DNA of 64,000 nt, taken from Marsupella aquatica. Taxonomy: Eukaryota > Plantae > Marchantiophyta. The stretch covers positions 1,263,573 to 1,327,572 of the forward strand of contig OZ316899.1 in the NCBI GenBank assembly GCA_973895155.1, in the 5' to 3' direction. The position numbers and the translations under genes are program-made. The notes beneath the pieces are model-generated. The model saw only the letters and a program-made list of their open reading frames with translations. It was not told the origin of the DNA and ran no database searches. Below, piece after piece: positions 1 through 64,000 of this stretch. Numbering within the stretch: position 1 is the first letter of the stretch; each line of letters starts with the position of its first letter.

Positions 1-2783
1 TCGGCCTTGAAGCTGGCCGTCAGGGACGCAAGCTCCTGCTGCAGCGCCATAATCCCTTGATAGGATTTCCCTAACTCGGCCTCCTTCTACTCAAGGGCTC
101 CGCGGATTTTCTCGAGCTCCTCCTTCAACGCCCATTCCTTTCTTTGGGTCTCCGCCATGGCCCGGTTGTTGGCTGTTATGTGGGCCTCCTCTGCATTCCT
201 CAGCTCTCGTTTCCACTTCTCCCTCTCTTTGATCGTATCGGCCAACTCTCCTTGGGTCCGCGTCAGTAGATTCTCGATCATCCGATTATCAGATTGTGCG
301 GTATCCAACTGGCCCTGCATGATATTTAGCTCATGCCGCTTAATCCGCAGCTCATCTTGGGCTTTCTTGGCCACCCTCAGGTCCTTGATTTCGGCTTTCC
401 TTTCCCTAAGCCGACGGATGACCTCGTCCTTCTTGCTTCTTTCCAAGGCCACCGCTTCTTCTAATTGGCGCTTCTCCAACATCTCCCTCTGGAAAAAGGG
501 TCCCTACTCCAACTCCTCCCCAAAGATGCTGAGCGCCAGTTCTCCACACATCTCCCCGTACTCCATGGCTCTGTCTTTAGCATAGGTGGAGGAAGTAGAA
601 GTCATCGGCATCATCCACCGCAGCCTCTGCTCCCAAGCCGTCTTGCGGATCTCTTTAATCGTGGCTAGAGGTTTGCTTCCTTTTTTGGCTAGCCGCTTGA
701 TGTCCTCTGGCCAATCTCCTCCTGGCAAATCCTTTTCCCTAGCCAGGGCTGCCTTCTCTTCCTGCCTGATTCGCTCCTGAAATTCCTGAGCCATCTGTTT
801 TATGCCGTCAAAGCTCGGGGGAGCAACATCTGGTGGGGGAGACTCAGGGCTACTTTGCTGGTTGGGGTCCCCTCGTACTACCCTTGGAAGTGTGGGGATA
901 AACCGGCCACAGGTCCTTACTCCTGGAACGTGATGGTCCGACCCATAGCCGGAGTTATCATGGCTGCAGTCCTCCACTGCCTCCTCTACTTCTTGGACTT
1001 CCGGCTTCTCCCTCTCCTCTTCGTCGGTAGGAGCTTCAGGCAATTCTGCCTCAGATTCAGAGCTTGAGACTCCCACGTACATTCGAACACCCGGCTTGGA
1101 TTCTGGCCTGATTCTCTCCTTGTCTCCAGTAAAGGGGTTTTCCCTTGTAAGCCGGTGTAGGCCTACCTCTGGAGTAGTGTCCTGCATTGTTGTCGTTGCC
1201 GTTGTCGTTGCCGATGCCGATCTCTTTTCTTTCTCCAGTAGTTTCAGCAGATTCTGCATGCCTGGTTGCTGCATCGGCAAGTCTTCCTTCCTTGGCCTAA
1301 ACACCTGCTCGATCGTAGCGCTAACAGGTGGTTGAGGCTTCTCTGCTACCGGCCTCGGTGCTGGAGCTTCCTCGGGTGCCCTTACCTGCAGGGGAAGTAC
1401 TGGGGCAAAGGTTTGTCCTCTGGCATACCGGCACAACAGCGGCATGTGATAGCCAAGCCGCGACACGCTCCCCATGCCGATTACCTGCTGCTCCTCCTTT
1501 AAGATCTTCTTCAATTGGTTGAGGAGGTACCCGTTGTAGTCCCGGCTTGGGTCTGGCCTCTCTGCCAGATAGACCTGTGCCTTGCCGATCTCTGCCCTCA
1601 GCAAGTTACAGTGCATGGTCACCCGCAAGAAGTCGATCATCTCTCCTATGTGTGGGTTGGTGCAGGTGTTCCGGAAGAAGCCATTCTTCGTTGATGGCCC
1701 GGGGAACGACCGGAACTCCTTGTCAGGCAAGGTCTTCCTGGTATCAACTTTGGTCTTATTGCCTATCGGCAAGCCAAACACTTCGGCAATCACCTTGGGA
1801 GTAAGATAGAAATCCTTCCCATATATCCTCGTGCAATTGGTCTCGGGTTCCCATGACCCCACGAATTCTAATAGGTCTGAATCCGGTACCTCTGGCTTCA
1901 GCCATGGTAATCTTACAAAGGCCTCTAAGTCGGATCCGGCCATGAAGCCTTGGTACTTCTTGGTCTGCATGGCCGTAAAGCATGCATCCTCCTCCCGTGC
2001 AAAATGTAGTTGCACCTCCACCGGTAGGGTTGCCGCCCAGCCTTTCCAGGTGTCATCCCTGGTTGGAATGGCATTGATGGGATCAACCTCCTCCTCTTTG
2101 GCTTCTCCCTGCCTCCTGCTCTGCTGCTCGGCTGGCTTCTTTGGTGCCGCCAACCTCGTTCTTTTTGCCGGGGTGGCTTCATCGTTGACGGCTCCCTTCC
2201 TCTTCATCTCTGCTGCCGTGGAGGTTTCTCCTAGCACCGTTGCCTAGGTCCACCTTTCCGTGCTACCCTTCAATTCCCAGTGTATGTCGTTGCAGTTCTT
2301 GATGGCCTCTCGAATGCCGATGATTCTGTCTTCGCAAAACAGAAGATCGTCGAGCTGATTGGAAGTAGGAGTCCACAAGAACTCGTCCTTGATGAGTTTG
2401 CCTCCTAAGAAAGCCGTCTTCTGCAGCTCCCACAATCGAGCGAGCTCCTGCCGTTCTCAAGCTGCCCTTTCTGATTCCTCGTCCTCGTAAGTCTTGATGT
2501 ACTCAGTTGCCCGTTCGAACAGGCATCCCCAGAAATGTGCCGCTTGATTGACGTTGCTCATACCCTCCTTAGGTCGATCGTCGGTATCTACTCTCTCTCC
2601 GAGTGCTTGCCTAAGCAGCTGACAGTAGTTGGCCTCCCGTAGTCGTCTGCCTAGTTCGTGCTTGCAAATGAGCCACCATCTCCTGCAAGCGCTCCTTACC
2701 CCTCTCCTCTTCCGGTCCTTCCTCCCGTTGATCCTTCCTAGCCGCCGACGCTTAGCGCGCCCTAACCCTAATCGAGTTTTCAC
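1..2783 (-). pseudogene. Extra (post-pol) ORF of a non-chromovirus Ty3/gypsy family, copy 1; fragmented, with a coiled-coil C-terminus running off the window edge
   Basis: ORFs 2457..2783, 2244..2435, 504..2237 and 87..482 are collinear homologs of 28973..31707. Examples: MKRKGAVNDEATPAKRTRL vs MKRKGGSASATPAKRTRL; FPGPSTKNGFFRN(T/Q)CTNPHIG is shared; PESPPPDV is shared. Confidence 0.8.
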
Positions 2784-2893
2784 CCCCAGCGTCCTACCTC
2801 CAGCCTCGGCCCGGGTTCCATAGTCGCCCCTAATTGTTTATATTTTCCTTGTTTTGTCCCTATACTAAGGTGTTTCTAGGGTGCATTCCTGCT

Positions 2894-3590
2894 TTACCCA
2901 CTTAACTGGCCGAGTGATTCCTGTCTAGGCATCACACCAGCCATGTCGGCATCATGGCTCTCTTTGAGAATTTGGTCTTTCTCATCCTTAGTATCCACAA
3001 CCCTCTGCAACAACTGACTTGGGTCCTTATGCTTTGCCACAAGTAGCCCTCCCTCAATAGGAACTTGTAAGATCTCTTCCGGATCTTGACGAACTCCTGG
3101 TAACTCCACTCTGGTTGCTTCTCCAAAGTGCTAATGTAACGCCCGATATCCAGCAACTCTCTCGAGTAGAGTTCTTCCTTGAACTCTAGACTTCCAACAC
3201 TTTTGGTTCCGGTCACCTGGCCAACTCTCGTTGCTACCTCATTTCCGAATCTCGCCCTTGACAGCATGTCGGCAACCGGTTTATCCGTTCCCGCAATGTG
3301 ACTTAGCTCAGGGTTGAACATCTGAATGAAAGCAATCCACCTGAGCATCGCTATGTCAGGCGTGTCACAATTTGCAATCATCCCCAGCAGCGATTGACAA
3401 TCAGTCTCAACCACCACCGGCGCCCCAATCAAATAGTTCCTCTCCTGATGGAGTGCCACTTTAGCACCCCAAAGCTCCCTCTTAACTTGGGCATATCTTC
3501 TTTGCCTTTCCGTAAAAAATTTCGCCCCAAATCTGATCGCATACCTTTCCCCATTCTCGTCATCTTGCCCAACAGCCCACCCGCATGCCA
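2894..3590 (-). pseudogene. Ty3/gypsy pol fragment: RNase H plus start of the integrase zinc-binding region; integrase core missing
   Basis: ORF 2932..3630 has ACGWAVGQDD...YAQVKRELWG...VVVETDCQSL...RWIAFIQMFNPELSHIAGTDKPVADMLSR (typical Ty3 RNase H). ORF 2894..3109 has ILKESHDADMAG. Sequence above about 3590 is LTR-derived, not pol. Confidence 0.85.
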
Positions 3591-4270
3591 TATGAGGCAA
3601 CACTTGCTCCCTAACACGACCATTGCTCAACGGTCCTCACTATCTGCACAAGCAATCAAGCACTCTGGTAAGTAACCCCCAAAGGATCTAGAACTCAAAC
3701 TCAACAGACATTGGTAAGTAGGTCAGCGATAGGTCCTTCCGTTGCTATAAGCCAAAATTAGAGCCAATACCCATTGTTCGTCCAAAACAACTCCCTCTTT
3801 GGATGTAGCCCAGGTTCCCCCTTGTACCTATCCATCACCAACTCACCGCCTGCCCCCAAAACATGCTCATGGCCCAAGTAGCGTAGCTTGTTCTAAAGCT
3901 TGTCTCAACATGCCGGGACCACAATAGTCCTGACTCTAACAACCAACTCCCAGTTCTCACCCCACTAATAGCCTAGGGGCCAAGTGCACTTGGAACTCAA
4001 CCTCTATGCCTACTTGGCCTTTCCTCCCCAATGCAAGCTCCCTTAGGAGATTGAACACGGCTTGACTATTGTTTCAATAGGATTTGGCAAGCGGGCAAGA
4101 TAGCGGCCGCAAATCCCAAGAATCCATGGCACCCCTAGACCCAGCTAAGATCAGGAGGATGTAGTCCTCCTTGAGAAATTTCCAACGCACCCAAGAAGTC
4201 CTCCAACGGACTTCCCGTTGGGAAGTAATCACCATTTTCGTTTGACGTTTTCCCTTAGTGTCGCGACCGC
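3590..4270 (-). repeat. 3' part of an LTR of the chromovirus family, inverted relative to the element at 4271-11505
   Basis: The reverse complement of 4190-4270 matches 4920-5005 (gcggtcgcgacactaaggg...ttcccaacgggaagtccgttggaggacttcttgggtg). 3600-3780 matches 5425-5600 in reverse. Confidence 0.8.
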
Positions 4271-5742
4271 CGCAGAGTCGCGGAACTTGACTACCTTAAC
4301 ACTTAGCTCCAGCATTGCTGACTCCAACGCCGAGCTCCCTTATGGTCCAGGCCTAGATAGGCCATCTGGGGAGGACTTGGCATGGGGAGACTTGTGGGCA
4401 ATGAGACGTGGCACTAGCGAGGCAAGGAGCCAAGCTGGGGACACACACTGAGGACTTGGACCAGCTGATAGTTGGTCGGGTCAAGGGGAAATGGGTCGGG
4501 CTCAAGGATGGCCATCCGGACCTCTGGTGGACTTTGAGGTTCTGAGGGCTTGAGTGTGAGGTCCTCTTGGGCCCAAGGTCAATGGAGTTGACGCCATGGG
4601 CAACGGACACTTGGGGCGCAAGTTATGGCCCGATCCGGGTTGGGCCGGTTGGGGACACCAAGCGGCAATGACCTGAGGGCCTAGGCATGAGCACTGGGTT
4701 GGCCCAATCACAACGGGCTAAGGCACTCCACTTGCGGATGCCTAACAAGAGAGTTACGGGTGTTGCTAGTTGCTGGCGTGCCCATTATGCGCAATAGGAT
4801 CCGGGTTGGGGGCTAAATGTTTAGGGACCAAAGCTGGTCCGGAGGTGGCAGGTCTCCAGAAGCATATATAAGGGGAGTGGTGTCTCCCTGGGGGCTAAGG
4901 GCGAGCCGAAGTCGTGAGCCGCGGCGGTCGCGACACTAAGGGAAACCGCCAAACGGAAATAGCGATATCTTCCCAACGGGAAGTCCGTTGGAGGACTTCT
5001 TGGGTGCGTTGGAAAGCCCTCCTGAGCTCAGGTGGGTCTGGGGGCACCTTGGGTTCTTGGGGTTTGCGGGTGTTGACTCGTCCGCTTGCCAAATCCTTCC
5101 AAACAGCAGCCAAGCCGCGTTCAGTCTCCCAAGGGAGCTTGAGTTGGGGAGGCAAGGCCAAGTAGGTGTGGAGGTTGAGTCCCAAGAGAATTCGGCCCCT
5201 AGACCATCAGATGAGGCAAATCGGGAGTTGGTTGCTAGAGTCGGGGCCATTCTGGTCCCGGAGGGTTGGGACAAGCTTTAGGACAAGCTATGCTATTTGG
5301 GCCATGAGCATGTCCTGGGGTCAGGGCGGTCAGTTGGTGATGGATAGGTACAAGGGGGAACCCGGGCCGCGCCCAAGGAAGGAGCTGTCCTAGAGAGACA
5401 GTGGGCGTGGGTTCTAGTTCCGGCTTATTGCATCGGGAGGACCTATCACTGACCTATTTACCAACGTCTGTTGAGCTTGAGTTGGGATGCTAGACTTGGC
5501 AAATTCTGGATCCTAAAAGGTTACTTACCGAGGTGCTTGGTTGCTTGTGCAGACAGTGAGGATTGTTGAGTAGCGGTCGTGTAGGTGAGCAAGTGCAACT
5601 TTGTATGCGAGGGGCCGCTGGTGGTGCAAGAGGCACTTGGGTGCTTGCTCAAGGTATTCCGTGGAGGCGTTCGGGCACCAAGGGCACTTAGGCATGAGTG
5701 CTGGGATTGGTGAGGGCGCTGGGTGGCAAGGTCTACCACTTG
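4271..5742 (+). repeat. 5' LTR of the chromovirus element
   Basis: Direct repeat of 10095-11505. TATA-like gcatatataagg at about 4863. Ends immediately before the PBS. Confidence 0.85.
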
Positions 5743-5754
5743 TGGTATCAGAGC
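5743..5754 (+). promoter_or_regulatory. Primer-binding site complementary to the tRNA-iMet 3' end
   Basis: Exact TGGTATCAGAGC directly after the LTR. Confidence 0.9.
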
Positions 5755-5885
5755 GATTGGTGGCATAGACACCGGGCCGGGTTTGTGCTAAGTTGGAATC
5801 CAAAAATCTTAACAGATTTTTGTGGGGACTTAGTGCTTCAACATGCCCGGCGGGTCGACTGCGGGCAGATTTGGTTGTTGGGAAC

Positions 5886-7440
5886 ATGGCTAAAAACACT
5901 CGATCAAAGAGTGGCAAACAGGCTCCCCCCACCAAGGGGAGAGCCCAAGTTCAAGATGAACAGAAGGAGGACGGATCGACTTCCCTAGACGAATGTTACA
6001 AGCAGGATGAAGAAGACGCAACGGCTGAACCATCGACCGCTGTGGCGAACACGTTAAGTGCAGAGCATCATCGACTTAAAGGGAAGGAGGTGGTTGATCC
6101 TTCAGAGGATGGGTCGGATAACGATGACTCCAACGCAATTGGAAGCAAGGACGATGCTGAAGCGGAATTGGAGGAAGAGGGTCAGGACCCAGAAGAGGAA
6201 CTGATCCCAGCCTTGAGAGGGTTGAACGCGGAACCAAAGGATGATGTCAAGCCACACGTCATCGTGGATAATTTGACCAAGGAAAACCAGGGCGATGCGG
6301 GTGATGCCTCAGCCCCAGGAGGTCATGGTGCTTGCAAGACGCGGGGGGTGTCACCAAAATCCACAAGAGAACCTAAGGACAGGTGGCCCGCAAAGGAAAG
6401 ATGGTTGGAGGACCCTCCTCATACAACCCGCAAGGGCCCAGCCGCTGACGACGGTCTGGGTCCGTTGACTCAAGACCAATGACTCATTTATGAGCAGTTG
6501 GAACACAACAAGGGGGCCCAGATTAAGTACTTACTTAGTCTGGGTAGTTAGAGTGCAACGCATCCCGAGGGGGCAATGGTAGTTGGATGGAGTATGTTCC
6601 AAGTGAACCAGCTACCGACTCCTCCAACTTACGATGGGGCCTACGAGCAGAGTGGACAAAAGTTCTTGAGTTGGCTCTCCACAATGGAGATTCATCTCCA
6701 AGCATGTGTTGAGCATTCCACTTGGGCTATCGCAGCCGCTCCTTACCTGAAGGACTATGCCTTGACTTGGTACAAGTCATGGAAGAAGTCACGAGAGGAC
6801 TCCTCCTTGCCATTAACTTGGGAAAACTTGGTTGAGGGACTCTGTGCTCATGTCACCACTAAGTACCCGGAGCGGCACGCTCAGAAATGTGTAACGGAGA
6901 TGAGCTTCAGGGGTGATATCCAAAAGTTCATCACTTATTACCAAAACCAGTTGGCGTGTATCCCGGCGGGACAAGAGACCATACATACACAGCTTCACAA
7001 CTTTATCGTGAAGCTCCCGCCGTTGCTCAGGGAAAAGTTACAAGAAAAGCGTCATGAGTTCAAAACGCTTTCTGACGCCTTTGACATGGCCACTACGTTG
7101 GTGAATAATCGACCGGACTTGGCAAAGGCGGGTGGCAAGGGATCCGAGGGGGAAGATAGGAAAGCAAAAGGTCCCGGGAATAAGCGTAAGCAACCTGAGG
7201 GGGCGGGGGCTGGTGGTTCGGACCCCTAGCCCTAGAATGGTGAAGCTAAGCGAAACCGGAAGGCCGACAACCTCAAGAAAGGAACCTCATCGGCGCAGAA
7301 AGCAAAGAAGCAGGCACTCATGGAGCAGAGGCGGGTGGAAGGTTCGTGCTTCTGGTGCGGTGCCATGGGCCATCAAAGTAAGGATTGTTCCACGAAAGGT
7401 GGCAAGCCGAGCGGAGATGGAGGGCAGAAGAGCATTAAGG
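5886..7440 (+). pseudogene. gag of the chromovirus element (in-frame stops)
   Basis: ORFs 5793..6482 and 6576..7229 (PPTYDGAYE...FLSWL...LKDYALTWY...LTWENL, retrotransposon-gag-like). Zinc knuckle CFWCGAMGHQSKDC in 7320..7400. Confidence 0.85.
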
Positions 7441-7449
7441 TAAGTATCG

Positions 7450-7751
7450 CCTTGGGCCCAAGAGGAGCTCACACTCAAGCCGTCAGAACTCAAAGTCCAT
7501 CCGGAGGTCCGGATGGCCGTCCTTGAGCCCGGCCCATTTCCCCTTGACCCGAACAGCTATCTGCTAGTCCAAGTCCCTAGTGTGTGACCCTAGCTTGGCT
7601 CCTTGCCTCGCTAGTGCCACGTCTAATTGCCCACAAGTCTCCCCATGCTAAGTCCTCCGCGGATGGCCTATCTGAGCCTGGACCATAAGGGAGCTCGACG
7701 TCGGAGTCAACGACGCCGGAGCTAAGTGTTAAGGTAGTCGAGTTCCGCGAC
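7450..7751 (-). repeat. Inverted ~300-bp fragment of the LTR 5' end, replacing the protease and RT core
   Basis: The reverse complement matches 4277-4575 (gtcgcggaactcgactaccttaacacttagctc...ttgggcccaag). It is flanked by the gag knuckle on the left and RT thumb FLGFTGFYRRY on the right. Confidence 0.85.
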
Positions 7752-9372
7752 ACTTCTTAGGATTTACGGGGTTCTATCGGAGATACATGAAAGACTATGC
7801 AAGGATTGCAAGGCCCCTAAATGCGCTAACGTTGAAAAACAAAGTGTTTGTGTGGACACAGGATTGCAAGTTAGCATTCTTGGAACTTAAGCGGCTAATG
7901 ATAACGCCACCGGTTCTAAAGTTACCTGAGATGGGGAAGTCGTTCAAGATTTGGACAGACGCAAGTGATTATGCCATTGGCGCCTGTCTTCACCAGGACG
8001 GGCGTCTTGTGGCCTTCAAGTCATGTAAGTTGGAAAATCATTGGATCACACCGGAAAAGGAAATGTATGTTGTGATCTATGCGTTAAAGAAGTGGGAGAT
8101 TTACCTTAAGAACGGTCCCAAAGTGGTATTTCACACAGATAGCCCGTTGGTCGGGTACTTCAGTTCTAAGCCAAGACTGAACCCCAAGGAAATGTGCTGG
8201 CAGATGTTCTTGGCGGATTTTGATTTTGAAGTCCGCCACATTCCAGGGAAGACAAATATGGCAGCTGACGCGTTATCGCGTAAGGACCAACATCGTGTCA
8301 ATGGGATCACGATGCTTGAATCCAAGTGGCCAAAGGTTCTGGCCGCGGCGTATGGGGACGACAAGGTAGCTAAGGAATGGCAAAGCAATGGTTTCGGCCC
8401 GAGAGGTTGCCGGTCTAGTATTTGACAATGTCTTCCGACAATGGGGATTGCCGTTGCATATCCTGTCCGACCGCGATACCAAGTTCACGGGCCATTTTTG
8501 GAAGGCGTTGTTCTGGTTATCCGGAACAGACCTGACTAGGGGATCAACGTATCATCACAAGACAGATGGCCAAACGGAACAGGTTAATGGTATCATGGAG
8601 GACTACGTGCGTCACTTTGTGACGGCCAATCAAAAGGATTGGGCAAAGCATTTAACAATGGCCAAGTTTAGGTATAACTTGACCAAACATGCGGTGACGG
8701 GGTTTGCGCCGTTTGTGTTGGCCACAGGGAGGACGCCAAGGGCGCCCTCCTGGTTTATAAATCTAGAAGCTTGGCAGACGGAAAGCAAGGTTCTTTCTAC
8801 GGATGATTTTATTCGAGAGCGGCGCCTAGTTGTGGAAGCAGCTACCAAGGGTAAGACCTTGCCCAAAGTTGGTACAAGGAGCAAGGGGATAAATGTCGAC
8901 GCCAGGTAAGCTTTGAAATTGGGGAGAGCGTCTGGTTGCAGTTGAGACCTGAACAATACCACGGGAAAATAAGTAGGAAGCTGGCTCCCAGATATGCGGG
9001 GCCCTATCGCATTATACAATGGGCCCACAAGAATAATCCGGTTTTGGTGGTGTTGGAGACACCAAGGAAATGGGCGTGGGCAAAAGCTACCATGTTAACC
9101 GGCTCAAGAAGTTTGTCAAAGACGATGATCCCAACCGGGATTAGGTCTTGCGTCCGGACGCCATGCTGGTGGAGGACGCTGAGGAGTTTGAGGTGGAGGC
9201 AATTCTGGACCACCGTTGCAAACGCAAATTGGGAAGGCAAATTTTGGAGTACTTGGTGAAGTGGGCTGGCTATGACCAGGCCGAGAGTACTTGGGCACCG
9301 GAAGAAAATTTGGGTAATGCGTTAGAGATCCTTGGAAGCTATCGTAAGCGAAGCGGCCTACCGCCGTTGTGA
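7752..9372 (+). pseudogene. pol remnant: RT thumb, RNase H, integrase core, C-terminal chromodomain (frameshifted)
   Basis: RNase H: WTDASDYAIGACL...EKEMYVV...FHTD...FDFEVRHIPGKTNMAADALSR. Integrase: GLPLHILSDRDTKFTGHFW...HHKTDGQTEQVN. KLAPRYAGPYRII motif. Chromodomain: EFEVEAILDHR...EYLVKWAGYDQAESTWAPEENL (9148..9372). Confidence 0.9.
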
Positions 9373-9796
9373 ATTGGTACAGGCAGATGTAGCTACCTTT
9401 GTGAGTTGTATCCTAGTTTCACTCCTCTCGGTCTCTTAAGGATAAAGTCAGATTGCGTGGGTGCTAGAGATTGTTGGGCGGCCGATTTTCTTTTTGCGAG
9501 TGGAAGTTGATGGTGCCCGCCTTACATCTGTGGGCGGGCTAGTTCAAACCAAAGGGGAGTGCCCCAAGGGGAGGACAAAGGGTCTGACGAGTTTGGATTA
9601 ACTTACCCGTTTGGACTGGCATCCTACTTAGATAAGTGGGATAGGTTGGAATTTCCTAAGTTTGGAATACGCATACCAACCTGGTTTGCATCAGCCTTAT
9701 GGGCAAACCATTTGTTACCTCATAAAAATTTTAAGGCCCAAAGTGGTCTAGGCGTGTTGGAACGTTTACTGAGGTCACGCGGACGTGACCATTTTT

Positions 9797-9805
9797 AAGG
9801 GGGGG
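9797..9805 (+). promoter_or_regulatory. Polypurine tract
   Basis: AAGGGGGGG immediately followed by TGCAAGTCGCGGAAC, the LTR start. Confidence 0.75.
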
Positions 9806-10094
9806 TGCAAGTCGCGGAACTCGACTACCTTACACTTTGCTCCAACGTCGTTAGTTAGTCATGATGCTTAGGACAGGTGGACTCGTTGTTTCCAGGTTTG
9901 GTGTTTGGATGAGCCTCGTTGGTGGCAGCTGGCTGGGGCAAGAAAGGTGCTTTTGGAAACTACTTAAGGCTTGAGTTGCGGCTCATTGGGGTTGTTTGTT
10001 GTTCATTGTTGTTTGAGATGGTTCAAAGAGGTTTCAAAGTCTTAGAGATGATTTGGCTTGGATCTGGTGTTGGCTTTGAGATTTGAGTTTTAGG

Positions 10095-11505
10095 AGTCGT
10101 GGAACTCGACTACCTTAACACTTAGCTCTGGCATCGCTGACTCCGACGCCGAGCTCCCTTATGGTCCAGGCCCGGATAGGCCATCCAGGGAGGACTTAGC
10201 ATAGGGAGACTGGTGGGCAATGAGACATGGCACTAGCGAGGCAAGGAGCCAAGCTGGGGACACACACTAAGGACTTGGACTAGCTAATAGCTGGTCGGGT
10301 CAAGGGGAAATGGGCCGGGCTCAAGGATGGCCATCCGGACCTCCAGATGGACTTTGAGTTCTGAGGGCTTGTGTGTGAGCTCCTCTTGGGCCCAAGGCCA
10401 ATGGAGTTTGACGCCATGGACAACGGACGTTTGGGGCGCAAGTTATGGCCTGATCCGGGTTGGGCCTGTCGGGGGCCCCAAGCGGCGATGAGACCTGAGG
10501 GCCTAGGCATGAGCATTGGGTCGGCCCGATCACAATGGGCTAAGGCACTCCGCTTGCGGATGTCTAACAAGAGAGTTATGGGCGTTGTCAGTTGGTGGTG
10601 CGCCCATTATGCGCGATAGGATCCGGGTTGGGGGCCAAATGTTTAGGGACCAAAGCTGGTCCGGGGGTGGCAGGTCTCCAAAAGCATATATGAGGGGAGT
10701 GGTGTCTCCCTGGGGGCTAAGTGCGAGCCGAAGTCGTGAGCCGCGGCAGTCGCGACACTAAGGGAAACCGTCAAACGGAAACAGCGATATCTTCCCAACG
10801 GGAAATCCGTTGGAGGACTTCTTGGGTGCGTTGGAAAGCTCTTGAGCTCAGGTGGGTCTACGGGCACCTTGGGTTCTCGGGGTTTGCGGGTGTTGACGCG
10901 CCAAATCCTACCGAATAGCAGCCAAGCCGCGTTCAGCCTCCCAAGGGAGCTTGCGTTGGGGAGGCAAGGCCAAGTAGGTGTGGAGGTTGAGTCCCAAGAG
11001 GGTTTGGCCCCTAGACCATTAGATGAGGCAAATCAGGAGTTGGTTTCTAGAGTCGGGGCCATTCTGGTCCCGGCGGGTTGGGACAAGCTTGGGACAAGCT
11101 TTAGGACAAGCTACGCTATTTGGGCCATGAGCATGTCCTGGGGTCAGGGCGGCCAGTTGGTGATGGATAGGTACGAGGGGGAACGGCTTATGGCATTGGG
11201 AGGACCTATCACTGACCTATTTACCAACGTCTGTTGAGCTTGAGTTGGGATGCTAGACTTGGCAAGTTCTAGATCCTCAAAGGTTACTTACCGAGGTGCT
11301 TGGTTGCTTGTGTAGACAGTGAGGATTGTTGAGTAGCGGTCGTGTAGGTGAGCAAGTGCGGCTTCGTATGGGAGGGGCCGCTGGTGGTGCAAGAGGCACT
11401 TGGGTGCTTGCTTGAGGTATTCCATGGAGGCGTTCGGGCACCAAGGGCACTTAGGCGTGAGTGCTGGGATTGGTGAGGGCGCTGGGTGGCAAGGTCCACC
11501 ACTCG
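10095..11505 (+). repeat. 3' LTR of the chromovirus element (preceded by a 45-bp LTR stub at 9806-9850 and a foreign insert at 9851-10094)
   Basis: Collinear with 4277-5742, with scattered substitutions. It lacks the ~60-bp segment 5362-5421. Confidence 0.85.
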
Positions 11506-12140
11506 TGGCTTACGACTTTGGCTCACCCTTAGCCCCCAAGGAGACACCACTCCCCTCATATATGCTTTTGGAGACTTGTCACCCCCGGACCTACTTTGGT
11601 CCCCAAATTTGGCCCCCCACCTAGACCCTAACCTGCATGTCTAGGCACGCCACCAATAGGCTATGCCCATAACTTTATAGTTAGGTTTCCGCCGGTGGAG
11701 TGTCTTAGCCAGTTGTGATTGGGCCAATCCAGTGCTCATGCCTAGGCCCTCAGTACCCATCATCGCTTGGGGCCCCCAAGCGGCTAAACCTGGGTCGGCC
11801 GTAACTCATGCCCCAAGCGTCCGTTGTGCATGAAGTAAACTCCATTAGCCTTGGGCCCAAGAAGGGCTCTCACTCAAGCCCTCAAAACTCAAAGTCAGTC
11901 CGGGGTTCCAAACAGTCAACCCTAACTCCGGCCCTTTCCCATTACCCAACCAACCCTTAGCTAGTCTAAAGTCCTCTGAGTGTGTCACCAGTTTAGTGCC
12001 ACACCCCATTGCCCACAAGTCTCCCCATGCTAAGTCCTCCTCGGATGGCCGTTCCGGGCTTGGACCATAGGGGAGCTCGGCGTTGGATTCAGCGATGCTA
12101 GAGCTAAATGTTAAAGTAGTCAAGTTCCGCAACTCTGCTC
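11506..12140 (-). repeat. 5' part of an LTR of the same family, inverted
   Basis: The reverse complement matches 10095-10740 (gttgcggaacttgactactttaacatttagctc...gagccaaagtcgtaagcc). Confidence 0.8.
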
Positions 12141-13199
12141 TACTCGTAGCAAAGCGAGGCAAAAGGGGGAGAAAGGGGCATGTCTATGCCATTTTGAGGC
12201 TTTGAGGCAACTCGTGGTAGCTCGGGGCAAGTGGGCGTGATGCTTGCTTGCTAGGCGTGTGATCAGATTGCAAACTGTGAGTAGTTTTTGTGAGTAGTGT
12301 TTGACATAATTGGTCACCCATCTTTGCACTATTTTGCCTACAATACGCTTAATTGACAGTTTCTAGGTTCTGCTGGTGTACAAATTGCCTTAGAGGATTT
12401 GAAGAAATATTTGGACGTTTTCCCCCATATATGCATCATTTTAGGTTGTGTTAGAACCAGTTTTGGGATTTCTAGAGGATGGTGGTGGATAGCGTTTCCA
12501 TGAAGGTGACATTATCAAGTGCTGTGAGCACAATGAGCATGTCATAGACTACGAGCAGAGTAGCTACCATTGCGTTAGGATTGTGTGGTTTGTTCTATGG
12601 ATTCAAGGGGCGCCACATTTGGTGGATTGTGTTGCCCTGATTTCCATTTTGCAGTTTCATTTTTGGTTGGAGGGTTGTCGCTAGACTTCTTGTGATTGGA
12701 TCCCCTCCATCATTGTTTCTTGCTTGCGCGCCCATTGTTAGGGCTAACTCTGATTTCTGGAGTAGTTTCCTTCAGTGTGTTGCCGGTAGTGAGGTTAAAG
12801 TGATGACCAGTCAGACTATCTATGTATCTCTCATGGTGAGACTCGAGTGATGACCTGTAGACCCTGGAAGGCTTCTTGTGGTGATGACATGTTAGGTTGT
12901 CCATACCCATACCTAGTAGGGCTAGAGTAGCACAACAACATTGATGTTACTTGGTTGCCTACTCGTGGTGATTTAATTGGTGGTGGTGTTGTTTGTCATC
13001 ACGTAGCAGCTTAGTGGTCCGATTGGGGACCTTGGTGCAGACATTGGTGATTTTACACATAGTGGATTGAGGTATTGACTACCTTTTCCATTACCGTTGG
13101 TTGATGAGGAGGAGGAGGAGGGTGTTTTGGACACCAAGCTTCCATGTCATTGTCCAGTGTAGTAACTCCATTGATTTGGGACATGACAGGATGTATGGG

Positions 13200-13280
13200 G
13201 CAATGAAGGGCCCATGACGTTACTCAAGTGCAGTGGGTACCATTGAGTTGGAGGACTTCATTCAGGAGTTTAATACGTGG
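13200..13280 (+). pseudogene. Short gag-like remnant
   Basis: Translates to ...TIELEDFIQEFNTW, truncated by the following LTR-like unit. Confidence 0.35.
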
Positions 13281-13810
13281 TGTGACACCGCCAGCACGAC
13301 TGGTCATCAGTAATATGGCTTAATCCATATTCCGTACGTATGAAGTAGACGTAGGAGTTCGTAGTTATTAGCATAAAAACACTAAATTAGTTAGTCATGA
13401 TGCTTAGGACAGGTTTAGTAATAATATATGGGAGTTCACGCTTGGGCTAGTGGCACAGCACCCGACGTACCGCCGGATTAGGAGTGCGTTATGGCTGTCA
13501 GCCGTGGATCCGTATAACTGATCTGATAGCGACTCTCTAGTATGTCGGGACTCAGACCCTACGAGGGTATGCCTCGGGGCTGAGGAGCTTGGCCTATCAC
13601 GAGCAGGAGGAGCTTATTGGTCGATGCACTATGGGGGTATAAAAGGCAAGCCTTCCCCGCCTTTGCCTCACTTTCTCACTCCTTGTGCCAACTTTGAGCT
13701 ATCTCCTTGTCTGCTCCACACTTAGCAACTAGGCAACCTTAGATACCTCACCATATGTCTGGTCTATTTTGTCCAGTTCAACTGTCTAGTTTTGGTACCA
13801 ATTTCTCACA
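13281..13810 (+). repeat. Solo-LTR-like unit (~530 bp) of a third family
   Basis: TGTGA...TCACA termini and TATA ggtataaaagg at about 13637. Shares an exact 28-mer (13387-13414) with 9851-9878. No TSD seen. Confidence 0.5.
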
Positions 13811-14487
13811 ATAGGAGGCCACCTTGCCACTTCACTAGCTGAAACCAATCCGCAAAAGTAAAAAGTTGAGAAGCATTTTGAACGATGCACGTGTTTTCTT
13901 GGCCATTACCATTAGATCACCGATTTTGGGCTCCCATTCAAGAGCAAGTATTGTAAGGATGTAGAGATCTCTAAACTCTTCTTCCATGGAGACAAGTATA
14001 TCGGCTTTAGAGAAGCCATCCTTGGCCTCCCCAACAAGGTCTTTAGGATCCCGGGGACCATAGACTTGCAACGACATCATTTTGACATTATATTTGTGGA
14101 GGCGCAAACGCTTGCCCAGCCAAGACCTACGGCCTCAGTTTTGGCGTCCATTTCCATGGCACCTCCTCCAGCAACACCAACGGCTAACCTTCTCGGGCAA
14201 GGCCAGGCACAAACGCCACCCCGGGCACCTTCAAGCCGCTCTCCACTACCGGTTGCACCACCCGCTTGGCTGCAATCTATGGTTAATGCAGTCAACCTGG
14301 GCTCAGAGGATGAGGAGGCCCCTCCCCTTGTCCGCAATCCATCGGGTACCCATCAATGCATGGTGGGTACCGCACCACCGTCCTAGCAAGCCCAAACCCA
14401 GGAGGCAGCCCTGGTAGACAACACGGTCAGGGTTGCAACCCCAGCGCTAGTATTAACGGCGGTAGCAATATCATCTCCATGAGAGAG

Positions 14488-14585
14488 GGAGGGTATAGCG
14501 ACCGAGACAGGAAACAGTCAAACAGGAAATACTTTTCCTATTTGCCTTATGCTATTACCAGGAAAAAACAGTTTGTACCAGGGAA
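14488..14585 (+). repeat. Terminal-inverted-repeat-like sequence, left end of the Mutator-like element
   Basis: ggagggtatagcgaccgagacaggaaacagtcaaacaggaaa resembles the reverse complement of 35075-35136 (ggttataacgaccgtgacagg...ggaaacaggaaacaaacaggaaa) and also 39727-39800. Confidence 0.55.
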
Positions 14586-15183
14586 AGAACACACTATGAG
14601 GAGTTTAGAATTGTAAAATTTGGAGTTAGTCCATTGCGGTTAAGGAAGGATACCTTGTCATGAATCGCTGAACCACATAATAATTGAACCTCATATCCCA
14701 ACACAGACAAGGGGGTGCATACATAAAAATGTGAAGGAATGCGCACAAAAATGGTAGGTCCCACCACAATCGGCAACAAAATATATGAAAATAATACAAA
14801 ATGAACGCAACACAAAACTTTATGGTATTATATGGTCCAAAATAAAAGCGAACAATGTCTTGACTAGCGCCTGGCGCTAGCTTACCGGTATTTAAGGAAA
14901 TAAATAGTTGGCATTGACAACATCAAGCACAACACGATGATATTTGACGGTGTAGCCTAAACGACAAAATTATCAGCGCCTAGCGCTAACAAAAACATGA
15001 CGCGACATAAATAACACTATACCGTTGACATACGACAAAATCAATATAACCGTTTGGACCGATAGGACAACCTAGATCATCATGATTCATGCTATAAACC
15101 ATGAGCATTTTGCCTCTCCAATATGAGCCGAACCTCTCCAACAGTGAGAATTGGTTGGCTGGTCAATGTAGATTCCTTAATGT

Positions 15184-18100
15184 CTAGTTTGAAAATGGTA
15201 AGGAAAATCCAATACAAATGTTGCAAGGCATATATGGATGTTTTCGAGAATGTCGCTGGTAGAAATCCTCACAAGAGCAAGTGGGGAAAATGCAAATTTG
15301 AACAAAGTAACAATTCGGCGTCCGCATATTTTTGTGCGTTTGCACCTTAAACTGCTTTCCCCATGCATTCCCAATCGCGACATCCCACTCTCCCTGAATG
15401 GACATCGTCTCTTTTTTTGCAGACACAATTTTGTTCATGCGACCATGGGTAAGAGTTGACCGAGGAACCGTATTCCTCCCATTCCGGCTTCGGAGACAAA
15501 CATTGGGTTCGAGAAGATTCACATTTTCTGGAAAGATATTGACATTGATTCGAAGATCAAAATCTGATGGGGGTCTAGTCGTACGTTCATTTCCACGGAC
15601 TAGGGAGATTCCGTTCTCAAGAAGATATTGCATCTCGTCTTCCAAAACATTTGTCCCTTTTAAAATGGGAAGAACATCAGGGAACGGGGGCAGGTTCAAT
15701 ACACCTCGACGCGGTCGGCTTCTGTAACATGTATTGTTTGGGAAAAAGCAAATCATTTCGGTTATGGGTTCCCCCTGAAAATGCATTGTCCTTTGACAAC
15801 AATGCCGATAACACCATGTGGTGAGGGAAATCCAACTTTTTTCACACGATTGCAACACTCGTCTCTTTCAGAATTACGGGCAAGCAATCCGTTGCACTGA
15901 GGACTAGAGCCAAATTTTGAAGTTTGACGTAATTGCCATGCAGTTGGAGCGACCTCGGTCTCACGGACAAGACATTCTTGTAACGGTTGCTGAAGCACAG
16001 AGGGAGCAGTCTGGGGAAGCCTTGTTGAACGCGTTCGGTCTTGAGTAGGAGGGGTATTGAAATCGACATCTTCTCCACCGCCCGAAATGTCACTTCCAGA
16101 CAGATTAACTACAGGAATAACTTGAGGCGTGGGTCTAGGGATAGCATCAAACGTCATGCGATTAAGATTCTTCCTTTTCATCGATCTAGTATTGGGCGAG
16201 GTGACAAGGATTTTATCATGCCTATGGGAGTCTTGTGGCGAGATATTCCCAGATGCATGTCCTTTCCTCTTCAAAGATTTGGTGACAACGTCTCCATTGA
16301 GAGGTGCTCGTCTCTCCAAGTCAAACTCGACAGCATTGGACAGTAGCATATTCATTGCATCTTCAAACAACTTGGGGGAGCCTGCCTGGTCCGCTGATCG
16401 GAAAGCGAGTTCCCAAATCGTGGGACCTTTTCCTCTATGCAACCCTTTCTGATACGCAGTGTAAGCAGCAACCTGAGAAATAGCTTGAGTTTGGTCCATT
16501 TCACATGCCTCAAAGAGCCCAACCTTTTTCTTCATTACCCATGCTTTCATACCTGCGTGCACGGACTCTGATCCTATACAATTAGGAATCTTAGCCCCTT
16601 CTTTGACACTCTTGTTCTGCAATTACATAGAATAAATTCCCTGTTACGCAACCAAAAAAACACTAGCGTTGGGCGCTAGAGAAGTGGAGTCGGTACCTAG
16701 AAGTAAAAATTGGCAATGTAGATTAAGGGACAACTTATTGTGTCCTATTTGTGTCATCTGACAGTTTGTGTAAATAATAGCGTCAGGCGCTAGTATTAAA
16801 GGATGCTATGGTATTGTAATATTTGAAGTTTACACTATCGATACAATCATTCTGTAATGAGAATATAGCACAGAAATACTTAAAGAGTGGAAAGGAAAGT
16901 AAAACAACTTACCAAACGAATAAAATTTCCCCATTGCCTCCACCTGACGACCCACCATGAAATCCAACTCTGAAGCATCCAGAGCTTCCCGAGGACACAG
17001 TTACCCGACTGCCACCACAAATCAATCTCCCTTGAAAGTCTGTAAGCCTCTACAAACGTGGGGGCATTTCGCATCTTATCCCAAAGCACGCGATGCTCTG
17101 CTTGACTCTCTTCAATCACTCCTTCAACTGAATGGCGATGGAAGGCTTGGTAGAAATGGAATGCGTCAGTTCGCTCACGCTCTGGGTTTGGATGCCCTCC
17201 AAAAAAGACGTTTCGGACTGCCAGCCATCCAGCTTGAGCATTGTCCGCCATGAATCCATGAATGATCGGATTTTCTAATCCATTATCCTTGGACACCTCA
17301 ATCATTAGTCTCCAAGCCTTCTCAAACAACTTTGTATCCTCTACTTTTAGTTCGTAGGTAAATAAGGTACACAGAGCGTGATAGTTGTCATCGTAAATAT
17401 GCGCGCTAAAAGTAACCCAGTCTTTTGTGAGTCGTTTCATCACATCAAAACTTACCCAAGCACCTTCGAGACTTCCACTAGGTTGCATTTGTCTCAAAAG
17501 ATTGACGCCTGATCCATGGCCGATCAAAGTCATCTTGAATATGTGAGGACGGTCATCTTGAGATCCTTGACCTGGTAGGAGGTACCTTTGGAGGAAAGGC
17601 ATGTTGATATTTCTTTGATACCGAACAAGAAAATCTATTTCACCTTGACCTTTCTGGTCCTGTCTAACACTACAAAAAAGGGACGCAAACTTTTGGGGTG
17701 TGGAAACTACCATGAGCGACTCAAATATCTTTGTTTCTTCAATATCTTCAATATCTTCCATACTTTCACACAAGGACTTTACAAAGGACCCTGTCGCAAC
17801 ATTTTTTACACCAACAGGGGTGAAAATTGGATTTCCTTCCAATTTCTTTTTGATAACCTCCTCAACAATCTTCTCTGCACTTTGAGAAAACACCTTTCTT
17901 GAAGGATGGTTGTGTATCCCCATATGAATCCCCAAGCGTGACATATGAGTAACGGTTTCTGAGTCAACTAGAACCTGAGGGTACATGTAAAATAAATGTG
18001 CTGGACAAGATTGGACACAAAATGGAACTTGATCACAAAAGTGGCAAACTACTCCACCTTCGTCAATGAGTGAACCAACATGATGTTGCCCGCCCAGTTT

Positions 18101-18914
18101 GGGGGTTCCAGCCCAGGCCTTTTGGTTCCTCCTTTTCTTCCGCCAAAAATAGTCGCAAGTATTATTCCTACCTCAATGGAACCAGTGCACGTTACTTTAC
18201 CAAATTCCCAATATTTCTTGGGATGAACATTAGCTGATGTAGGAAATATTCTGGTCCAGATCTAGCAATCCTTCAACCGGTCCATGTCGCGTAGACGTGA
18301 CCCCTTTGAAAGAGCTCCCGTCACAGGAGGCAACTCAAATACAATATTTCCATTGTATTTCTTTGGCAAGACTTGTTCATGGCGAAAGTCCCCAGCCGCG
18401 ATGAACCTTGAGATTTCACTGGAACCAGTTGACTTGAGAATGGTATCCATTGCACTTCTTCGATACACAATGGAATTCTTGGGAACAACAGTTGTAACCT
18501 CCTGTTTAACAGGGGTAACCTCCTATTTAACAACTGTGTGAGGGGGTTTAGCACTAGACTCAGGCAAACCAGAAGGTCCATCATCGTCGCTATCTAAAAG
18601 CAAGACAACATCAACAAAGGGTTTGGATGAAGATGGGAGATCGGATGCTACTGGTTTTTGAATGACAATAGAATACCAAATTCTTGCATTCAGGTGCCAA
18701 AAACGAATCCCGTCATCAACATCAAAAGAAGCAATGAAATTAGACGCTTCATCTCCATTTCCCTCCTCCAAATGTCCTCAATGTTGTTCAAATCCAAACC
18801 AAAGCGCCCACAGAGATAATTCTCACTAACTTGCTTGTAAACGTCATTGGCCGACAATGGAATGGATACAAGGTCACCAATAGACGGACGCGTCAGAATG
18901 ATTGACCTTGACAT
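15184..18914 (-). pseudogene. MULE-type DDE transposase with an N-terminal Cys/His (GCM/WRKY-like) Zn domain and a C-terminal SWIM finger; spliced and disrupted
   Basis: ORF 16880..17986: WVSFDVMKR...FSAHIYD...LCTLFTYELKVED...HGFMADNAQAGWLAVRNVF...ERERTDAFHF, matching MULE-domain spacing (D..D..CxxH-like). Upstream: VCHFCDQVPFCVQSC...HMGIHNHP. ORF 15184..15858 ends VQICIFPTCSCEDFY...YMPC (SWIM). Introns at about 16623-16905. Confidence 0.75.
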
Positions 18915-19846
18915 TGCAAGATCAGCCAGCCCAATTCACGATAATGAATGACGTCTTCAAACGTACACAATGGTATTCATAGTGAATAATCCGTTTGTCA
19001 GAGCCGTTAGAATACGACAGAATCACTACCGGGCGAAAGCACATCTGAGACAATAAATGTTTTTTGTCGTTATGTCAACGACATTTACACTAATGACCCT
19101 AAGATGTCCCTTTCCAAACAACATCATTATGTATATAAAATTACTGTAATTGAGTAGCGCCTGGCGCTACTCAAACATCCTCACTCCAACATGGACTGAA
19201 AATGTTTAGGGCCAGGCGCTACTCAAACCCACACCCTAAATTGTGGTATAAAACTACAATATTTTACCTGGGGTTTCAGGATAAATCCTAAATGTTTGTA
19301 TATATTTTACAAATATTATCAAAATATTGCCAAAATGGGGAGATTTAATATTAGTGTTGGGCGCTAATCTGAAATGGTAATCATGACATCCATTTAAGGA
19401 CAAATATTCAAAAATATGTATTCATTTTGTTTTTTATTTTCTACTTCAAAGTCAAATCTGTCTTGACTTAGGAGAAATTAGGGTTTAAATAGTGAGAGTT
19501 TTTGGTAGCGCCAGGCGCTACTATTGACCAATATGAGATTTCACCTATGAATATAGATTAAAATTTCCAAATTATTTATGTAATGGTCATATTCAACGGT
19601 AACGTTAGGTCGCGTAACGTTGAAGATATGCCAACGGTATTCCAACAACTAATCCAAAGTTGACAAGTGGTGCTCAGGAGAATGTTTTACATAGATATCA
19701 ATGTAGCGAGGGGATAGTTTAGAGATGATACTCTCTCCACCTTCCTTGTTCGTTGTATTTAGGTTCCGTTTCAGAGGTTATTTGAGCAAGAATTCTCTAG
19801 AAGAAGTACGGTATGAATGAGGTACTCATCACGATCGTGAAGCACT

Positions 19847-22800
19847 TTGTGTATGCAAAACATGGACCCTCTCCCCACCACCTCACATGGGTATACTGCT
19901 AACGGGCAGAGAGAGCAAATCCATTCCCAGACGTCGGAGTGCTCATTTTCTGGATCTATTTACAGTCATCGAGTGACACGGTCTACAGCATCCCAAGCTC
20001 CCAAAACAATCGCGGTTGTCACATTTCCAAAGAGCAGGAGAGCAAAGATGGACGATCTCGACACATACGCTGTGGAAGATCAAGGAGAAATGTCGCTGAC
20101 AATGTCCGATGTTATCTTGAAGCACGTTGTGTTGTTTGGCAAGGATTTTTGAGGGCACGACAAAGACTCACCAAGGATTCCAATGTGCCGCTTGGTTCAC
20201 ATGGAAGTTGTCCGCACCTTACAGAAGGGAAGTCCTTCAATTGAAAAGTTGAAGGACTCTTTTCGTAGCATAGGATATAACTCAAAAATTGGAATGTTGT
20301 TTTATGTCCAGCCGGCAGATTCGAATGGGAATGTCCAGACGTGTACTCCGGAAATTTGAACGACCTAGGACCTGATGTGGGTGGCCAAGAATGAGAAGTT
20401 TGAAGCTGAATGTGCGGCCGATCCAAACTTCAGGGTGTTACAGGATAAGATGTTTTACGTTTTTGACGGTAACCATCGACTTTACGCATGGTCGATGGTT
20501 ACGAAAGAAAATCTCGATGATATCAAGTATCACCCGCAAGTGCAATGTACTATTTTCAAGGGTGAAAAGGGATCTTTGATTGAGATTGAGGCGGCTATGC
20601 ATACTGTGAACCAGTAAGTCTCTCTTTGAATTTCAATGTCTCTTGTTCATAGTATGCTTTTTTACTAGCGCCTGGCGCTATTGACTGACAAATTCTTCTA
20701 TAGGCTTGGACAGGCCATGGTGGAACCTTCCTGGATACTTGATGCCGACCAAATTAAGAGGATTTTGTCCAACAATCTAGAATACTATAAGTCAATCATC
20801 GATGCAGAAGACTCGAAAAGGATCGTGGTATACCAAGAAAATGCCTCAAGAAGCACTTATGTATATCTTATGCGAGAATAAGATTAAATCCTATTCTCGT
20901 CAATTCAAGATGGACCTGGAGTCGGCTACCGCTCAAGGAAATCCTTGGTCTCAAGAAGAGACGTCCAAATGACATGCGGTCATGATGAAAGAAGCAACGA
21001 AGGATTGGGCGATCAAGGTCTCAAAGATCACTCCCTTGTTGAGTCCAGAGTTTGAAGACTTCATGACAACTTGAGCTGAGATGTACCCGATGACAGAGGT
21101 GAACAAACGTGAGAAGAAACCAGATGTGGTTGTCTGTACCATGGACCGTGCCAGGTTATTTACAGCAGTCTCCGCCCTCAACCCCAAATTGAGGAGCACT
21201 TTGTTAGTAGCGCATTGCACGCCAGAGCTCAGGAAGGAGTTCTTTCATCCGCAAAGCGTTAGCGATGACCTTGTGAAGCAGTGGTGCCACACATGGCAAA
21301 CTTGGAATAGCGTGGAGGGAATTGCCATTGGTATGCTGCAGACTGCCCTCCAGCAGATCAGTGAAATAATTCATTCCAACCGATTGGAGGAATGGAAGTG
21401 TGAGTCTTATGACTCACTCGTTGAAATAGTGTGCAATGATTTCAAAAAATTTGGGGATGCAGTGAAAGGTAAAGTTTTCAATACGATGTGGATGTCCAAG
21501 TACCCGGACAAGGAAGACTACACACTCAAGAATCAAAAGCGAGCGAAACGATATGTCTATTATTTCTTCATGCACATGGAGATTGTGAAGCCTGACTATT
21601 GCTTTCCAAAATTGGGTCATTTGCGTAGACGGAGACGTTTTGGCCGAACTGTATTTGATGTATCCCGCTGAGGGAATCCTTCCGCCGAGGAAATTGTCAG
21701 AGTGGGAGAGAATTCATTGCCCCTGGTATCTTGACACCAACAGATGGGATTCTCCTTTTGATGACACTGAGAAGGACGCTTTCCATAAGCTGTCCAAATC
21801 CCAAGTTCCGAGACAATTTGTCTCCAACATGAAGCAAGGAATTGAGGGAGACATCAACGTGTCGACAACTGAGTTGCAAAAAAAATGCAAAACCGTTGTG
21901 GTTCATGTTGATCAAAGCCAAAAACCAAGAGCCAAAGCCAAGGCAGATGCCCCCGTGGCAAGTGCTAGTGCCAAGTCTAGGAAAAAATGTAAGCTACACC
22001 TCCTTCTTTCGACTTCCTTCTTTGGTAGCGCCTGGTGCTATTATGTGTCATGAGTTTAATATGTTTTATTTCCCAAAATTAATGTTGGTGTTTGGCCAGC
22101 GCCTGGAGCTAACACTCTTTATGTGCTTGACACTATTTTTGGTAGGTGGGAAAAAATCTGATGCCACCACAGATGACACAAAAGTAGATGCAACACCAGA
22201 AGTCTCTGAGGCCAACACTGGTGCCAATCCAGACCCCATCACCCCCGTTGAGAAGGGGAAGGTTATAGTTCCTGTGGATGCTACAAGCACGACGGAGAAG
22301 AAGAAAAGGACCATCGATGCCTTGGAATCGTCACGAGATAATGCTTATGGGGCCGATATCCAACGGGATGTGGGGAATTTCAAGACCAAACTTGGAAGAC
22401 ACTATATGGTCGAATCAAGCTTGGCAGAATTCATTGATAGTGCATTTAGTAAGGAAGAGAAGCCAGATTGGGTTGCAGACGCTGAGAAGTGGGGTAAGGA
22501 TTTGATCAAGTCGGGGTGTAGAGATAAAGGAGTCATAAGAGGTGGGAAGGAATGATCATTTGGGGTGAATGTGGGTTTCATCTATCTCCCAACTGGTTTG
22601 AAACCCACAATTGTTGACCGTCGGGTCCCAAAATGGAATATAACAGATCACACAGCAACCGCATCGTTTTTTCGGGCGATGGATCCTTTCCTTTCGGATG
22701 ATGGCATGCTCGCCATCTTATACTTGGATGACCACGATCAGATTTCCCAGGTCATTTCAGCATGTCAGCAATCCAAGAAGTTCATGTGCATCAATATGCA

Positions 22801-23538
22801 CAATGTTTTCATGTCTGTCCCAATGTACAGATCCAAGACAGATGTCCAGGTAAATGTTCTCTCTGCGTATAGCTATACTAGCGCCCGACGCTAATATTTA
22901 TTTATTAGGAGGTCTTCTCGCATGACTAAGAGATTTTTAAAATCTAGTTGGTTTGTCTACTTTTGCAGGTCTTCACTCTTAGACTAGATATATTTTGTCA
23001 AGTTTCTTTTAAGGGAAAGGTCCCAAAGGATCCAAGGTTCAAGCCGTTGTCTAGCGCTGAAGATCCTTCAATCTCAAACCTTATTGGGCTACAATCTTTG
23101 AAGGAAGATCATTGTCCTGAACTCCATTTTACTGGGAATGCCCGACCACCGGTTGGTTTTATGCAAACTGTCCTTGAACTCTTTACGATACCTAAGGATA
23201 TTGTAATTGATTGGACCGTCGGCTCAGGTAGTACATTCATTGTTGGGGATTACTCGGACCGTTTTGTCATCCGGTTAGAAAATCGTCGGGAGTTTGTTGA
23301 GACCGCTTCGAGGATTTTTCTGGACCTCATTTCTCCCAAACCTTTGGAGACACAACCTCCCCCTCCTCAAATAACTAGACGAAAAAAGAAAGATAGACTT
23401 AGATCTGTCCTCAACTTTGATTTGGACGAAGATGATGGGACTCCAAAAGATGATAGTTCTGAGGATGTCAATGACGGTGGGAAAGAGGAAACCCGACATG
23501 AAGGGTCAACGGAGGATAGCGAAGAGTCTTCCGAGTAA
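19847..23538 (+). pseudogene. Spliced cargo gene: ParB/Srx-like N-terminal domain plus a C-terminal beta-class N4C/N6A DNA-methyltransferase-like domain
   Basis: One frame 19847-20613 (3 in-frame stops) reads IPMCRLVHMEVVRTL...LKDSFRSIGY...FYVFDGNHRLYAW. GT-AG introns at about 20614-20702, 21989-22143 and 22850-22968. Exon 22565-22849 has VGFIYLPTGL and FFRAMDPFLSDDGMLAIL. The last exon has RPPVGFMQTVLELFTIPKDIVIDWTVGSGSTFIVGDYSDRFVIRLE (motif X-I-II pattern), then an acidic tail. Confidence 0.7.
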
Positions 23539-25313
23539 TTTTTGTCTCTTGTAAGCTCCTTTATCCTTTCAATTGTTGGCTAACCTTCAATTCCACCGGT
23601 TCTATCGATTAAGTACTTACTTCCTCTTTCTCTTCCGTTTCTCTTTTGAGCAGGTCAGAATGGAACCAAAGAAAATGGTTTCAACTCCGGAGGAAAGTGG
23701 CTTGAAATGTAATCATCACTCCCGAGAAGCCGTTTGTGTTGCCATCATACGCTAAGAACGTCGCGAGGAAGGCAGAGAAATTTAGGACGCTCTGCTGGGA
23801 AACAAAAGGACTTAGGCTTCTTAGGGGAGTAGACAGAAAGTTCATGAGGAACCCCTACATAGATGATGTTTCTAGAAGCAAGTATATTGATGACGAGGCA
23901 GAGTTGACCGACAGATCTCATAGCTCCTAGAATGATAGCTTAGAATCTGACACTTAAGGGTAGCAATTTTCTCCTCTATCAACTATACCTCTCAATTGTA
24001 CGCGTATGCCCTTGGTTTTTGTTAGCGCCTGGCGCTATTGAATTTATTAAATCGGAATTAGTTTGAGGAAGATTGCCACTTCCATTCAGTGGTTAATGGG
24101 TTTGTCAAACCTGGTAATGGGGTCTTTCATAACATCCTTTGTGTGGGTTCCTCTCCTTGTTTAACTAGCGCCCGACGCTCCCCAAAATGGTACCCCCTAA
24201 AAAATAGGTTGGAAGTTTCCGTTTGAAATTTTTTTGTTTCCGTCCAATGGTCATTTGGCTTTCAGTCGGAGACTGGTACCGAGAAGAGGACCAATAATGA
24301 GAAATCCAAGTGCCTTATAAACATACTATTGTGTCTGGGATATCAAAACATTATCAGTTCCGCACATTGCTTGCTTCTTTCAAAGTCCATTGCACTCGTT
24401 TTTCTCCTTCTCGATTCCATGGAAGGCCATTTTGGAAGCTCCAATGTAGGGCCACATCCGGATCTTAATAACTCTGGTATTGTTAGAGATATGGGAATGG
24501 AGATTGGCGCACATAGGGTTATTGAAGGAGATCACGTTCTTCCCGTTTTGACTCACTTTACTTCATTCGAGACAAGGACTGAATCTGTTGAGACAAACCA
24601 CAGACTTTGTCAATCGCCTCCATCTTGCGCCGGATGAAGGTATCAGTCCCGGGGAGAGGAACATCCCTTGGCAGCGTGATGTTCCGTCGCCCCTGTTTAT
24701 GGAGAGGTTTTCTGTTCACCTGTCCGAACCCATGCAGGTGCCATTGCCTCTCCATCGTCAACTTTAGGAGATGTATGGACGTGTCGACTTTCAAGAACAA
24801 ATCTCCCAGAAGCGGGTTTTCGGAGACCAGTGTATCGACGGCCCACGAGAGCATATGTCAACTTCTGATTAGATGGTTTCCGCCAAGATCCAGATCGTCA
24901 GGATGCTGGGATTGACAATGACTGTCACTCTTCAAGCTAGGACATGGTACAAGGAAGCACCCACCGGGAGTATTAGCGTCTGGCGCTAGTTACAATTGTA
25001 TTGGAAACTTTAGTGTTTCTATGTAGCAATATTTGTACATCGAGGATAATATCTTTCACTTAAATAAAAAAGCTCAAGTTTGTTTTCTTTCAATTTCCCG
25101 TTTGAAATTCTGACTAAGATACATTGGTTAAGTCCTGCTTCTGTGCTTTGATATTGAACCTAGACTGTTAGAAATGTTTGGTTTCTATTTGGCTCTCAGC
25201 CTGAACATCACTCCTATGTTCTCGTGATTTGCTCCACAAAGCATGTGAAGCGCCCGACTCTAGTATTCGGCATGTTTGGGCGATTAATGTTTCATTATTT
25301 TGGGTTTGAACGT

Positions 25314-26032
25314 TGTCATGCCAAAAGATTTTGGCTCAGGAATGGCTTTTATAGGGGATGATAGGCGAGGCCTCCCGGTTGGGTTGCGTGCATGCTGACT
25401 CGGAGGGGCTGCTTGGTTGGATGGATTGAGGTTTGGTGATTGGGTGACTGGTCGTCACCAGGTTTGGTGTTTGGGTGAGTCTCAAGGCTTGGAGTTTGGA
25501 TGAGCCTCGCTGATGGCAGCTGGCTCAGGCTGGATGGTTGGGTTTCCGATGCTACTTAAGACTTGAGCCTCGGCTCATTGAGGTTGGCGGTTGTCTATGG
25601 AGATCTGTTGAGTTACGTTCTGTGAGTTCCGCTTCGTTCTGCAGAACTCGACTATTGTGCGGCAGTTTTGGAGTTTTGAACGAGTGTTGGATCCAGGTGT
25701 GGAGTTTTTGATCCAGGCCGGGGTTTTTCTCAAATTTGGAGTCTCATTGATCCAGGCGGGGATTTCTCAAGTTTGGAGTTTTTTGATCCAGGCGGGGATT
25801 TTTCTCGAGTTTGGAGTCTCGTTGATCCAGGCGGGGATTTCTCAAGTTTGGAGTCTTGTCAATCCAGGCGAGGATTTCTCAAGTTTGGAGCCTCGTTGGT
25901 CCAGGCCCAAGTTCCGTGTGAGCTATTTTAGACTAGTGGAGTAGCTAGTCGAGTTTTGGTTTTGTGAGCTAAGGAGGATAGTTTTTCCGTCAGATTTTGG
26001 GTAGTTAGTCACTTGAGGAGTTATACTCGACA
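25314..26032 (+). repeat. Putative 5' LTR of the second gypsy family
   Basis: TGTC...GACA termini. Segment 25455-25590 is related to the insert at 9890-10000. No partner LTR is in the window, so the ends are tentative. Confidence 0.45.
25690..25910 (+). repeat. Tandem array of ~36-39 bp units (GATCCAGGCGGGGATTTCTCAAGTTTGGAGT...)
   Basis: Unit starts at 25710, 25749, 25785, 25824, 25861 and 25898, plus a partial unit at 25690. Confidence 0.85.
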
Positions 26033-26202
26033 AGTTAGAGGTAGCGGCCCGCCGTAGGGCCAGCCACAAGACTCTTGCGGGCAAGCTTACTTGAGGGCAC
26101 CTATTGTAACCTTTGTGAGAAAAGTAAAAAAATATAAAGGAGTGAGAGTTCGCTCCAAAAAGTGCTTGTCGCCTGTCCCAATCGCAGCCATAAACGCGTA
26201 GT

Positions 26203-27213
26203 TTGCCCGAGGAGCCCCTAACTTTAAGTCCTCACGACATTGGCGACCATACTGGGGATTCCTTGGGGCGATTGGATGAGATGGGTGACTATGACAAAGT
26301 CAATCAGATATCAAACATTGTCATGTCGATGATGAGAACCATAAGGAAGGAAGAGCTTGAGTCAAAAAGGGCAAACAGGGGGGGTATTTACAAACGACAG
26401 GAAACAGCAAACAGTAACAGAAACCATAAACTAGTAACAGGAAAATGAGTGGTAATTTTTTTTGAATTTTTTTTGAAATTTTTTTTGGAGCTCCTAAGGG
26501 AGTTCAAGAGAAGGGTGTCTTAGTTACCGAAGCGGGATGTGGGAATCATCGAGTTGCAGCGCTCGACACTCTTCTTGAGGGCAGCCGATGAGGACCTTCG
26601 AGAGGAGCTTGAGAACGCGATGGAGCTGCTGGAACCTTTGAGAGTTACCTTGTCTAACGACTGGAACCAAGTTGAGAAAGCGGTGTCAAAAGTGAGCAAT
26701 CGACACCGGCGGTGAGAGCTAGACAAGGAGGCTACCACTCTCGATCTAAGGCCGCCGGAGCCGATATTGAGGAAAGGGAAGCGAGAACCAGCGAAGGATG
26801 AGATCAAACCATCGGTGGATGATCTCGCGGAAATGATGCAGAACCTGAAGATCTTGGCGGCACATGCGGTCAAGAATCCAAAACCAAGGGTTGCGAGTGC
26901 TCCCAAGAGGAAGCAAGAGATGCAGAGTTGGCCATGCATGTGGTGCGACAGCAAAGAGCATGACAAACGGGAGTGCCTGGACCTGAGGGAAGCTGCGGAT
27001 AAAGGGCTGATCAAGTTCGTCGGTGAAGTTGATCAGAAAAAGATATCGTTTGCCGATACTGAAGAGCCGATGGTGAAGGTTTGGAGCAAAGATGGGAAAG
27101 AGGTGGTTCAATTTCCGGCTGTTTTACCTGGAAACGAGAGGAAAAGGAAAGGGTTGAGGACTGAGAGTGCCGACTCTGGTCCAGGTCCAGAAAACGACTT
27201 GGCACTTTGCTGA
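26203..27213 (+). pseudogene. gag of the second gypsy family, interrupted by a DNA-transposon end
   Basis: Knuckle CMWCDSKEHDKREC in ORF 26767..27213. The reading frame is broken at 26378-26490. Confidence 0.7.
26378..26490 (+). repeat. Orphan TIR fragment, near-identical to the reverse complement of 39930-40030
   Basis: GGGGGGGTATTTACAAACGACAGGAAACAGCAAACAGTAACAG...GAGTGGTAATTTTTTTTGAA is present in both. Confidence 0.85.
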
Positions 27214-28676
27214 AAAGAGTGGATCGGCGGAGTGCTCGTTCCTTAGCTCCTTGTGAAGGGGAAAACACAATGGATAATGGAGAGGAAGAGCCACTCGAAT
27301 GTGCGGAGTCTAACTTGGGAAGGGACAAGCTGGAGAAGGAGTTGGAAAGGCAGTACTTGTCTATGGTCGTGCTTGTATACTCGAGTACCAAATACAAGAC
27401 GGTCGACAAGAAGGTGAGGCCGGCGGCAATACCTTTGCCGGACGATGCGATGGAGGTTATGGATCGAGCGAGATTGGAACTAAGGCTGAGGCCAACTGAT
27501 CGGATAGGGCATAAGTTTACTCAAGAGAGTTTGGCAAAGCTTAAGATTGGTTCGGATGGGTTACTTACGGAGGTGGAGCAAGTGGCATTTTGAAAGATGA
27601 TAATGGAGCATGGCAAGGGATTCTCATTTTTAATTGAGGAGATTGGTTGTGCGGACCCGAGTAAGGTAACACCGATGGTCATTTTTACTGTCCCTCATGT
27701 TCTGTGGGATCTGAAACCGATTTTGGTTCCGCGGGCTTTAGCTCCAAAGCTTGCAGAACTGCTTAAGGAGAAGCTGAGTGCTAGGATTCTCGAGAGGTCT
27801 GATGCTCCCTACTCGAACAAATGGTTTACAGTGAGAAAGAAGAATGGAAGCTCGAGGTTCATTCAGGATATGCAACCTCCGAACAAGATGACCATCAGGA
27901 ATGTGGGAGTTGGGCCACTCGTGGATGAGTTTGCAGAGGAGTTCGCTGGGAGGGCGATCTACTCCATGGGTGATTTGTTTTTGGGTTACGACCAGTTCCA
28001 GTTGGTGCAAGAGAGCCGAGACATTACGACTATGAGGACCCCGCTGGGCCTCTTGAGGATGTGCACTCTTCCTCAAGGGGCGACGAACTCAGTAGCGCAC
28101 ATGGAAAATGCGATGAGTAAAATCTTGGAGCCGTTCATTTTGGAAAAAACGAGACCGTTCATTGATGATGTCCCGATAAAGGGGTGCTTGGCTGAAGGGA
28201 AGGATGAGACCTTGAGGAGTGATGGGATCCGGCAGTTTGTGTGGGATCACATTGCGGATGTTAAGGCGGTTCTCAAGAAGCTGATTGATGTGGGAGTCAC
28301 TCTTTCGGGGGAGAAGTCTGAATTCAGGATGAAAGAGGTGAAAGTCGTTGGGCAAATGTGCGGATCTTATGGAAGGAAGCCGAAAATGGATAAGGTGAGA
28401 GCTATTAGCGAGATGAAGGATTGCAAATCGGTGCCGGAAGTTTGGAGGTTTTTGGGTGCTTGTGTCTTTTACAAGATCTGGATCCCTCACTTCTTGCACC
28501 TGGCGGACCCGCTCTATGAGCTATTGAGGAAAAAGGTTAAGTGGGGATGGCTACCCGAGCATAGTGAAGCAATGGCTAAGCTTAAGAGTGCTCTCATGAG
28601 CCCGCCAGTTCTCCGAGCTGCAAACAATGAGAGTGGGCGACCACTGATCATGACTGTTGATGCGAGTATAAGGTAA
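27207..28676 (+). pseudogene. Reverse transcriptase, truncated at the start of RNase H
   Basis: PYSNKWFTVRKKNG..RFIQD...YSMGDLFLGYDQ...LPQGATNS...PFIDD...FLGACVFY...PLIMTVDAS then a stop. Confidence 0.9.
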
Positions 28677-28972
28677 CAATAAAGGTCGATGCCGATTTCT
28701 AGGTCAGTTAGATGATAAAGGAAAGGATCCAACGGTTGAGATCCAGCGGGATTAGAGTTATGACCTAATCCATGCTTGATCACAAGGACCCCTAAGTGGC
28801 GGCTTTGGAGTAAGGTGACCAATTCTCTATCATTTTGCATTCTCGTGTACACGGTTTCAACATTGAGGAGCGACTATCAATCGAGTGCATGTGGTGGATT
28901 GGGAGATTGCACAAGTTCTTGGCATTCGGTGGAATGAACACGGTGAATTAGGCAGGGAAGTTTTGGGGCTGT

Positions 28973-31900
28973 TTGCTTGAAGAAGCAAGGCAGCTGATAC
29001 CTACGTATGAAGACGTTGAGCCGGAGAGCGCAGCCAGAGAACGAGCGGAGCTTGCGCGATTGTGGGGAATTCACAAGACGACATTTGTAGATACGGAGGA
29101 GGTGTTGGAAAAGTTCTCGTGGACACCCACCAGTGCAGAGCTTGACGAATTGCTGATTCGAGAGAATAAGGTCGTGGGGATTAGGGAGGCAATCAAGAAC
29201 GCAGGGTAGCCACTTTGGGAGTTGAAGGGTCACACTACGAAGTGGGCGAAGGAAGCTATTCTCGGGGAGTATTCAGGCGCTGAAGAGATGAAGCGCAAGG
29301 GAGGTTCGGCATCCGCCACTCCAGCAAAGCGAACTAGGTTGGAGAGACCAATCAAGATGGAATCCGGGCCAGTTAGAGATCGGGCTGTAGAGGATAAAGC
29401 CATGACAAGGTGGGCGAACAGGTTACCTGCCAATTTACAATTACAGTTCGCAAGAGATGAGGATGAGGTCTTCAGTGCCATTCAGGATAATAAATATGCA
29501 GGATATATGAATGACACTGGGTTGGAGGGCTTTGTCAGGTTGTCCTGGAGGATGGTAGACATACAGGATGAGGATCTGTTGGACTTTGTGGGATGCTGGG
29601 AGGCTTCTTCCAACATGACGCTGCTATATGGAAAGGTGTTTGAACTAACACCTGCGCTTATCAAAGCCGTCTTCGCTTTACCAACAGGAAGGAAAACTAA
29701 GGTGGAGCAGAGGAAGACGTTGTCGGATGACCAGTTCAGGTTATTTCCAGGGCCTTCCACTAAGAATGGGTTTTTCAGGAATCAATGTACCAACCCGCAT
29801 ATAGGGAAGCTGATTGATTTCCTGAGAGTCACGTTGCATTGTACCTTGCCGAGAGCAGAAATCGGCAAAGCCCAGGTATTTTTGGTGGAGAATATCGATG
29901 CAAGCCGAGACTACAACGGCTATCTCTTAATGCAGTTGAAGAAGGCATTAAATGAAGAGAAGCAGAGCATTGGGGAGGGAGCGGTATCCAGACTAGGGTA
30001 CCATCTGCAATTACTTTGCCGATATACAAGAAGCCAGTCTTTTGCACTAGTGTTGCCTATACAGAAGCGGATGCCGATCACTGCACCACTTGAGGAGGTG
30101 GAGGAGGACGAGGAGCCTCTAAGCAAACAACGTCATGGGAGGAGGTTGGCAACACTGGCAACACGAGAACGGGAGCATTCCCCTATCAAGGAGCCAGAGG
30201 TAGTCACATATGATGTAGTGAGAAATCCCGCCGGCCTACTCGTAATAATCCATATGTAGGCATCCAATTAGTCGAGAGGAAGATGACTGCCAAAGAGAGA
30301 AAGAAATATGACAAGCGAATGGATTCAGAGACAGATGAGGAGGTAAGCCGAAGCCAGGAGAGGCCGGTATTAAGAGCTTCTAACAGAGCCCAAGTGGAGG
30401 GACCTGTGGAGGAAGGTCAACCAGCAGCAGACCAACAATATTCGGAGGAAGAGATCGAGGGCTTTGGAGGAGAGGCCGGCATGCTAGGTAGTCAGGTTAA
30501 TGTCGATGATTACGACGATGACTATGTCGATCACGGGGAGAGGCCGGTACCAGGAGTTAGAACGATGGGAAGGTTTTGTAGAAGACTTCCCGCGGTCTTC
30601 TATGGCAAGCCGGAGGACCAGAAAACACCAGAATCTCCTCCACCAGATGTGACGCCATTGGAATTTGACAAGATGAAGGTAGGTGAAGCCGGGCTACATG
30701 AGAGGATTAAGGAGTGGGGGGCCCGGAATGCAGAACAGGAATGCCAGCTACCAGGAGGAGAGTGGCCGGAAGAAATAAGACGGCTTAGTGAGAGGCAGGC
30801 CAAACCTCTCATTGACTTTGATCAATTATGGGCAGAGGCTTGGGAGAGACGACCTCGATGGCAGATGCCAGTATCACCTGGGAGGTCAAACTATGCAAGA
30901 AATCGGGCTAAGGAGTATGGAGACATGTGTGGACTCTTAGCCTTAGAAATCTTCGGTAACAAGTTGGAATCCGGGCCATTTCTTAGAAAAGAAGTGGCTG
31001 ATCAAACGAGACTGGAGGAGGCAATGACGTTGGAGCAGTTAAAGAAAGAGGAGGTAATTGCTCGGCTTTGCTCCATGGAAGCCAAAGTTGCTAAGACGAA
31101 GTCTGGACAACCAACTCAGCAGGATCTCTTGGCCAAGCAGCAGGAATTAGAATTGGCAAACAACCAATTGGAAAACTACCAATTGGATAACCAGCAGATC
31201 AAGGAAAAATTGACGAAGGTAGAGCTGGAGTTAGCCAATTCAAAAGCAGAAGTACAGGGTCTAAATCGCCAAGTTGAGAGGCTCAAAAAGACGGCTAAGG
31301 ATCAGGCCACCCAGAGCGAGAAGGCCTTGGCAGAAGCCCAAAGGAAGTATGACAAGTTACTCGACCGGTTGGATACCATGCGTGAGAAGCATGATGACGC
31401 CATGTGCAATGCGGCCAATGCTCACCTAAAACGGGTTCAACAGATACGCAAGGAGCTAACCAGGACAAAGCAGGCATGGATGGACGAGGTCACAAAGCTG
31501 GAAGGCATCAACGACTCCTTGAAAGCAGCCGTAGATAAGCAAGAGTTGGAGATCGTGCAGATCTTGAATGAGGAGCTGAAGATGGCCAGGTCCGAGATAC
31601 AACGGCTTAACGATGAAGTTGAAGATGTATCTCAAGAATTGGAGGAGGCCAGGGATAAGATGCTCGGGTTGCAGAAGCGTGCCGACAATAAAACGGAGAG
31701 AAATTGAAGAAGTATGTCAAAGCGGGATATGGGTCACCAACTGAAAGGCTTCCCGTCAGTAGTATGGTAGGCGGAAATAAAGTGAAGCCGAGTCCGAAGC
31801 CGAGCTCACTATTGTCAAGCGTGACTGGGGGCAAAGCCATGCAGTTGGTGGTAGATTTGGCAAAGACGTTCATGGGGCCAGGCGATAATAAAGTTAAGCC

Positions 31901-32285
31901 CCTTAAAGCCACTCTGGAGGAAGTTGAGAGCATGGCCGCTCACATTTGTGGTACTGTGGCCCTGAAGGCAGTTGTGGTAGAGGTAAGTACTGCGGATCAA
32001 CTTGGAGCTGCGGTAACAGGTTTAGACGATGGTACTGTTTCTATGGACGCCCAGAACGTGAAGCCGTGGGTTATCGAGACCGAGCGCATCGGGGAGCGGG
32101 CTTGGATTGAGGAAGTTAAGGCAAAAGCTCTCCAAGTTGTTTCCCAGGAGGATGCCGATGCAGCAGCCGATGCCGGGGCCGACAAACCAGAACCCAAAGT
32201 CGAGGAAGCCGAAGGGGTCAAGCCGGAGCCGATGACAAGAGAAGGTGCAGAGTCGGAAGATTCAGACTTACCCCCGACCATTTGA
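28973..32285 (+). pseudogene. Extra post-pol ORF of the second gypsy family (~1100 codons in pieces; C-terminal coiled coil)
   Basis: ORFs 28973..29209, 29222..30259, 30283..31707 and 31704..32285. Homologous to 1-2783. Confidence 0.8.
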
Positions 32286-34873
32286 CAATTAAGGAGGGCC
32301 AATCATTGGTTGGAAGGAGGACATGGCGACAGGAGAAGGGCTTGGGCCAGAAGGGCGCGGCCGTTGTAGGATGGGACAGGGCAAGTAGCGCCCTATCGGC
32401 ATAGGTAGTATTAGATGCTCGGTTCACACAGGGTTCCGGGCTAGTCAAGTTTTTAGGTGATAGTTTTTTGGTAGGATTATCGCGGTGGAAGGCCGTGAGT
32501 TGTGGTTAGGATTTCCGCCTTTTCCCTTGAATGCGCTGCAAGGATAAAAACCTAGGCAGCGTGGCTCGGGGGGCTTTTTCTTAGTCAAGGCTTTAGTGTA
32601 AATCTGTATTGTTGTGCACACGAAGCTGTCGGCTAAATCTAGACCGCAGGGTATCAGTAAACCACCAGTTCCATTGGATTTCTAAGCAATTGTTTGAATT
32701 GAGTTGGCCTCGTTGCATAGTTCGCAGATTCTTGCCATCCAAGGAAGTGGAGTGTTATGATATCTGTTGCTTGATCGATTTAAGTTAGATAGGGTGAATT
32801 GTTGAGCAAAATACAATCGCATTGTCTTGATTGGAGACTGTCCAATCAAACTCTGAGAGAAAAGTGAGGATTGAGAGTGTTTAGTCGGTGAAGTGTGGGT
32901 TGAGTCAGTCTAAAAAAGACCTTCAGCCGGCTTAAGAAATTAAGCCGTAGGGGTACATTCTGGGGGCGGAATACAAATATACCTGAAGAAGTTAAAGAGG
33001 AATTAGGTGTCTCAGTTGTGTACAATTCACAAGCCCAATGAAAGAATCGGTCCGGTAAGTGTGGATCGAAGGAGAGGACCACATTTCCAAACCAAATAGC
33101 TGCCAGACGGCAAGAGGACGGACATAAACGAGTGGTTTATGATCGACTGAGGGTAGTTCTTGGGGTTAGAGGTCTTGGAAAATGCGCCACATAAGCCCAT
33201 TGAAGGAAGTATGACAAGTTACTCGACCGGTTGGAGGCCATGCAAGAGAAGCATGAGGACGCCACGTGCACTGCGGCCAATGATCACTTGAGCCGAGTTC
33301 AACAGATACGCAAGGAGCTGCAAGAGGAGATAACCTGGACAAAGCAGGCATGGACGGATGAGGTCACAAAGCTGGAAAGCATCAACGATTCCCAGAGAGC
33401 CGCTTTGGATAAGCAGGAGTTTGAGATCGTGCAGATCTTAAACGAGGAGCTCAAGACGGCCAAAGAGGAGGCGCATCGGCTCAATGAGGAAGTACGTTGA
33501 GGATTTATCCCAAGAGCTGGAGGAGGCCAAAGACAAGATGATCGGCTTGTAGAGGCGTGCAGATAATCAAACAGAGAAGTTGCGGAAGTATGCCGAAGTC
33601 GGGCACGGATCACCAACTGGACAGTCTCCCGCTAGTGGCGTGGTAGCCGGAAATACTGAAGTGCCAAAGCCGACATCTATATTGTCAAGAGTAACTGGGG
33701 GTAAGGCAATGCAGTTGGTAGCAGATCTGGCCAAAACATTCATGGGGCCAGCAGGTACCTGGACTACCATGGAAGATCGATACCGAACGGATTGGAGAGC
33801 AAGCTTGGATTGAGGAAGTAAAGGCCAACTCTATCCAAGCTGTTTCCCAGGAAGATGCCGCTGCCGATGCCGGGGCCGATAAATCAGAACCCGAGGTCAA
33901 GGAAGCCGAAGGGATCAAGCCGGAGCCGATGGCAGGAGAAGGTGCAGAGTCAGAAGATTTGGGCCTACCGCCGGTCATCTGACAATTAAGGAGGGCCAGT
34001 CGTCGGTTGGAAGGAGGACGTGGCGCTAGGAGAAGGGCTTGGGCCAGAAGGGCACGGCCGTTGTAGGATGGGACAGGGCAAGTAGCGCCCTGTCGGCTTA
34101 GGTTGTATTAGATGCTCGGTTCCCGCAAGGTTCCGGGTTAAGTCAAAATATGTTAGGTGTTAGTTAATTAGCTGGATTTCGCAGTGGAAGGCCGTGATTT
34201 GTGGTTCGGATTTTCGCCGATTCCCTTGGATGCGCTGCAAGGATAAAAACCTGGGCAGCGTGGCTCGGGGGGCTTTTTCTTAGTCAAGACTCTAGTGTAA
34301 AGTCTGTATTACTAACATAACCTCTTGGCTAAAATCTAGACCGCGGATTATCACAATTTCCATTTCTGTGCAATTGTTTGAATTGAGTTGTCCTTGTTGC
34401 CTAGTTTGTAGATTCTTGTAGTCATGGCATTGTGTGTTGTGATACTTGTCGCTTGATCGATTTGAGTCAGATAGAGCGACTGCGAAGCTATACGATTGCA
34501 TTGTCTTGATTGGAGACTGCCAAATCAAACTCTGAGAGAAAAGTGAGGATTGAGAGTGTTTTGTTGGTTAAAGTGTGGGTTGAGTCGGTCTGAGAAAAAC
34601 CTTCAGCCGGCTTAAGAGATTAAGCTGTAGAGGTACATTCTTGGGGCGGAATACAAACATACCCGACGAAGTCAATTGAGAATTAGGCGTCTCAGCAATA
34701 CCCAATTTGCAAGCCCAGTGAAAGAATCGGTCTAGCATAGTGTGGATCGAGAGTAGACCGCGTATCCAAGCCGAATGACAGCCAAACCACCCATAAACCG
34801 ACCATAAGTAGGGGTTCATGGCCGGTTGTAGATAGTTCTTGGGGTTAGAGGGTTGGGAAACGCACCACAGAAG
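31342..34873 (+). repeat. Diverged tandem duplication (units about 31342-33194 and 33204-34873)
   Basis: AGGAAGTATGACAAGTTACTCGACCGGTTGGA starts both units, and both end GGGTTAGAG...GAAA..C.CCACA.AAG. The second unit has an internal deletion near 33770. Confidence 0.85.
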
Positions 34874-35074
34874 ACTAAAGATGGGATGCTTTGTATGTTT
34901 TTGTGGGATTTCAGGTAGTTGAGTTTTTAACCTTGACCGAAAGTATCAACTCCGGACCAAAATTTTGTCTCGGAAATATAAGGGGCAAGTCCAGTATGTG
35001 CATATTGACAACATTGATTTAAGGAATATTCTGTTTTACATGTTATCTTGACAATCTTTGTATGTCTTGTTCTC

Positions 35075-35136
35075 AAACATTTTTCCTGTTTGTTTCCTGT
35101 TTCCTTTTTATTGTTCCTGTCACGGTCGTTATAACC
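35075..35136 (-). repeat. TIR-like sequence, candidate right end of the Mutator-like element
   Basis: The reverse complement resembles 14491-14540. Confidence 0.5.
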
Positions 35137-35399
35137 ATGAAGCAATAGCATGCACTTTATGACAAAACATAGTTCAAGCCTAAATTAACAAAACGCATTT
35201 TATGGCACCAATTCAGCACTACCAATTTACAGTTAGTTGAAACAAATTAGTCATTTGGCCTTCACAATACCTCTTTGCTGAACACAAAATTGCCTCCATA
35301 GTATCGGATGTGAGCTTGTAACCCTATGATCCCCTTATAACCTTTGTTGGCACAAGGCCAAATCCCATGTGAATAACAGAAGCCACATCAACATAGCTT

Positions 35400-38300
35400 A
35401 TACTAGCCTTGTCATTGCGAACAAAGGAAGAGTCCAACCTACCATACTGCTGAAACTAGTGCCCAGCCAGCACAGTGTCACCCGCTTGAAATTCTGCACC
35501 ATAAGCATCAGATAAGTCTTCTTCTAGAATGTAGGCCTTCTTAGTACACAACAAAATGTAAAATTCAGCTTTCCATTTGTTATCTTCGGCAGCGAGGACA
35601 GCAAAGAAGTCATCGACTGAGACTAGATCTCCAAGGTGCCCCTCATAGTCACATTTAGTAGAATCTACCCCTCCATGCATATCTTCAATGATGCTAGCAA
35701 TATGGCCTGGTTGGGTTGGTTAAACTTGATCTACTTCCCATGGTATGACATGTGATTTGTTTTTGCAAGCTAGGTCATTTTCTGGATCTAACACACACTT
35801 TGTACAAAAACAAGCCAATTCTCGAGACTTCAACATGATGGGATTGTCTTGACTATAACCAAGGAAGCAATGCTTCTGTCGCACGCCTTTGATTGGTAGA
35901 CATTCAAGGGGCGAACTCCTTTGCACTTCATGCACTCCAACCTCCCAAAAAAATGACGTACTCCCTGCTTCTTATCATATTCCAACTGTTTCCCCAGACA
36001 AAACTTTTTTTCAGAAACTCCATGACATCCTTGGCACCCTCCATTGGATACCCTCCTTCCTTTTGCAGGTGCTCCCTTCAAATGGCCTGTTTCACTCCAC
36101 CTCCAAGTCCATCCTACAAAAGTTGCAATTACATCAAACTACGTCAAAAGATGTAAAACCTGGTTTAATAGATGCACTAGCATCATGCAGATCAAGCAAA
36201 ATCAAATCTGGGAACTGAGTATTAACTTTAACTTGCGGCACAAAATCATACATGAATCAAAGGCAAATATTACCTGGACTCCCTTCCCATGTTCGGAGGC
36301 ATGGAAACACCACATGAATGGCACCCCATGATTGTGATAGTATTTTGCAACGTATGAAAAGGACAACATGCTTTAAACTATGCTGCACACCCGTCAGACC
36401 ACATAATGCCTCTCCACAAGAAATTGTTGCTCTTGCATCCATTGCCAATGAAATTCCAAAGTATGTTGGACAAAAAAGGTATTGTGACTGTTATCGGAAA
36501 CAAAGAAGTGATAATCAGCTTCAATAAACCTAGTAATTCTTTGACCAGATTTGTCAAAGACAACTGGCTCATCCTCCTCAGCGTTGAACTAGTGCCGATA
36601 GGTGATAAGGCAAGTATAGTGATCTGTCGATTGTCCCAGTGCAAGGATTGGACCTCGTCTTGTGCTGCAAATGTGTAATACTCTGCAAGTCAATTGAACT
36701 AAGAATAGTACCTTTAGGAAATGTCTTCTGACAGTTCTTGTACTGCTCCGCTTGCCATCTAGCATAGAAGTCATGTTTTACAAATGTCTCAACAGTACTC
36801 TTTACCTTTTGCAAAAAATCAAACATTGACATCAACTTATTGACCAATCTTAGCCTTTTCTTAGGCCTGTTGGGCTCTGCATCATGTCTTTGGTTGGTAG
36901 TCTTTTTGACTGAGTGTGGCTTTAATTGGCAAGTCATCCAACACGACATATTCGTAAGTTTGCCAAGGTACACACTCCTCGCGATCTAATCTCTCCTCCC
37001 ATCCAGGACACAAATCTATCAACTCTGGCCCGCAATCTTCACAAACACCTACAAGACAATCTCGATTGTACCAAGCTTCATCTTCCCCTTTTGTACATAA
37101 TGTAAGTGCACAAAACTGTCTCACAGAAGGGAGCGTATACTTATGAGCTATACATGCCACTTTTGTAGAAATAGTAGGGCAGCAAACAATACATTGACAT
37201 GTGCAACCTATAAGATGTTGACTCTGTCGACACTTGGCAAACGCTTTGCACAACAAAGCTATCTCAACATGCTACTTGCAACAACAAACATCTCTATCTT
37301 TCATGGTACGTATAAAGTAGGGCTTTAGAGCCTGAAAGGATCTCAAACCAACAGTATAGGGCTTTTTCTCTCACTTCAACCATTCCTGGAATTTGAAAAA
37401 GTACTCTGCCTATTACATACAGACATGCAGGAAAGCCTATGTTAGTTTATGGAATAGAATTGACTGAACCTTATCCACTACAGGCAGTTCATACCGCTAA
37501 AAACTTAAGTAGATACTGCAAACCCAATGGGAGTAAAATAGTTACCTCTGTATCCTCCAGCCCGTGGACCCTATGTTCGATGTTTTCCTTCCGGGCAATC
37601 CTCTTTTTAGCCAGATCCTTAGCATTTGGAGAAGGCCTAGTGAAGTTCTCCCAAAACCAAGCGCAGTCTCCTCTGATCTCTTATGATAGACAATCTGAAC
37701 TTTCCTTACATTGCCCCAATGGAAACCTTAGGGATTCATCACCATCTAAGATAGCTCTTTTCTTACCCGCAGCATAGATAGGTGCCCTTTTAATGCATAG
37801 AGCTCGAGCCAAAGAGGATTGATATCTTTGACCCACAGCTTGGTTCCCTGCTAAAGAAGCCAAGATAATGTCTTTGGCGGCTTTGTGATCCCTACGCCGG
37901 GCATATTTCATAGTATTCAACACTTTCTTGAGATCTACGACAACTGCTTTCCAAGACATATCTGCTTTAGGGCACCCAAGTGTAGTCGGATGGAATTTCA
38001 CCATTGCGCTGTGAGTCCAGAAACGCTCCATGATGGACTTCTTAGAAGGCAAATTATGACTCTTTGTCAATCAACAAAATTGTTTGACAATCTTAGTGAC
38101 AAGTAATCTTTGACTCCTTGCGTTCTATTAGGATCCGCACTTGGATCTAGATCCACGAGACCATGAAGCAAATCATGGCGAGCCTTTCTTGACCTCTGTT
38201 GTCGTTCTCTGGCTCCTACACGCCTAGCCAACCCTGGTTCCATCTGCTGTTCAAAATCACTGCCATTCCTGGAGTTCTCTTCAGACAAGACTGCAAAGCG

Positions 38301-38640
38301 TGACTGCAATTCATCATGTAAACTCTGAAGCTCTTGAATCCTCTGGTCCTTAGCCGCCAACTCACCAGAAAACTCCATAAGAATTTGCTCTCAAAATGAT
38401 ATAGCGTCCTCTTGTGCTGCATTGAGCAATTTTTGTGCTTCCCTTGCCTCATCTCTAGCATGGTTGAGTATCGTCTTTGCCTCTGCCCTTGCATTGATAA
38501 GCATTTGGTTTGCTGCTTGCCCTGCCCTACGCTCCCTCCTCCTCAAATTTTGTTGATCCCTCTTGGATATTGTATCTATAGGACCACCTTCTACCCTACA
38601 CGTAAGGCTGCACATAAACAGACAAAGGAAGTTCAATCCC
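35400..38640 (-). pseudogene. Sola2-like DDE transposase, heavily disrupted
   Basis: Minus-strand pieces: FQALKPYFIR; DFYARWQAEQYKNC; SID-x-AEYYTFAAQDEVQSLHWDNRQITI (about 36690-36615); WSDGCAA*FK (about 36395); SEHGKGVQ (about 36300); CLPIKGVRQKHCF...RELACFCTKC. The superfamily assignment comes from recalled motif spacing. Confidence 0.6.
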
Positions 38641-39726
38641 TAAGCTTGCATTCAGCAGGATTTTTTCGGATACTAGAATTGCAAAAACCCAGGTGGAGAG
38701 TTGAAACAGTCAAGTTGGATATACCTAGATATTGTGATCACGCTAGAAGTTTGCAAGCTGCATCTTCCCGATCCCAATCCCGATCATAGAAGACATTAAG
38801 AACAAACATGGAGAATCGGGCCCCATGACAAAGAGCATCAAGAATAGACACATAAACAGACCAAAACAAAGGCATCGAGACATGCACGGAGAAGGGATCC
38901 AAAACCACTCAGACAGGCACCATAGTAAAGTGCCCTGGCTTGGTGGCTCCAAACACTTACAGGGTAATCCTAATCACTAGGGCCTAATCACTCCTAGTAC
39001 GAGGACCATAATGACTTCACATACATTTTTGAATGGTACTTACTCTAAGTACCTAAGTTCTACCTAATACATTTGAAATTTGAAAATCAGTTCCTAATAG
39101 ACTTGATTCCACTGGTAATAGGAAATTTTGTCCACTAGTGGTGGTACTACTTAGTGGTTAGCGCTTTCTTAATTATGGAAGGAATCTTGGCCACACAATC
39201 TTTATTTTGATCTCCACCCTTCCATGATCCTTTGTGGTATTTTCTTTGTATTTAGTACCTTTCCTTGGGTACTTGAAGTGTGACAGTCAAAAATACCCTC
39301 TATATCTTGCTTTTGACCCAATAAGCTCTTGTTGATGTCACCATACTATTATAATCTCCAGTTTTTTCAGGCTTGATAGTCTAACTTCTTATGCTACACC
39401 CATATCGCTAGATTTGTCTACCCAATATATTGAAAAGAGCTTTTGTCTGTAAGTGTCAACTTGACTCTATTTTTATAGCCTTTTTTACTCTACTATCTAA
39501 CTTCACTAGAAGACCTTGTTGTTACTTTATTCTTTATCTCTCTCAATATATGTCCTTAACATGGATTGATCTAATCATTATTATACTTGACTTGCTTTAT
39601 GACCTCCACAATCTTGTCAGATCTTTTCAAATTATCTCCATGGCTTTGCCATGTCTCATAGACACAATATGAATTTTTAGATAGTGAGTGACAAGGTGAA
39701 AAGCATATTCACTAAAGACTCTCCCC

Positions 39727-40030
39727 GGACGGGTATGGCATGCGTGACAGTAAACAGGAAACAGGTTTACTGGTACCAGTAAAAATTTTCTTGTTACCAG
39801 CAAAAATAATAATGTCAAAATATTTTCTAAAACGTCAAATTTTCCAAAAAAAATTAAATTATAACATTTTTTGGCTAGCTTTGGGCGCTAGCAACAAAAA
39901 AAAAATTCGGAAAAAAAAAAACTTTTTTTTCCAAAAAAAAATTTTCAAAAAAATTACCACTCATTTCCTGTTACCAGTTTCTGTTTCCTGTTACTGTTTG
40001 CTGTTTCCTGTCGTTTGTAAATACCCCCCC
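39727..40030. mobile_element. ~300-bp MITE-like derivative bounded by the same TIR family, carrying one palindrome variant
   Basis: Left end GGACGGGTATGGCATGCGTGACAGTAAACAGGAAACAGG; right end ...CCTGTCGTTTGTAAATACCCCCCC; TAGCTTTGGGCGCTA at 39876. Confidence 0.6.
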
Positions 40031-40039
40031 AGACCCTAT

Positions 40040-40248
40040 TGTAGCACCATGTCATGTGTTATGTATGGACAGGATATCATCTTGAAGTGGCTTCACGCTC
40101 GCTCACCCCAGATCTCTCTTTCACGCTTGCTCACCTCAAACTATATAAGGACCTTGGACCTTGGACTTTGGACTCCACTCTTTATGATCATTTTGGTTTT
40201 GTATTTATTTTCTTCCATAGTGGAGGGCTAAACTGGTTGGTTTTTACA
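40040..40248 (+). repeat. Short solo-LTR-like unit
   Basis: TGTA...TACA termini, internal CTATATAAGG, and a short direct repeat (cttcacgctcgctcacc / tttcacgcttgctcacc). Confidence 0.3.
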
Positions 40249-41162
40249 ATAGTCGTGGAGGGGTTTGCATGTGCAAAGGGAATGATGACTTCTTTGGCTG
40301 GAAACAACACCGGTTTACTTGCTCTAGTTGCGTTGAGGAAGTCAAAGGTAATTATGATCTACATTGCACTATTTTCAATGGATTATCTTCAATTGTAGTC
40401 TCATGTAGAATGATTTCCTTAGATCAATCAATCCTTTTTGTCCGGGCATTTTTCTTAAGAGATTGGGCAGCTTTCTATAATTCAGCGTTAACTTCTACAC
40501 AAGTCTTGTGTAGAACCCTTTCAACATTCTTTGAAAGTTTGGAGTACAATGGATTTTTACACAATTGTTGTGTAGAAACTTGGGTTCCATAGATTGTTAA
40601 ATCCTCTCTTGGAGGTTGTATCCATTTTGGAATCAAATAATTGTTCATGTGGCAAAAACACCCACACCCAGTCAAAAGAAAAAAGCAATTGACAACAAAT
40701 TGCCATCATAGAAAATAGGCTGAAAGAAGGTTTATTGGGAAGAAACAAAAGAAGAGGCTAAACCACCTTGGAAGAGAGTTTTAGTTGACTGTCAACAAAG
40801 GAGGAGAGCCACCAACAAGGAAAAGCCACAAGAAGGTTCATTTGGAAGAACAACAAGAAGCGGATAAACCATCTCAAAAGAGATTTTGTGGACACCCGGG
40901 CAAAGTAGCGCATAAAGGGAAAGCTTTTTGAAAGAAAGTATCTTTGAAAGAGAAACAAAAAGAGGCAAAACCATATTGGAAGAGAATTTGAGTTTTTGTA
41001 GAAGCAAAAGCATTCAAGGACAAAGTACAGAAATCAAGGAAGCAAAGAAAGTCCCTTCACAAGTGAAACAAGAAGAGGAGAAATTGTCTCAAACCGAGTT
41101 GCACATAAACCCAAATCGGTGAAATCTGTCTAGAAGAAAGTTGGAACTGGAGAGAAGACAGA

Positions 41163-42831
41163 ATGGGAGATCAATACGCAAAGGCGGAAAGGAGTTGTGA
41201 AAGATTTGCACCAAAGGGGAAGCCTATAGCAAAGCTTGATCTGGAATCAGTTGTTGTGGAATCCAAGGCAAACGCTCCCAAACAAAGGAGTCTGACCATG
41301 GAGGTGGTTGAAATTGTTGAGAAACTTCTCATGGTCAGAGCTATGGCCGGAGAAGAAGGGCCCAAACGTTGAGAAGAAGCTGGTGACCACCTCTCAAGAT
41401 GTTGCTCGCAAGTCCAAGAAAGCAAAGAAAAGTCAGGACGTTGTTGAAATTAATGACAACCCTAGTTCCGCAAAACTAGTTGTGGACCATGCTCATCTTG
41501 AGATTGCAGAGTTGGTTGAATCAGTCTTGGTATTGTTTTGGGATATCAAAAAAATTCTCTAGCCCGGCTGACAATATCTATCCCCCTCTTGCAAAGATGA
41601 GTGAGCAACTCCTCAATGAGGAGCATGTGAACCATCTTGCGCAACTAATGATGACAAATGCAGAGCAAGAACCTTTACCTACAGACTTGGTTCCTGACAA
41701 GATGATCAACGGAGTACCAAGTTTAATTGACCTTGCGGGAAAGGATATTGACACAAAGAAGCTTGTGGAGTTCAAGTTCTTTGCAACTAGTGGTCAACAT
41801 TCCACAATGGCTGCCAAAAAACTTATCTGGAGTTCAAAGACCCAACCATCTCTCATGCAAACAACCAATTTGCTGAGATATCATCGCGCACAAATTCTCA
41901 AAGGGTCAACTCTAGTGAAAATCCTTGTGGAAATTTCACACGCAAACAACCTTCAAGTTGAGGCACATTGGATTTTGTCTTCATTTATTGATCAAGTGAA
42001 ACATGCAAGAATGCAATACAATGATATGGGTCTACCGCCCGTCCACTTCCATTGGTCAGAAATCTCCAGAATTTCAGGTAGGTTCCCCACGAGAGTTGTA
42101 AGGCAAATTGGTACACTTTGGCATCTCTCCTTTCCAATGTTTTGGGATTCAAGTGTTTTCTACAATAGATTGTTCTTGACTAACTTTTAGTTGTTTTGCA
42201 TTTTCATCAGGAGTATGAAACACTCACAAAAGTTACGTTAAATGTGAATAGCATCGAGTACAACTGAATTTTGTTTGCCATCTCTTGGATCCTATCGGAA
42301 AAATAACTGGAAAATCAAAAGAAGCAAAGCAATTGACAAGGACAACCTTCTGGGTTTTTGAGGGTGCCCTCAAATCTAATATCTTGGAAATCCTCCAAAA
42401 AGTGAATTTGGGGGAGACACTTTTGATAAAAAAGAAACATGCCTTGACTGATTTTTCTGCCATGTCAAAATTGGCAAAAAAAGCAAAGTATATAGAAAAA
42501 CTGAAAGGGGCAATACTTGGATTTGATCTATTGGGAGAAGTACGAAGGGCTTTTCTTGCAAGGATCAACTTGGAGTGATGTAGTTCAGCAATATTATTTC
42601 ACTGATGAGGAATTGGATTGTTGTTGTGCAATGGTGGACACTGGATATTTCAAGAGCCTTGTGAAGGTGTCCTCAAAAGCAAAGATGCTCGAGTTGCTGA
42701 AAAATAGGTTGAGAAATCTTCACCAAAAGAGGTTTGGTGGCCATCTACGTGCAAGGATGGATCCTTACCAACTTTCTATACTGGAAATCTCCTTGCGTAT
42801 GCTGATCCTCCTTTTGATTTGGAGAGTGTAA
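41163..42831 (+). pseudogene. Degraded gene with a second ParB/Srx-like domain
   Basis: ORF 41480..42190: EEHVNHLAQLM...KFFATSGQHSTMAAK...YHRAQIL. Probable intron at 42079-42210. Continues in 42285..42578 and 42517..42831. Confidence 0.4.
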
Positions 42832-43037
42832 TGCAGTAGATTAGTTAGAAATGATAGAAATTTTAGAAATTTTAAACTTTTTCTAACTCAAAGGTGCAAT
42901 ATAGTTACCTTTTGTGGTAATATAGATTAACTGAACACTTTACTTAATGTCATGCTTCATCAGAGGCTATTACTTGTATTGGACAAGGATTGACAATATA
43001 AATCCTTGCGCTTTGCATGCTACCAAGAAAGACTACT

Positions 43038-43474
43038 GGACGTCGACCCCGACATCGACCCCGACACTTTTTGAAGCGTCCACTCGAAAGGCCTGAAGAT
43101 GGACGCTGCCAAAGAAGACATCAAATTTTTGACGGTGCTTTGTGAAGTGTCCACAAAGTCCTTTGTAATTTTGCACGCTTTGCAAAGCATCCACCAAATC
43201 CTGACACTAAAAAAAATCGGTTTTCCATTTTTTTATAACACTTTGACACTTTAACCGATTTATTTGAGGCACTTAGAGGTCTCAAAAAGTTTGAAATTTT
43301 GCCAGCATAGAGACTATATGTAGTAGAGTACCTTGGAAAGGTCTCACCTCATTCCGACTTTTAGTTTAGAAATTATAGTTTTACCAAAAACACCTATGCT
43401 TTGCAAAGCGTCCGCCCCAAACATTGACGCATTGTGAACCGTCCACTACATTTTTGACACTTCCAACGACGTCC
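43038..43474. repeat. Short inverted-repeat-bounded unit with internal palindromes
   Basis: GGACGTCG...CGACGTCC ends; GCTTTGCAAAGC at 43177 and 43398. Confidence 0.35.
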
Positions 43475-44641
43475 GTTTTCAACATTTTTCTATTTTTTCA
43501 CTTTTCAAGGATGACCGTCTTTAAGTTTTATTCAGGACCCTTCAAATATGAAAGGGCATCATGTCCTTTCAATATTTTAGTCTCCTTGGGTTCCTTAGCC
43601 TATATGAAGTAGAATTTGTGTCATTTTCAAGTGTGAAGAAATAAAGTAAGTGCTTGTGGCATGTGCTGCAGCACTGGAATCACCTTTGCAAAGTAAAATG
43701 CAAAAAACATTCTTCTCCCTTCCTTGGTCTGAATGATTGAGAGTTTAGATCATTGAAGTAAAATTATTTGTATGAAGTTGAATCTCAAAAGTATGAGGGA
43801 ATAGATTCCTTAAGTGGTGACAACCCATCTTCTTGAGTTCTTGATGCATAGTTTTTGGCGTGACATTGCTTGTGCATGGGATGCAAAGAATGATTACCAC
43901 CAATTATTTATGACTTCAATTTGAGCATGATGGTATTCCTTATTTGTGACACAAAGTACCGATTAGATGCCAAAGTGATTGATTACTATCTCCACTAAGT
44001 ATCTTTGGAAGGAAAAGTTGAGACATGTTGACGGCATTTTAGTAATCATCCTAGTACAATAATCCTTTCTAGAAATGTTCTTGCAGATATACCACCTAAA
44101 TCACATCAAATGAAGTATTTATGAGAAGTTATCTTGGTGTTTTCCAGACTCCCGTGTCATACCTCAAGATTTCATTGCGTTTTGTTAATTGTTTCCATTT
44201 TGTTATTTTATTTACAATGTTAAACAAACATTCAAATTGATGCCTTGTTGAGCAATCATAGTAAAAGGCTCAAACCTGTGTTTTTGTTATCTTAGTCATT
44301 CATAAGTGTTAAATGATAGAACATTATTCCTTACTTGTTCTTCCATGGGATCGAATACCGAGTTTGGGGCATTAAATGTTGATTTGTGTACTTAAAGAAA
44401 TACTAAAGAGAGTTGCAAGGAGTCAATATTGGCATCTCTGGCAATTGTGGATTTGACGCATACTGGACAACCGGTTTGGACGCAGTCCAAAATCTTGAAT
44501 TTCTTGAAGATCATCGTGAATATCCCAACAAATGATTTGGTAACTGTTGTTTTTTTTGTTCATTCTGATATTATTCTTGCAAGAACAATTTGAAGCTGGT
44601 TGAGATCTCCTAAAGAATTATAATGCCCACCTTAATATGGT

Positions 44642-45150
44642 TTGTACATGAGGAGTTTTATGGGTAGTGCTCCTTCCCAACACATAAGAGGCGATGAAGA
44701 CATGATTTTTTTTCTTGGCGTCTCCCAAGATTGGATTCCTGATTGGGAAAAGCATTTCAAGGATTTTACAGGTCACTTTGGTCTAGAGGAGTCCGACCTC
44801 AAGGAGACAATCAAGCCAAGTCAAGAAGATTACTCCGATATTTTGAAGGAGGATAAGCTAGAGAAAAACTAAGGAAACATTGATATCACGACTCAAAGCC
44901 CTTGTTCCTTTCAAATTGACCCAAGTTTGTATTCACTCAAGAAAAAGCTTTTGACACAGGCTTTTTGAGGCCATATATTATGGATGGGAAGGCAAACATA
45001 TTTCTCAAGGAAATTAAAACTGTTTGGGATCATTTCAAGGACAAATATGGTCCGACAAATACTGTTCTCATTGATGACTCTCCTCTGAAGTGTTTTGCAA
45101 ATCCAAATGTTAACACGTTGTTTCCAAATTCATTTGTTCACAGGCACGGA
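44642..45150 (+). pseudogene. FCP1/SCP-like (NIF, HAD-family) phosphatase fragment
   Basis: FLKEIKTVW...YGPTNTVLIDDSPLKCFANPNVNTLFPNSF matches the C-terminal NTLLIDDSPxK..NP pattern of plant FCP1-homology domains. The N-terminal DxDxT motif was not found. Confidence 0.55.
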
Positions 45151-45956
45151 GGTGGGTGGCTTGTGGGAGGATTTTTCCTCTTCTTCGAGTGTAGGCTGGG
45201 ATTATACTAAATTGTTATTCATCGGAGGGGAAGCTGAGCGGGTAGGGCTGGTGTGCTACAGTGCACATTTGAAGCTGGGCGCGGTGGCAAAGTGGTTAAC
45301 TTTAGTCTAAAGCTAGTCGGGGAATGTGGCTACAGTGCGCGACGAAATCAGGGTGGGAAGAGAGAGGCTATGCATGCTGGCGGACAAGTTTGTAATGCGT
45401 CCTCTCAGTTGTCGGGGGAAGACGCAGTGATTCGTGTAAGAGAAATTGTTAACTGAGAATTGAGGGGAGGCCAATTTTTTGATCTGGGAAGCTAGCAGAT
45501 CGGGTACATCGAGACTGCCACCAACCGAAGCAAGATCGTCTGTGGTGGATGGGCTAGGCATTTACGTATTTGGGACAGGAGGAGAGCGGCGGCAGGAGTT
45601 CGACTGAATTAGCAGAACAGTAGTGGCCTTGTTCTTTTCTGCTTGGCGGGAGTGTATGGAAGGGGCGAGCGGTAGGATTGTGGCAGGAAGAAGGATCCGG
45701 GAGCCAAATCAAAGAAGTGAACTGGCTAAGCTAAAGTGAAGGCCGACAAACACAACGGAGTGAAGGTGGGCGTACTTGTTTGTGGCCGCGGAGGACTAGG
45801 ACCACGGAGGAGTATACCTTTCGGGCGTTGTTGTCATTTCGGAAGATCAGAATTGAGGTGGAGTGAAGGTGGAAATTTATTACGACTGAATCAGGTAAGC
45901 TCAGGAAGGCACTAGCTAATTTTCTTATTGTTGGTTCATTTTTTGGTTGAGCGACG

Positions 45957-47488
45957 ATGGGAGACATTGATTACTATGGACCTTCGGGATGGAGGAATGC
46001 CAGGGGACGCCGCCCTGAGGGAAGTCGTGCGGACCGAGTGACTATGGCTCTCCCGGAGACAATTAACGATGGCAATGGGAACGAAACGGCTAATGGAGCT
46101 GCGAATGGGAGCGCGACTGGTCTGCAGGGGAGAAAACAGGGAGTCTGAGAGGATCTTCTCAGCTCAAGATGCACGTTCGGGAGGAAATGACCTGAGAGGC
46201 ACTTCCTCGATTGGCATTGCAACTATCCGGCACAGTGATCAGGGAGGTGGAAGGATTCGTACGGGGGCGCAATCTGGATCTAACTCAGGGATGGACATCG
46301 ACTTACCAAGTACCGTGAATGGGCTGGGGGGAACTCGGCCGGACTTGGACACTGGGCGGAACAACTGTGATGCAAGAGCGAGGGAGACACCAGTGGATAG
46401 GGGGCGGCCAAGGGATGATGCTGGAGTGAAGATATTTGCTCCTATGGAGGAGGAATCAGAAGAATGTATAAGAATCCTACGAAACATTGCCCTCAGATCG
46501 AAGGGCAATCTTGATAAGAAGTTATATGCGGATGTAGAATGGAATTTGCCAGAGGCTGCAAGGAATGTGAGACAACTATACAATTGTGCTCTGATTTGCT
46601 ATTTCACAGGTAGAACGCCTCTCCTTTTGGAATTCAGGGCCTGGGTGGAGGACGTGATGATGAGTCAGGGGAACTGGCCTATTTTACAAGTCAAATTTGT
46701 TGGGAAGAATTTTTACATGGTTGTGTTTGAGAACCCTGATCACAGGGGCACTGGCGCTCAGCTTTGCGCCTTGGTTTATGGAGCGTTGCTTTGTCTACAC
46801 CTTCCCTTGGGATCCAACATTCGATGTGAAGTGTGAGAGCTTCACTAAGCTTCCTGTTTGGATTGAGATTCCTTTTTGAGACCTTGCCTTAGAAGGATGT
46901 AGAAGAAGAATTGCGAGCTCGCTGGGCACCCTTCTATATTACATTCAGGGAAACGAATTTAGCTCTTACCCCCACGACCGAGCTTGTATCCTTTGGGATA
47001 CGGATCGGGAAGTACCGGCTAGTGTAAGGATTCGAATCAGAGCTGACATTGTAATCTGGCAACCAGGGACATTTAAAAACATTCCTTATCATTGCTATAG
47101 GTGCAACCAAAGAGGACACCTGGCGCGCAACTGCCAAGAGAATTTAGAGACGGCAGATAAGACTCAGAAGGAAGTTGACCCACCAGATGAGAAGGACAAT
47201 GAGCGCCACTCAGAGGCTGATCCCAAGGAAATCCGGAGAGCTGAGGCTAATACTGAGGCTAGAGCGTTGTTTCGTGCTGCTAAGGTGCCCCCACCAAGGC
47301 CGGTGACTGTATCCGTTGAAGATGATATCGAGCAGGTGGAGTTATTGCTTAATCCTGTGCCCATAGAGACGGAGGCTCGTGCCAAGGACACGGTGCGGCA
47401 AGTAGACAAGGACCCTTTGTTCATCACTACAAACGTGGATGTGGGTGTGAGTGACTTGTGCCCCCCTACTGAGACAGCTGCGTTATAG
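45957..47488 (+). pseudogene. LINE ORF1 (DUF4283-like region plus zinc knuckle), frameshifted
   Basis: VKFVGKNFYMVVF...PVWIEIPF; CYRCNQRGHLARNC at 47093-47134. Confidence 0.75.
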
Positions 47489-48090
47489 TCTAAAATGATT
47501 GGGTTGGATCACCCATCTGTTATGCTAAGGCAGGAGTCTGACAGGGGCCCTCCTTTGGGCTGGCTTTTTCCCTCACTGTGGCTCTGATCGGGATGGCAGG
47601 ATGTACCCCTACTTCCAATCTGTGTGTTGGAGGAGACGAGACCTTCTCTTTTCATGAGGAATCGGATGCTGAAATGTCTGAGTATGAAGCATATATCTCC
47701 CATAGTAAATTCAAGGCCAGAGCTAGGAAGCAAGAGCTGTGTACCCCCCCTAATGATAAGACTGAGAAAGCCAAAGGAGAAGCAAAGAAGCAAAGATCTC
47801 TAAAGTTCTCACGTGGTTTCATGTCTGATGTAGAGGGCGCGGGAATTCCTACTCTGAGTCCGAAAGAGGGGGAGACGGTGGGCCAGTTGCCTGCCCTGCG
47901 TGGTAGGGAGAAGATGGAGACTGTTTTGCGAGTTAGAGTCTCGCCTGCTCGCTCTTGAAGTGGATACATAAGTGGACCCACGGGACACCTGGGAGCGGGG
48001 ATGTCTCCGGGAGGGAGAAATAGGTTGTGAACTCCTGGTCACCGAGGGGAGCGGTGCTGTGCCATGAATTAAGCAAGGCGGAGCGGGAGG

Positions 48091-51000
48091 ATGGAAGGCA
48101 CTTTAAGACTAGCATCGTGGAATGTCTACGGCCTGTGTGAGCCAAATCATAAACATGTGGTTAAAAATTGGGTGAAATCGCTGAAGACTCCCCTAGGAAT
48201 ACTAGCATTACAAGAAGTGAAAGAGGATCAATTTCGACTCGACATGGCTCTAAGGGCGATTCTTCCTACGTATCAGCATTTTTCTGCAGCGCCAGACGAT
48301 GGACGGGGCGGAACCGCGCTACTGGTACACCCGGAGCTGAAGGTAGTGCGAATGGGGGTGTTGGACTTGGACAGGGCGGTATGGGTGGAGGTGGAGGCGG
48401 GATCCAGGAGTTTTGGGATTGCTAGTATCTATGCCCCCAACTCTGCACGATTAAGGGCTCTACTTTGGAATGACCTGAAAACTCTGCTCCCTCACAACGA
48501 CTGGATTGTATGTGGGGATTTTAACATGACGGAACGCAGAATTGACTCCACGGGCAATTCACCGTTGATTCGAGGAAGGGAGGCGGAATTCTGGAGATTC
48601 TTTAAAATGAGATTCAATTTGATCGATGCTTGGGAGATCAGAGGTGGTGCAGTGGGCCCTCCCTTCACGTGGAGAAGAAACAAGAATGTGGAGATAGTAC
48701 AATCTAGGCTCGACAGGTTCTACTTAAGTGAAATGGGATGGTGGTTGAGTGAGGTAGTGGAGCTTCTACATGAGGGAGGTTATGCTCTGTCGGATCACGA
48801 CCCTGTGCTACTCAGTGTTAAGCTTGCAGGGGAAGAAGAGATGAACGAGAAAGGGAAACCCCTAAACCCTAAACCCTAAACCAAGGACGGCGGAGGTGGA
48901 GATGGCTTTTCTTCGGGCACAACTTTGTTTGCTCAAGTTGGCCAATTTAGAAGCTCACTCAAAAGTTGATATTGCAGATTATATGGAGGCAGAAGATACG
49001 CTACACGCAACGAAGATAGAGGAAGCTCACAGGGGTCGCAAGCTAGCCAAAATAAAGTGGTTAGGTGAGGGAGATGAATCAACTAAATTCTTCTTTGCCA
49101 CTGTGAAAGCTAAGCGATCTCGTGAAGCGATGACTTCTTTGATCGGGAGGGACGGTAGAACTATCTCGGACCCCAGGTTAATCCTTAAGGAAGTTGAAGA
49201 TTTTTGTGTGGACCTGTACTCACCTGCTGCCTCTGCAGTGGACGAGACGGAGGTGAGGAGAGCTGCCAGAGTAAGATTGCTGAGGAATACTCAATTTGTG
49301 CTTTCTGGCGAGGAGATCCTTCAGATGGACAGGCTACCGACCTACCAAGAGATAAAGGATGTGCTGTGGCTACTACCGAATGACAAATCCCCTGGCCCAG
49401 ATGGTTTGACTACGGAGGTCTATAGAGCTTGTTGGGGATTTATGGGACAAGACCTGGTGGAAATGATTCAGGAATTTTGGCTTTCTGGGGCTCTAGATGC
49501 TGGAATTTGTGAGGGGATAATTAAATTTATACCTAAGAAACCTGATAAGCACTTTTTAAAAGATTGGAGACCATTAACCATGTTAAACACGATTTACAAG
49601 TTGATTGCAAAGATCCTTGCGCTGCGGTTGAAACCTATTCTTAACAGGATCATTAGCCCCCAACAGACTGGATTTATCCCGGGGCGACATATTCTGGAGA
49701 ACATCTCTCTTGCTTGGCTTACATGTGATTGGGTGCACAACCGGAAGAGAGAAGCCTTGTTCTTGAAGCTTGATTTTGAGAAGGCGTTTGACAGAGTTTG
49801 TCATGATTATATTTGGGATTGCATGCACTTGTTAGGGATTAGTGGACGATTTATTATGTTAGTAAAAGCGTTGTTGGCACAGGCTTCTTCTCGTGCTCTG
49901 GTGAATGGCTTCCTCTCTAACTCCTTTGAGCTGAAGTGTGGTGTTCGACAGGGCTGCCCCCTGTCGCCGCTGCTTTTTGTGATTTCCACACAGCCACTCA
50001 TGGATTTTCTTGCTGCGGAGATGGAAGGAGGATGATTAAATGGTTTGCAGATTACAGAGGATTTCAAGATTTGCTATAGACTCTTTGCGGATGACGTGGG
50101 GATGTTTATCCCGGCTACAGAACAAGATTTTGAGGATACAAAAACTGCCCTGGAATGCTATGAGATAGCCACGGGTGCGAAGCTGAATCTGGAGAAATCA
50201 GTGGCGATTCCCTTGGCTATGGAGATTGTACCAGAGTGGTTGAGAAAAACAGGTTGCCTTATTAGCGGGAGAGGGGAGATTCAGAAGTACCTTGGTGCTC
50301 CATTAGGAGTGGGGCTGCGTACGGAGCAACTCCACAAGTTCTGCCTCGACAAGATCAGCTCTAGGCTGTCAGCATGGTCAAACAAGTTTTTCTCTTTCAC
50401 CGGACGTTCCCTGCTTGTGAAGCAAGTCTTGCTTGCTATCCCTATTTATCATGTTATGTACTGCAAAGCCTCTGCTGGATTAGCAAAGAAAGTAATTGCC
50501 CTCAGCAGAGACTTTTTATGGGGTTATAATGCGGTTGGAGGCAAGAAAATTCCTCTGGTGGCTTGGGATAGGATAGCACGTCCAAGGGTGGAGGGTGGAC
50601 TAGGATTCAGGGATTTTCGCAGCCACTATGATGCTCTGCTTTCACAATGGTTCACTAAGGCACTTAACTCCCCGGAGCTGGAATGGTCTCGGATGTTGGC
50701 AGCAAACTTATCGTTGATAGGATGGATGAACTATAAGGTTATTAGAAGAAATGGCTATTCCTTCCAAGACCAACTCTTACTCTGTTCACCTCGTTCATTT
50801 AGTGGTCTACCTTACACGGCAGGTTTGTGGAAGAGTTGGGAACTGGTTAGGGCTCATCTTTCATTTGAACCTGGACGAATGGCACCGCCAGCAAGGTGGA
50901 GCATCACTGACACTCTTAGATGCATGGTTGGCTTCAATTCGCTGCCCAATGCGACTATTACGACTATTGCTGCGATTTGTGGCAGACTGGGAATGAGGAC

Positions 51001-51874
51001 TGTTGGGGATGGATGGTCGGCGGAGGACGGATGTTGGAAGGACCTTCCTTTGAGATGGCACAGCATTCGAAGTATTTTGGCTGACCATTGGCTGTTGGCC
51101 AGGTCTTTCTTGGAGCGTCTGTGGAGCACAAATTTCTGTTGTACTGAATACTTCCTATATGCCAAGCAATGGCGCTGGAGTGACAACGTGGGAGTCGGTC
51201 TGAGGAACTTCAGGATTGAGAACTGTCGAGTATATGATTTTTTGAGACCCAAGACCTCTACTCATGAGAGGCTTAACAGGATTTGGTCTCTCTCCCAACC
51301 GGAGCTGGTTTGGAATGTGGGATGGACCAAGCTATGGAGCTCTGATTTGCCAGTCAGAGGCAAGACCTTTATATGGAGAATTATTGTTGGGGGTCTTTTC
51401 TTTGGAGAGCGTGCGCTCAGAATCGATGTAAGCAATGGAGATTGCAAACTTTGCTGCGGGGTATTGGAGACTATTCCCCATATTTTTTTCAGATGTACAC
51501 ATGCAATTAGAAGCTGGAGCATATGTCAGGCTTTTCTTAGTGGATTGGGTATGCCATTCGGTCGTGGTCTGAATGTCTTGTTGGAGGCTGCTTGTGGGAA
51601 AGATGAGAAGCAGGTTGCACAACTTTTTGTTTTGCATCAAATTCTGTGGCGGCTTTGGATGGGGCGGAACACACTTATGTTCCAATTGCATGGCAGACGC
51701 TCATTTGATTTGGGCCTGGTTCTTACTGAGGCAGCTGAGAATCTGTATGCGGTTAGTCGCCGTTCTCTTTCGGGTAGGAAATGCACCAGACTTCTTAGGG
51801 CCAAAGCCTGGATTGATGAGAGGCGTAGGGGTTGGCTCTCTTTTGGCAGTGGCTGCATCGTCACTGGGATGTGA
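48091..51874 (+). pseudogene. LINE ORF2 (APE endonuclease, RT, zf-RVT); broken at 48879 and 50035
   Basis: LASWNV...LALQE...IYAPN...GDFN...SRLDR...SDH; KSPGPDG...WRPLTMLN...QTGFIPGR...KLDFEKAFD...GVRQGCPLSP...FADD...YLG; CKLC...ETIPHIFFRC. Confidence 0.9.
48856..48881 (+). repeat. Interstitial (CCCTAAA)3 telomere-type repeat inside ORF2
   Basis: AAACCCTAAACCCTAAACCCTAAACC at the point where the ORF2 frame breaks. Confidence 0.8.
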
Positions 51875-54800
51875 CTGGCTGGTGTTTGTGATGTGATTCG
51901 TTGCCCATGTAATGTGTAGGTGGTTGATGTGGCTCTTTCTCCCTGTGCTTTTTTGTGCTTGTTGGTCCTGTGCCCTTGGTCTTCCCCTACACTCGTGGGG
52001 GTTACCCTGTGGCGGGGTCTGTTGTCTGGCCTTTTTGGGCCCTTCTCTGTTTGCCCTTCCCGTGGGGTTTTTTGTGGGGGAACAATCAAAATTTATAAAA
52101 TGGTCTCTTTCAAGGAAATCCATTTGTTCACAAAGTGGGAGGCGACACCTTTCTGATGGAGATACGGCTTCCACTTCTTCAGAGAATGCACAATGCTTTT
52201 GAGGTAAGACACTTTCTGAATGTTAACTACCCAAAATGGTCCGCGCACAATAAGGGTGAAGCCCAAAGGAGGCATGTTGATATCTTTGTGGGACTCACTC
52301 AATCCCGGGGGCACCGAGTTGCTGACATCATTGATAATTTCACTTATCAATTCCTTGATCACACGGCAGACGAGATGTCCTGGGAAGTGAAGAATACCGT
52401 GCAATGTTTGCCACTGATGGAGGATTTGAGTGACCCTGACATCAATCACATTGCAAAAGCTCTACTTGGAATGGTTATTTTGGCCCATATTTGCAAAATA
52501 AGCGACGATTTGTTTGGGAAGTCCTAAAAATTAGGGACCTTACTTCTAAGTTTAAAAACTTGTATCCTAGAGACGCTTGCAACTGAAATAGAAAGGTTGA
52601 TAAGTCAGAAAGTAGACTTACTTGCTCAAATGTGTTGTAGTGAGGGACATTCAATGATCATTGTTTAGTAATTTGGAGACTTGTAACATTGATGGGAGGC
52701 CTATTACAAATACACAAATGTGACATTATTCATGTGACTATTCTCCACCAAATTCTTAGTAATACCCCAAAAATGTATTTTACATGGATTTGGAAATGTC
52801 AACTGGTTTTTAGGAAACTTGAAAGAGTGTTCTGGAAATTCCAGTTCCAAGTTTTGAAAACTTCATTTAAGGTTTTTGGATAATTCATTTATTTAATTTG
52901 GAAATTTTACCAAGTCACTTAGGAAAAAGAATTTCCAGAATTAGTGAAATTACTGATCTATGCGCTGGTTATTCTTATTGTAAATTACACCTCTTTGCTA
53001 GGTTTCTCTTTGGTTCTCATCTAGGTGCAATTCTCCAAGTGTAGTTCTGAACCCGGTCCTTCTAGCTCCTAACCGAGCTGATGTCGAGGGCTGCTTGCAG
53101 TGACTGAGTTGGTTAGTACAATCTGTCAAAATTGATCTCTTAGTCAACTTTGTTGCCTTTGTAATTTGTGGGTTTGCTCCTTCACTATCCATGGGATTTC
53201 TAGTACTCGTCTGCAATAATTTCAGTTTGTCTCGCCTCTATTGGATCCATCTCAGCACTTACCCCAATAATTTTTGGCCGCTTGTTCAACACTTTCACAC
53301 CACTCTGAACCAGAAAGTTATACATTTCTTTCCCATCCCATATTGCCCAACATCATGCCTTACTCTGATTTGTGACTTGCATGGAGGAGCTGCTCTGAAT
53401 TCCCCAGGAGTGCCACTCTGGCTAACAATGCACCAAAAGTACATTCCTTCCCATCTTACAATTTAAGGTCACAGCCTTTGTAGACTAATTTAATACATCT
53501 TGTTCCCCAAATTGCTACGATCACTACTCCAAAAGGGTTACAACTCCACCCAAGTCTATAACAATTGCTTAGGTCTTCATTGGTTTATTTACTTTTGAGC
53601 TATCCGCAAAACAACTGTGCCTAAACAAGGCTCTTCCACATCTCCTTCTATACTCAAAACATAACATATCCTTTACTCTACTAATCTATACTGAATGTAA
53701 CTTAAATTCAGGTACGTAATCATTGATTTGAACACAAGATCACAAGATTCGAGGAGAAAATGCTTAAAATTGTTTAACCCATGATAAACACATGAAAATC
53801 CATCATAGCATAACCATCATTGGTACCTTGATATAACCAATTTTGGCCAGAAGATTGCCACTTCCTCATACAAGTTTGAACCCTAAACATACATTATGGC
53901 TTGCAATCAAATGTTTTGATAGGCTCTTGTACAGTATTGTACCACGACAGCAACACTCAGAAATCCAACAGTGCTCCTGCAATCTTTGTCATCAACCAAA
54001 ACGCTAGCAAATCTACCCACAACAAATTCTCTATGAATTTGACTTTGACAAAATTGTGCAAGCATCAAGATGAAACATCAAGATTGTAGGACAATTCTGC
54101 ACCAGAAGCCCAAGTTTCCTAAGCAACCAGAAGACCTCAAATATTAGATTTTTGGAACTAAACTTTCAATCTCCTAGTTGCCACTCCAAAATAAATTGAG
54201 TCCAGATGAAGTTCCAATGCAATTTACACTATTAAATTGCAACAATGATGCTCCATGAGTGTTCATTGCAGTTTCTTGACAAGCAATTGCTGTTCTGCCT
54301 AGGTCTTCTGTTGACTTGCCTGCATCTCCAGCATTTCAACACATGTGAGATACTGTGTGGAAATTTGAGATTAAAGGACTTATAACTTAATAGCTGGACT
54401 GTGAGATCAATTGGAAGGAAATTAATGTTAATGATCTGGTGTTCCAAAGCATTCCAAGTATCGGGTTTCAAGCATTCTGACACCACTTCACTCCTGAACA
54501 AGTGGCAAATAGGGTTTGGGGTTGAGTCAACAAGTTGTATAGGGAGAGAACATCTTCATTGCTAAATAAGTCAGAAAGTCGAGGGGCATTTGAAGCAAGG
54601 GCGGCTGTACCATATGCTGGTCCTGTCAGAGGCACCTGAATTGAGCAACTGGTACGTTTGCAGCATGAGGCCAATAGCGTTCTGGAAAAGTAGATACTCG
54701 GTGATCAATCAAGAAGCTTTGAATTTGCGGCATGAGGTCAATGGCGTTTTAGGAAAAGTAGATACTCAGTGCTCAATTAAGAAGCTTTAAGTTTTAATTG

Positions 54801-55910
54801 ACTGACTTCCGAGTGCATTACATAGGAGGACAATTCCAGCTGACTGCTCTCACTATAACCTGGCGGTCTCCTTAAAGTCAAACTTTGCCATACTGAAAAA
54901 TAGCTTATGGAGATCAAAATTTTCAGCACCACAATTTCTAGGTAGCCGACTCAGCAATCAACATTTAGCCAACTGATAATGAGGGGATATTGACATGATA
55001 GTGTGATTGGATTTAGGTTCTTGGCTGACGAGAAATCTCTTCGTGAATTGAACTAGGTGGGTTCACACTGCTTAGAACCTATATCCTTTCAGAACGGCAT
55101 CCCATCAAAAACTCTGCGGGCCACCATTCAACGATTTCTTTCTGAAGCCATCTTAAGTCTCAAACGCACATGTAGATCACTGAGGTAGTTCCCCATCGCA
55201 TTGGTGACGAACGTATATATTGCACCAGAGGAGACTCATATCCCTAGCTTAACTATTTATTTGGGAAACCTCTCGACTCATGCATAACTTGAAAAGTTGT
55301 ACGAGCTTACTTCCAGCAGGGCTTTCAAATTTCAGAGTTTTGTTGATAGTACCATTCTCAAATCCAATCTTAACTCTCTTCCAATCAATACTAAACAAAA
55401 TCTATGCCAAGGTACCAGCTGCAGTTTTGTGAGCTGTCACCTTGGCAATACGACTTGTAGGGGGCTTACCAACTGAAACAACTTTTGGGGAGGCTGTTTT
55501 GTAGTCAGGTCTCATAGTTAACCACCGGGTCACCAATGCGGTTTGTCACCACATTCTTTCCAAAGATCAGAGCCTTCCAAAAGAGTACTATGTGCCTTCC
55601 GGAGTCTTCCGAGTACACAAATCAAGCAGAGAGTTCAACTTGGGCAGAAAGACCAGGAGAAGCACACGGAAATTAAAACGAACTAATTTGTGACAGGTGA
55701 CCACTGGTCATGTTTACAGGTAGCACCTGCAAGTTTCATTTTCCAACCCGCTCTTTGCCAAGTGAAACCCATATCCAGGGTAAAAACTAGTCACTTAGCT
55801 CATACCCTCCATGTCTAACGCATGTGCTTTCTTCCCCTCAGACCCCCATACCACAAATCTGACAGTTACAGCAATCGTCCAGGAACACGATCAACTTGTC
55901 CTCGTTCCAC

Positions 55911-59983
<4,073 letters not shown>

Positions 59984-60403
59984 TGCTCGCGTCGGTATTG
60001 AGCTACCAAATCTTCGGGGAAGACGGTTAAGATCGGCAGTCACCTCGTCATATAAACTAACGATGCACGGATGCAAACGCGATGGCCCGAACTCAAGATC
60101 CCCAACCAGACGAGAAAGTCCTCAGTCTGTGCGGCCGACCCTAAACTCTTCAAAACTTCACAAGTGAATGTGATAAGTCAAGTCTCACTTGGCAAATGTC
60201 AGACAAGCGGGAAACGTTCGCTACTCTGTAGTCTGTACTATCCGCTGGCCAGTGTGAGCAAGGTAATGTACGAAGCAAAAACGGATGATCAATAAATGGG
60301 GGTAAACCCGGCTGCCTGCGTAAACTGTGGTGAATGTTGACAGGGTCGGAATGTCCGCTGGTCGTTTGGCCTATACCTTAAAGTCTCAAACTTTAAAATG
60401 CCC

Positions 60404-60439
60404 GTGACCAAAGGGGTTTGGTCACAAAAGCTAAACTAG
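60404..60439 (+). mobile_element. Helitron-type 3' terminus (hairpin plus CTAG)
   Basis: Perfect 9-bp stem GTGACCAAA-gggg-TTTGGTCAC, a 10-nt spacer, then CTAG followed by T. Confidence 0.6.
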
Positions 60440-60499
60440 TCTTTATAATTTATGACTTGTGACTGATTAGTTATTGTCACCAATACATGAATGTTTCAT

Positions 60500-60556
60500 T
60501 AGTATAGTGATCACTCTCGCAAGGGGGAGGTCTCGGGTTCAAAACTCGGGTCCTGA
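60500..60556 (+). other. Degenerate tRNA-derived (SINE-head-like) Pol III box A/box B remnant
   Basis: TAGTATAGTGA (A-box-like) and GGTTCAAAACT (B-box-like) about 36 nt apart. No complete cloverleaf. Confidence 0.3.
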
Positions 60557-60811
60557 AATGCTTTGACCCAAGTTTGACTCGCAATAGCACAAAAACATGA
60601 TAAGTTGGGGTTGCATTTAAATTTGAGAAAAATTAATAAATACAAGGAAAAGATAATTCATTATAATATGATACCTCAAAATAATCTAAATTTGAAATAG
60701 AATACATCTAATTTTTTATTTGATGGAGAAAAAAATGTATCAAAACCTAAATGTATCTAAAAGACTAACCTAAATTAACCCTAAAGCATCCACTACCTAA
60801 TTTGAATTAAA

Positions 60812-63800
60812 TCATAAAGAATTTAGTCTTTTTCTCCTCTCATCGTCAACCTTTTGTTGATGTATATACAAACCAGCATCTAAAGGATGAACATGCTCAT
60901 AGGCAAAATATTTCTCAAATACTATATTGCATAACTTTTTTATGTGCGATACCGTTACATAGTTGAGGCCAATTGCAAATTCTGAATTGCTCAAGTCAAG
61001 TATTGTTTTTTCAACAGTTACACCTTGCGCCTTGTGAATTGTTATAGGATCTACAAGAACCAAAGAAAATTGTTTCCTCGATAATGATTTTCGTCCATGT
61101 AATGTCTCTTTCTTCCATGTGGTCACAGATGGAGATTTGACCCAATGGTATTCCGTTTGTAGTATGTCAACATGTAGGACCTTTATAACTTTTCATAGCT
61201 ACAAAAATGATATCGGGCAAATTGCTAGCGGCATCCAACGTGCACAACCCCTGTATTCCATTCACAAGACCCTCTTGTACCCAAAGATTTTGGGTCAACA
61301 TGACATTGGATCCTTTAGAAGAGTATTTTGGTCACAAGACCTCCGACATCACTACACTGCCTTTCAAGGCATCACTACCTCCTATTGGATGATCGGCAAC
61401 CAAAATTGACAGGAAAACCACTATATTTGAGAACAAATTTGTTGTAGGTTTTAACATTTTTTTATCTTGGATAGAGTATATGCTTGGATAATCAAATATT
61501 GTATATGCTTCCAACGTTTTTGCAATCATAAGAGTGCAAGTCCTTCATAACCTCAAAATTTTGCATCGGCCTTATCAATAAGGTTGAATGATAGGTTTGT
61601 CCTTTAATGACATGAGTTACAACTCCGATGGGTGCAATTATGATCAATGCAGATGGCAAGCCCGGATCTTTGTGTTGAGCTATACCATGCAAAATAGCAC
61701 CAATCAAGGAAAATTTTCCCGTTCCACCAACACCATCAATATTGAGTTGCAATGGTGTAGTGCATTTTGTAACAAAATGATTTATGATGCAATCATAAAT
61801 TTTCTTTTGCTCATCTGTCAATAGAGACATCTTAAAGTTGGGATCAATGTCATCAACAATAGAGTCTCCAGCCAATTTGCATTGATCTTGGATAAAAGTT
61901 GGAGCATCTTTTAAATTAGGATAGTCAAATGAATTGGCTCCCCAATCATAATTGATATCAAGATCTAGTTTTCCTAGGTTGTTCTTTTCATCATTGGAGC
62001 AAACCACATTATTCATATTTTGAATTCCCTTTTGTGCATTCAACATTCCTTTGGATAGAATATTTTTGCTTTCGTCATCCGACACATCTTCACTTTCAAA
62101 CTCTTCTTCTGTAACCTCAATCTCAGTATGTGCACATTCATCTAAGCAGTCTAATACTTGATGATTGGGATGAGCCTTGCATTCCTCAAATGCTTCAATC
62201 CAAGTCATGCGACCTTCTCTATGAGAATGCCTTAGAAGGTCTTCCATCCTTTGAAATTGATGATGCAACAACATTTTTGCACGACACCAATCTGCATACA
62301 ACGGTGATTGTGAATCCCATGAATATTGTGGATAGATTTTTAGCACTATGTTTTTGCCTCTAGTATGCATAGTGTAAGCCCATTTATTCTCTCTATCTCG
62401 TTGAGTTACTCTGGTGAAATCACGACAAATTTCACCAAAAGACTCATCACCTAATACGGATGCCCTCTCCATATAATATTCCAAGGGGATTCTACCAAAT
62501 CCTGCTTGATTCTGACCTTCAACATTTACTTCCACATGTTGTTCATCAATAGATCTCATGTCAATTGTTTGCACATCATGGCTTGAGTTGAATAAGTTGA
62601 TCAAAGCAGATGATGACAAACTTCTTGTCTAGAATAATCTCTTTCTCCTATCATTTTGTTCAACACTCGTGTCACACCATCCCCACCTCGTGCTTTGGGG
62701 GCCATATTGGCAAATACCCTCCGCACAACATCAACATATGAATCTATTTTGTATTCAGGTTTTGAAACGTACTTTGAAATGTACATCAAAGTAGATTGCA
62801 AAGTCGTTACTGGTTTAAAATCAATGTTTGCTTGCCATCCCAATATCATCAACGTATTGCGGGAATTCAAGAGAGGTTGATTGCATACCAGCTCAAATTT
62901 CCAATTGTTTCTCTCAGTTTTAACCATTGTTGTTTCGATTCTCAATTCTTTTGGAAATTCAAATCTACAATGAATCTCACGTGATTTTTTCTTCTGTCAT
63001 AGACAATACCTAGGAGAACATATTATGTGTTGTTGCACTATCAAGCATTTCAACTAGCTCACACTTGGTATCTTTTAGTGTATCGAGCTCTCGAGCAGAA
63101 GAATGGATGATAGCTGCTTCCAAGTTAGGGCAAGGATTTTTTGCAGAACAATCATCTTTCCAATACTACATGAATTTTTTTGCACCTTCCTCTTTTGAAA
63201 AATCAAGAGTATTTGGATCTGGAATGGCTTGATCTCTTGGAAGCCATTGAAATCCATGAATATGTCCACTACTTCTTCCTTGCCATTCAAATCGATACCA
63301 AAAATCAATTGTTAACCATTTTTTCTTCATCACCAACTCAAAAAACAACTTGAATCTTTTATTCAAGTACCAAGCTACTATGTGAGGGTTTTCCACCAAA
63401 TTTTGTATCTGAATTTGAGTTTTGAATGATTCTATATCATCTTGTGCATATTATATGGGCATAAAGCGTTACAGATCAGGCCATTGATGGTCTGCAACAC
63501 TAATTTTAAAAAAGATATGTGAACATCCCACCTTTGGGTCTTGCACCATTGCAAGTAAATCAGATCGCACGTTTGACCAATACGGTCATGTTCCTTGAAT
63601 ATTTTTCTCATGATGTACTATTTCTCGTGCCATAGCTGCTTTGTTGCTTTCAAATTGCCTCATCAAATCTTCCATTGTGATTTGTACTTCATTTTGATGA
63701 TGACACTTAGCATAGAATGCTCCATTGGTTTTTGCTTGCCATCTAAACATAGAATTGGCAGCAAACCATCAAAATCAAGGATGTTGCACAAAACAGGGAT

Positions 63801-64000
63801 CTTGTAATCGTATGAGATGTTTGAAATACTCATGGGCATTCATATTATGTGCCCATTGAGATTTTAGATCACACTTGCCATCTAGAAATAGTGTAGGGAA
63901 AGTGTTAGTGATATATGGAGAATCCCCAAACTCATTGAATCGTTGTGGTCTCAATATTGGCATAGATAACGGCTCACTTTGTTGGTCTTCCTGAAATCTT
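60812..64000 (-). pseudogene. Helitron Rep/PIF1 helicase, disrupted; the 5' part lies beyond the window
   Basis: HUH Rep motifs WYRFEWQGRSSGHIHG (63166..63399) and MYISKYVSKPE (62601..62945). Walker A DGVGGTGK (61492..62619). C-terminal helicase motifs ITIHKAQGVT and GLNYVTVS (60812..61126). Confidence 0.9.

Follow-up and report, generated by a model that had tools for sequence, protein, structure and literature searches.

A palindrome confined to the non-coding DNA of a MULE-like transposon, a candidate site of element self-recognition

The question raised by this locus is why one short palindrome should recur in the introns, the shared promoter region and the gene flanks of a single transposon. 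In the window, the 64,000-nucleotide stretch of Marsupella aquatica DNA that was analysed, 16 copies of the 15-bp palindrome TAGCGC-N3-GCGCTA were located at 14865-25262, all within one decayed DNA transposon. This element belongs to a MULE-like transposon family of very high copy number, the closest named relatives of which come from liverworts. Its transposase has 239 homologues, the named ones from liverworts, its Atlas features lie closest to MULE clusters (0.92-0.93) and its core displays a conserved D...D; Pfam MULE models gave no match to it. The introns were defined by GT-AG boundaries, frame restoration and orthology, and are best regarded as predicted; the sequencing runs searched for transcripts behaved like DNA and yielded no RNA evidence. 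Relatives of the left terminal inverted repeat (TIR) were present at 26378-26444 and 39964-40030, and the right end of the element was looked for and not found. The parts of the element, and a related MITE elsewhere in the window, are listed below, with the strand where one applies.

14487..14530, plus strand: left TIR, bearing the repeated motif GACAGGAAACAG, distinct from the palindrome
15110..18914, minus strand: MULE-like transposase gene with stops and frameshifts; exons ~16880-18914 and 15110-16622, from tblastn of the L003 and L001 exons
16623..16879, minus strand: transposase intron with palindromes at 16664 and 16778, orthologous to introns in L003, L005, L086, L088 and L001
18915..19861: spacer between the divergent genes; four palindromes (19155, 19207, 19352, 19506)
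19862..23538, plus strand: accessory ('cargo') gene, a pseudogene in the window copy; ParB_N-like motif VFDGNHRLYAW in the N-terminal part, N6_N4 methylase-like motif-I region in the C-terminal part
20606..20704, plus strand: cargo intron 1, 99 nt with GT-AG ends; contains the palindrome at 20666 and is orthologous to 606-704 of L087 and ~5895-6345 of Riccia L004
21989..22145, plus strand: cargo intron 2, 157 nt; contains two palindromes (22026, 22097)
22850..22968, plus strand: cargo intron 3, 119 nt, with a variant palindrome at 22879
39730..40030: MITE of ~300 bp whose TIRs are related to that of the element; contains a single decayed palindrome at 39876-39890

The figure of 16 sites, together with the MITE copy at 39876, is the count obtained when the 12 arm positions alone are scored, and by this scoring the original prediction of 16 copies, with a sole outside copy in the TIR-related MITE, was reproduced. 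The predicted five perfect copies of TAGCGCCWGGCGCTA were also recovered (14865, 19155, 19506, 20666 and 24023; none expected by chance), as was the 25-bp palindrome at 19150-19174. With up to three mismatches allowed, the whole window gave 15 matches against 0.36 expected. The weak members of the 16 are those at 24166 and 25248; the other matches in the window had three mismatches and were chance-like, and by arm scoring the palindrome was missing from the remaining 53 kb except for the related MITE copy. The individual sites, to which no strand is assigned, are as follows.

14865..14879: perfect palindrome, 3' of the transposase gene
14974..14988: one arm mismatch; flanks mirror those at 24023
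16664..16678: variant palindrome, TAGCGCCCAACGCTA on the sense strand of the gene; transposase intron
16778..16792: one mismatch (TAGCGT half-site); transposase intron
19150..19174: 25-bp palindrome enclosing the perfect 15-mer at 19155; divergent spacer
19207..19221: one mismatch; divergent spacer
19352..19366: variant with two arm mismatches, of which one is private to this copy; divergent spacer
19506..19520: perfect; a deletion-derivative breakpoint lies here
20666..20680: perfect; cargo intron 1
22026..22040: one mismatch (CpG to TpG); cargo intron 2
22097..22111: two mismatches; cargo intron 2; family contigs have C at 22107, restoring GGCGC
22879..22893: variant palindrome TAGCGCCCGACGCTA; cargo intron 3
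24023..24037: perfect, 3' of the cargo gene; coincides with the breakpoint of a deletion derivative
24166..24180: variant with two arm mismatches
24974..24988: one mismatch
25248..25262: weak variant with three arm mismatches

Within the window family the central CC-W-GG is conserved, and so, within a lineage, is the arm sequence itself beyond its ability to pair; compensatory variation was absent. The changes inside palindromes that are private to the window copy were absent from all family contigs. At 19355 and 19358, for example, the window copy has T where every family contig has C, giving TAGCGTCGGGCGCTA.

All 16 sites lie in non-coding DNA, which makes up ~37% of the element, and the probability of such a placement is therefore ~1e-7; the avoidance of coding sequence that had been described is borne out by these values. 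The predicted distribution was also observed, with two sites in the transposase intron, four in the divergent spacer, single sites in cargo introns 1 and 3, a pair in cargo intron 2, and the remainder 3' of the genes. Each intron of both genes thus holds at least one palindrome, and most palindromes are outside introns. The motif GACAGGAAACAG is restricted to the TIRs, whereas the palindromes are scattered over 10.4 kb and are not clustered at the ends. Since the TIRs bear this different repeat, the palindromes are not the terminal transposase sites, and neither in sequence nor in placement do they match what is expected of subterminal transposase-binding repeats.

A further indication of what the palindromes might be came from related transposons, in liverworts and in moss-associated samples. 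These have different palindromes of their own, again placed in non-coding DNA, and the orthologous introns of the two genes are among the places where they occur. Element L003 has 21 copies of its palindrome, among them three in the orthologous intron of the transposase gene and those of an upstream tandem array (64/96 bp); Riccia L004 has 14, with two in the orthologous cargo intron 1 and seven between the divergent genes; and Calypogeia L002 has 12. Further lineages with palindromes of their own are L005, L085, L001, L086, L088, L028, L035 and L060, and for each lineage palindrome 0.00 copies were expected by chance. The half-sites form a graded series (TAGCGCC, GCTAGCGCC, GCTAGCGT, GCCAGCG, GCTAACGG, then unrelated ones) whose order tracks transposase divergence, and the arm-to-arm spacing differs between lineages, from 3 to 5 nt. 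In each lineage examined, across 25-70% protein divergence, a single specific palindrome is densely arrayed, and its type turns over concertedly. Cargo intron 1 was also aligned with its L087 orthologue, in line with what had been suggested. The L087 intron retains the same motif at the same position, with exons ~70% identical and the rest of the intron no more similar than shuffled sequence.

Taken together, these comparisons point to cis sites that may co-evolve with a factor encoded by the element. Because related transposons carry their own different palindromes at the same places, the most likely explanation, to which we give a probability of about 0.5, is that the palindromes are cis-recognition sites for an element-encoded, sequence-specific DNA-binding protein that would work in a VANC-like manner. 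The original prediction had proposed sites for binding or methylation by the element's own factors; the part that stands is behaviour expected of cis-recognition sites (family-specific, non-coding, kept in the L087 intron), while the emphasis on CCWGG does not. The putative binder, which we infer from the sites, would be sequence-specific, probably dimeric and encoded by the transposon. The candidate sites occupy every non-coding segment, from the DNA flanking the genes to their shared promoter region and their introns, and this spread suggests that the binder would know its own family along the full length of the element, keeping its transcription units active or specially marked.

The closest analogue is the VANC/VANDAL21 anti-silencing system of Arabidopsis. 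By way of a short, densely repeated motif, VANC21 localises to the non-coding parts of VANDAL21 (introns, intergenic DNA and termini), and the motifs of families related to VANDAL21 differ from it and evolve through tandem repetition (PMC5735166). The element described here resembles VANDAL21 and VANDAL6 in joining a Mutator-like element (a tentative assignment here) to an accessory gene, in having a family-specific short motif dense in its own introns, intergenic and terminal non-coding DNA, and in having relatives with different motifs and arrays built by tandem duplication (here in L003 and Riccia). It differs in that no ORF or exon piece had a Pfam match to VANC (DUF1985), in its ParB_N/methylase-like accessory gene, in its bryophyte rather than Arabidopsis hosts, and in its motifs, which are palindromes of 15-30 bp, compared with the 9-mer YAGTATTAY of VANC21. 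Should an element-encoded protein bind the sites, the element would provide a second, independent example, after VANDAL/VANC, of a sequence-specific transposon self-recognition code in non-coding DNA, in early-diverging land plants and with another kind of accessory protein, apparently of prokaryotic descent. The graded palindromes would offer a ready system for studying protein-site co-evolution and the separateness of co-resident transposon families, and possibly a source of short orthogonal protein/site pairs for chromatin targeting in plants. A separate matter, counted against recognition by an element-encoded protein, is how single sites spread into separate introns of 99-157 nt.

Two element-encoded proteins are candidates for the binder. 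The accessory protein is tentatively favoured, at well under even odds, since the TIRs bear a different repeat. In the window its gene carries several stops and frameshifts. At least 10 loci of this transposase clade also have a ParB_N-like gene, mostly in the divergent position, the W/F-DGNHRL-AW motif is kept in 11 loci, and the protein's nearest Atlas clusters, which serve as a lead, are DUF6551/ParB_N (0.91-0.92). Pfam gave no ParB match, the ParB-like part returning DUF1015 alone (E=0.014); a PDB sequence search with the ParB-like part found nothing; and the AlphaFold model of that part (pLDDT 36) was too poor to confirm a ParB fold. No homologues of the central piece were found, and no Pfam domain, HTH included, was detected in the remaining pieces, in what was a weak search of a decayed copy. 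The second candidate, the transposase, we consider unlikely to be the binder. Its N-terminal Cys/His region is a GCM/WRKY-like zinc domain, for which the GCM domain was the sole structural match (probability 0.80, TM ~0.4). The sites bound by the AtMu1c transposase at TIRs and by En/Spm TnpA subterminally are element-specific cis motifs through which a protein of the element itself can activate cognate copies (bioRxiv 10.64898/2026.08.24.746577), and the palindromes resemble them in being element-specific. Those sites cluster at element ends, however, whereas the palindromes here occur throughout, every intron included.

The accessory gene also bears on the label 'parS-like' that had been attached to the palindromes. 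The resemblance to ParB-parS systems, including VirB and KorB, is a formal one, in that a gene for a protein with a ParB_N-type motif (DGxHR) adjoins palindromes of 15-16 bp, and PMC10653881 describes VirB as a ParB-like protein that counteracts silencing. The differences are that the Pfam, PDB and fold tests gave no ParB support, that HTH, a ParA-type ATPase (among ORFs in 14.4-25.3 kb) and a GERRxRA-type box were not found here, and that the sites are dispersed through a eukaryotic transposon. In L003, moreover, no ParB-like or methylase gene was in view within 7.25 kb, despite its 21 sites; across distant, decayed metagenome loci, detection of the ParB-like gene and of palindrome arrays showed no clean correlation. 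We consider it rather improbable that this bryophyte Mutator-like clade has a eukaryotic counterpart of ParB/parS, in which the accessory protein would load on the palindromes and spread over or mark the element, for protection from silencing or as a self tag. Co-evolution of such a protein with its palindrome would insulate co-resident families from one another.

Recognition by an element-encoded protein has to be weighed against origins that need no function. The palindromes could be a by-product: either short quasi-palindromes that template switching, gene conversion or local duplication has multiplied and perfected, or tiny selfish insertions, surviving only where they are harmless. The flanks of some site pairs are more similar than the null, tandem duplication generates arrays, the symmetric arm extension of some copies is the outcome expected of quasi-palindrome correction, and any insertion would be expected to be confined to non-coding DNA. 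However, a by-product does not readily account for one dense, specific palindrome per lineage with concerted turnover, for a site kept in place while the intron around it is randomised, or for the near absence of the motif from the rest of the window, and no target-site duplications were found around the palindromes. We regard this origin as unlikely, though not negligible.

Rather more doubtful is the proposal that the palindromes form structures, either cruciforms in the DNA or hairpins in the RNA of introns and UTRs, that act for example on splicing, transcript processing or recombination, the core sequence being secondary. Deletion derivatives do break at palindromes, the asymmetric variant reads in the same sense as its nearest gene, both in the window and in L088, and long-armed palindromes fold better than shuffles. 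Some copies in L001 and L005 have symmetric, copy-specific extensions, and in one L005 palindrome the arms are at least 19 bp, with symmetry by eye to ~29 bp per arm; arms of 19-29 bp exceed what a protein dimer needs, which hints at structure or a mutational origin. Against this, the unit in the window family is 15 bp with a 6-bp stem (-4 to -5 kcal/mol), and most copies barely beat shuffles. The CC-W-GG that would form the loop is conserved, the arms are fixed within a lineage, sites also occur in spacer arrays that are probably untranscribed, and there was no Rfam match.

It is improbable that the sites are methylation targets, with the element's N6_N4 methylase-like domain marking the CCWGG or GCGC core in the fashion of EcoRII/MvaI. 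There is precedent in liverworts for the use of N4-cytosine methylases that originated in prokaryotes (bioRxiv 10.1101/2021.02.12.428880), and the C-terminal exon has a borderline Pfam match to N6_N4_Mtase (PF01555; 26.9 bits vs a cut-off of 26.7). That match covers model positions 162-219 of 221, the motif-I end alone, and a catalytic (D/S/N)PP(Y/F) motif was not visible in the translated upstream exon of this decayed copy. The core is also missing from the nearest lineages, L005 and L085 having CCGG; the centre is AT-rich in Riccia and GGRYCC in L003, which lacks a methylase gene in view. CCWGG, which the original prediction emphasised, is thus incidental.

Lastly, that small palindromic insertions created the introns around them, as had also been proposed from the presence of a palindrome in every intron, is contradicted, because the orthologous introns of both genes, with ordinary GT-AG ends, carry lineage-specific palindromes: the transposase intron has the same position in the window, L003, L005, L086, L088 and L001, with differing palindromes and, in the 55-nt intron of L001, none, and cargo intron 1 is common to the window, Riccia and L087.

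The element, a decayed MULE-like transposon, is arranged in the window as follows.

~14487: start of the left TIR, in which the motif GACAGGAAACAG is repeated
~15110-18914, minus strand: transposase gene, with one predicted intron at 16623-16879
19862-23538, plus strand: accessory ('cargo') gene, head to head with the transposase gene, with three predicted GT-AG introns

The accessory gene regains a single reading frame once its three predicted introns are removed. Stops and frameshifts are present in the transposase gene and the accessory gene alike, and the window copy is therefore dead. The motif GACAGGAAACAG occurs otherwise only at two TIR-like places, at 26396 and at both ends of a 300-bp MITE (39730-40030); a matching right TIR of the element was looked for and not found.

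A 15-bp palindrome, TAGCGC-N3-GCGCTA, is concentrated within this element. The sequence TAGCGCCWGGCGCTA was matched without mismatch five times (14865, 19155, 19506, 20666 and 24023), where dinucleotide-preserving shuffles predict none, and a search allowing up to three mismatches gave 15 matches, where 0.36 would be expected. When the score was restricted to the twelve arm positions, it recovered 16 sites at 14865-25262 and one decayed copy, at 39876 in the MITE, while the remaining matches anywhere in the 64 kb were chance-like, with three mismatches each. One site is extended to a 25-bp palindrome at 19150-19174. All 16 sites fall in the non-coding ~37% of the element (p ~1e-7). The original prediction had described 16 copies in this span, five of them perfect and one extended to 25 bp, that avoid coding sequence and have a single counterpart outside, in the MITE, and it was borne out on each of these points. 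The half-site TAGCGT makes up one arm in about half of the window palindromes, and an asymmetric form, TAGCGCCCRACGCTA, is common to several sites; wherever it could be assigned, in the window and in the related locus L088, this variant has the sense orientation of the nearest gene. The CpG observed/expected ratio is ~0.7 both within and outside the element, and 27 of the 32 palindrome CpGs are retained. An Rfam search gave no family match and nothing meaningful.

Further copies of the family were seen in read-derived contigs from four public runs, representing two organisms. These contigs covered the window stretch at summed depths in the thousands and the pieces were mostly 90-99% alike, indicating a very abundant family; near-identical proteins or contigs were absent from the collections searched. 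Intron-skipping joints with GT-AG ends were absent from these four runs at the predicted introns, so that the runs behave as genomic DNA and not as RNA. Among the best 40 of 614 variant places, private T and A are over-represented in the window copy at places that are C and G in the family, and at least three of the private changes (19355, 19358 and 22107) are inside palindromes; at these three positions the base present in every family contig is one that makes the palindrome, or its variant form, whole again. Within 18800-24300, contigs of the two organisms also revealed deletion derivatives in which 19520 is joined to 24017, or 19527 to 22875 with a 27-nt filler at the joint, and the breakpoints of both sit at palindromes.

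Next, DNA fetched around relatives of the transposase and of the accessory protein was compared. Each lineage examined has its own palindrome, always in non-coding DNA.

Palindromes at related loci, with protein identity to the window element
L087 (accessory gene 70%): TAGGGCCAGGCGCTT, one copy, in the orthologous 99-nt intron 1
L088 (transposase 66%): TAGCGCCCGAGGCTG, one copy, 20 nt into the orthologous transposase intron
L005 (transposase 56%): TTGCTAGCGCC-GGCGCTAGCAA, centre one base shorter, three copies in the orthologous transposase intron
L001 and L086 (transposase ~51%): TTGCCAGCG-N3-CGCTGGCAA; in L086 at the start of the orthologous transposase intron, in L001 two copies downstream and none in its 55-nt orthologous transposase intron
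L085 (transposase 48%): ATGCTAGCGCCGGTGCTAGCAT, one copy
L003 (transposase 45-58%): CTAACGG-N2-CCGTTAG within GAAGG...CCTTC, 21 copies at up to one mismatch, 11 in an upstream 64/96-bp tandem array, 3 in the orthologous intron and the others between downstream genes
L002 (Calypogeia, transposase 38%): TCTCGGAGAG-N-CTCTCCGAGA, unrelated, 12 copies
L004 (Riccia, transposase ~35%): AGCTARCG-N5-CGYTAGCT, 14 copies, of which 7 separate the ParB-like gene from the divergent transposase gene, 2 are in the intron orthologous to cargo intron 1 and the others lie beyond the first transposase exon
L028, L035/L037, L054 and L060/L062 (transposase 25-33%): other long palindromes, in arrays of several copies

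Among the nearer lineages, the inner half-sites grade from one to the next (TAGCGCC, GCTAGCGCC, GCTAGCGT, GCCAGCG, GCTAACGG), in a series that loosens as protein divergence grows, and the arms are 3 to 5 nt apart, depending on the lineage. In L087 the palindrome lies 62 nt from the start of intron 1, against 60 nt in the window; the flanking exons are ~70% identical, and the similarity of the remaining intron sequence does not exceed that of shuffled sequence. A dense, conserved, family-specific motif that is confined to non-coding DNA, retained at orthologous positions and replaced in concert between lineages is the hallmark of cis sites that co-evolve with a trans factor, and the pattern supports a factor that would be encoded by the element. 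The part of the original prediction that made these sites targets of the element's own protein is upheld to that extent, by comparison of sequences. The palindromy of the sites suggests that the putative binder is a dimer.

Some palindromes in L001 and L005 have copy-specific symmetric extensions, which suggest that structure was selected for, or else that template switching corrected quasi-palindromes. In L005, a metagenome relative, 1172-1231 in the orthologous transposase intron is by eye a near-perfect palindrome over ~60 nt with ~29-bp arms, and folding of 1181-1222 gave a 19-bp stem; at its full extent this palindrome could form a Dicer-sized duplex if transcribed. For the sites in general, recognition of duplex DNA is favoured over a hairpin, since the arm sequence itself, beyond its pairing, is fixed within each lineage, and the central CC-W-GG, which would be the loop of a hairpin, is conserved in the window family.

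Methylation of the sites in the manner of a restriction-modification target, also proposed originally, is weakened by the differing cores and by an incomplete methylase signature; the accessory gene has a borderline N6_N4_Mtase match limited to the motif-I end. The CCWGG core, which the original prediction stressed, is incidental, judging from the nearest lineages, which have CCGG or an AT-rich centre. The suggestion that small palindromic insertions seeded the introns fails, as both genes have orthologous introns in lineages whose palindromes differ; in addition, one orthologous intron has no palindrome, most sites are outside introns and the site flanks have no target-site duplications. Terminal or subterminal transposase repeats are ruled out because the TIRs carry another motif, and a host-wide motif is ruled out within the 64 kb, where no copy lies beyond the element except the one in the related MITE.

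Two proteins are candidate binders. In favour of the accessory protein, the TIRs use a different repeat, and transposases of this clade are often accompanied by a ParB_N-like gene, mostly in divergent position. The first exon of the accessory gene encodes a VFDGNHRLYAW motif, conserved in homologous gene pieces of ten other loci, and its nearest Atlas clusters are DUF6551/ParB_N. A ParB fold was not confirmed by Pfam (E up to 10), by a search of PDB sequences or by an AlphaFold model (pLDDT 36), so 'ParB-like' is only a lead; the central cargo piece had no detectable homologues. Across 80 metagenome loci, whose copies are distant and decayed, palindrome arrays showed no clean correlation with the presence of a ParB-like gene. 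A ParB/parS-like module operating in a eukaryotic transposon is a less likely reading. In the ParB-like copies of L004, L035, L037, L048 and L028, a stop codon occupies one conserved tryptophan/phenylalanine position just before DGNH, consistent with silenced copies in which a TGG codon has decayed by a G-to-A change.

In favour of the transposase are its GCM-like DNA-binding domain and the L003 sites, which occur without a ParB-like gene; none is present in the 7.25 kb of that locus despite its 21 sites, although the upstream array is cut off by the end of the contig. Among 1.8 billion representative proteins, 239 are relatives of the transposase; the named ones belong to two liverworts, Calypogeia fissa and Riccia sorocarpa, and the others come from metagenome or raw-read assemblies. 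The transposase is not classified by Pfam, whose MULE models matched neither it nor its relatives; by language-model features it lies beside MULE clusters, and its core has conserved aspartates. The Cys/His-rich N-terminal domain gave a predicted fold of moderate confidence, for which a DNA-bound GCM domain was the only PDB match above noise (probability 0.80, TM ~0.4). The GCM type of zinc finger is known from MULE transposases.

Among documented systems, the closest is VANC/VANDAL21 of Arabidopsis, in which the anti-silencing protein VANC21 occupies non-coding DNA of its own family (introns, intergenic and terminal regions) via a dense short motif, and in which related families have different motifs in arrays that evolve by tandem duplication (PMC5735166). 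A Mutator transposase alone can activate cognate copies through its binding sites (preprint, bioRxiv 10.64898/2026.08.24.746577). By analogy, we propose that an element-encoded protein uses the palindromes to maintain every transcription unit of the element in an active or marked state. The searchable literature yielded no previous account of palindrome arrays or ParB-like genes in transposons of bryophytes. We rate the kind of system, in which a transposon encodes its own recognition by way of motif arrays in non-coding DNA, as already known, and this array as a variant of it.

A RING-finger (zf-C3HC4_3) gene is present as cargo at 5669-6190 of L003, and the palindrome of that lineage is also found in its flanks. 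In the window, TIR-like 67-nt arms at 26378-26444 and 39964-40030, which share the TIR family of the 14487 element, are 94% complementary and 13.5 kb apart. The DNA between them is G-skewed, contains 1.7-kb tandem duplications (31341-34860) and lacks a palindrome array; the two arms may not be one insertion, as the flanking 9-mers differ. The DNA around the element (1-13000 and 25300-26300) consists of GC-rich, G-skewed repeats, including copies at 4270-5720 and 10090-11480, inverted copies at 7450-7750 and a 75-nt tandem repeat at 25705-25891, and probably represents host repeats of an LTR-like or satellite-like kind. On either outer side of the element (14443-14460 and 25254-25270) there is a half-palindrome followed by CTAGTATT, similar to the sequence beside the 16786 site, and it could be that the element is nested within an older fragment of its own family.

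Follow-up and report, generated by a model that had tools for sequence, protein, structure and literature searches.

A decayed copy of a ParB/Srx- and methyltransferase-like accessory gene beside a MULE-like transposase in a liverwort genome

What does a gene that joins a ParB/Srx-like domain to a DNA methyltransferase (MTase)-like domain do on a plant transposon, and does its product mark DNA? This question is raised by a plus-strand gene copy in the window, the whole 64,000-nucleotide stretch of liverwort DNA analysed here. We compared this copy with its relatives in liverworts and ferns at the level of gene structure, predicted fold, catalytic motifs and genomic setting. All of the motifs quoted in the original prediction for this DNA were found in the sequence, and its claim of an intron-containing gene agrees with three GT..AG introns that are compatible with the reading frames. 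The features of the copy are as follows.

19847..20613, plus strand: exon 1, a disordered N-terminus and then the ParB/Srx-like domain (~20153-20613), which ends at the DGNHR motif block
~20200-20290, plus strand: VRTL..LKDSF..IGY in the ParB/Srx-like part, read in the sequence
~20455-20493, plus strand: FYVFDGNHRLYAW in exon 1, read in the sequence
20614..20703, plus strand: intron 1, GT..AG, phase 2, with the palindrome TAGCGCCTGGCGCTA inside at 20666-20680
20704..21988, plus strand: exon 2, the family-specific middle region of ~330-400 aa
21989..22145, plus strand: intron 2, GT..AG, phase 1, within the Lys-rich linker
22146..22849, plus strand: exon 3, an acidic/basic linker followed by the first (N-terminal) half of the MTase-like domain
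22577-22597, plus strand: FIYLPTG at the motif-IV position (exon 3), followed by VPKWN and the motif V/VI-like LSDDGMLAIL
~22670-22720, plus strand: FFRAMDPFLSDDGMLAIL in exon 3, read in the sequence
22850..22968, plus strand: intron 3, GT..AG, phase 0, with a palindrome variant at 22879-22893
22969..23538, plus strand: exon 4, MTase motifs X-I-II and an acidic tail, ending with the stop codon TAA
23125-23307, plus strand: the X-I-II block of exon 4, with GFMQTVLELFT, DIVIDWTVGSGST and VIRLE
23736..23930, plus strand: a small ORF 3' of the gene, with an LPxYA...PY[IV]DD motif

The intact model protein for comparison is KAL3677308.1 (P0155) of Riccia sorocarpa, which has 1,207 aa and consists of a disordered N-terminus, a ParB/Srx-fold domain, a helical middle region of ~330-400 aa, a Lys-rich linker and an MTase-fold C-terminus. 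Exon 2 of the window copy is collinear with residues 325-622 of P0155 and with a further copy, L001. The exon-1 piece at 20375-20614 shows 52-64% identity to the intact exon-1 ORFs P0003 and P0004, and exon 4 shows 47-48% identity to P0001 and P0002 and 31% to P0155. Introns 1 and 3 of the window are identical in position and phase to those of the Riccia gene in locus L002, where intron 1 lies after AMHxxN and intron 3 before [VI][FY]xxxx[DE][IV]FC. The small ORF at 23736..23930 is homologous to an extra C-terminal tail of some Riccia models (P0041, P0162, P0164, P0165 and P0167); it matches L002 at 14061-14279 with an E value of 3e-5 (tblastn), and the tail block also appears in the family alignment. 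In many Riccia gene models the N-part and the C-part are separate, split at the linker into locus-tag neighbours. Spliced joints were sought in the public runs that contain this stretch and none was seen, the contigs being short repeat fragments only. The family is multi-copy: hundreds of contig pieces with 90-99% identity occur in four public runs of two organisms, and Riccia has dozens of paralogs over several chromosomes.

The window copy itself is a CpG-decayed pseudogene and not an intact gene, because it has six in-frame stops (TGA at 20150, 20357, 20970, 21072 and 22553, and TAG at 20366) and two frameshifts, and other copies retain the 26 nt lost here and sense codons at two of the stop positions. 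The first frameshift, from frame 2 to frame 0, lies at 20802-20803, where 28 letters in the other copies of the public runs replace 2 here, a net deletion of 26 nt in the window; the second lies near 21570-21625 in exon 2. In the same runs, position 20357 is a C and position 20367 a G in other copies, which restores intact CGA and TGG codons, and in the intact relatives R and W align with the stops at 20357 and 20366. RNA editing or recoding was considered as the cause of the stops and is ruled out by the 26-nt deletion, the second frameshift and the sense codons found at two stop positions in other copies. Where other copies differ from the window, C for a window T or G for a window A is commoner than the reverse, and the observed/expected CpG ratio is 0.69-0.73 in the window copy versus 1.04-1.07 in the intact Riccia elements. 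The L001 copy is also degraded. Of the gene model in the original prediction, the conserved introns hold, but the copy is not a functional gene; the prediction did not mention the six stops and two frameshifts.

The assignment of a ParB/Srx fold to the N-terminal domain holds at the level of predicted structure. An AlphaFold2 model was built on residues 85-249 of P0004, a 52%-identical relative, and not on the broken window copy, and reached a pLDDT of 95.4. Superposed on ParB (7bm8) by VIA-align, this model gives a Z score of 8.8 over 96 residues at 2.3 Å. The top 29 VIA-align rows are all of ParB/Srx type and the next row falls to a Z score of 2.1, while the best Foldseek matches are all ParB, KorB, Noc, Srx or SbnI; matches in the AlphaFold structure database (AFDB) are ParB/Srx and DGQHR proteins. 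The domain also has the phosphate-binding-type motif (GxxR/DGxHR) after a β-strand, here as DGNH(R), in which G, N and H are at least 90% conserved among 68 sequences; the window reads FDGNHRLYAW. At the sequence level, Pfam at E < 1 gave no ParB match for the window pieces, L001, P0004 or P0155:140-340, and neither did NCBIfam. Family profiles of this part searched against PDB sequences found no ParB, and the matches were chance ones such as galectin and eL24. The middle region encoded by exon 2 was assigned to no fold or family by Pfam, PDB-profile or atlas searches.

The original prediction of a β-class MTase with the order IV...X-I-II is borne out for the C-terminal domain, which holds as a circularly permuted β-class DNA amino-methyltransferase fold with the order IV-V-VI...X-I-II. 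Exon 4 matches Pfam N6_N4_Mtase over profile positions 162-219 of 221. With an E value of 5.2e-6 this is well beyond chance as a sequence match, and with 27.0 bits, where the cutoff is 26.7, it is borderline as a profile match. P0155 matches the same region of the profile at 23.7-25.1 bits, which is under the cutoff, and L001 gave no match in the same search. All ten matches of the family profile against the PDB are β-class MTases; among them CcrM aligns in two collinear stretches (E 3.6e-4), and it covers the V/VI stretch of the profile. The C-terminal model has low confidence (pLDDT 55.8), and its top 43 Foldseek matches are β-class MTases, down to E 1e-9, with rotifer N4CMT structures at ranks 19-23 and METTL3–METTL14 chains lower in the list. 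Some Riccia models carry the UniRef name 'Trimethylguanosine synthase', but an identity as TGS1 was dropped in view of the permuted order of the motifs and of profile and fold matches that are, without exception, β-class DNA MTases.

The linkage of this gene to a MULE-like transposase, which the original prediction had also proposed, is real. The neighbouring gene in the window is divergent and is preserved as remnants:

15187..18522, minus strand: transposase gene remnants, with ORFs 18522-18265, 18172-16883, 16622-15765 and 15867-15187

This remnant has an intron at ~16623-16882 and at least one frameshift near 15800. In Riccia, the ORFs that lie upstream of the ParB–MTase-like genes in L002 and L003 are 39-43% identical to it (E 1e-95 to 1e-99), and at both loci an intact homolog of the accessory gene stands head-to-head with the homologous transposase. 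A MULE-like transposase adjoins the gene in every locus with a readable context (window, L002 and L003). Its atlas features point to MULE and ZSWIM1-3 clusters with scores of 0.89-0.91; in Pfam it has a weak match to ZSWIM1-3_RNaseH-like (E 0.18) and no MULE match. In L003, terminal inverted repeats (TIRs) of ~55 bp at 1110-1164 and 16020-15957 enclose both genes; the pair in L002 is weaker, and no clean target-site duplication (TSD) was read. A search for a TIR and a TSD of the window element found none, and its ends were not located.

The two genes share their non-coding DNA with a palindrome array:

14865..24988: extent of the array of the 15-bp palindrome TAGCGCCWGGCGCTA, 13 sites in total

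The sites lie at 14865, 16664, 16778, 19155, 19207, 19506, 20666, 22026, 22879, 24023, 24166 and 24974, with a two-mismatch copy at 22097. All 13 lie in non-coding DNA, including two copies in the transposase intron and two in intron 2 of the accessory gene (22026-22040 with one mismatch and 22097-22111 with two). The array gives 22 strand-matches versus 0.01 expected, and there are none outside 14865..24988 within the 64 kb. The Riccia loci have their own palindrome at the place equivalent to intron 2 (12454 in L002 and 12367 in L003), and each element carries its own N3-spaced, GC-rich palindrome array, spread over its flanks, intron 2 and the promoter that the two genes share.

The tie between the protein and these palindromes is co-occurrence alone, and the transposase could be their binder. 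An alternative that we regard as unlikely treats the palindromes as common subterminal or promoter repeats to which the transposase binds; the accessory protein would then act elsewhere, for instance on silencing factors of the host or, independently of sequence, on chromatin. The palindromes do cluster in both subterminal regions, like the transposase-binding repeats of many DNA transposons, and no DNA-binding HTH is assignable in the accessory protein; however, some of them lie within introns or the promoter common to both genes, and the TIR motif of L003, itself palindromic, is AT-richer and unlike the internal GC-rich arrays. Palindromic sites are, moreover, the usual targets of ParB-family proteins, which argues against this alternative.

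DNA modification by the fusion, which the original prediction suggested as a way of marking or protecting the element, is doubtful. The catalytic motif IV, (D/N/S)PP(Y/F/W), is absent in the alignment columns of the window, L001, 17 Riccia paralogs and two fern proteins. At this position the window reads YLPTG, L001 reads FLPKG, Riccia reads D[LMI]P[ST]G and the ferns read DLPTR or DFPIG; two Riccia paralogs lack the Pro and have D[LM]SS. In the window subfamily the motif is [YF]LP[TK]G, so that the Asp itself is replaced by Tyr or Phe. The SAM-binding motif I and the acidic motif-II residue are kept across the family (motifs I...II are DIVIDFAGGWGAT...IVAE in Riccia, DIVIDWTVGSGST...IRLE in the window and LELGAGTGP...VID in a fern). 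Judged from these motifs, it is improbable that the family deposits 6mA or 4mC. Since the usual catalytic motif is absent, the protein may be a DNA-binding helper instead of a DNA-marking enzyme; the conserved D-x-P-x-G could also underlie an unusual catalytic activity.

We consider it quite improbable that the protein is an active N6A/N4C MTase that is guided by its ParB part, methylates the GC-rich palindromes of its own element at CCWGG or CCGG-like cores and so marks or shields the element. For such an enzyme, motifs X, I and II and the β-class fold are conserved, D-x-P-x-G is retained at motif IV from liverwort to fern, the palindromes are symmetric like MTase targets, and ParB_N+N6_N4_Mtase fusions occur in phages (PMC4738411). 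Yet PP with an aromatic residue is found in no member, the window subfamily has lost even the Asp, and the Pfam scores are around the cutoff or under it and cover the X-I-II end only. In the rotifer N4CMT, a change of SPPY to APPA abolishes activity (PMC8885841).

The copies also bear on whether the gene serves the element at all. That it is a passively captured fragment, a Pack-MULE-like passenger without a role for the element, is very improbable: capture of fragments of host genes by MULEs is known, and both the window copy and L001 have decayed, but the same two-gene arrangement recurs in L002 and L003 without detectable DNA similarity between these elements, the architecture is common to liverwort and fern proteins, intron positions are conserved, and Riccia has long intact ORFs with motif blocks that are invariant among paralogs only 50-60% identical.

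Taken as a whole, the locus is probably a decayed, non-functional accessory-gene copy of a multi-copy MULE-like DNA transposon. The intact protein would bind both SAM and DNA and would be catalytically inactive or, at the least, no canonical enzyme. Through its ParB-like part, acting as a dimer or a nucleotide-dependent clamp, it would recognize the palindromes of its own element. It would regulate or protect that element, whether through anti-silencing or through a contribution to assembly of the transposition complex, in a role that may be analogous in function to VANC of VANDAL MULEs or TnpA of En/Spm.

The closest comparison in architecture is with the phage and plasmid ParB_N+N6_N4_Mtase fusions of the ParB-Tls locus type, which an atlas cluster also holds. 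Both place a ParB/Srx domain N-terminal to a β-class amino-MTase, and both are borne on mobile elements. The present family differs in being eukaryotic with conserved spliceosomal introns, in having the middle region and the Lys-rich linker, in reading D[LM]P[ST]G or [YF]LP[TK]G in place of DPPY and in showing no ParB_N sequence match. This architecture makes the prokaryotic origin put forward originally plausible, but no donor was found: phage tblastn gave weak matches (E 0.005-0.06) to assorted phage adenine methylases, and the viral contig scan was empty. N4CMT of bdelloid rotifers and DN4MT1 of Marchantia, which the original prediction had named as eukaryotic N4C MTases of bacterial origin, share the β-class amino-MTase fold in a eukaryote, and nothing closer than this fold was detected. 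They are host genes without a ParB domain, are not transposon-borne, and have the catalytic SPPY and demonstrated 4mC activity (PMC8885841; bioRxiv 10.1101/2021.02.12.428880).

Three other systems resemble parts of the family. First, the DGQHR motif of DndB/DGQHR-domain proteins, members of the ParB/Srx superfamily, resembles DGNHR, with a faint NCBIfam match (E 0.2), but their context is bacterial DNA phosphorothioation. Second, METTL14, a catalytically dead MTase partner, likewise keeps an MTase fold with a degenerate motif IV and belongs to a different class, MT-A70. Finally, for the anti-silencing protein VANC of the Arabidopsis VANDAL MULEs, short element-specific motifs are described that are arrayed in non-coding DNA and differ between related elements (PMC5735166; PMC10398659), which parallels the present combination of an accessory gene of a Mutator-like element and element-specific non-coding motif arrays. 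VANC is structurally related to MAIN and is described as dicot-specific (PMC13547354), whereas the present family has ParB/Srx and β-class MTase folds and no MAIN-like fold.

The gene family is real and, as far as the searched literature shows, apparently undescribed. More tentatively, and with considerable doubt, it may be a self-recognition module of liverwort and fern Mutator-like elements, in which a nucleotide-dependent ParB clamp and a SAM-binding pseudo-MTase read co-evolving palindromes, either to protect the promoter and ends of the element from host silencing or for transposition-complex assembly. If so, VANC and TnpA would have a convergent counterpart, an anti-silencing or self-marking system that is built from a phage-type ParB-methylase. 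Very few transposon factors that counter host silencing are known (VANC and Spm TnpA among them), and this family would be a second, structurally unrelated candidate, with a cis partner in the palindrome arrays that differ between related elements. Its setting is in early-diverging land plants with unusual DNA-modification biology, such as 4mC in Marchantia sperm, and the apparently intact Riccia sorocarpa copies make it directly testable. A phage-type ParB-methylase architecture would here have become an intron-bearing eukaryotic gene and then lost its canonical catalytic motif, which matters for judging how many eukaryotic genes annotated as 'DNA methylase' are real 6mA or 4mC writers.

The window sequence at 19600-23800, read together with the ORF list, holds a four-exon unit on the plus strand. 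The exons are listed here with the transposase-like ORFs on the minus strand:

18522-15187, minus strand, transposase-like ORFs
19847-20613, plus strand, exon 1
20704-21988, plus strand, exon 2
22146-22849, plus strand, exon 3
22969-23538, plus strand, exon 4

The three introns are all of the GT..AG type, with phases 2, 1 and 0. All of the peptide motifs quoted in the original prediction are found in the window sequence; that observation is real but incomplete, since it did not report that the window copy is dead. The reading frame is closed by TGA at 20150, 20357, 20970, 21072 and 22553 and by TAG at 20366, and it shifts twice, near 20802 (2 to 0) and near 21570-21625 (0 to 1). The window's EI*TT*DLMW corresponds to EIRxxWDxxW in intact relatives; thus, two of the stops represent CGA>TGA and TGG>TAG changes. 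We compared other copies by aligning contigs from four public runs to the window stretch, and these carry C at 20357 and G at 20367. The two letters at 20802-20803 correspond to 28 letters in the other copies, a net 26-nt deletion that accounts exactly for the first frameshift. Over the whole stretch, T/A in the window against C/G in these contigs is commoner than the reverse, and the CpG observed/expected ratio is 0.69-0.73 for the window element versus 1.04-1.07 for intact Riccia elements. Taken together, the stops, the frameshifts, the bases of the other copies and the low CpG ratio identify the window copy as a deamination-decayed pseudogene from a high-copy family.

When the last exon was used as query, a word-based search returned only two relatives, one of them on L001, a 9.8-kb metagenome contig. 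This second copy is also degraded and is collinear with the window gene. The two copies, only ~58% identical in protein, each have TGA in place of the same CGA (Arg) codon (window 20357, L001 418-420); the changes arose independently, apparently at a CpG deamination hotspot and not by inheritance of one ancestral lesion. A profile of the 80-residue DGNHR piece, run in a full HMMER scan, matched 153 proteins. Many of these are exon-1 ORFs of ~250 residues whose end coincides exactly with the intron-1 donor; the named members looked up come from the annotated proteins of a liverwort, Riccia sorocarpa, and two ferns, Adiantum nelumboides and A. capillus-veneris. In BLASTP, the whole window gene is collinear with the Riccia protein KAL3677308.1 (P0155, 1,207 residues). 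A profile of the C-terminal part added 35 proteins, the named ones all from Riccia, and several of these carry a precomputed PF01555 match. The Riccia copies look intact. In the Riccia models P0177, P0188 and P0098, family pieces are joined to a profilin name, plant peroxidase PF00141 and retrotransposon gag, and these are probably chimeric gene predictions spanning nested TEs. Just 3′ of the stop lies a conserved short segment, LPxYA...PY[IV]DDxA followed by an acidic SSDEE (window 23736-23930; 14061-14279 in L002, the Riccia locus of P0155). It is spliced on as an extra C-terminal tail in models P0041, P0162, P0164, P0165 and P0167, and may represent either an alternative last exon or a small gene of its own.

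The N-terminal domain gave no match in Pfam, NCBIfam or PDB profile searches. We therefore rely on an AlphaFold2 model of residues 85-249 of P0004, a relative 52% identical to the window piece, built from a 68-sequence alignment and of very high confidence (pLDDT 95.4). In Foldseek, every one of the best PDB matches is a ParB, KorB, Noc, sulfiredoxin or SbnI protein; probabilities reach 0.99, with weak E-values (0.03-0.3). VIA-align superposes the model on the CTP-bound ParB N-domain of Caulobacter with Z 8.8 (96 residues, 2.3 Å); the 28 rows that follow are likewise of the ParB/Srx group, after which Z drops to 2.1. The AFDB clusters matched are ParB/Srx and DGQHR proteins, including a 1,005-residue entry named 'DNA methylase N-4/N-6 domain-containing protein', which aligns through its ParB-like part. 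Three classical blocks are visible in the sequence (IPxCRL..VR, L..xF...GY...F.V and F.VWDGNHRL.AW), and in the third, G, N and H are each at least 90% conserved. With sequence profiles silent, the confident model, the structural matches and the blocks support the proposed ParB/Srx assignment at the level of the fold, not as membership of a Pfam family.

The last exon of the window gene matches Pfam N6_N4_Mtase (E 5.2e-6), and P0155 matches the same profile end (E 2e-5 to 5e-5). A 25-sequence family profile matched ten PDB sequences, all beta-class DNA amino-MTases, among them CcrM (3.6e-4), M1.HpyAVI/DpnA (3.9e-4), MboIIA, PvuII, RsrI, rotifer N4CMT and TTHA0409; the CcrM match comprises two collinear stretches, V/VI and X-I-II. 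The AF2 model of this part is poor (pLDDT 55.8, pTM 0.59). The strand and helix order of this low-confidence model is consistent with the beta class, and its first 43 Foldseek matches, down to E 1e-9, are beta-class MTases. Some Riccia models carry the UniRef name 'Trimethylguanosine synthase', which is unsupported, as the profile and fold matches are to beta-class DNA MTases.

At the end of the beta-4-equivalent strand, Riccia proteins read ADCLYLD[LM]P[ST]G, then VPxWN, which aligns with bacterial vDLIFaDPPYN...DWD; hence DPPY became DLPT or DMPS. Two fern proteins have VDLPTR and IDFPIG at this motif-IV position, and the Asp is also lost in the window (FIYLPTG) and L001 (FIFLPKG). Motif I is retained (DIVIDFAGGWGAT, DIVIDWTVGSGST, LELGAGTGP), as is the acidic residue of motif II. 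Amino-MTases have been classed by SPPY, DPPY, NPPY or DPPW, and SPPY>APPA abolishes N4CMT activity (PMC8885841). With DPPY replaced, the enzymatic DNA modification originally proposed is doubtful. Judged from these motifs, canonical base-amino methylation by the family appears unlikely and SAM binding plausible. The motif block is invariant between paralogs sharing only 50-60% identity, which argues for some retained function.

Two Riccia loci were fetched, L002 for P0155 and L003 for P0041, and they have no detectable DNA similarity to each other. In both, the ParB-MTase-like gene has homologs of the transposase ORFs upstream of it, in head-to-head orientation. The Riccia ORFs are long (417 + 635 residues) and 39-43% identical to those of the window (E 1e-95 and 1e-99). 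Atlas features place the transposase beside the MULE, ZSWIM1-3 and FAR1 clusters, and Pfam gives only a faint ZSWIM1-3_RNaseH-like match. The gene is thus linked to the transposase in all three loci (window, L002 and L003), and its predicted residence on a transposon stands. In L003, TIRs of ~55 bp enclose both genes in a span of 14.9 kb; no TIR was found for the window copy. The L003 TIRs, at 1110-1164 and 16020-15957, start with GTAACATATCAGCC and contain a perfect palindrome, TTGCTGATATCAGCAA, which is AT-richer than the palindromes of the internal GC-rich arrays and differs from them. Outside both L003 ends lies an 18-nt direct repeat, CCCTTGATCCGGKGGTGA; its right-hand copy is not adjacent to the end, so it gives no clear TSD. 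Introns 1 and 3 are identical in position and phase in the window and L002. The two domains are joined in Riccia models P0155, P0041 and P0157, and in P0159 and P0170 across the linker, where other models are split. The fusion architecture was correctly called; that both parts share one mRNA is predicted from gene models only.

The window surroundings are TE-rich. They include an RVT_1 gene (27597-28676), a LINE-like RVT_1 plus zf-RVT unit (48896-51874) and a Helitron-like PIF1-like helicase ORF (61492-62619, minus strand). Upstream of the element, 3692-12138 holds complex direct and inverted repeats (300-1,100 bp, 78-95% identical) that may be nested or rearranged LTR-like sequences.

The palindrome TAGCGCCWGGCGCTA occurs at 13 window sites, all non-coding and all within 14865-24988 (22 strand-matches versus 0.01 expected), and several variants differ through CpG transitions. 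Just past the last site, a short tandem repeat (25694-25906, unit ~37 bp) translates as repeated IQAG(I/V)F/SQVWS. In L002, CCAGCGGN3CCGCTGG recurs every ~68 bp in the two flanks, with one more copy in probable intron 2, and the shared promoter carries CCGGCGAN3TCGCCGG. The palindrome of L003, CGGCGGN3CCGCCG, occupies the same three clusters and intron 2, and L001 has two copies of TTGCCAGCN5GCTGGCAA. At L002 14353-15163 and 8509-9370 and at L003 8448-9210, the palindromes form regular tandem arrays (periods ~68 and ~95 bp) that resemble short satellite-like repeats, each with the palindrome as its core. This co-variation between elements, which underlies the functional inference, is only circumstantial.

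Fusions of ParB_N and N6_N4_Mtase are a phage feature (Iyer et al., PMC4738411), as an atlas cluster also shows. Iyer et al. list ParB-HTH + Dam in chlorophytes and chytrids, plus a haptophyte clade, and the window family is absent there (PMC4738411). Literature searches that paired ParB with liverworts or Mutator-like elements gave no description of the family. Its closest functional analogue is VANC, which is MAIN-like (PMC13547354), unlike the ParB/Srx and MTase folds described here. The family is thus a variant on two known themes: the ParB-methylase of phage type, and the MULE accessory factor that comes with cis-motifs.
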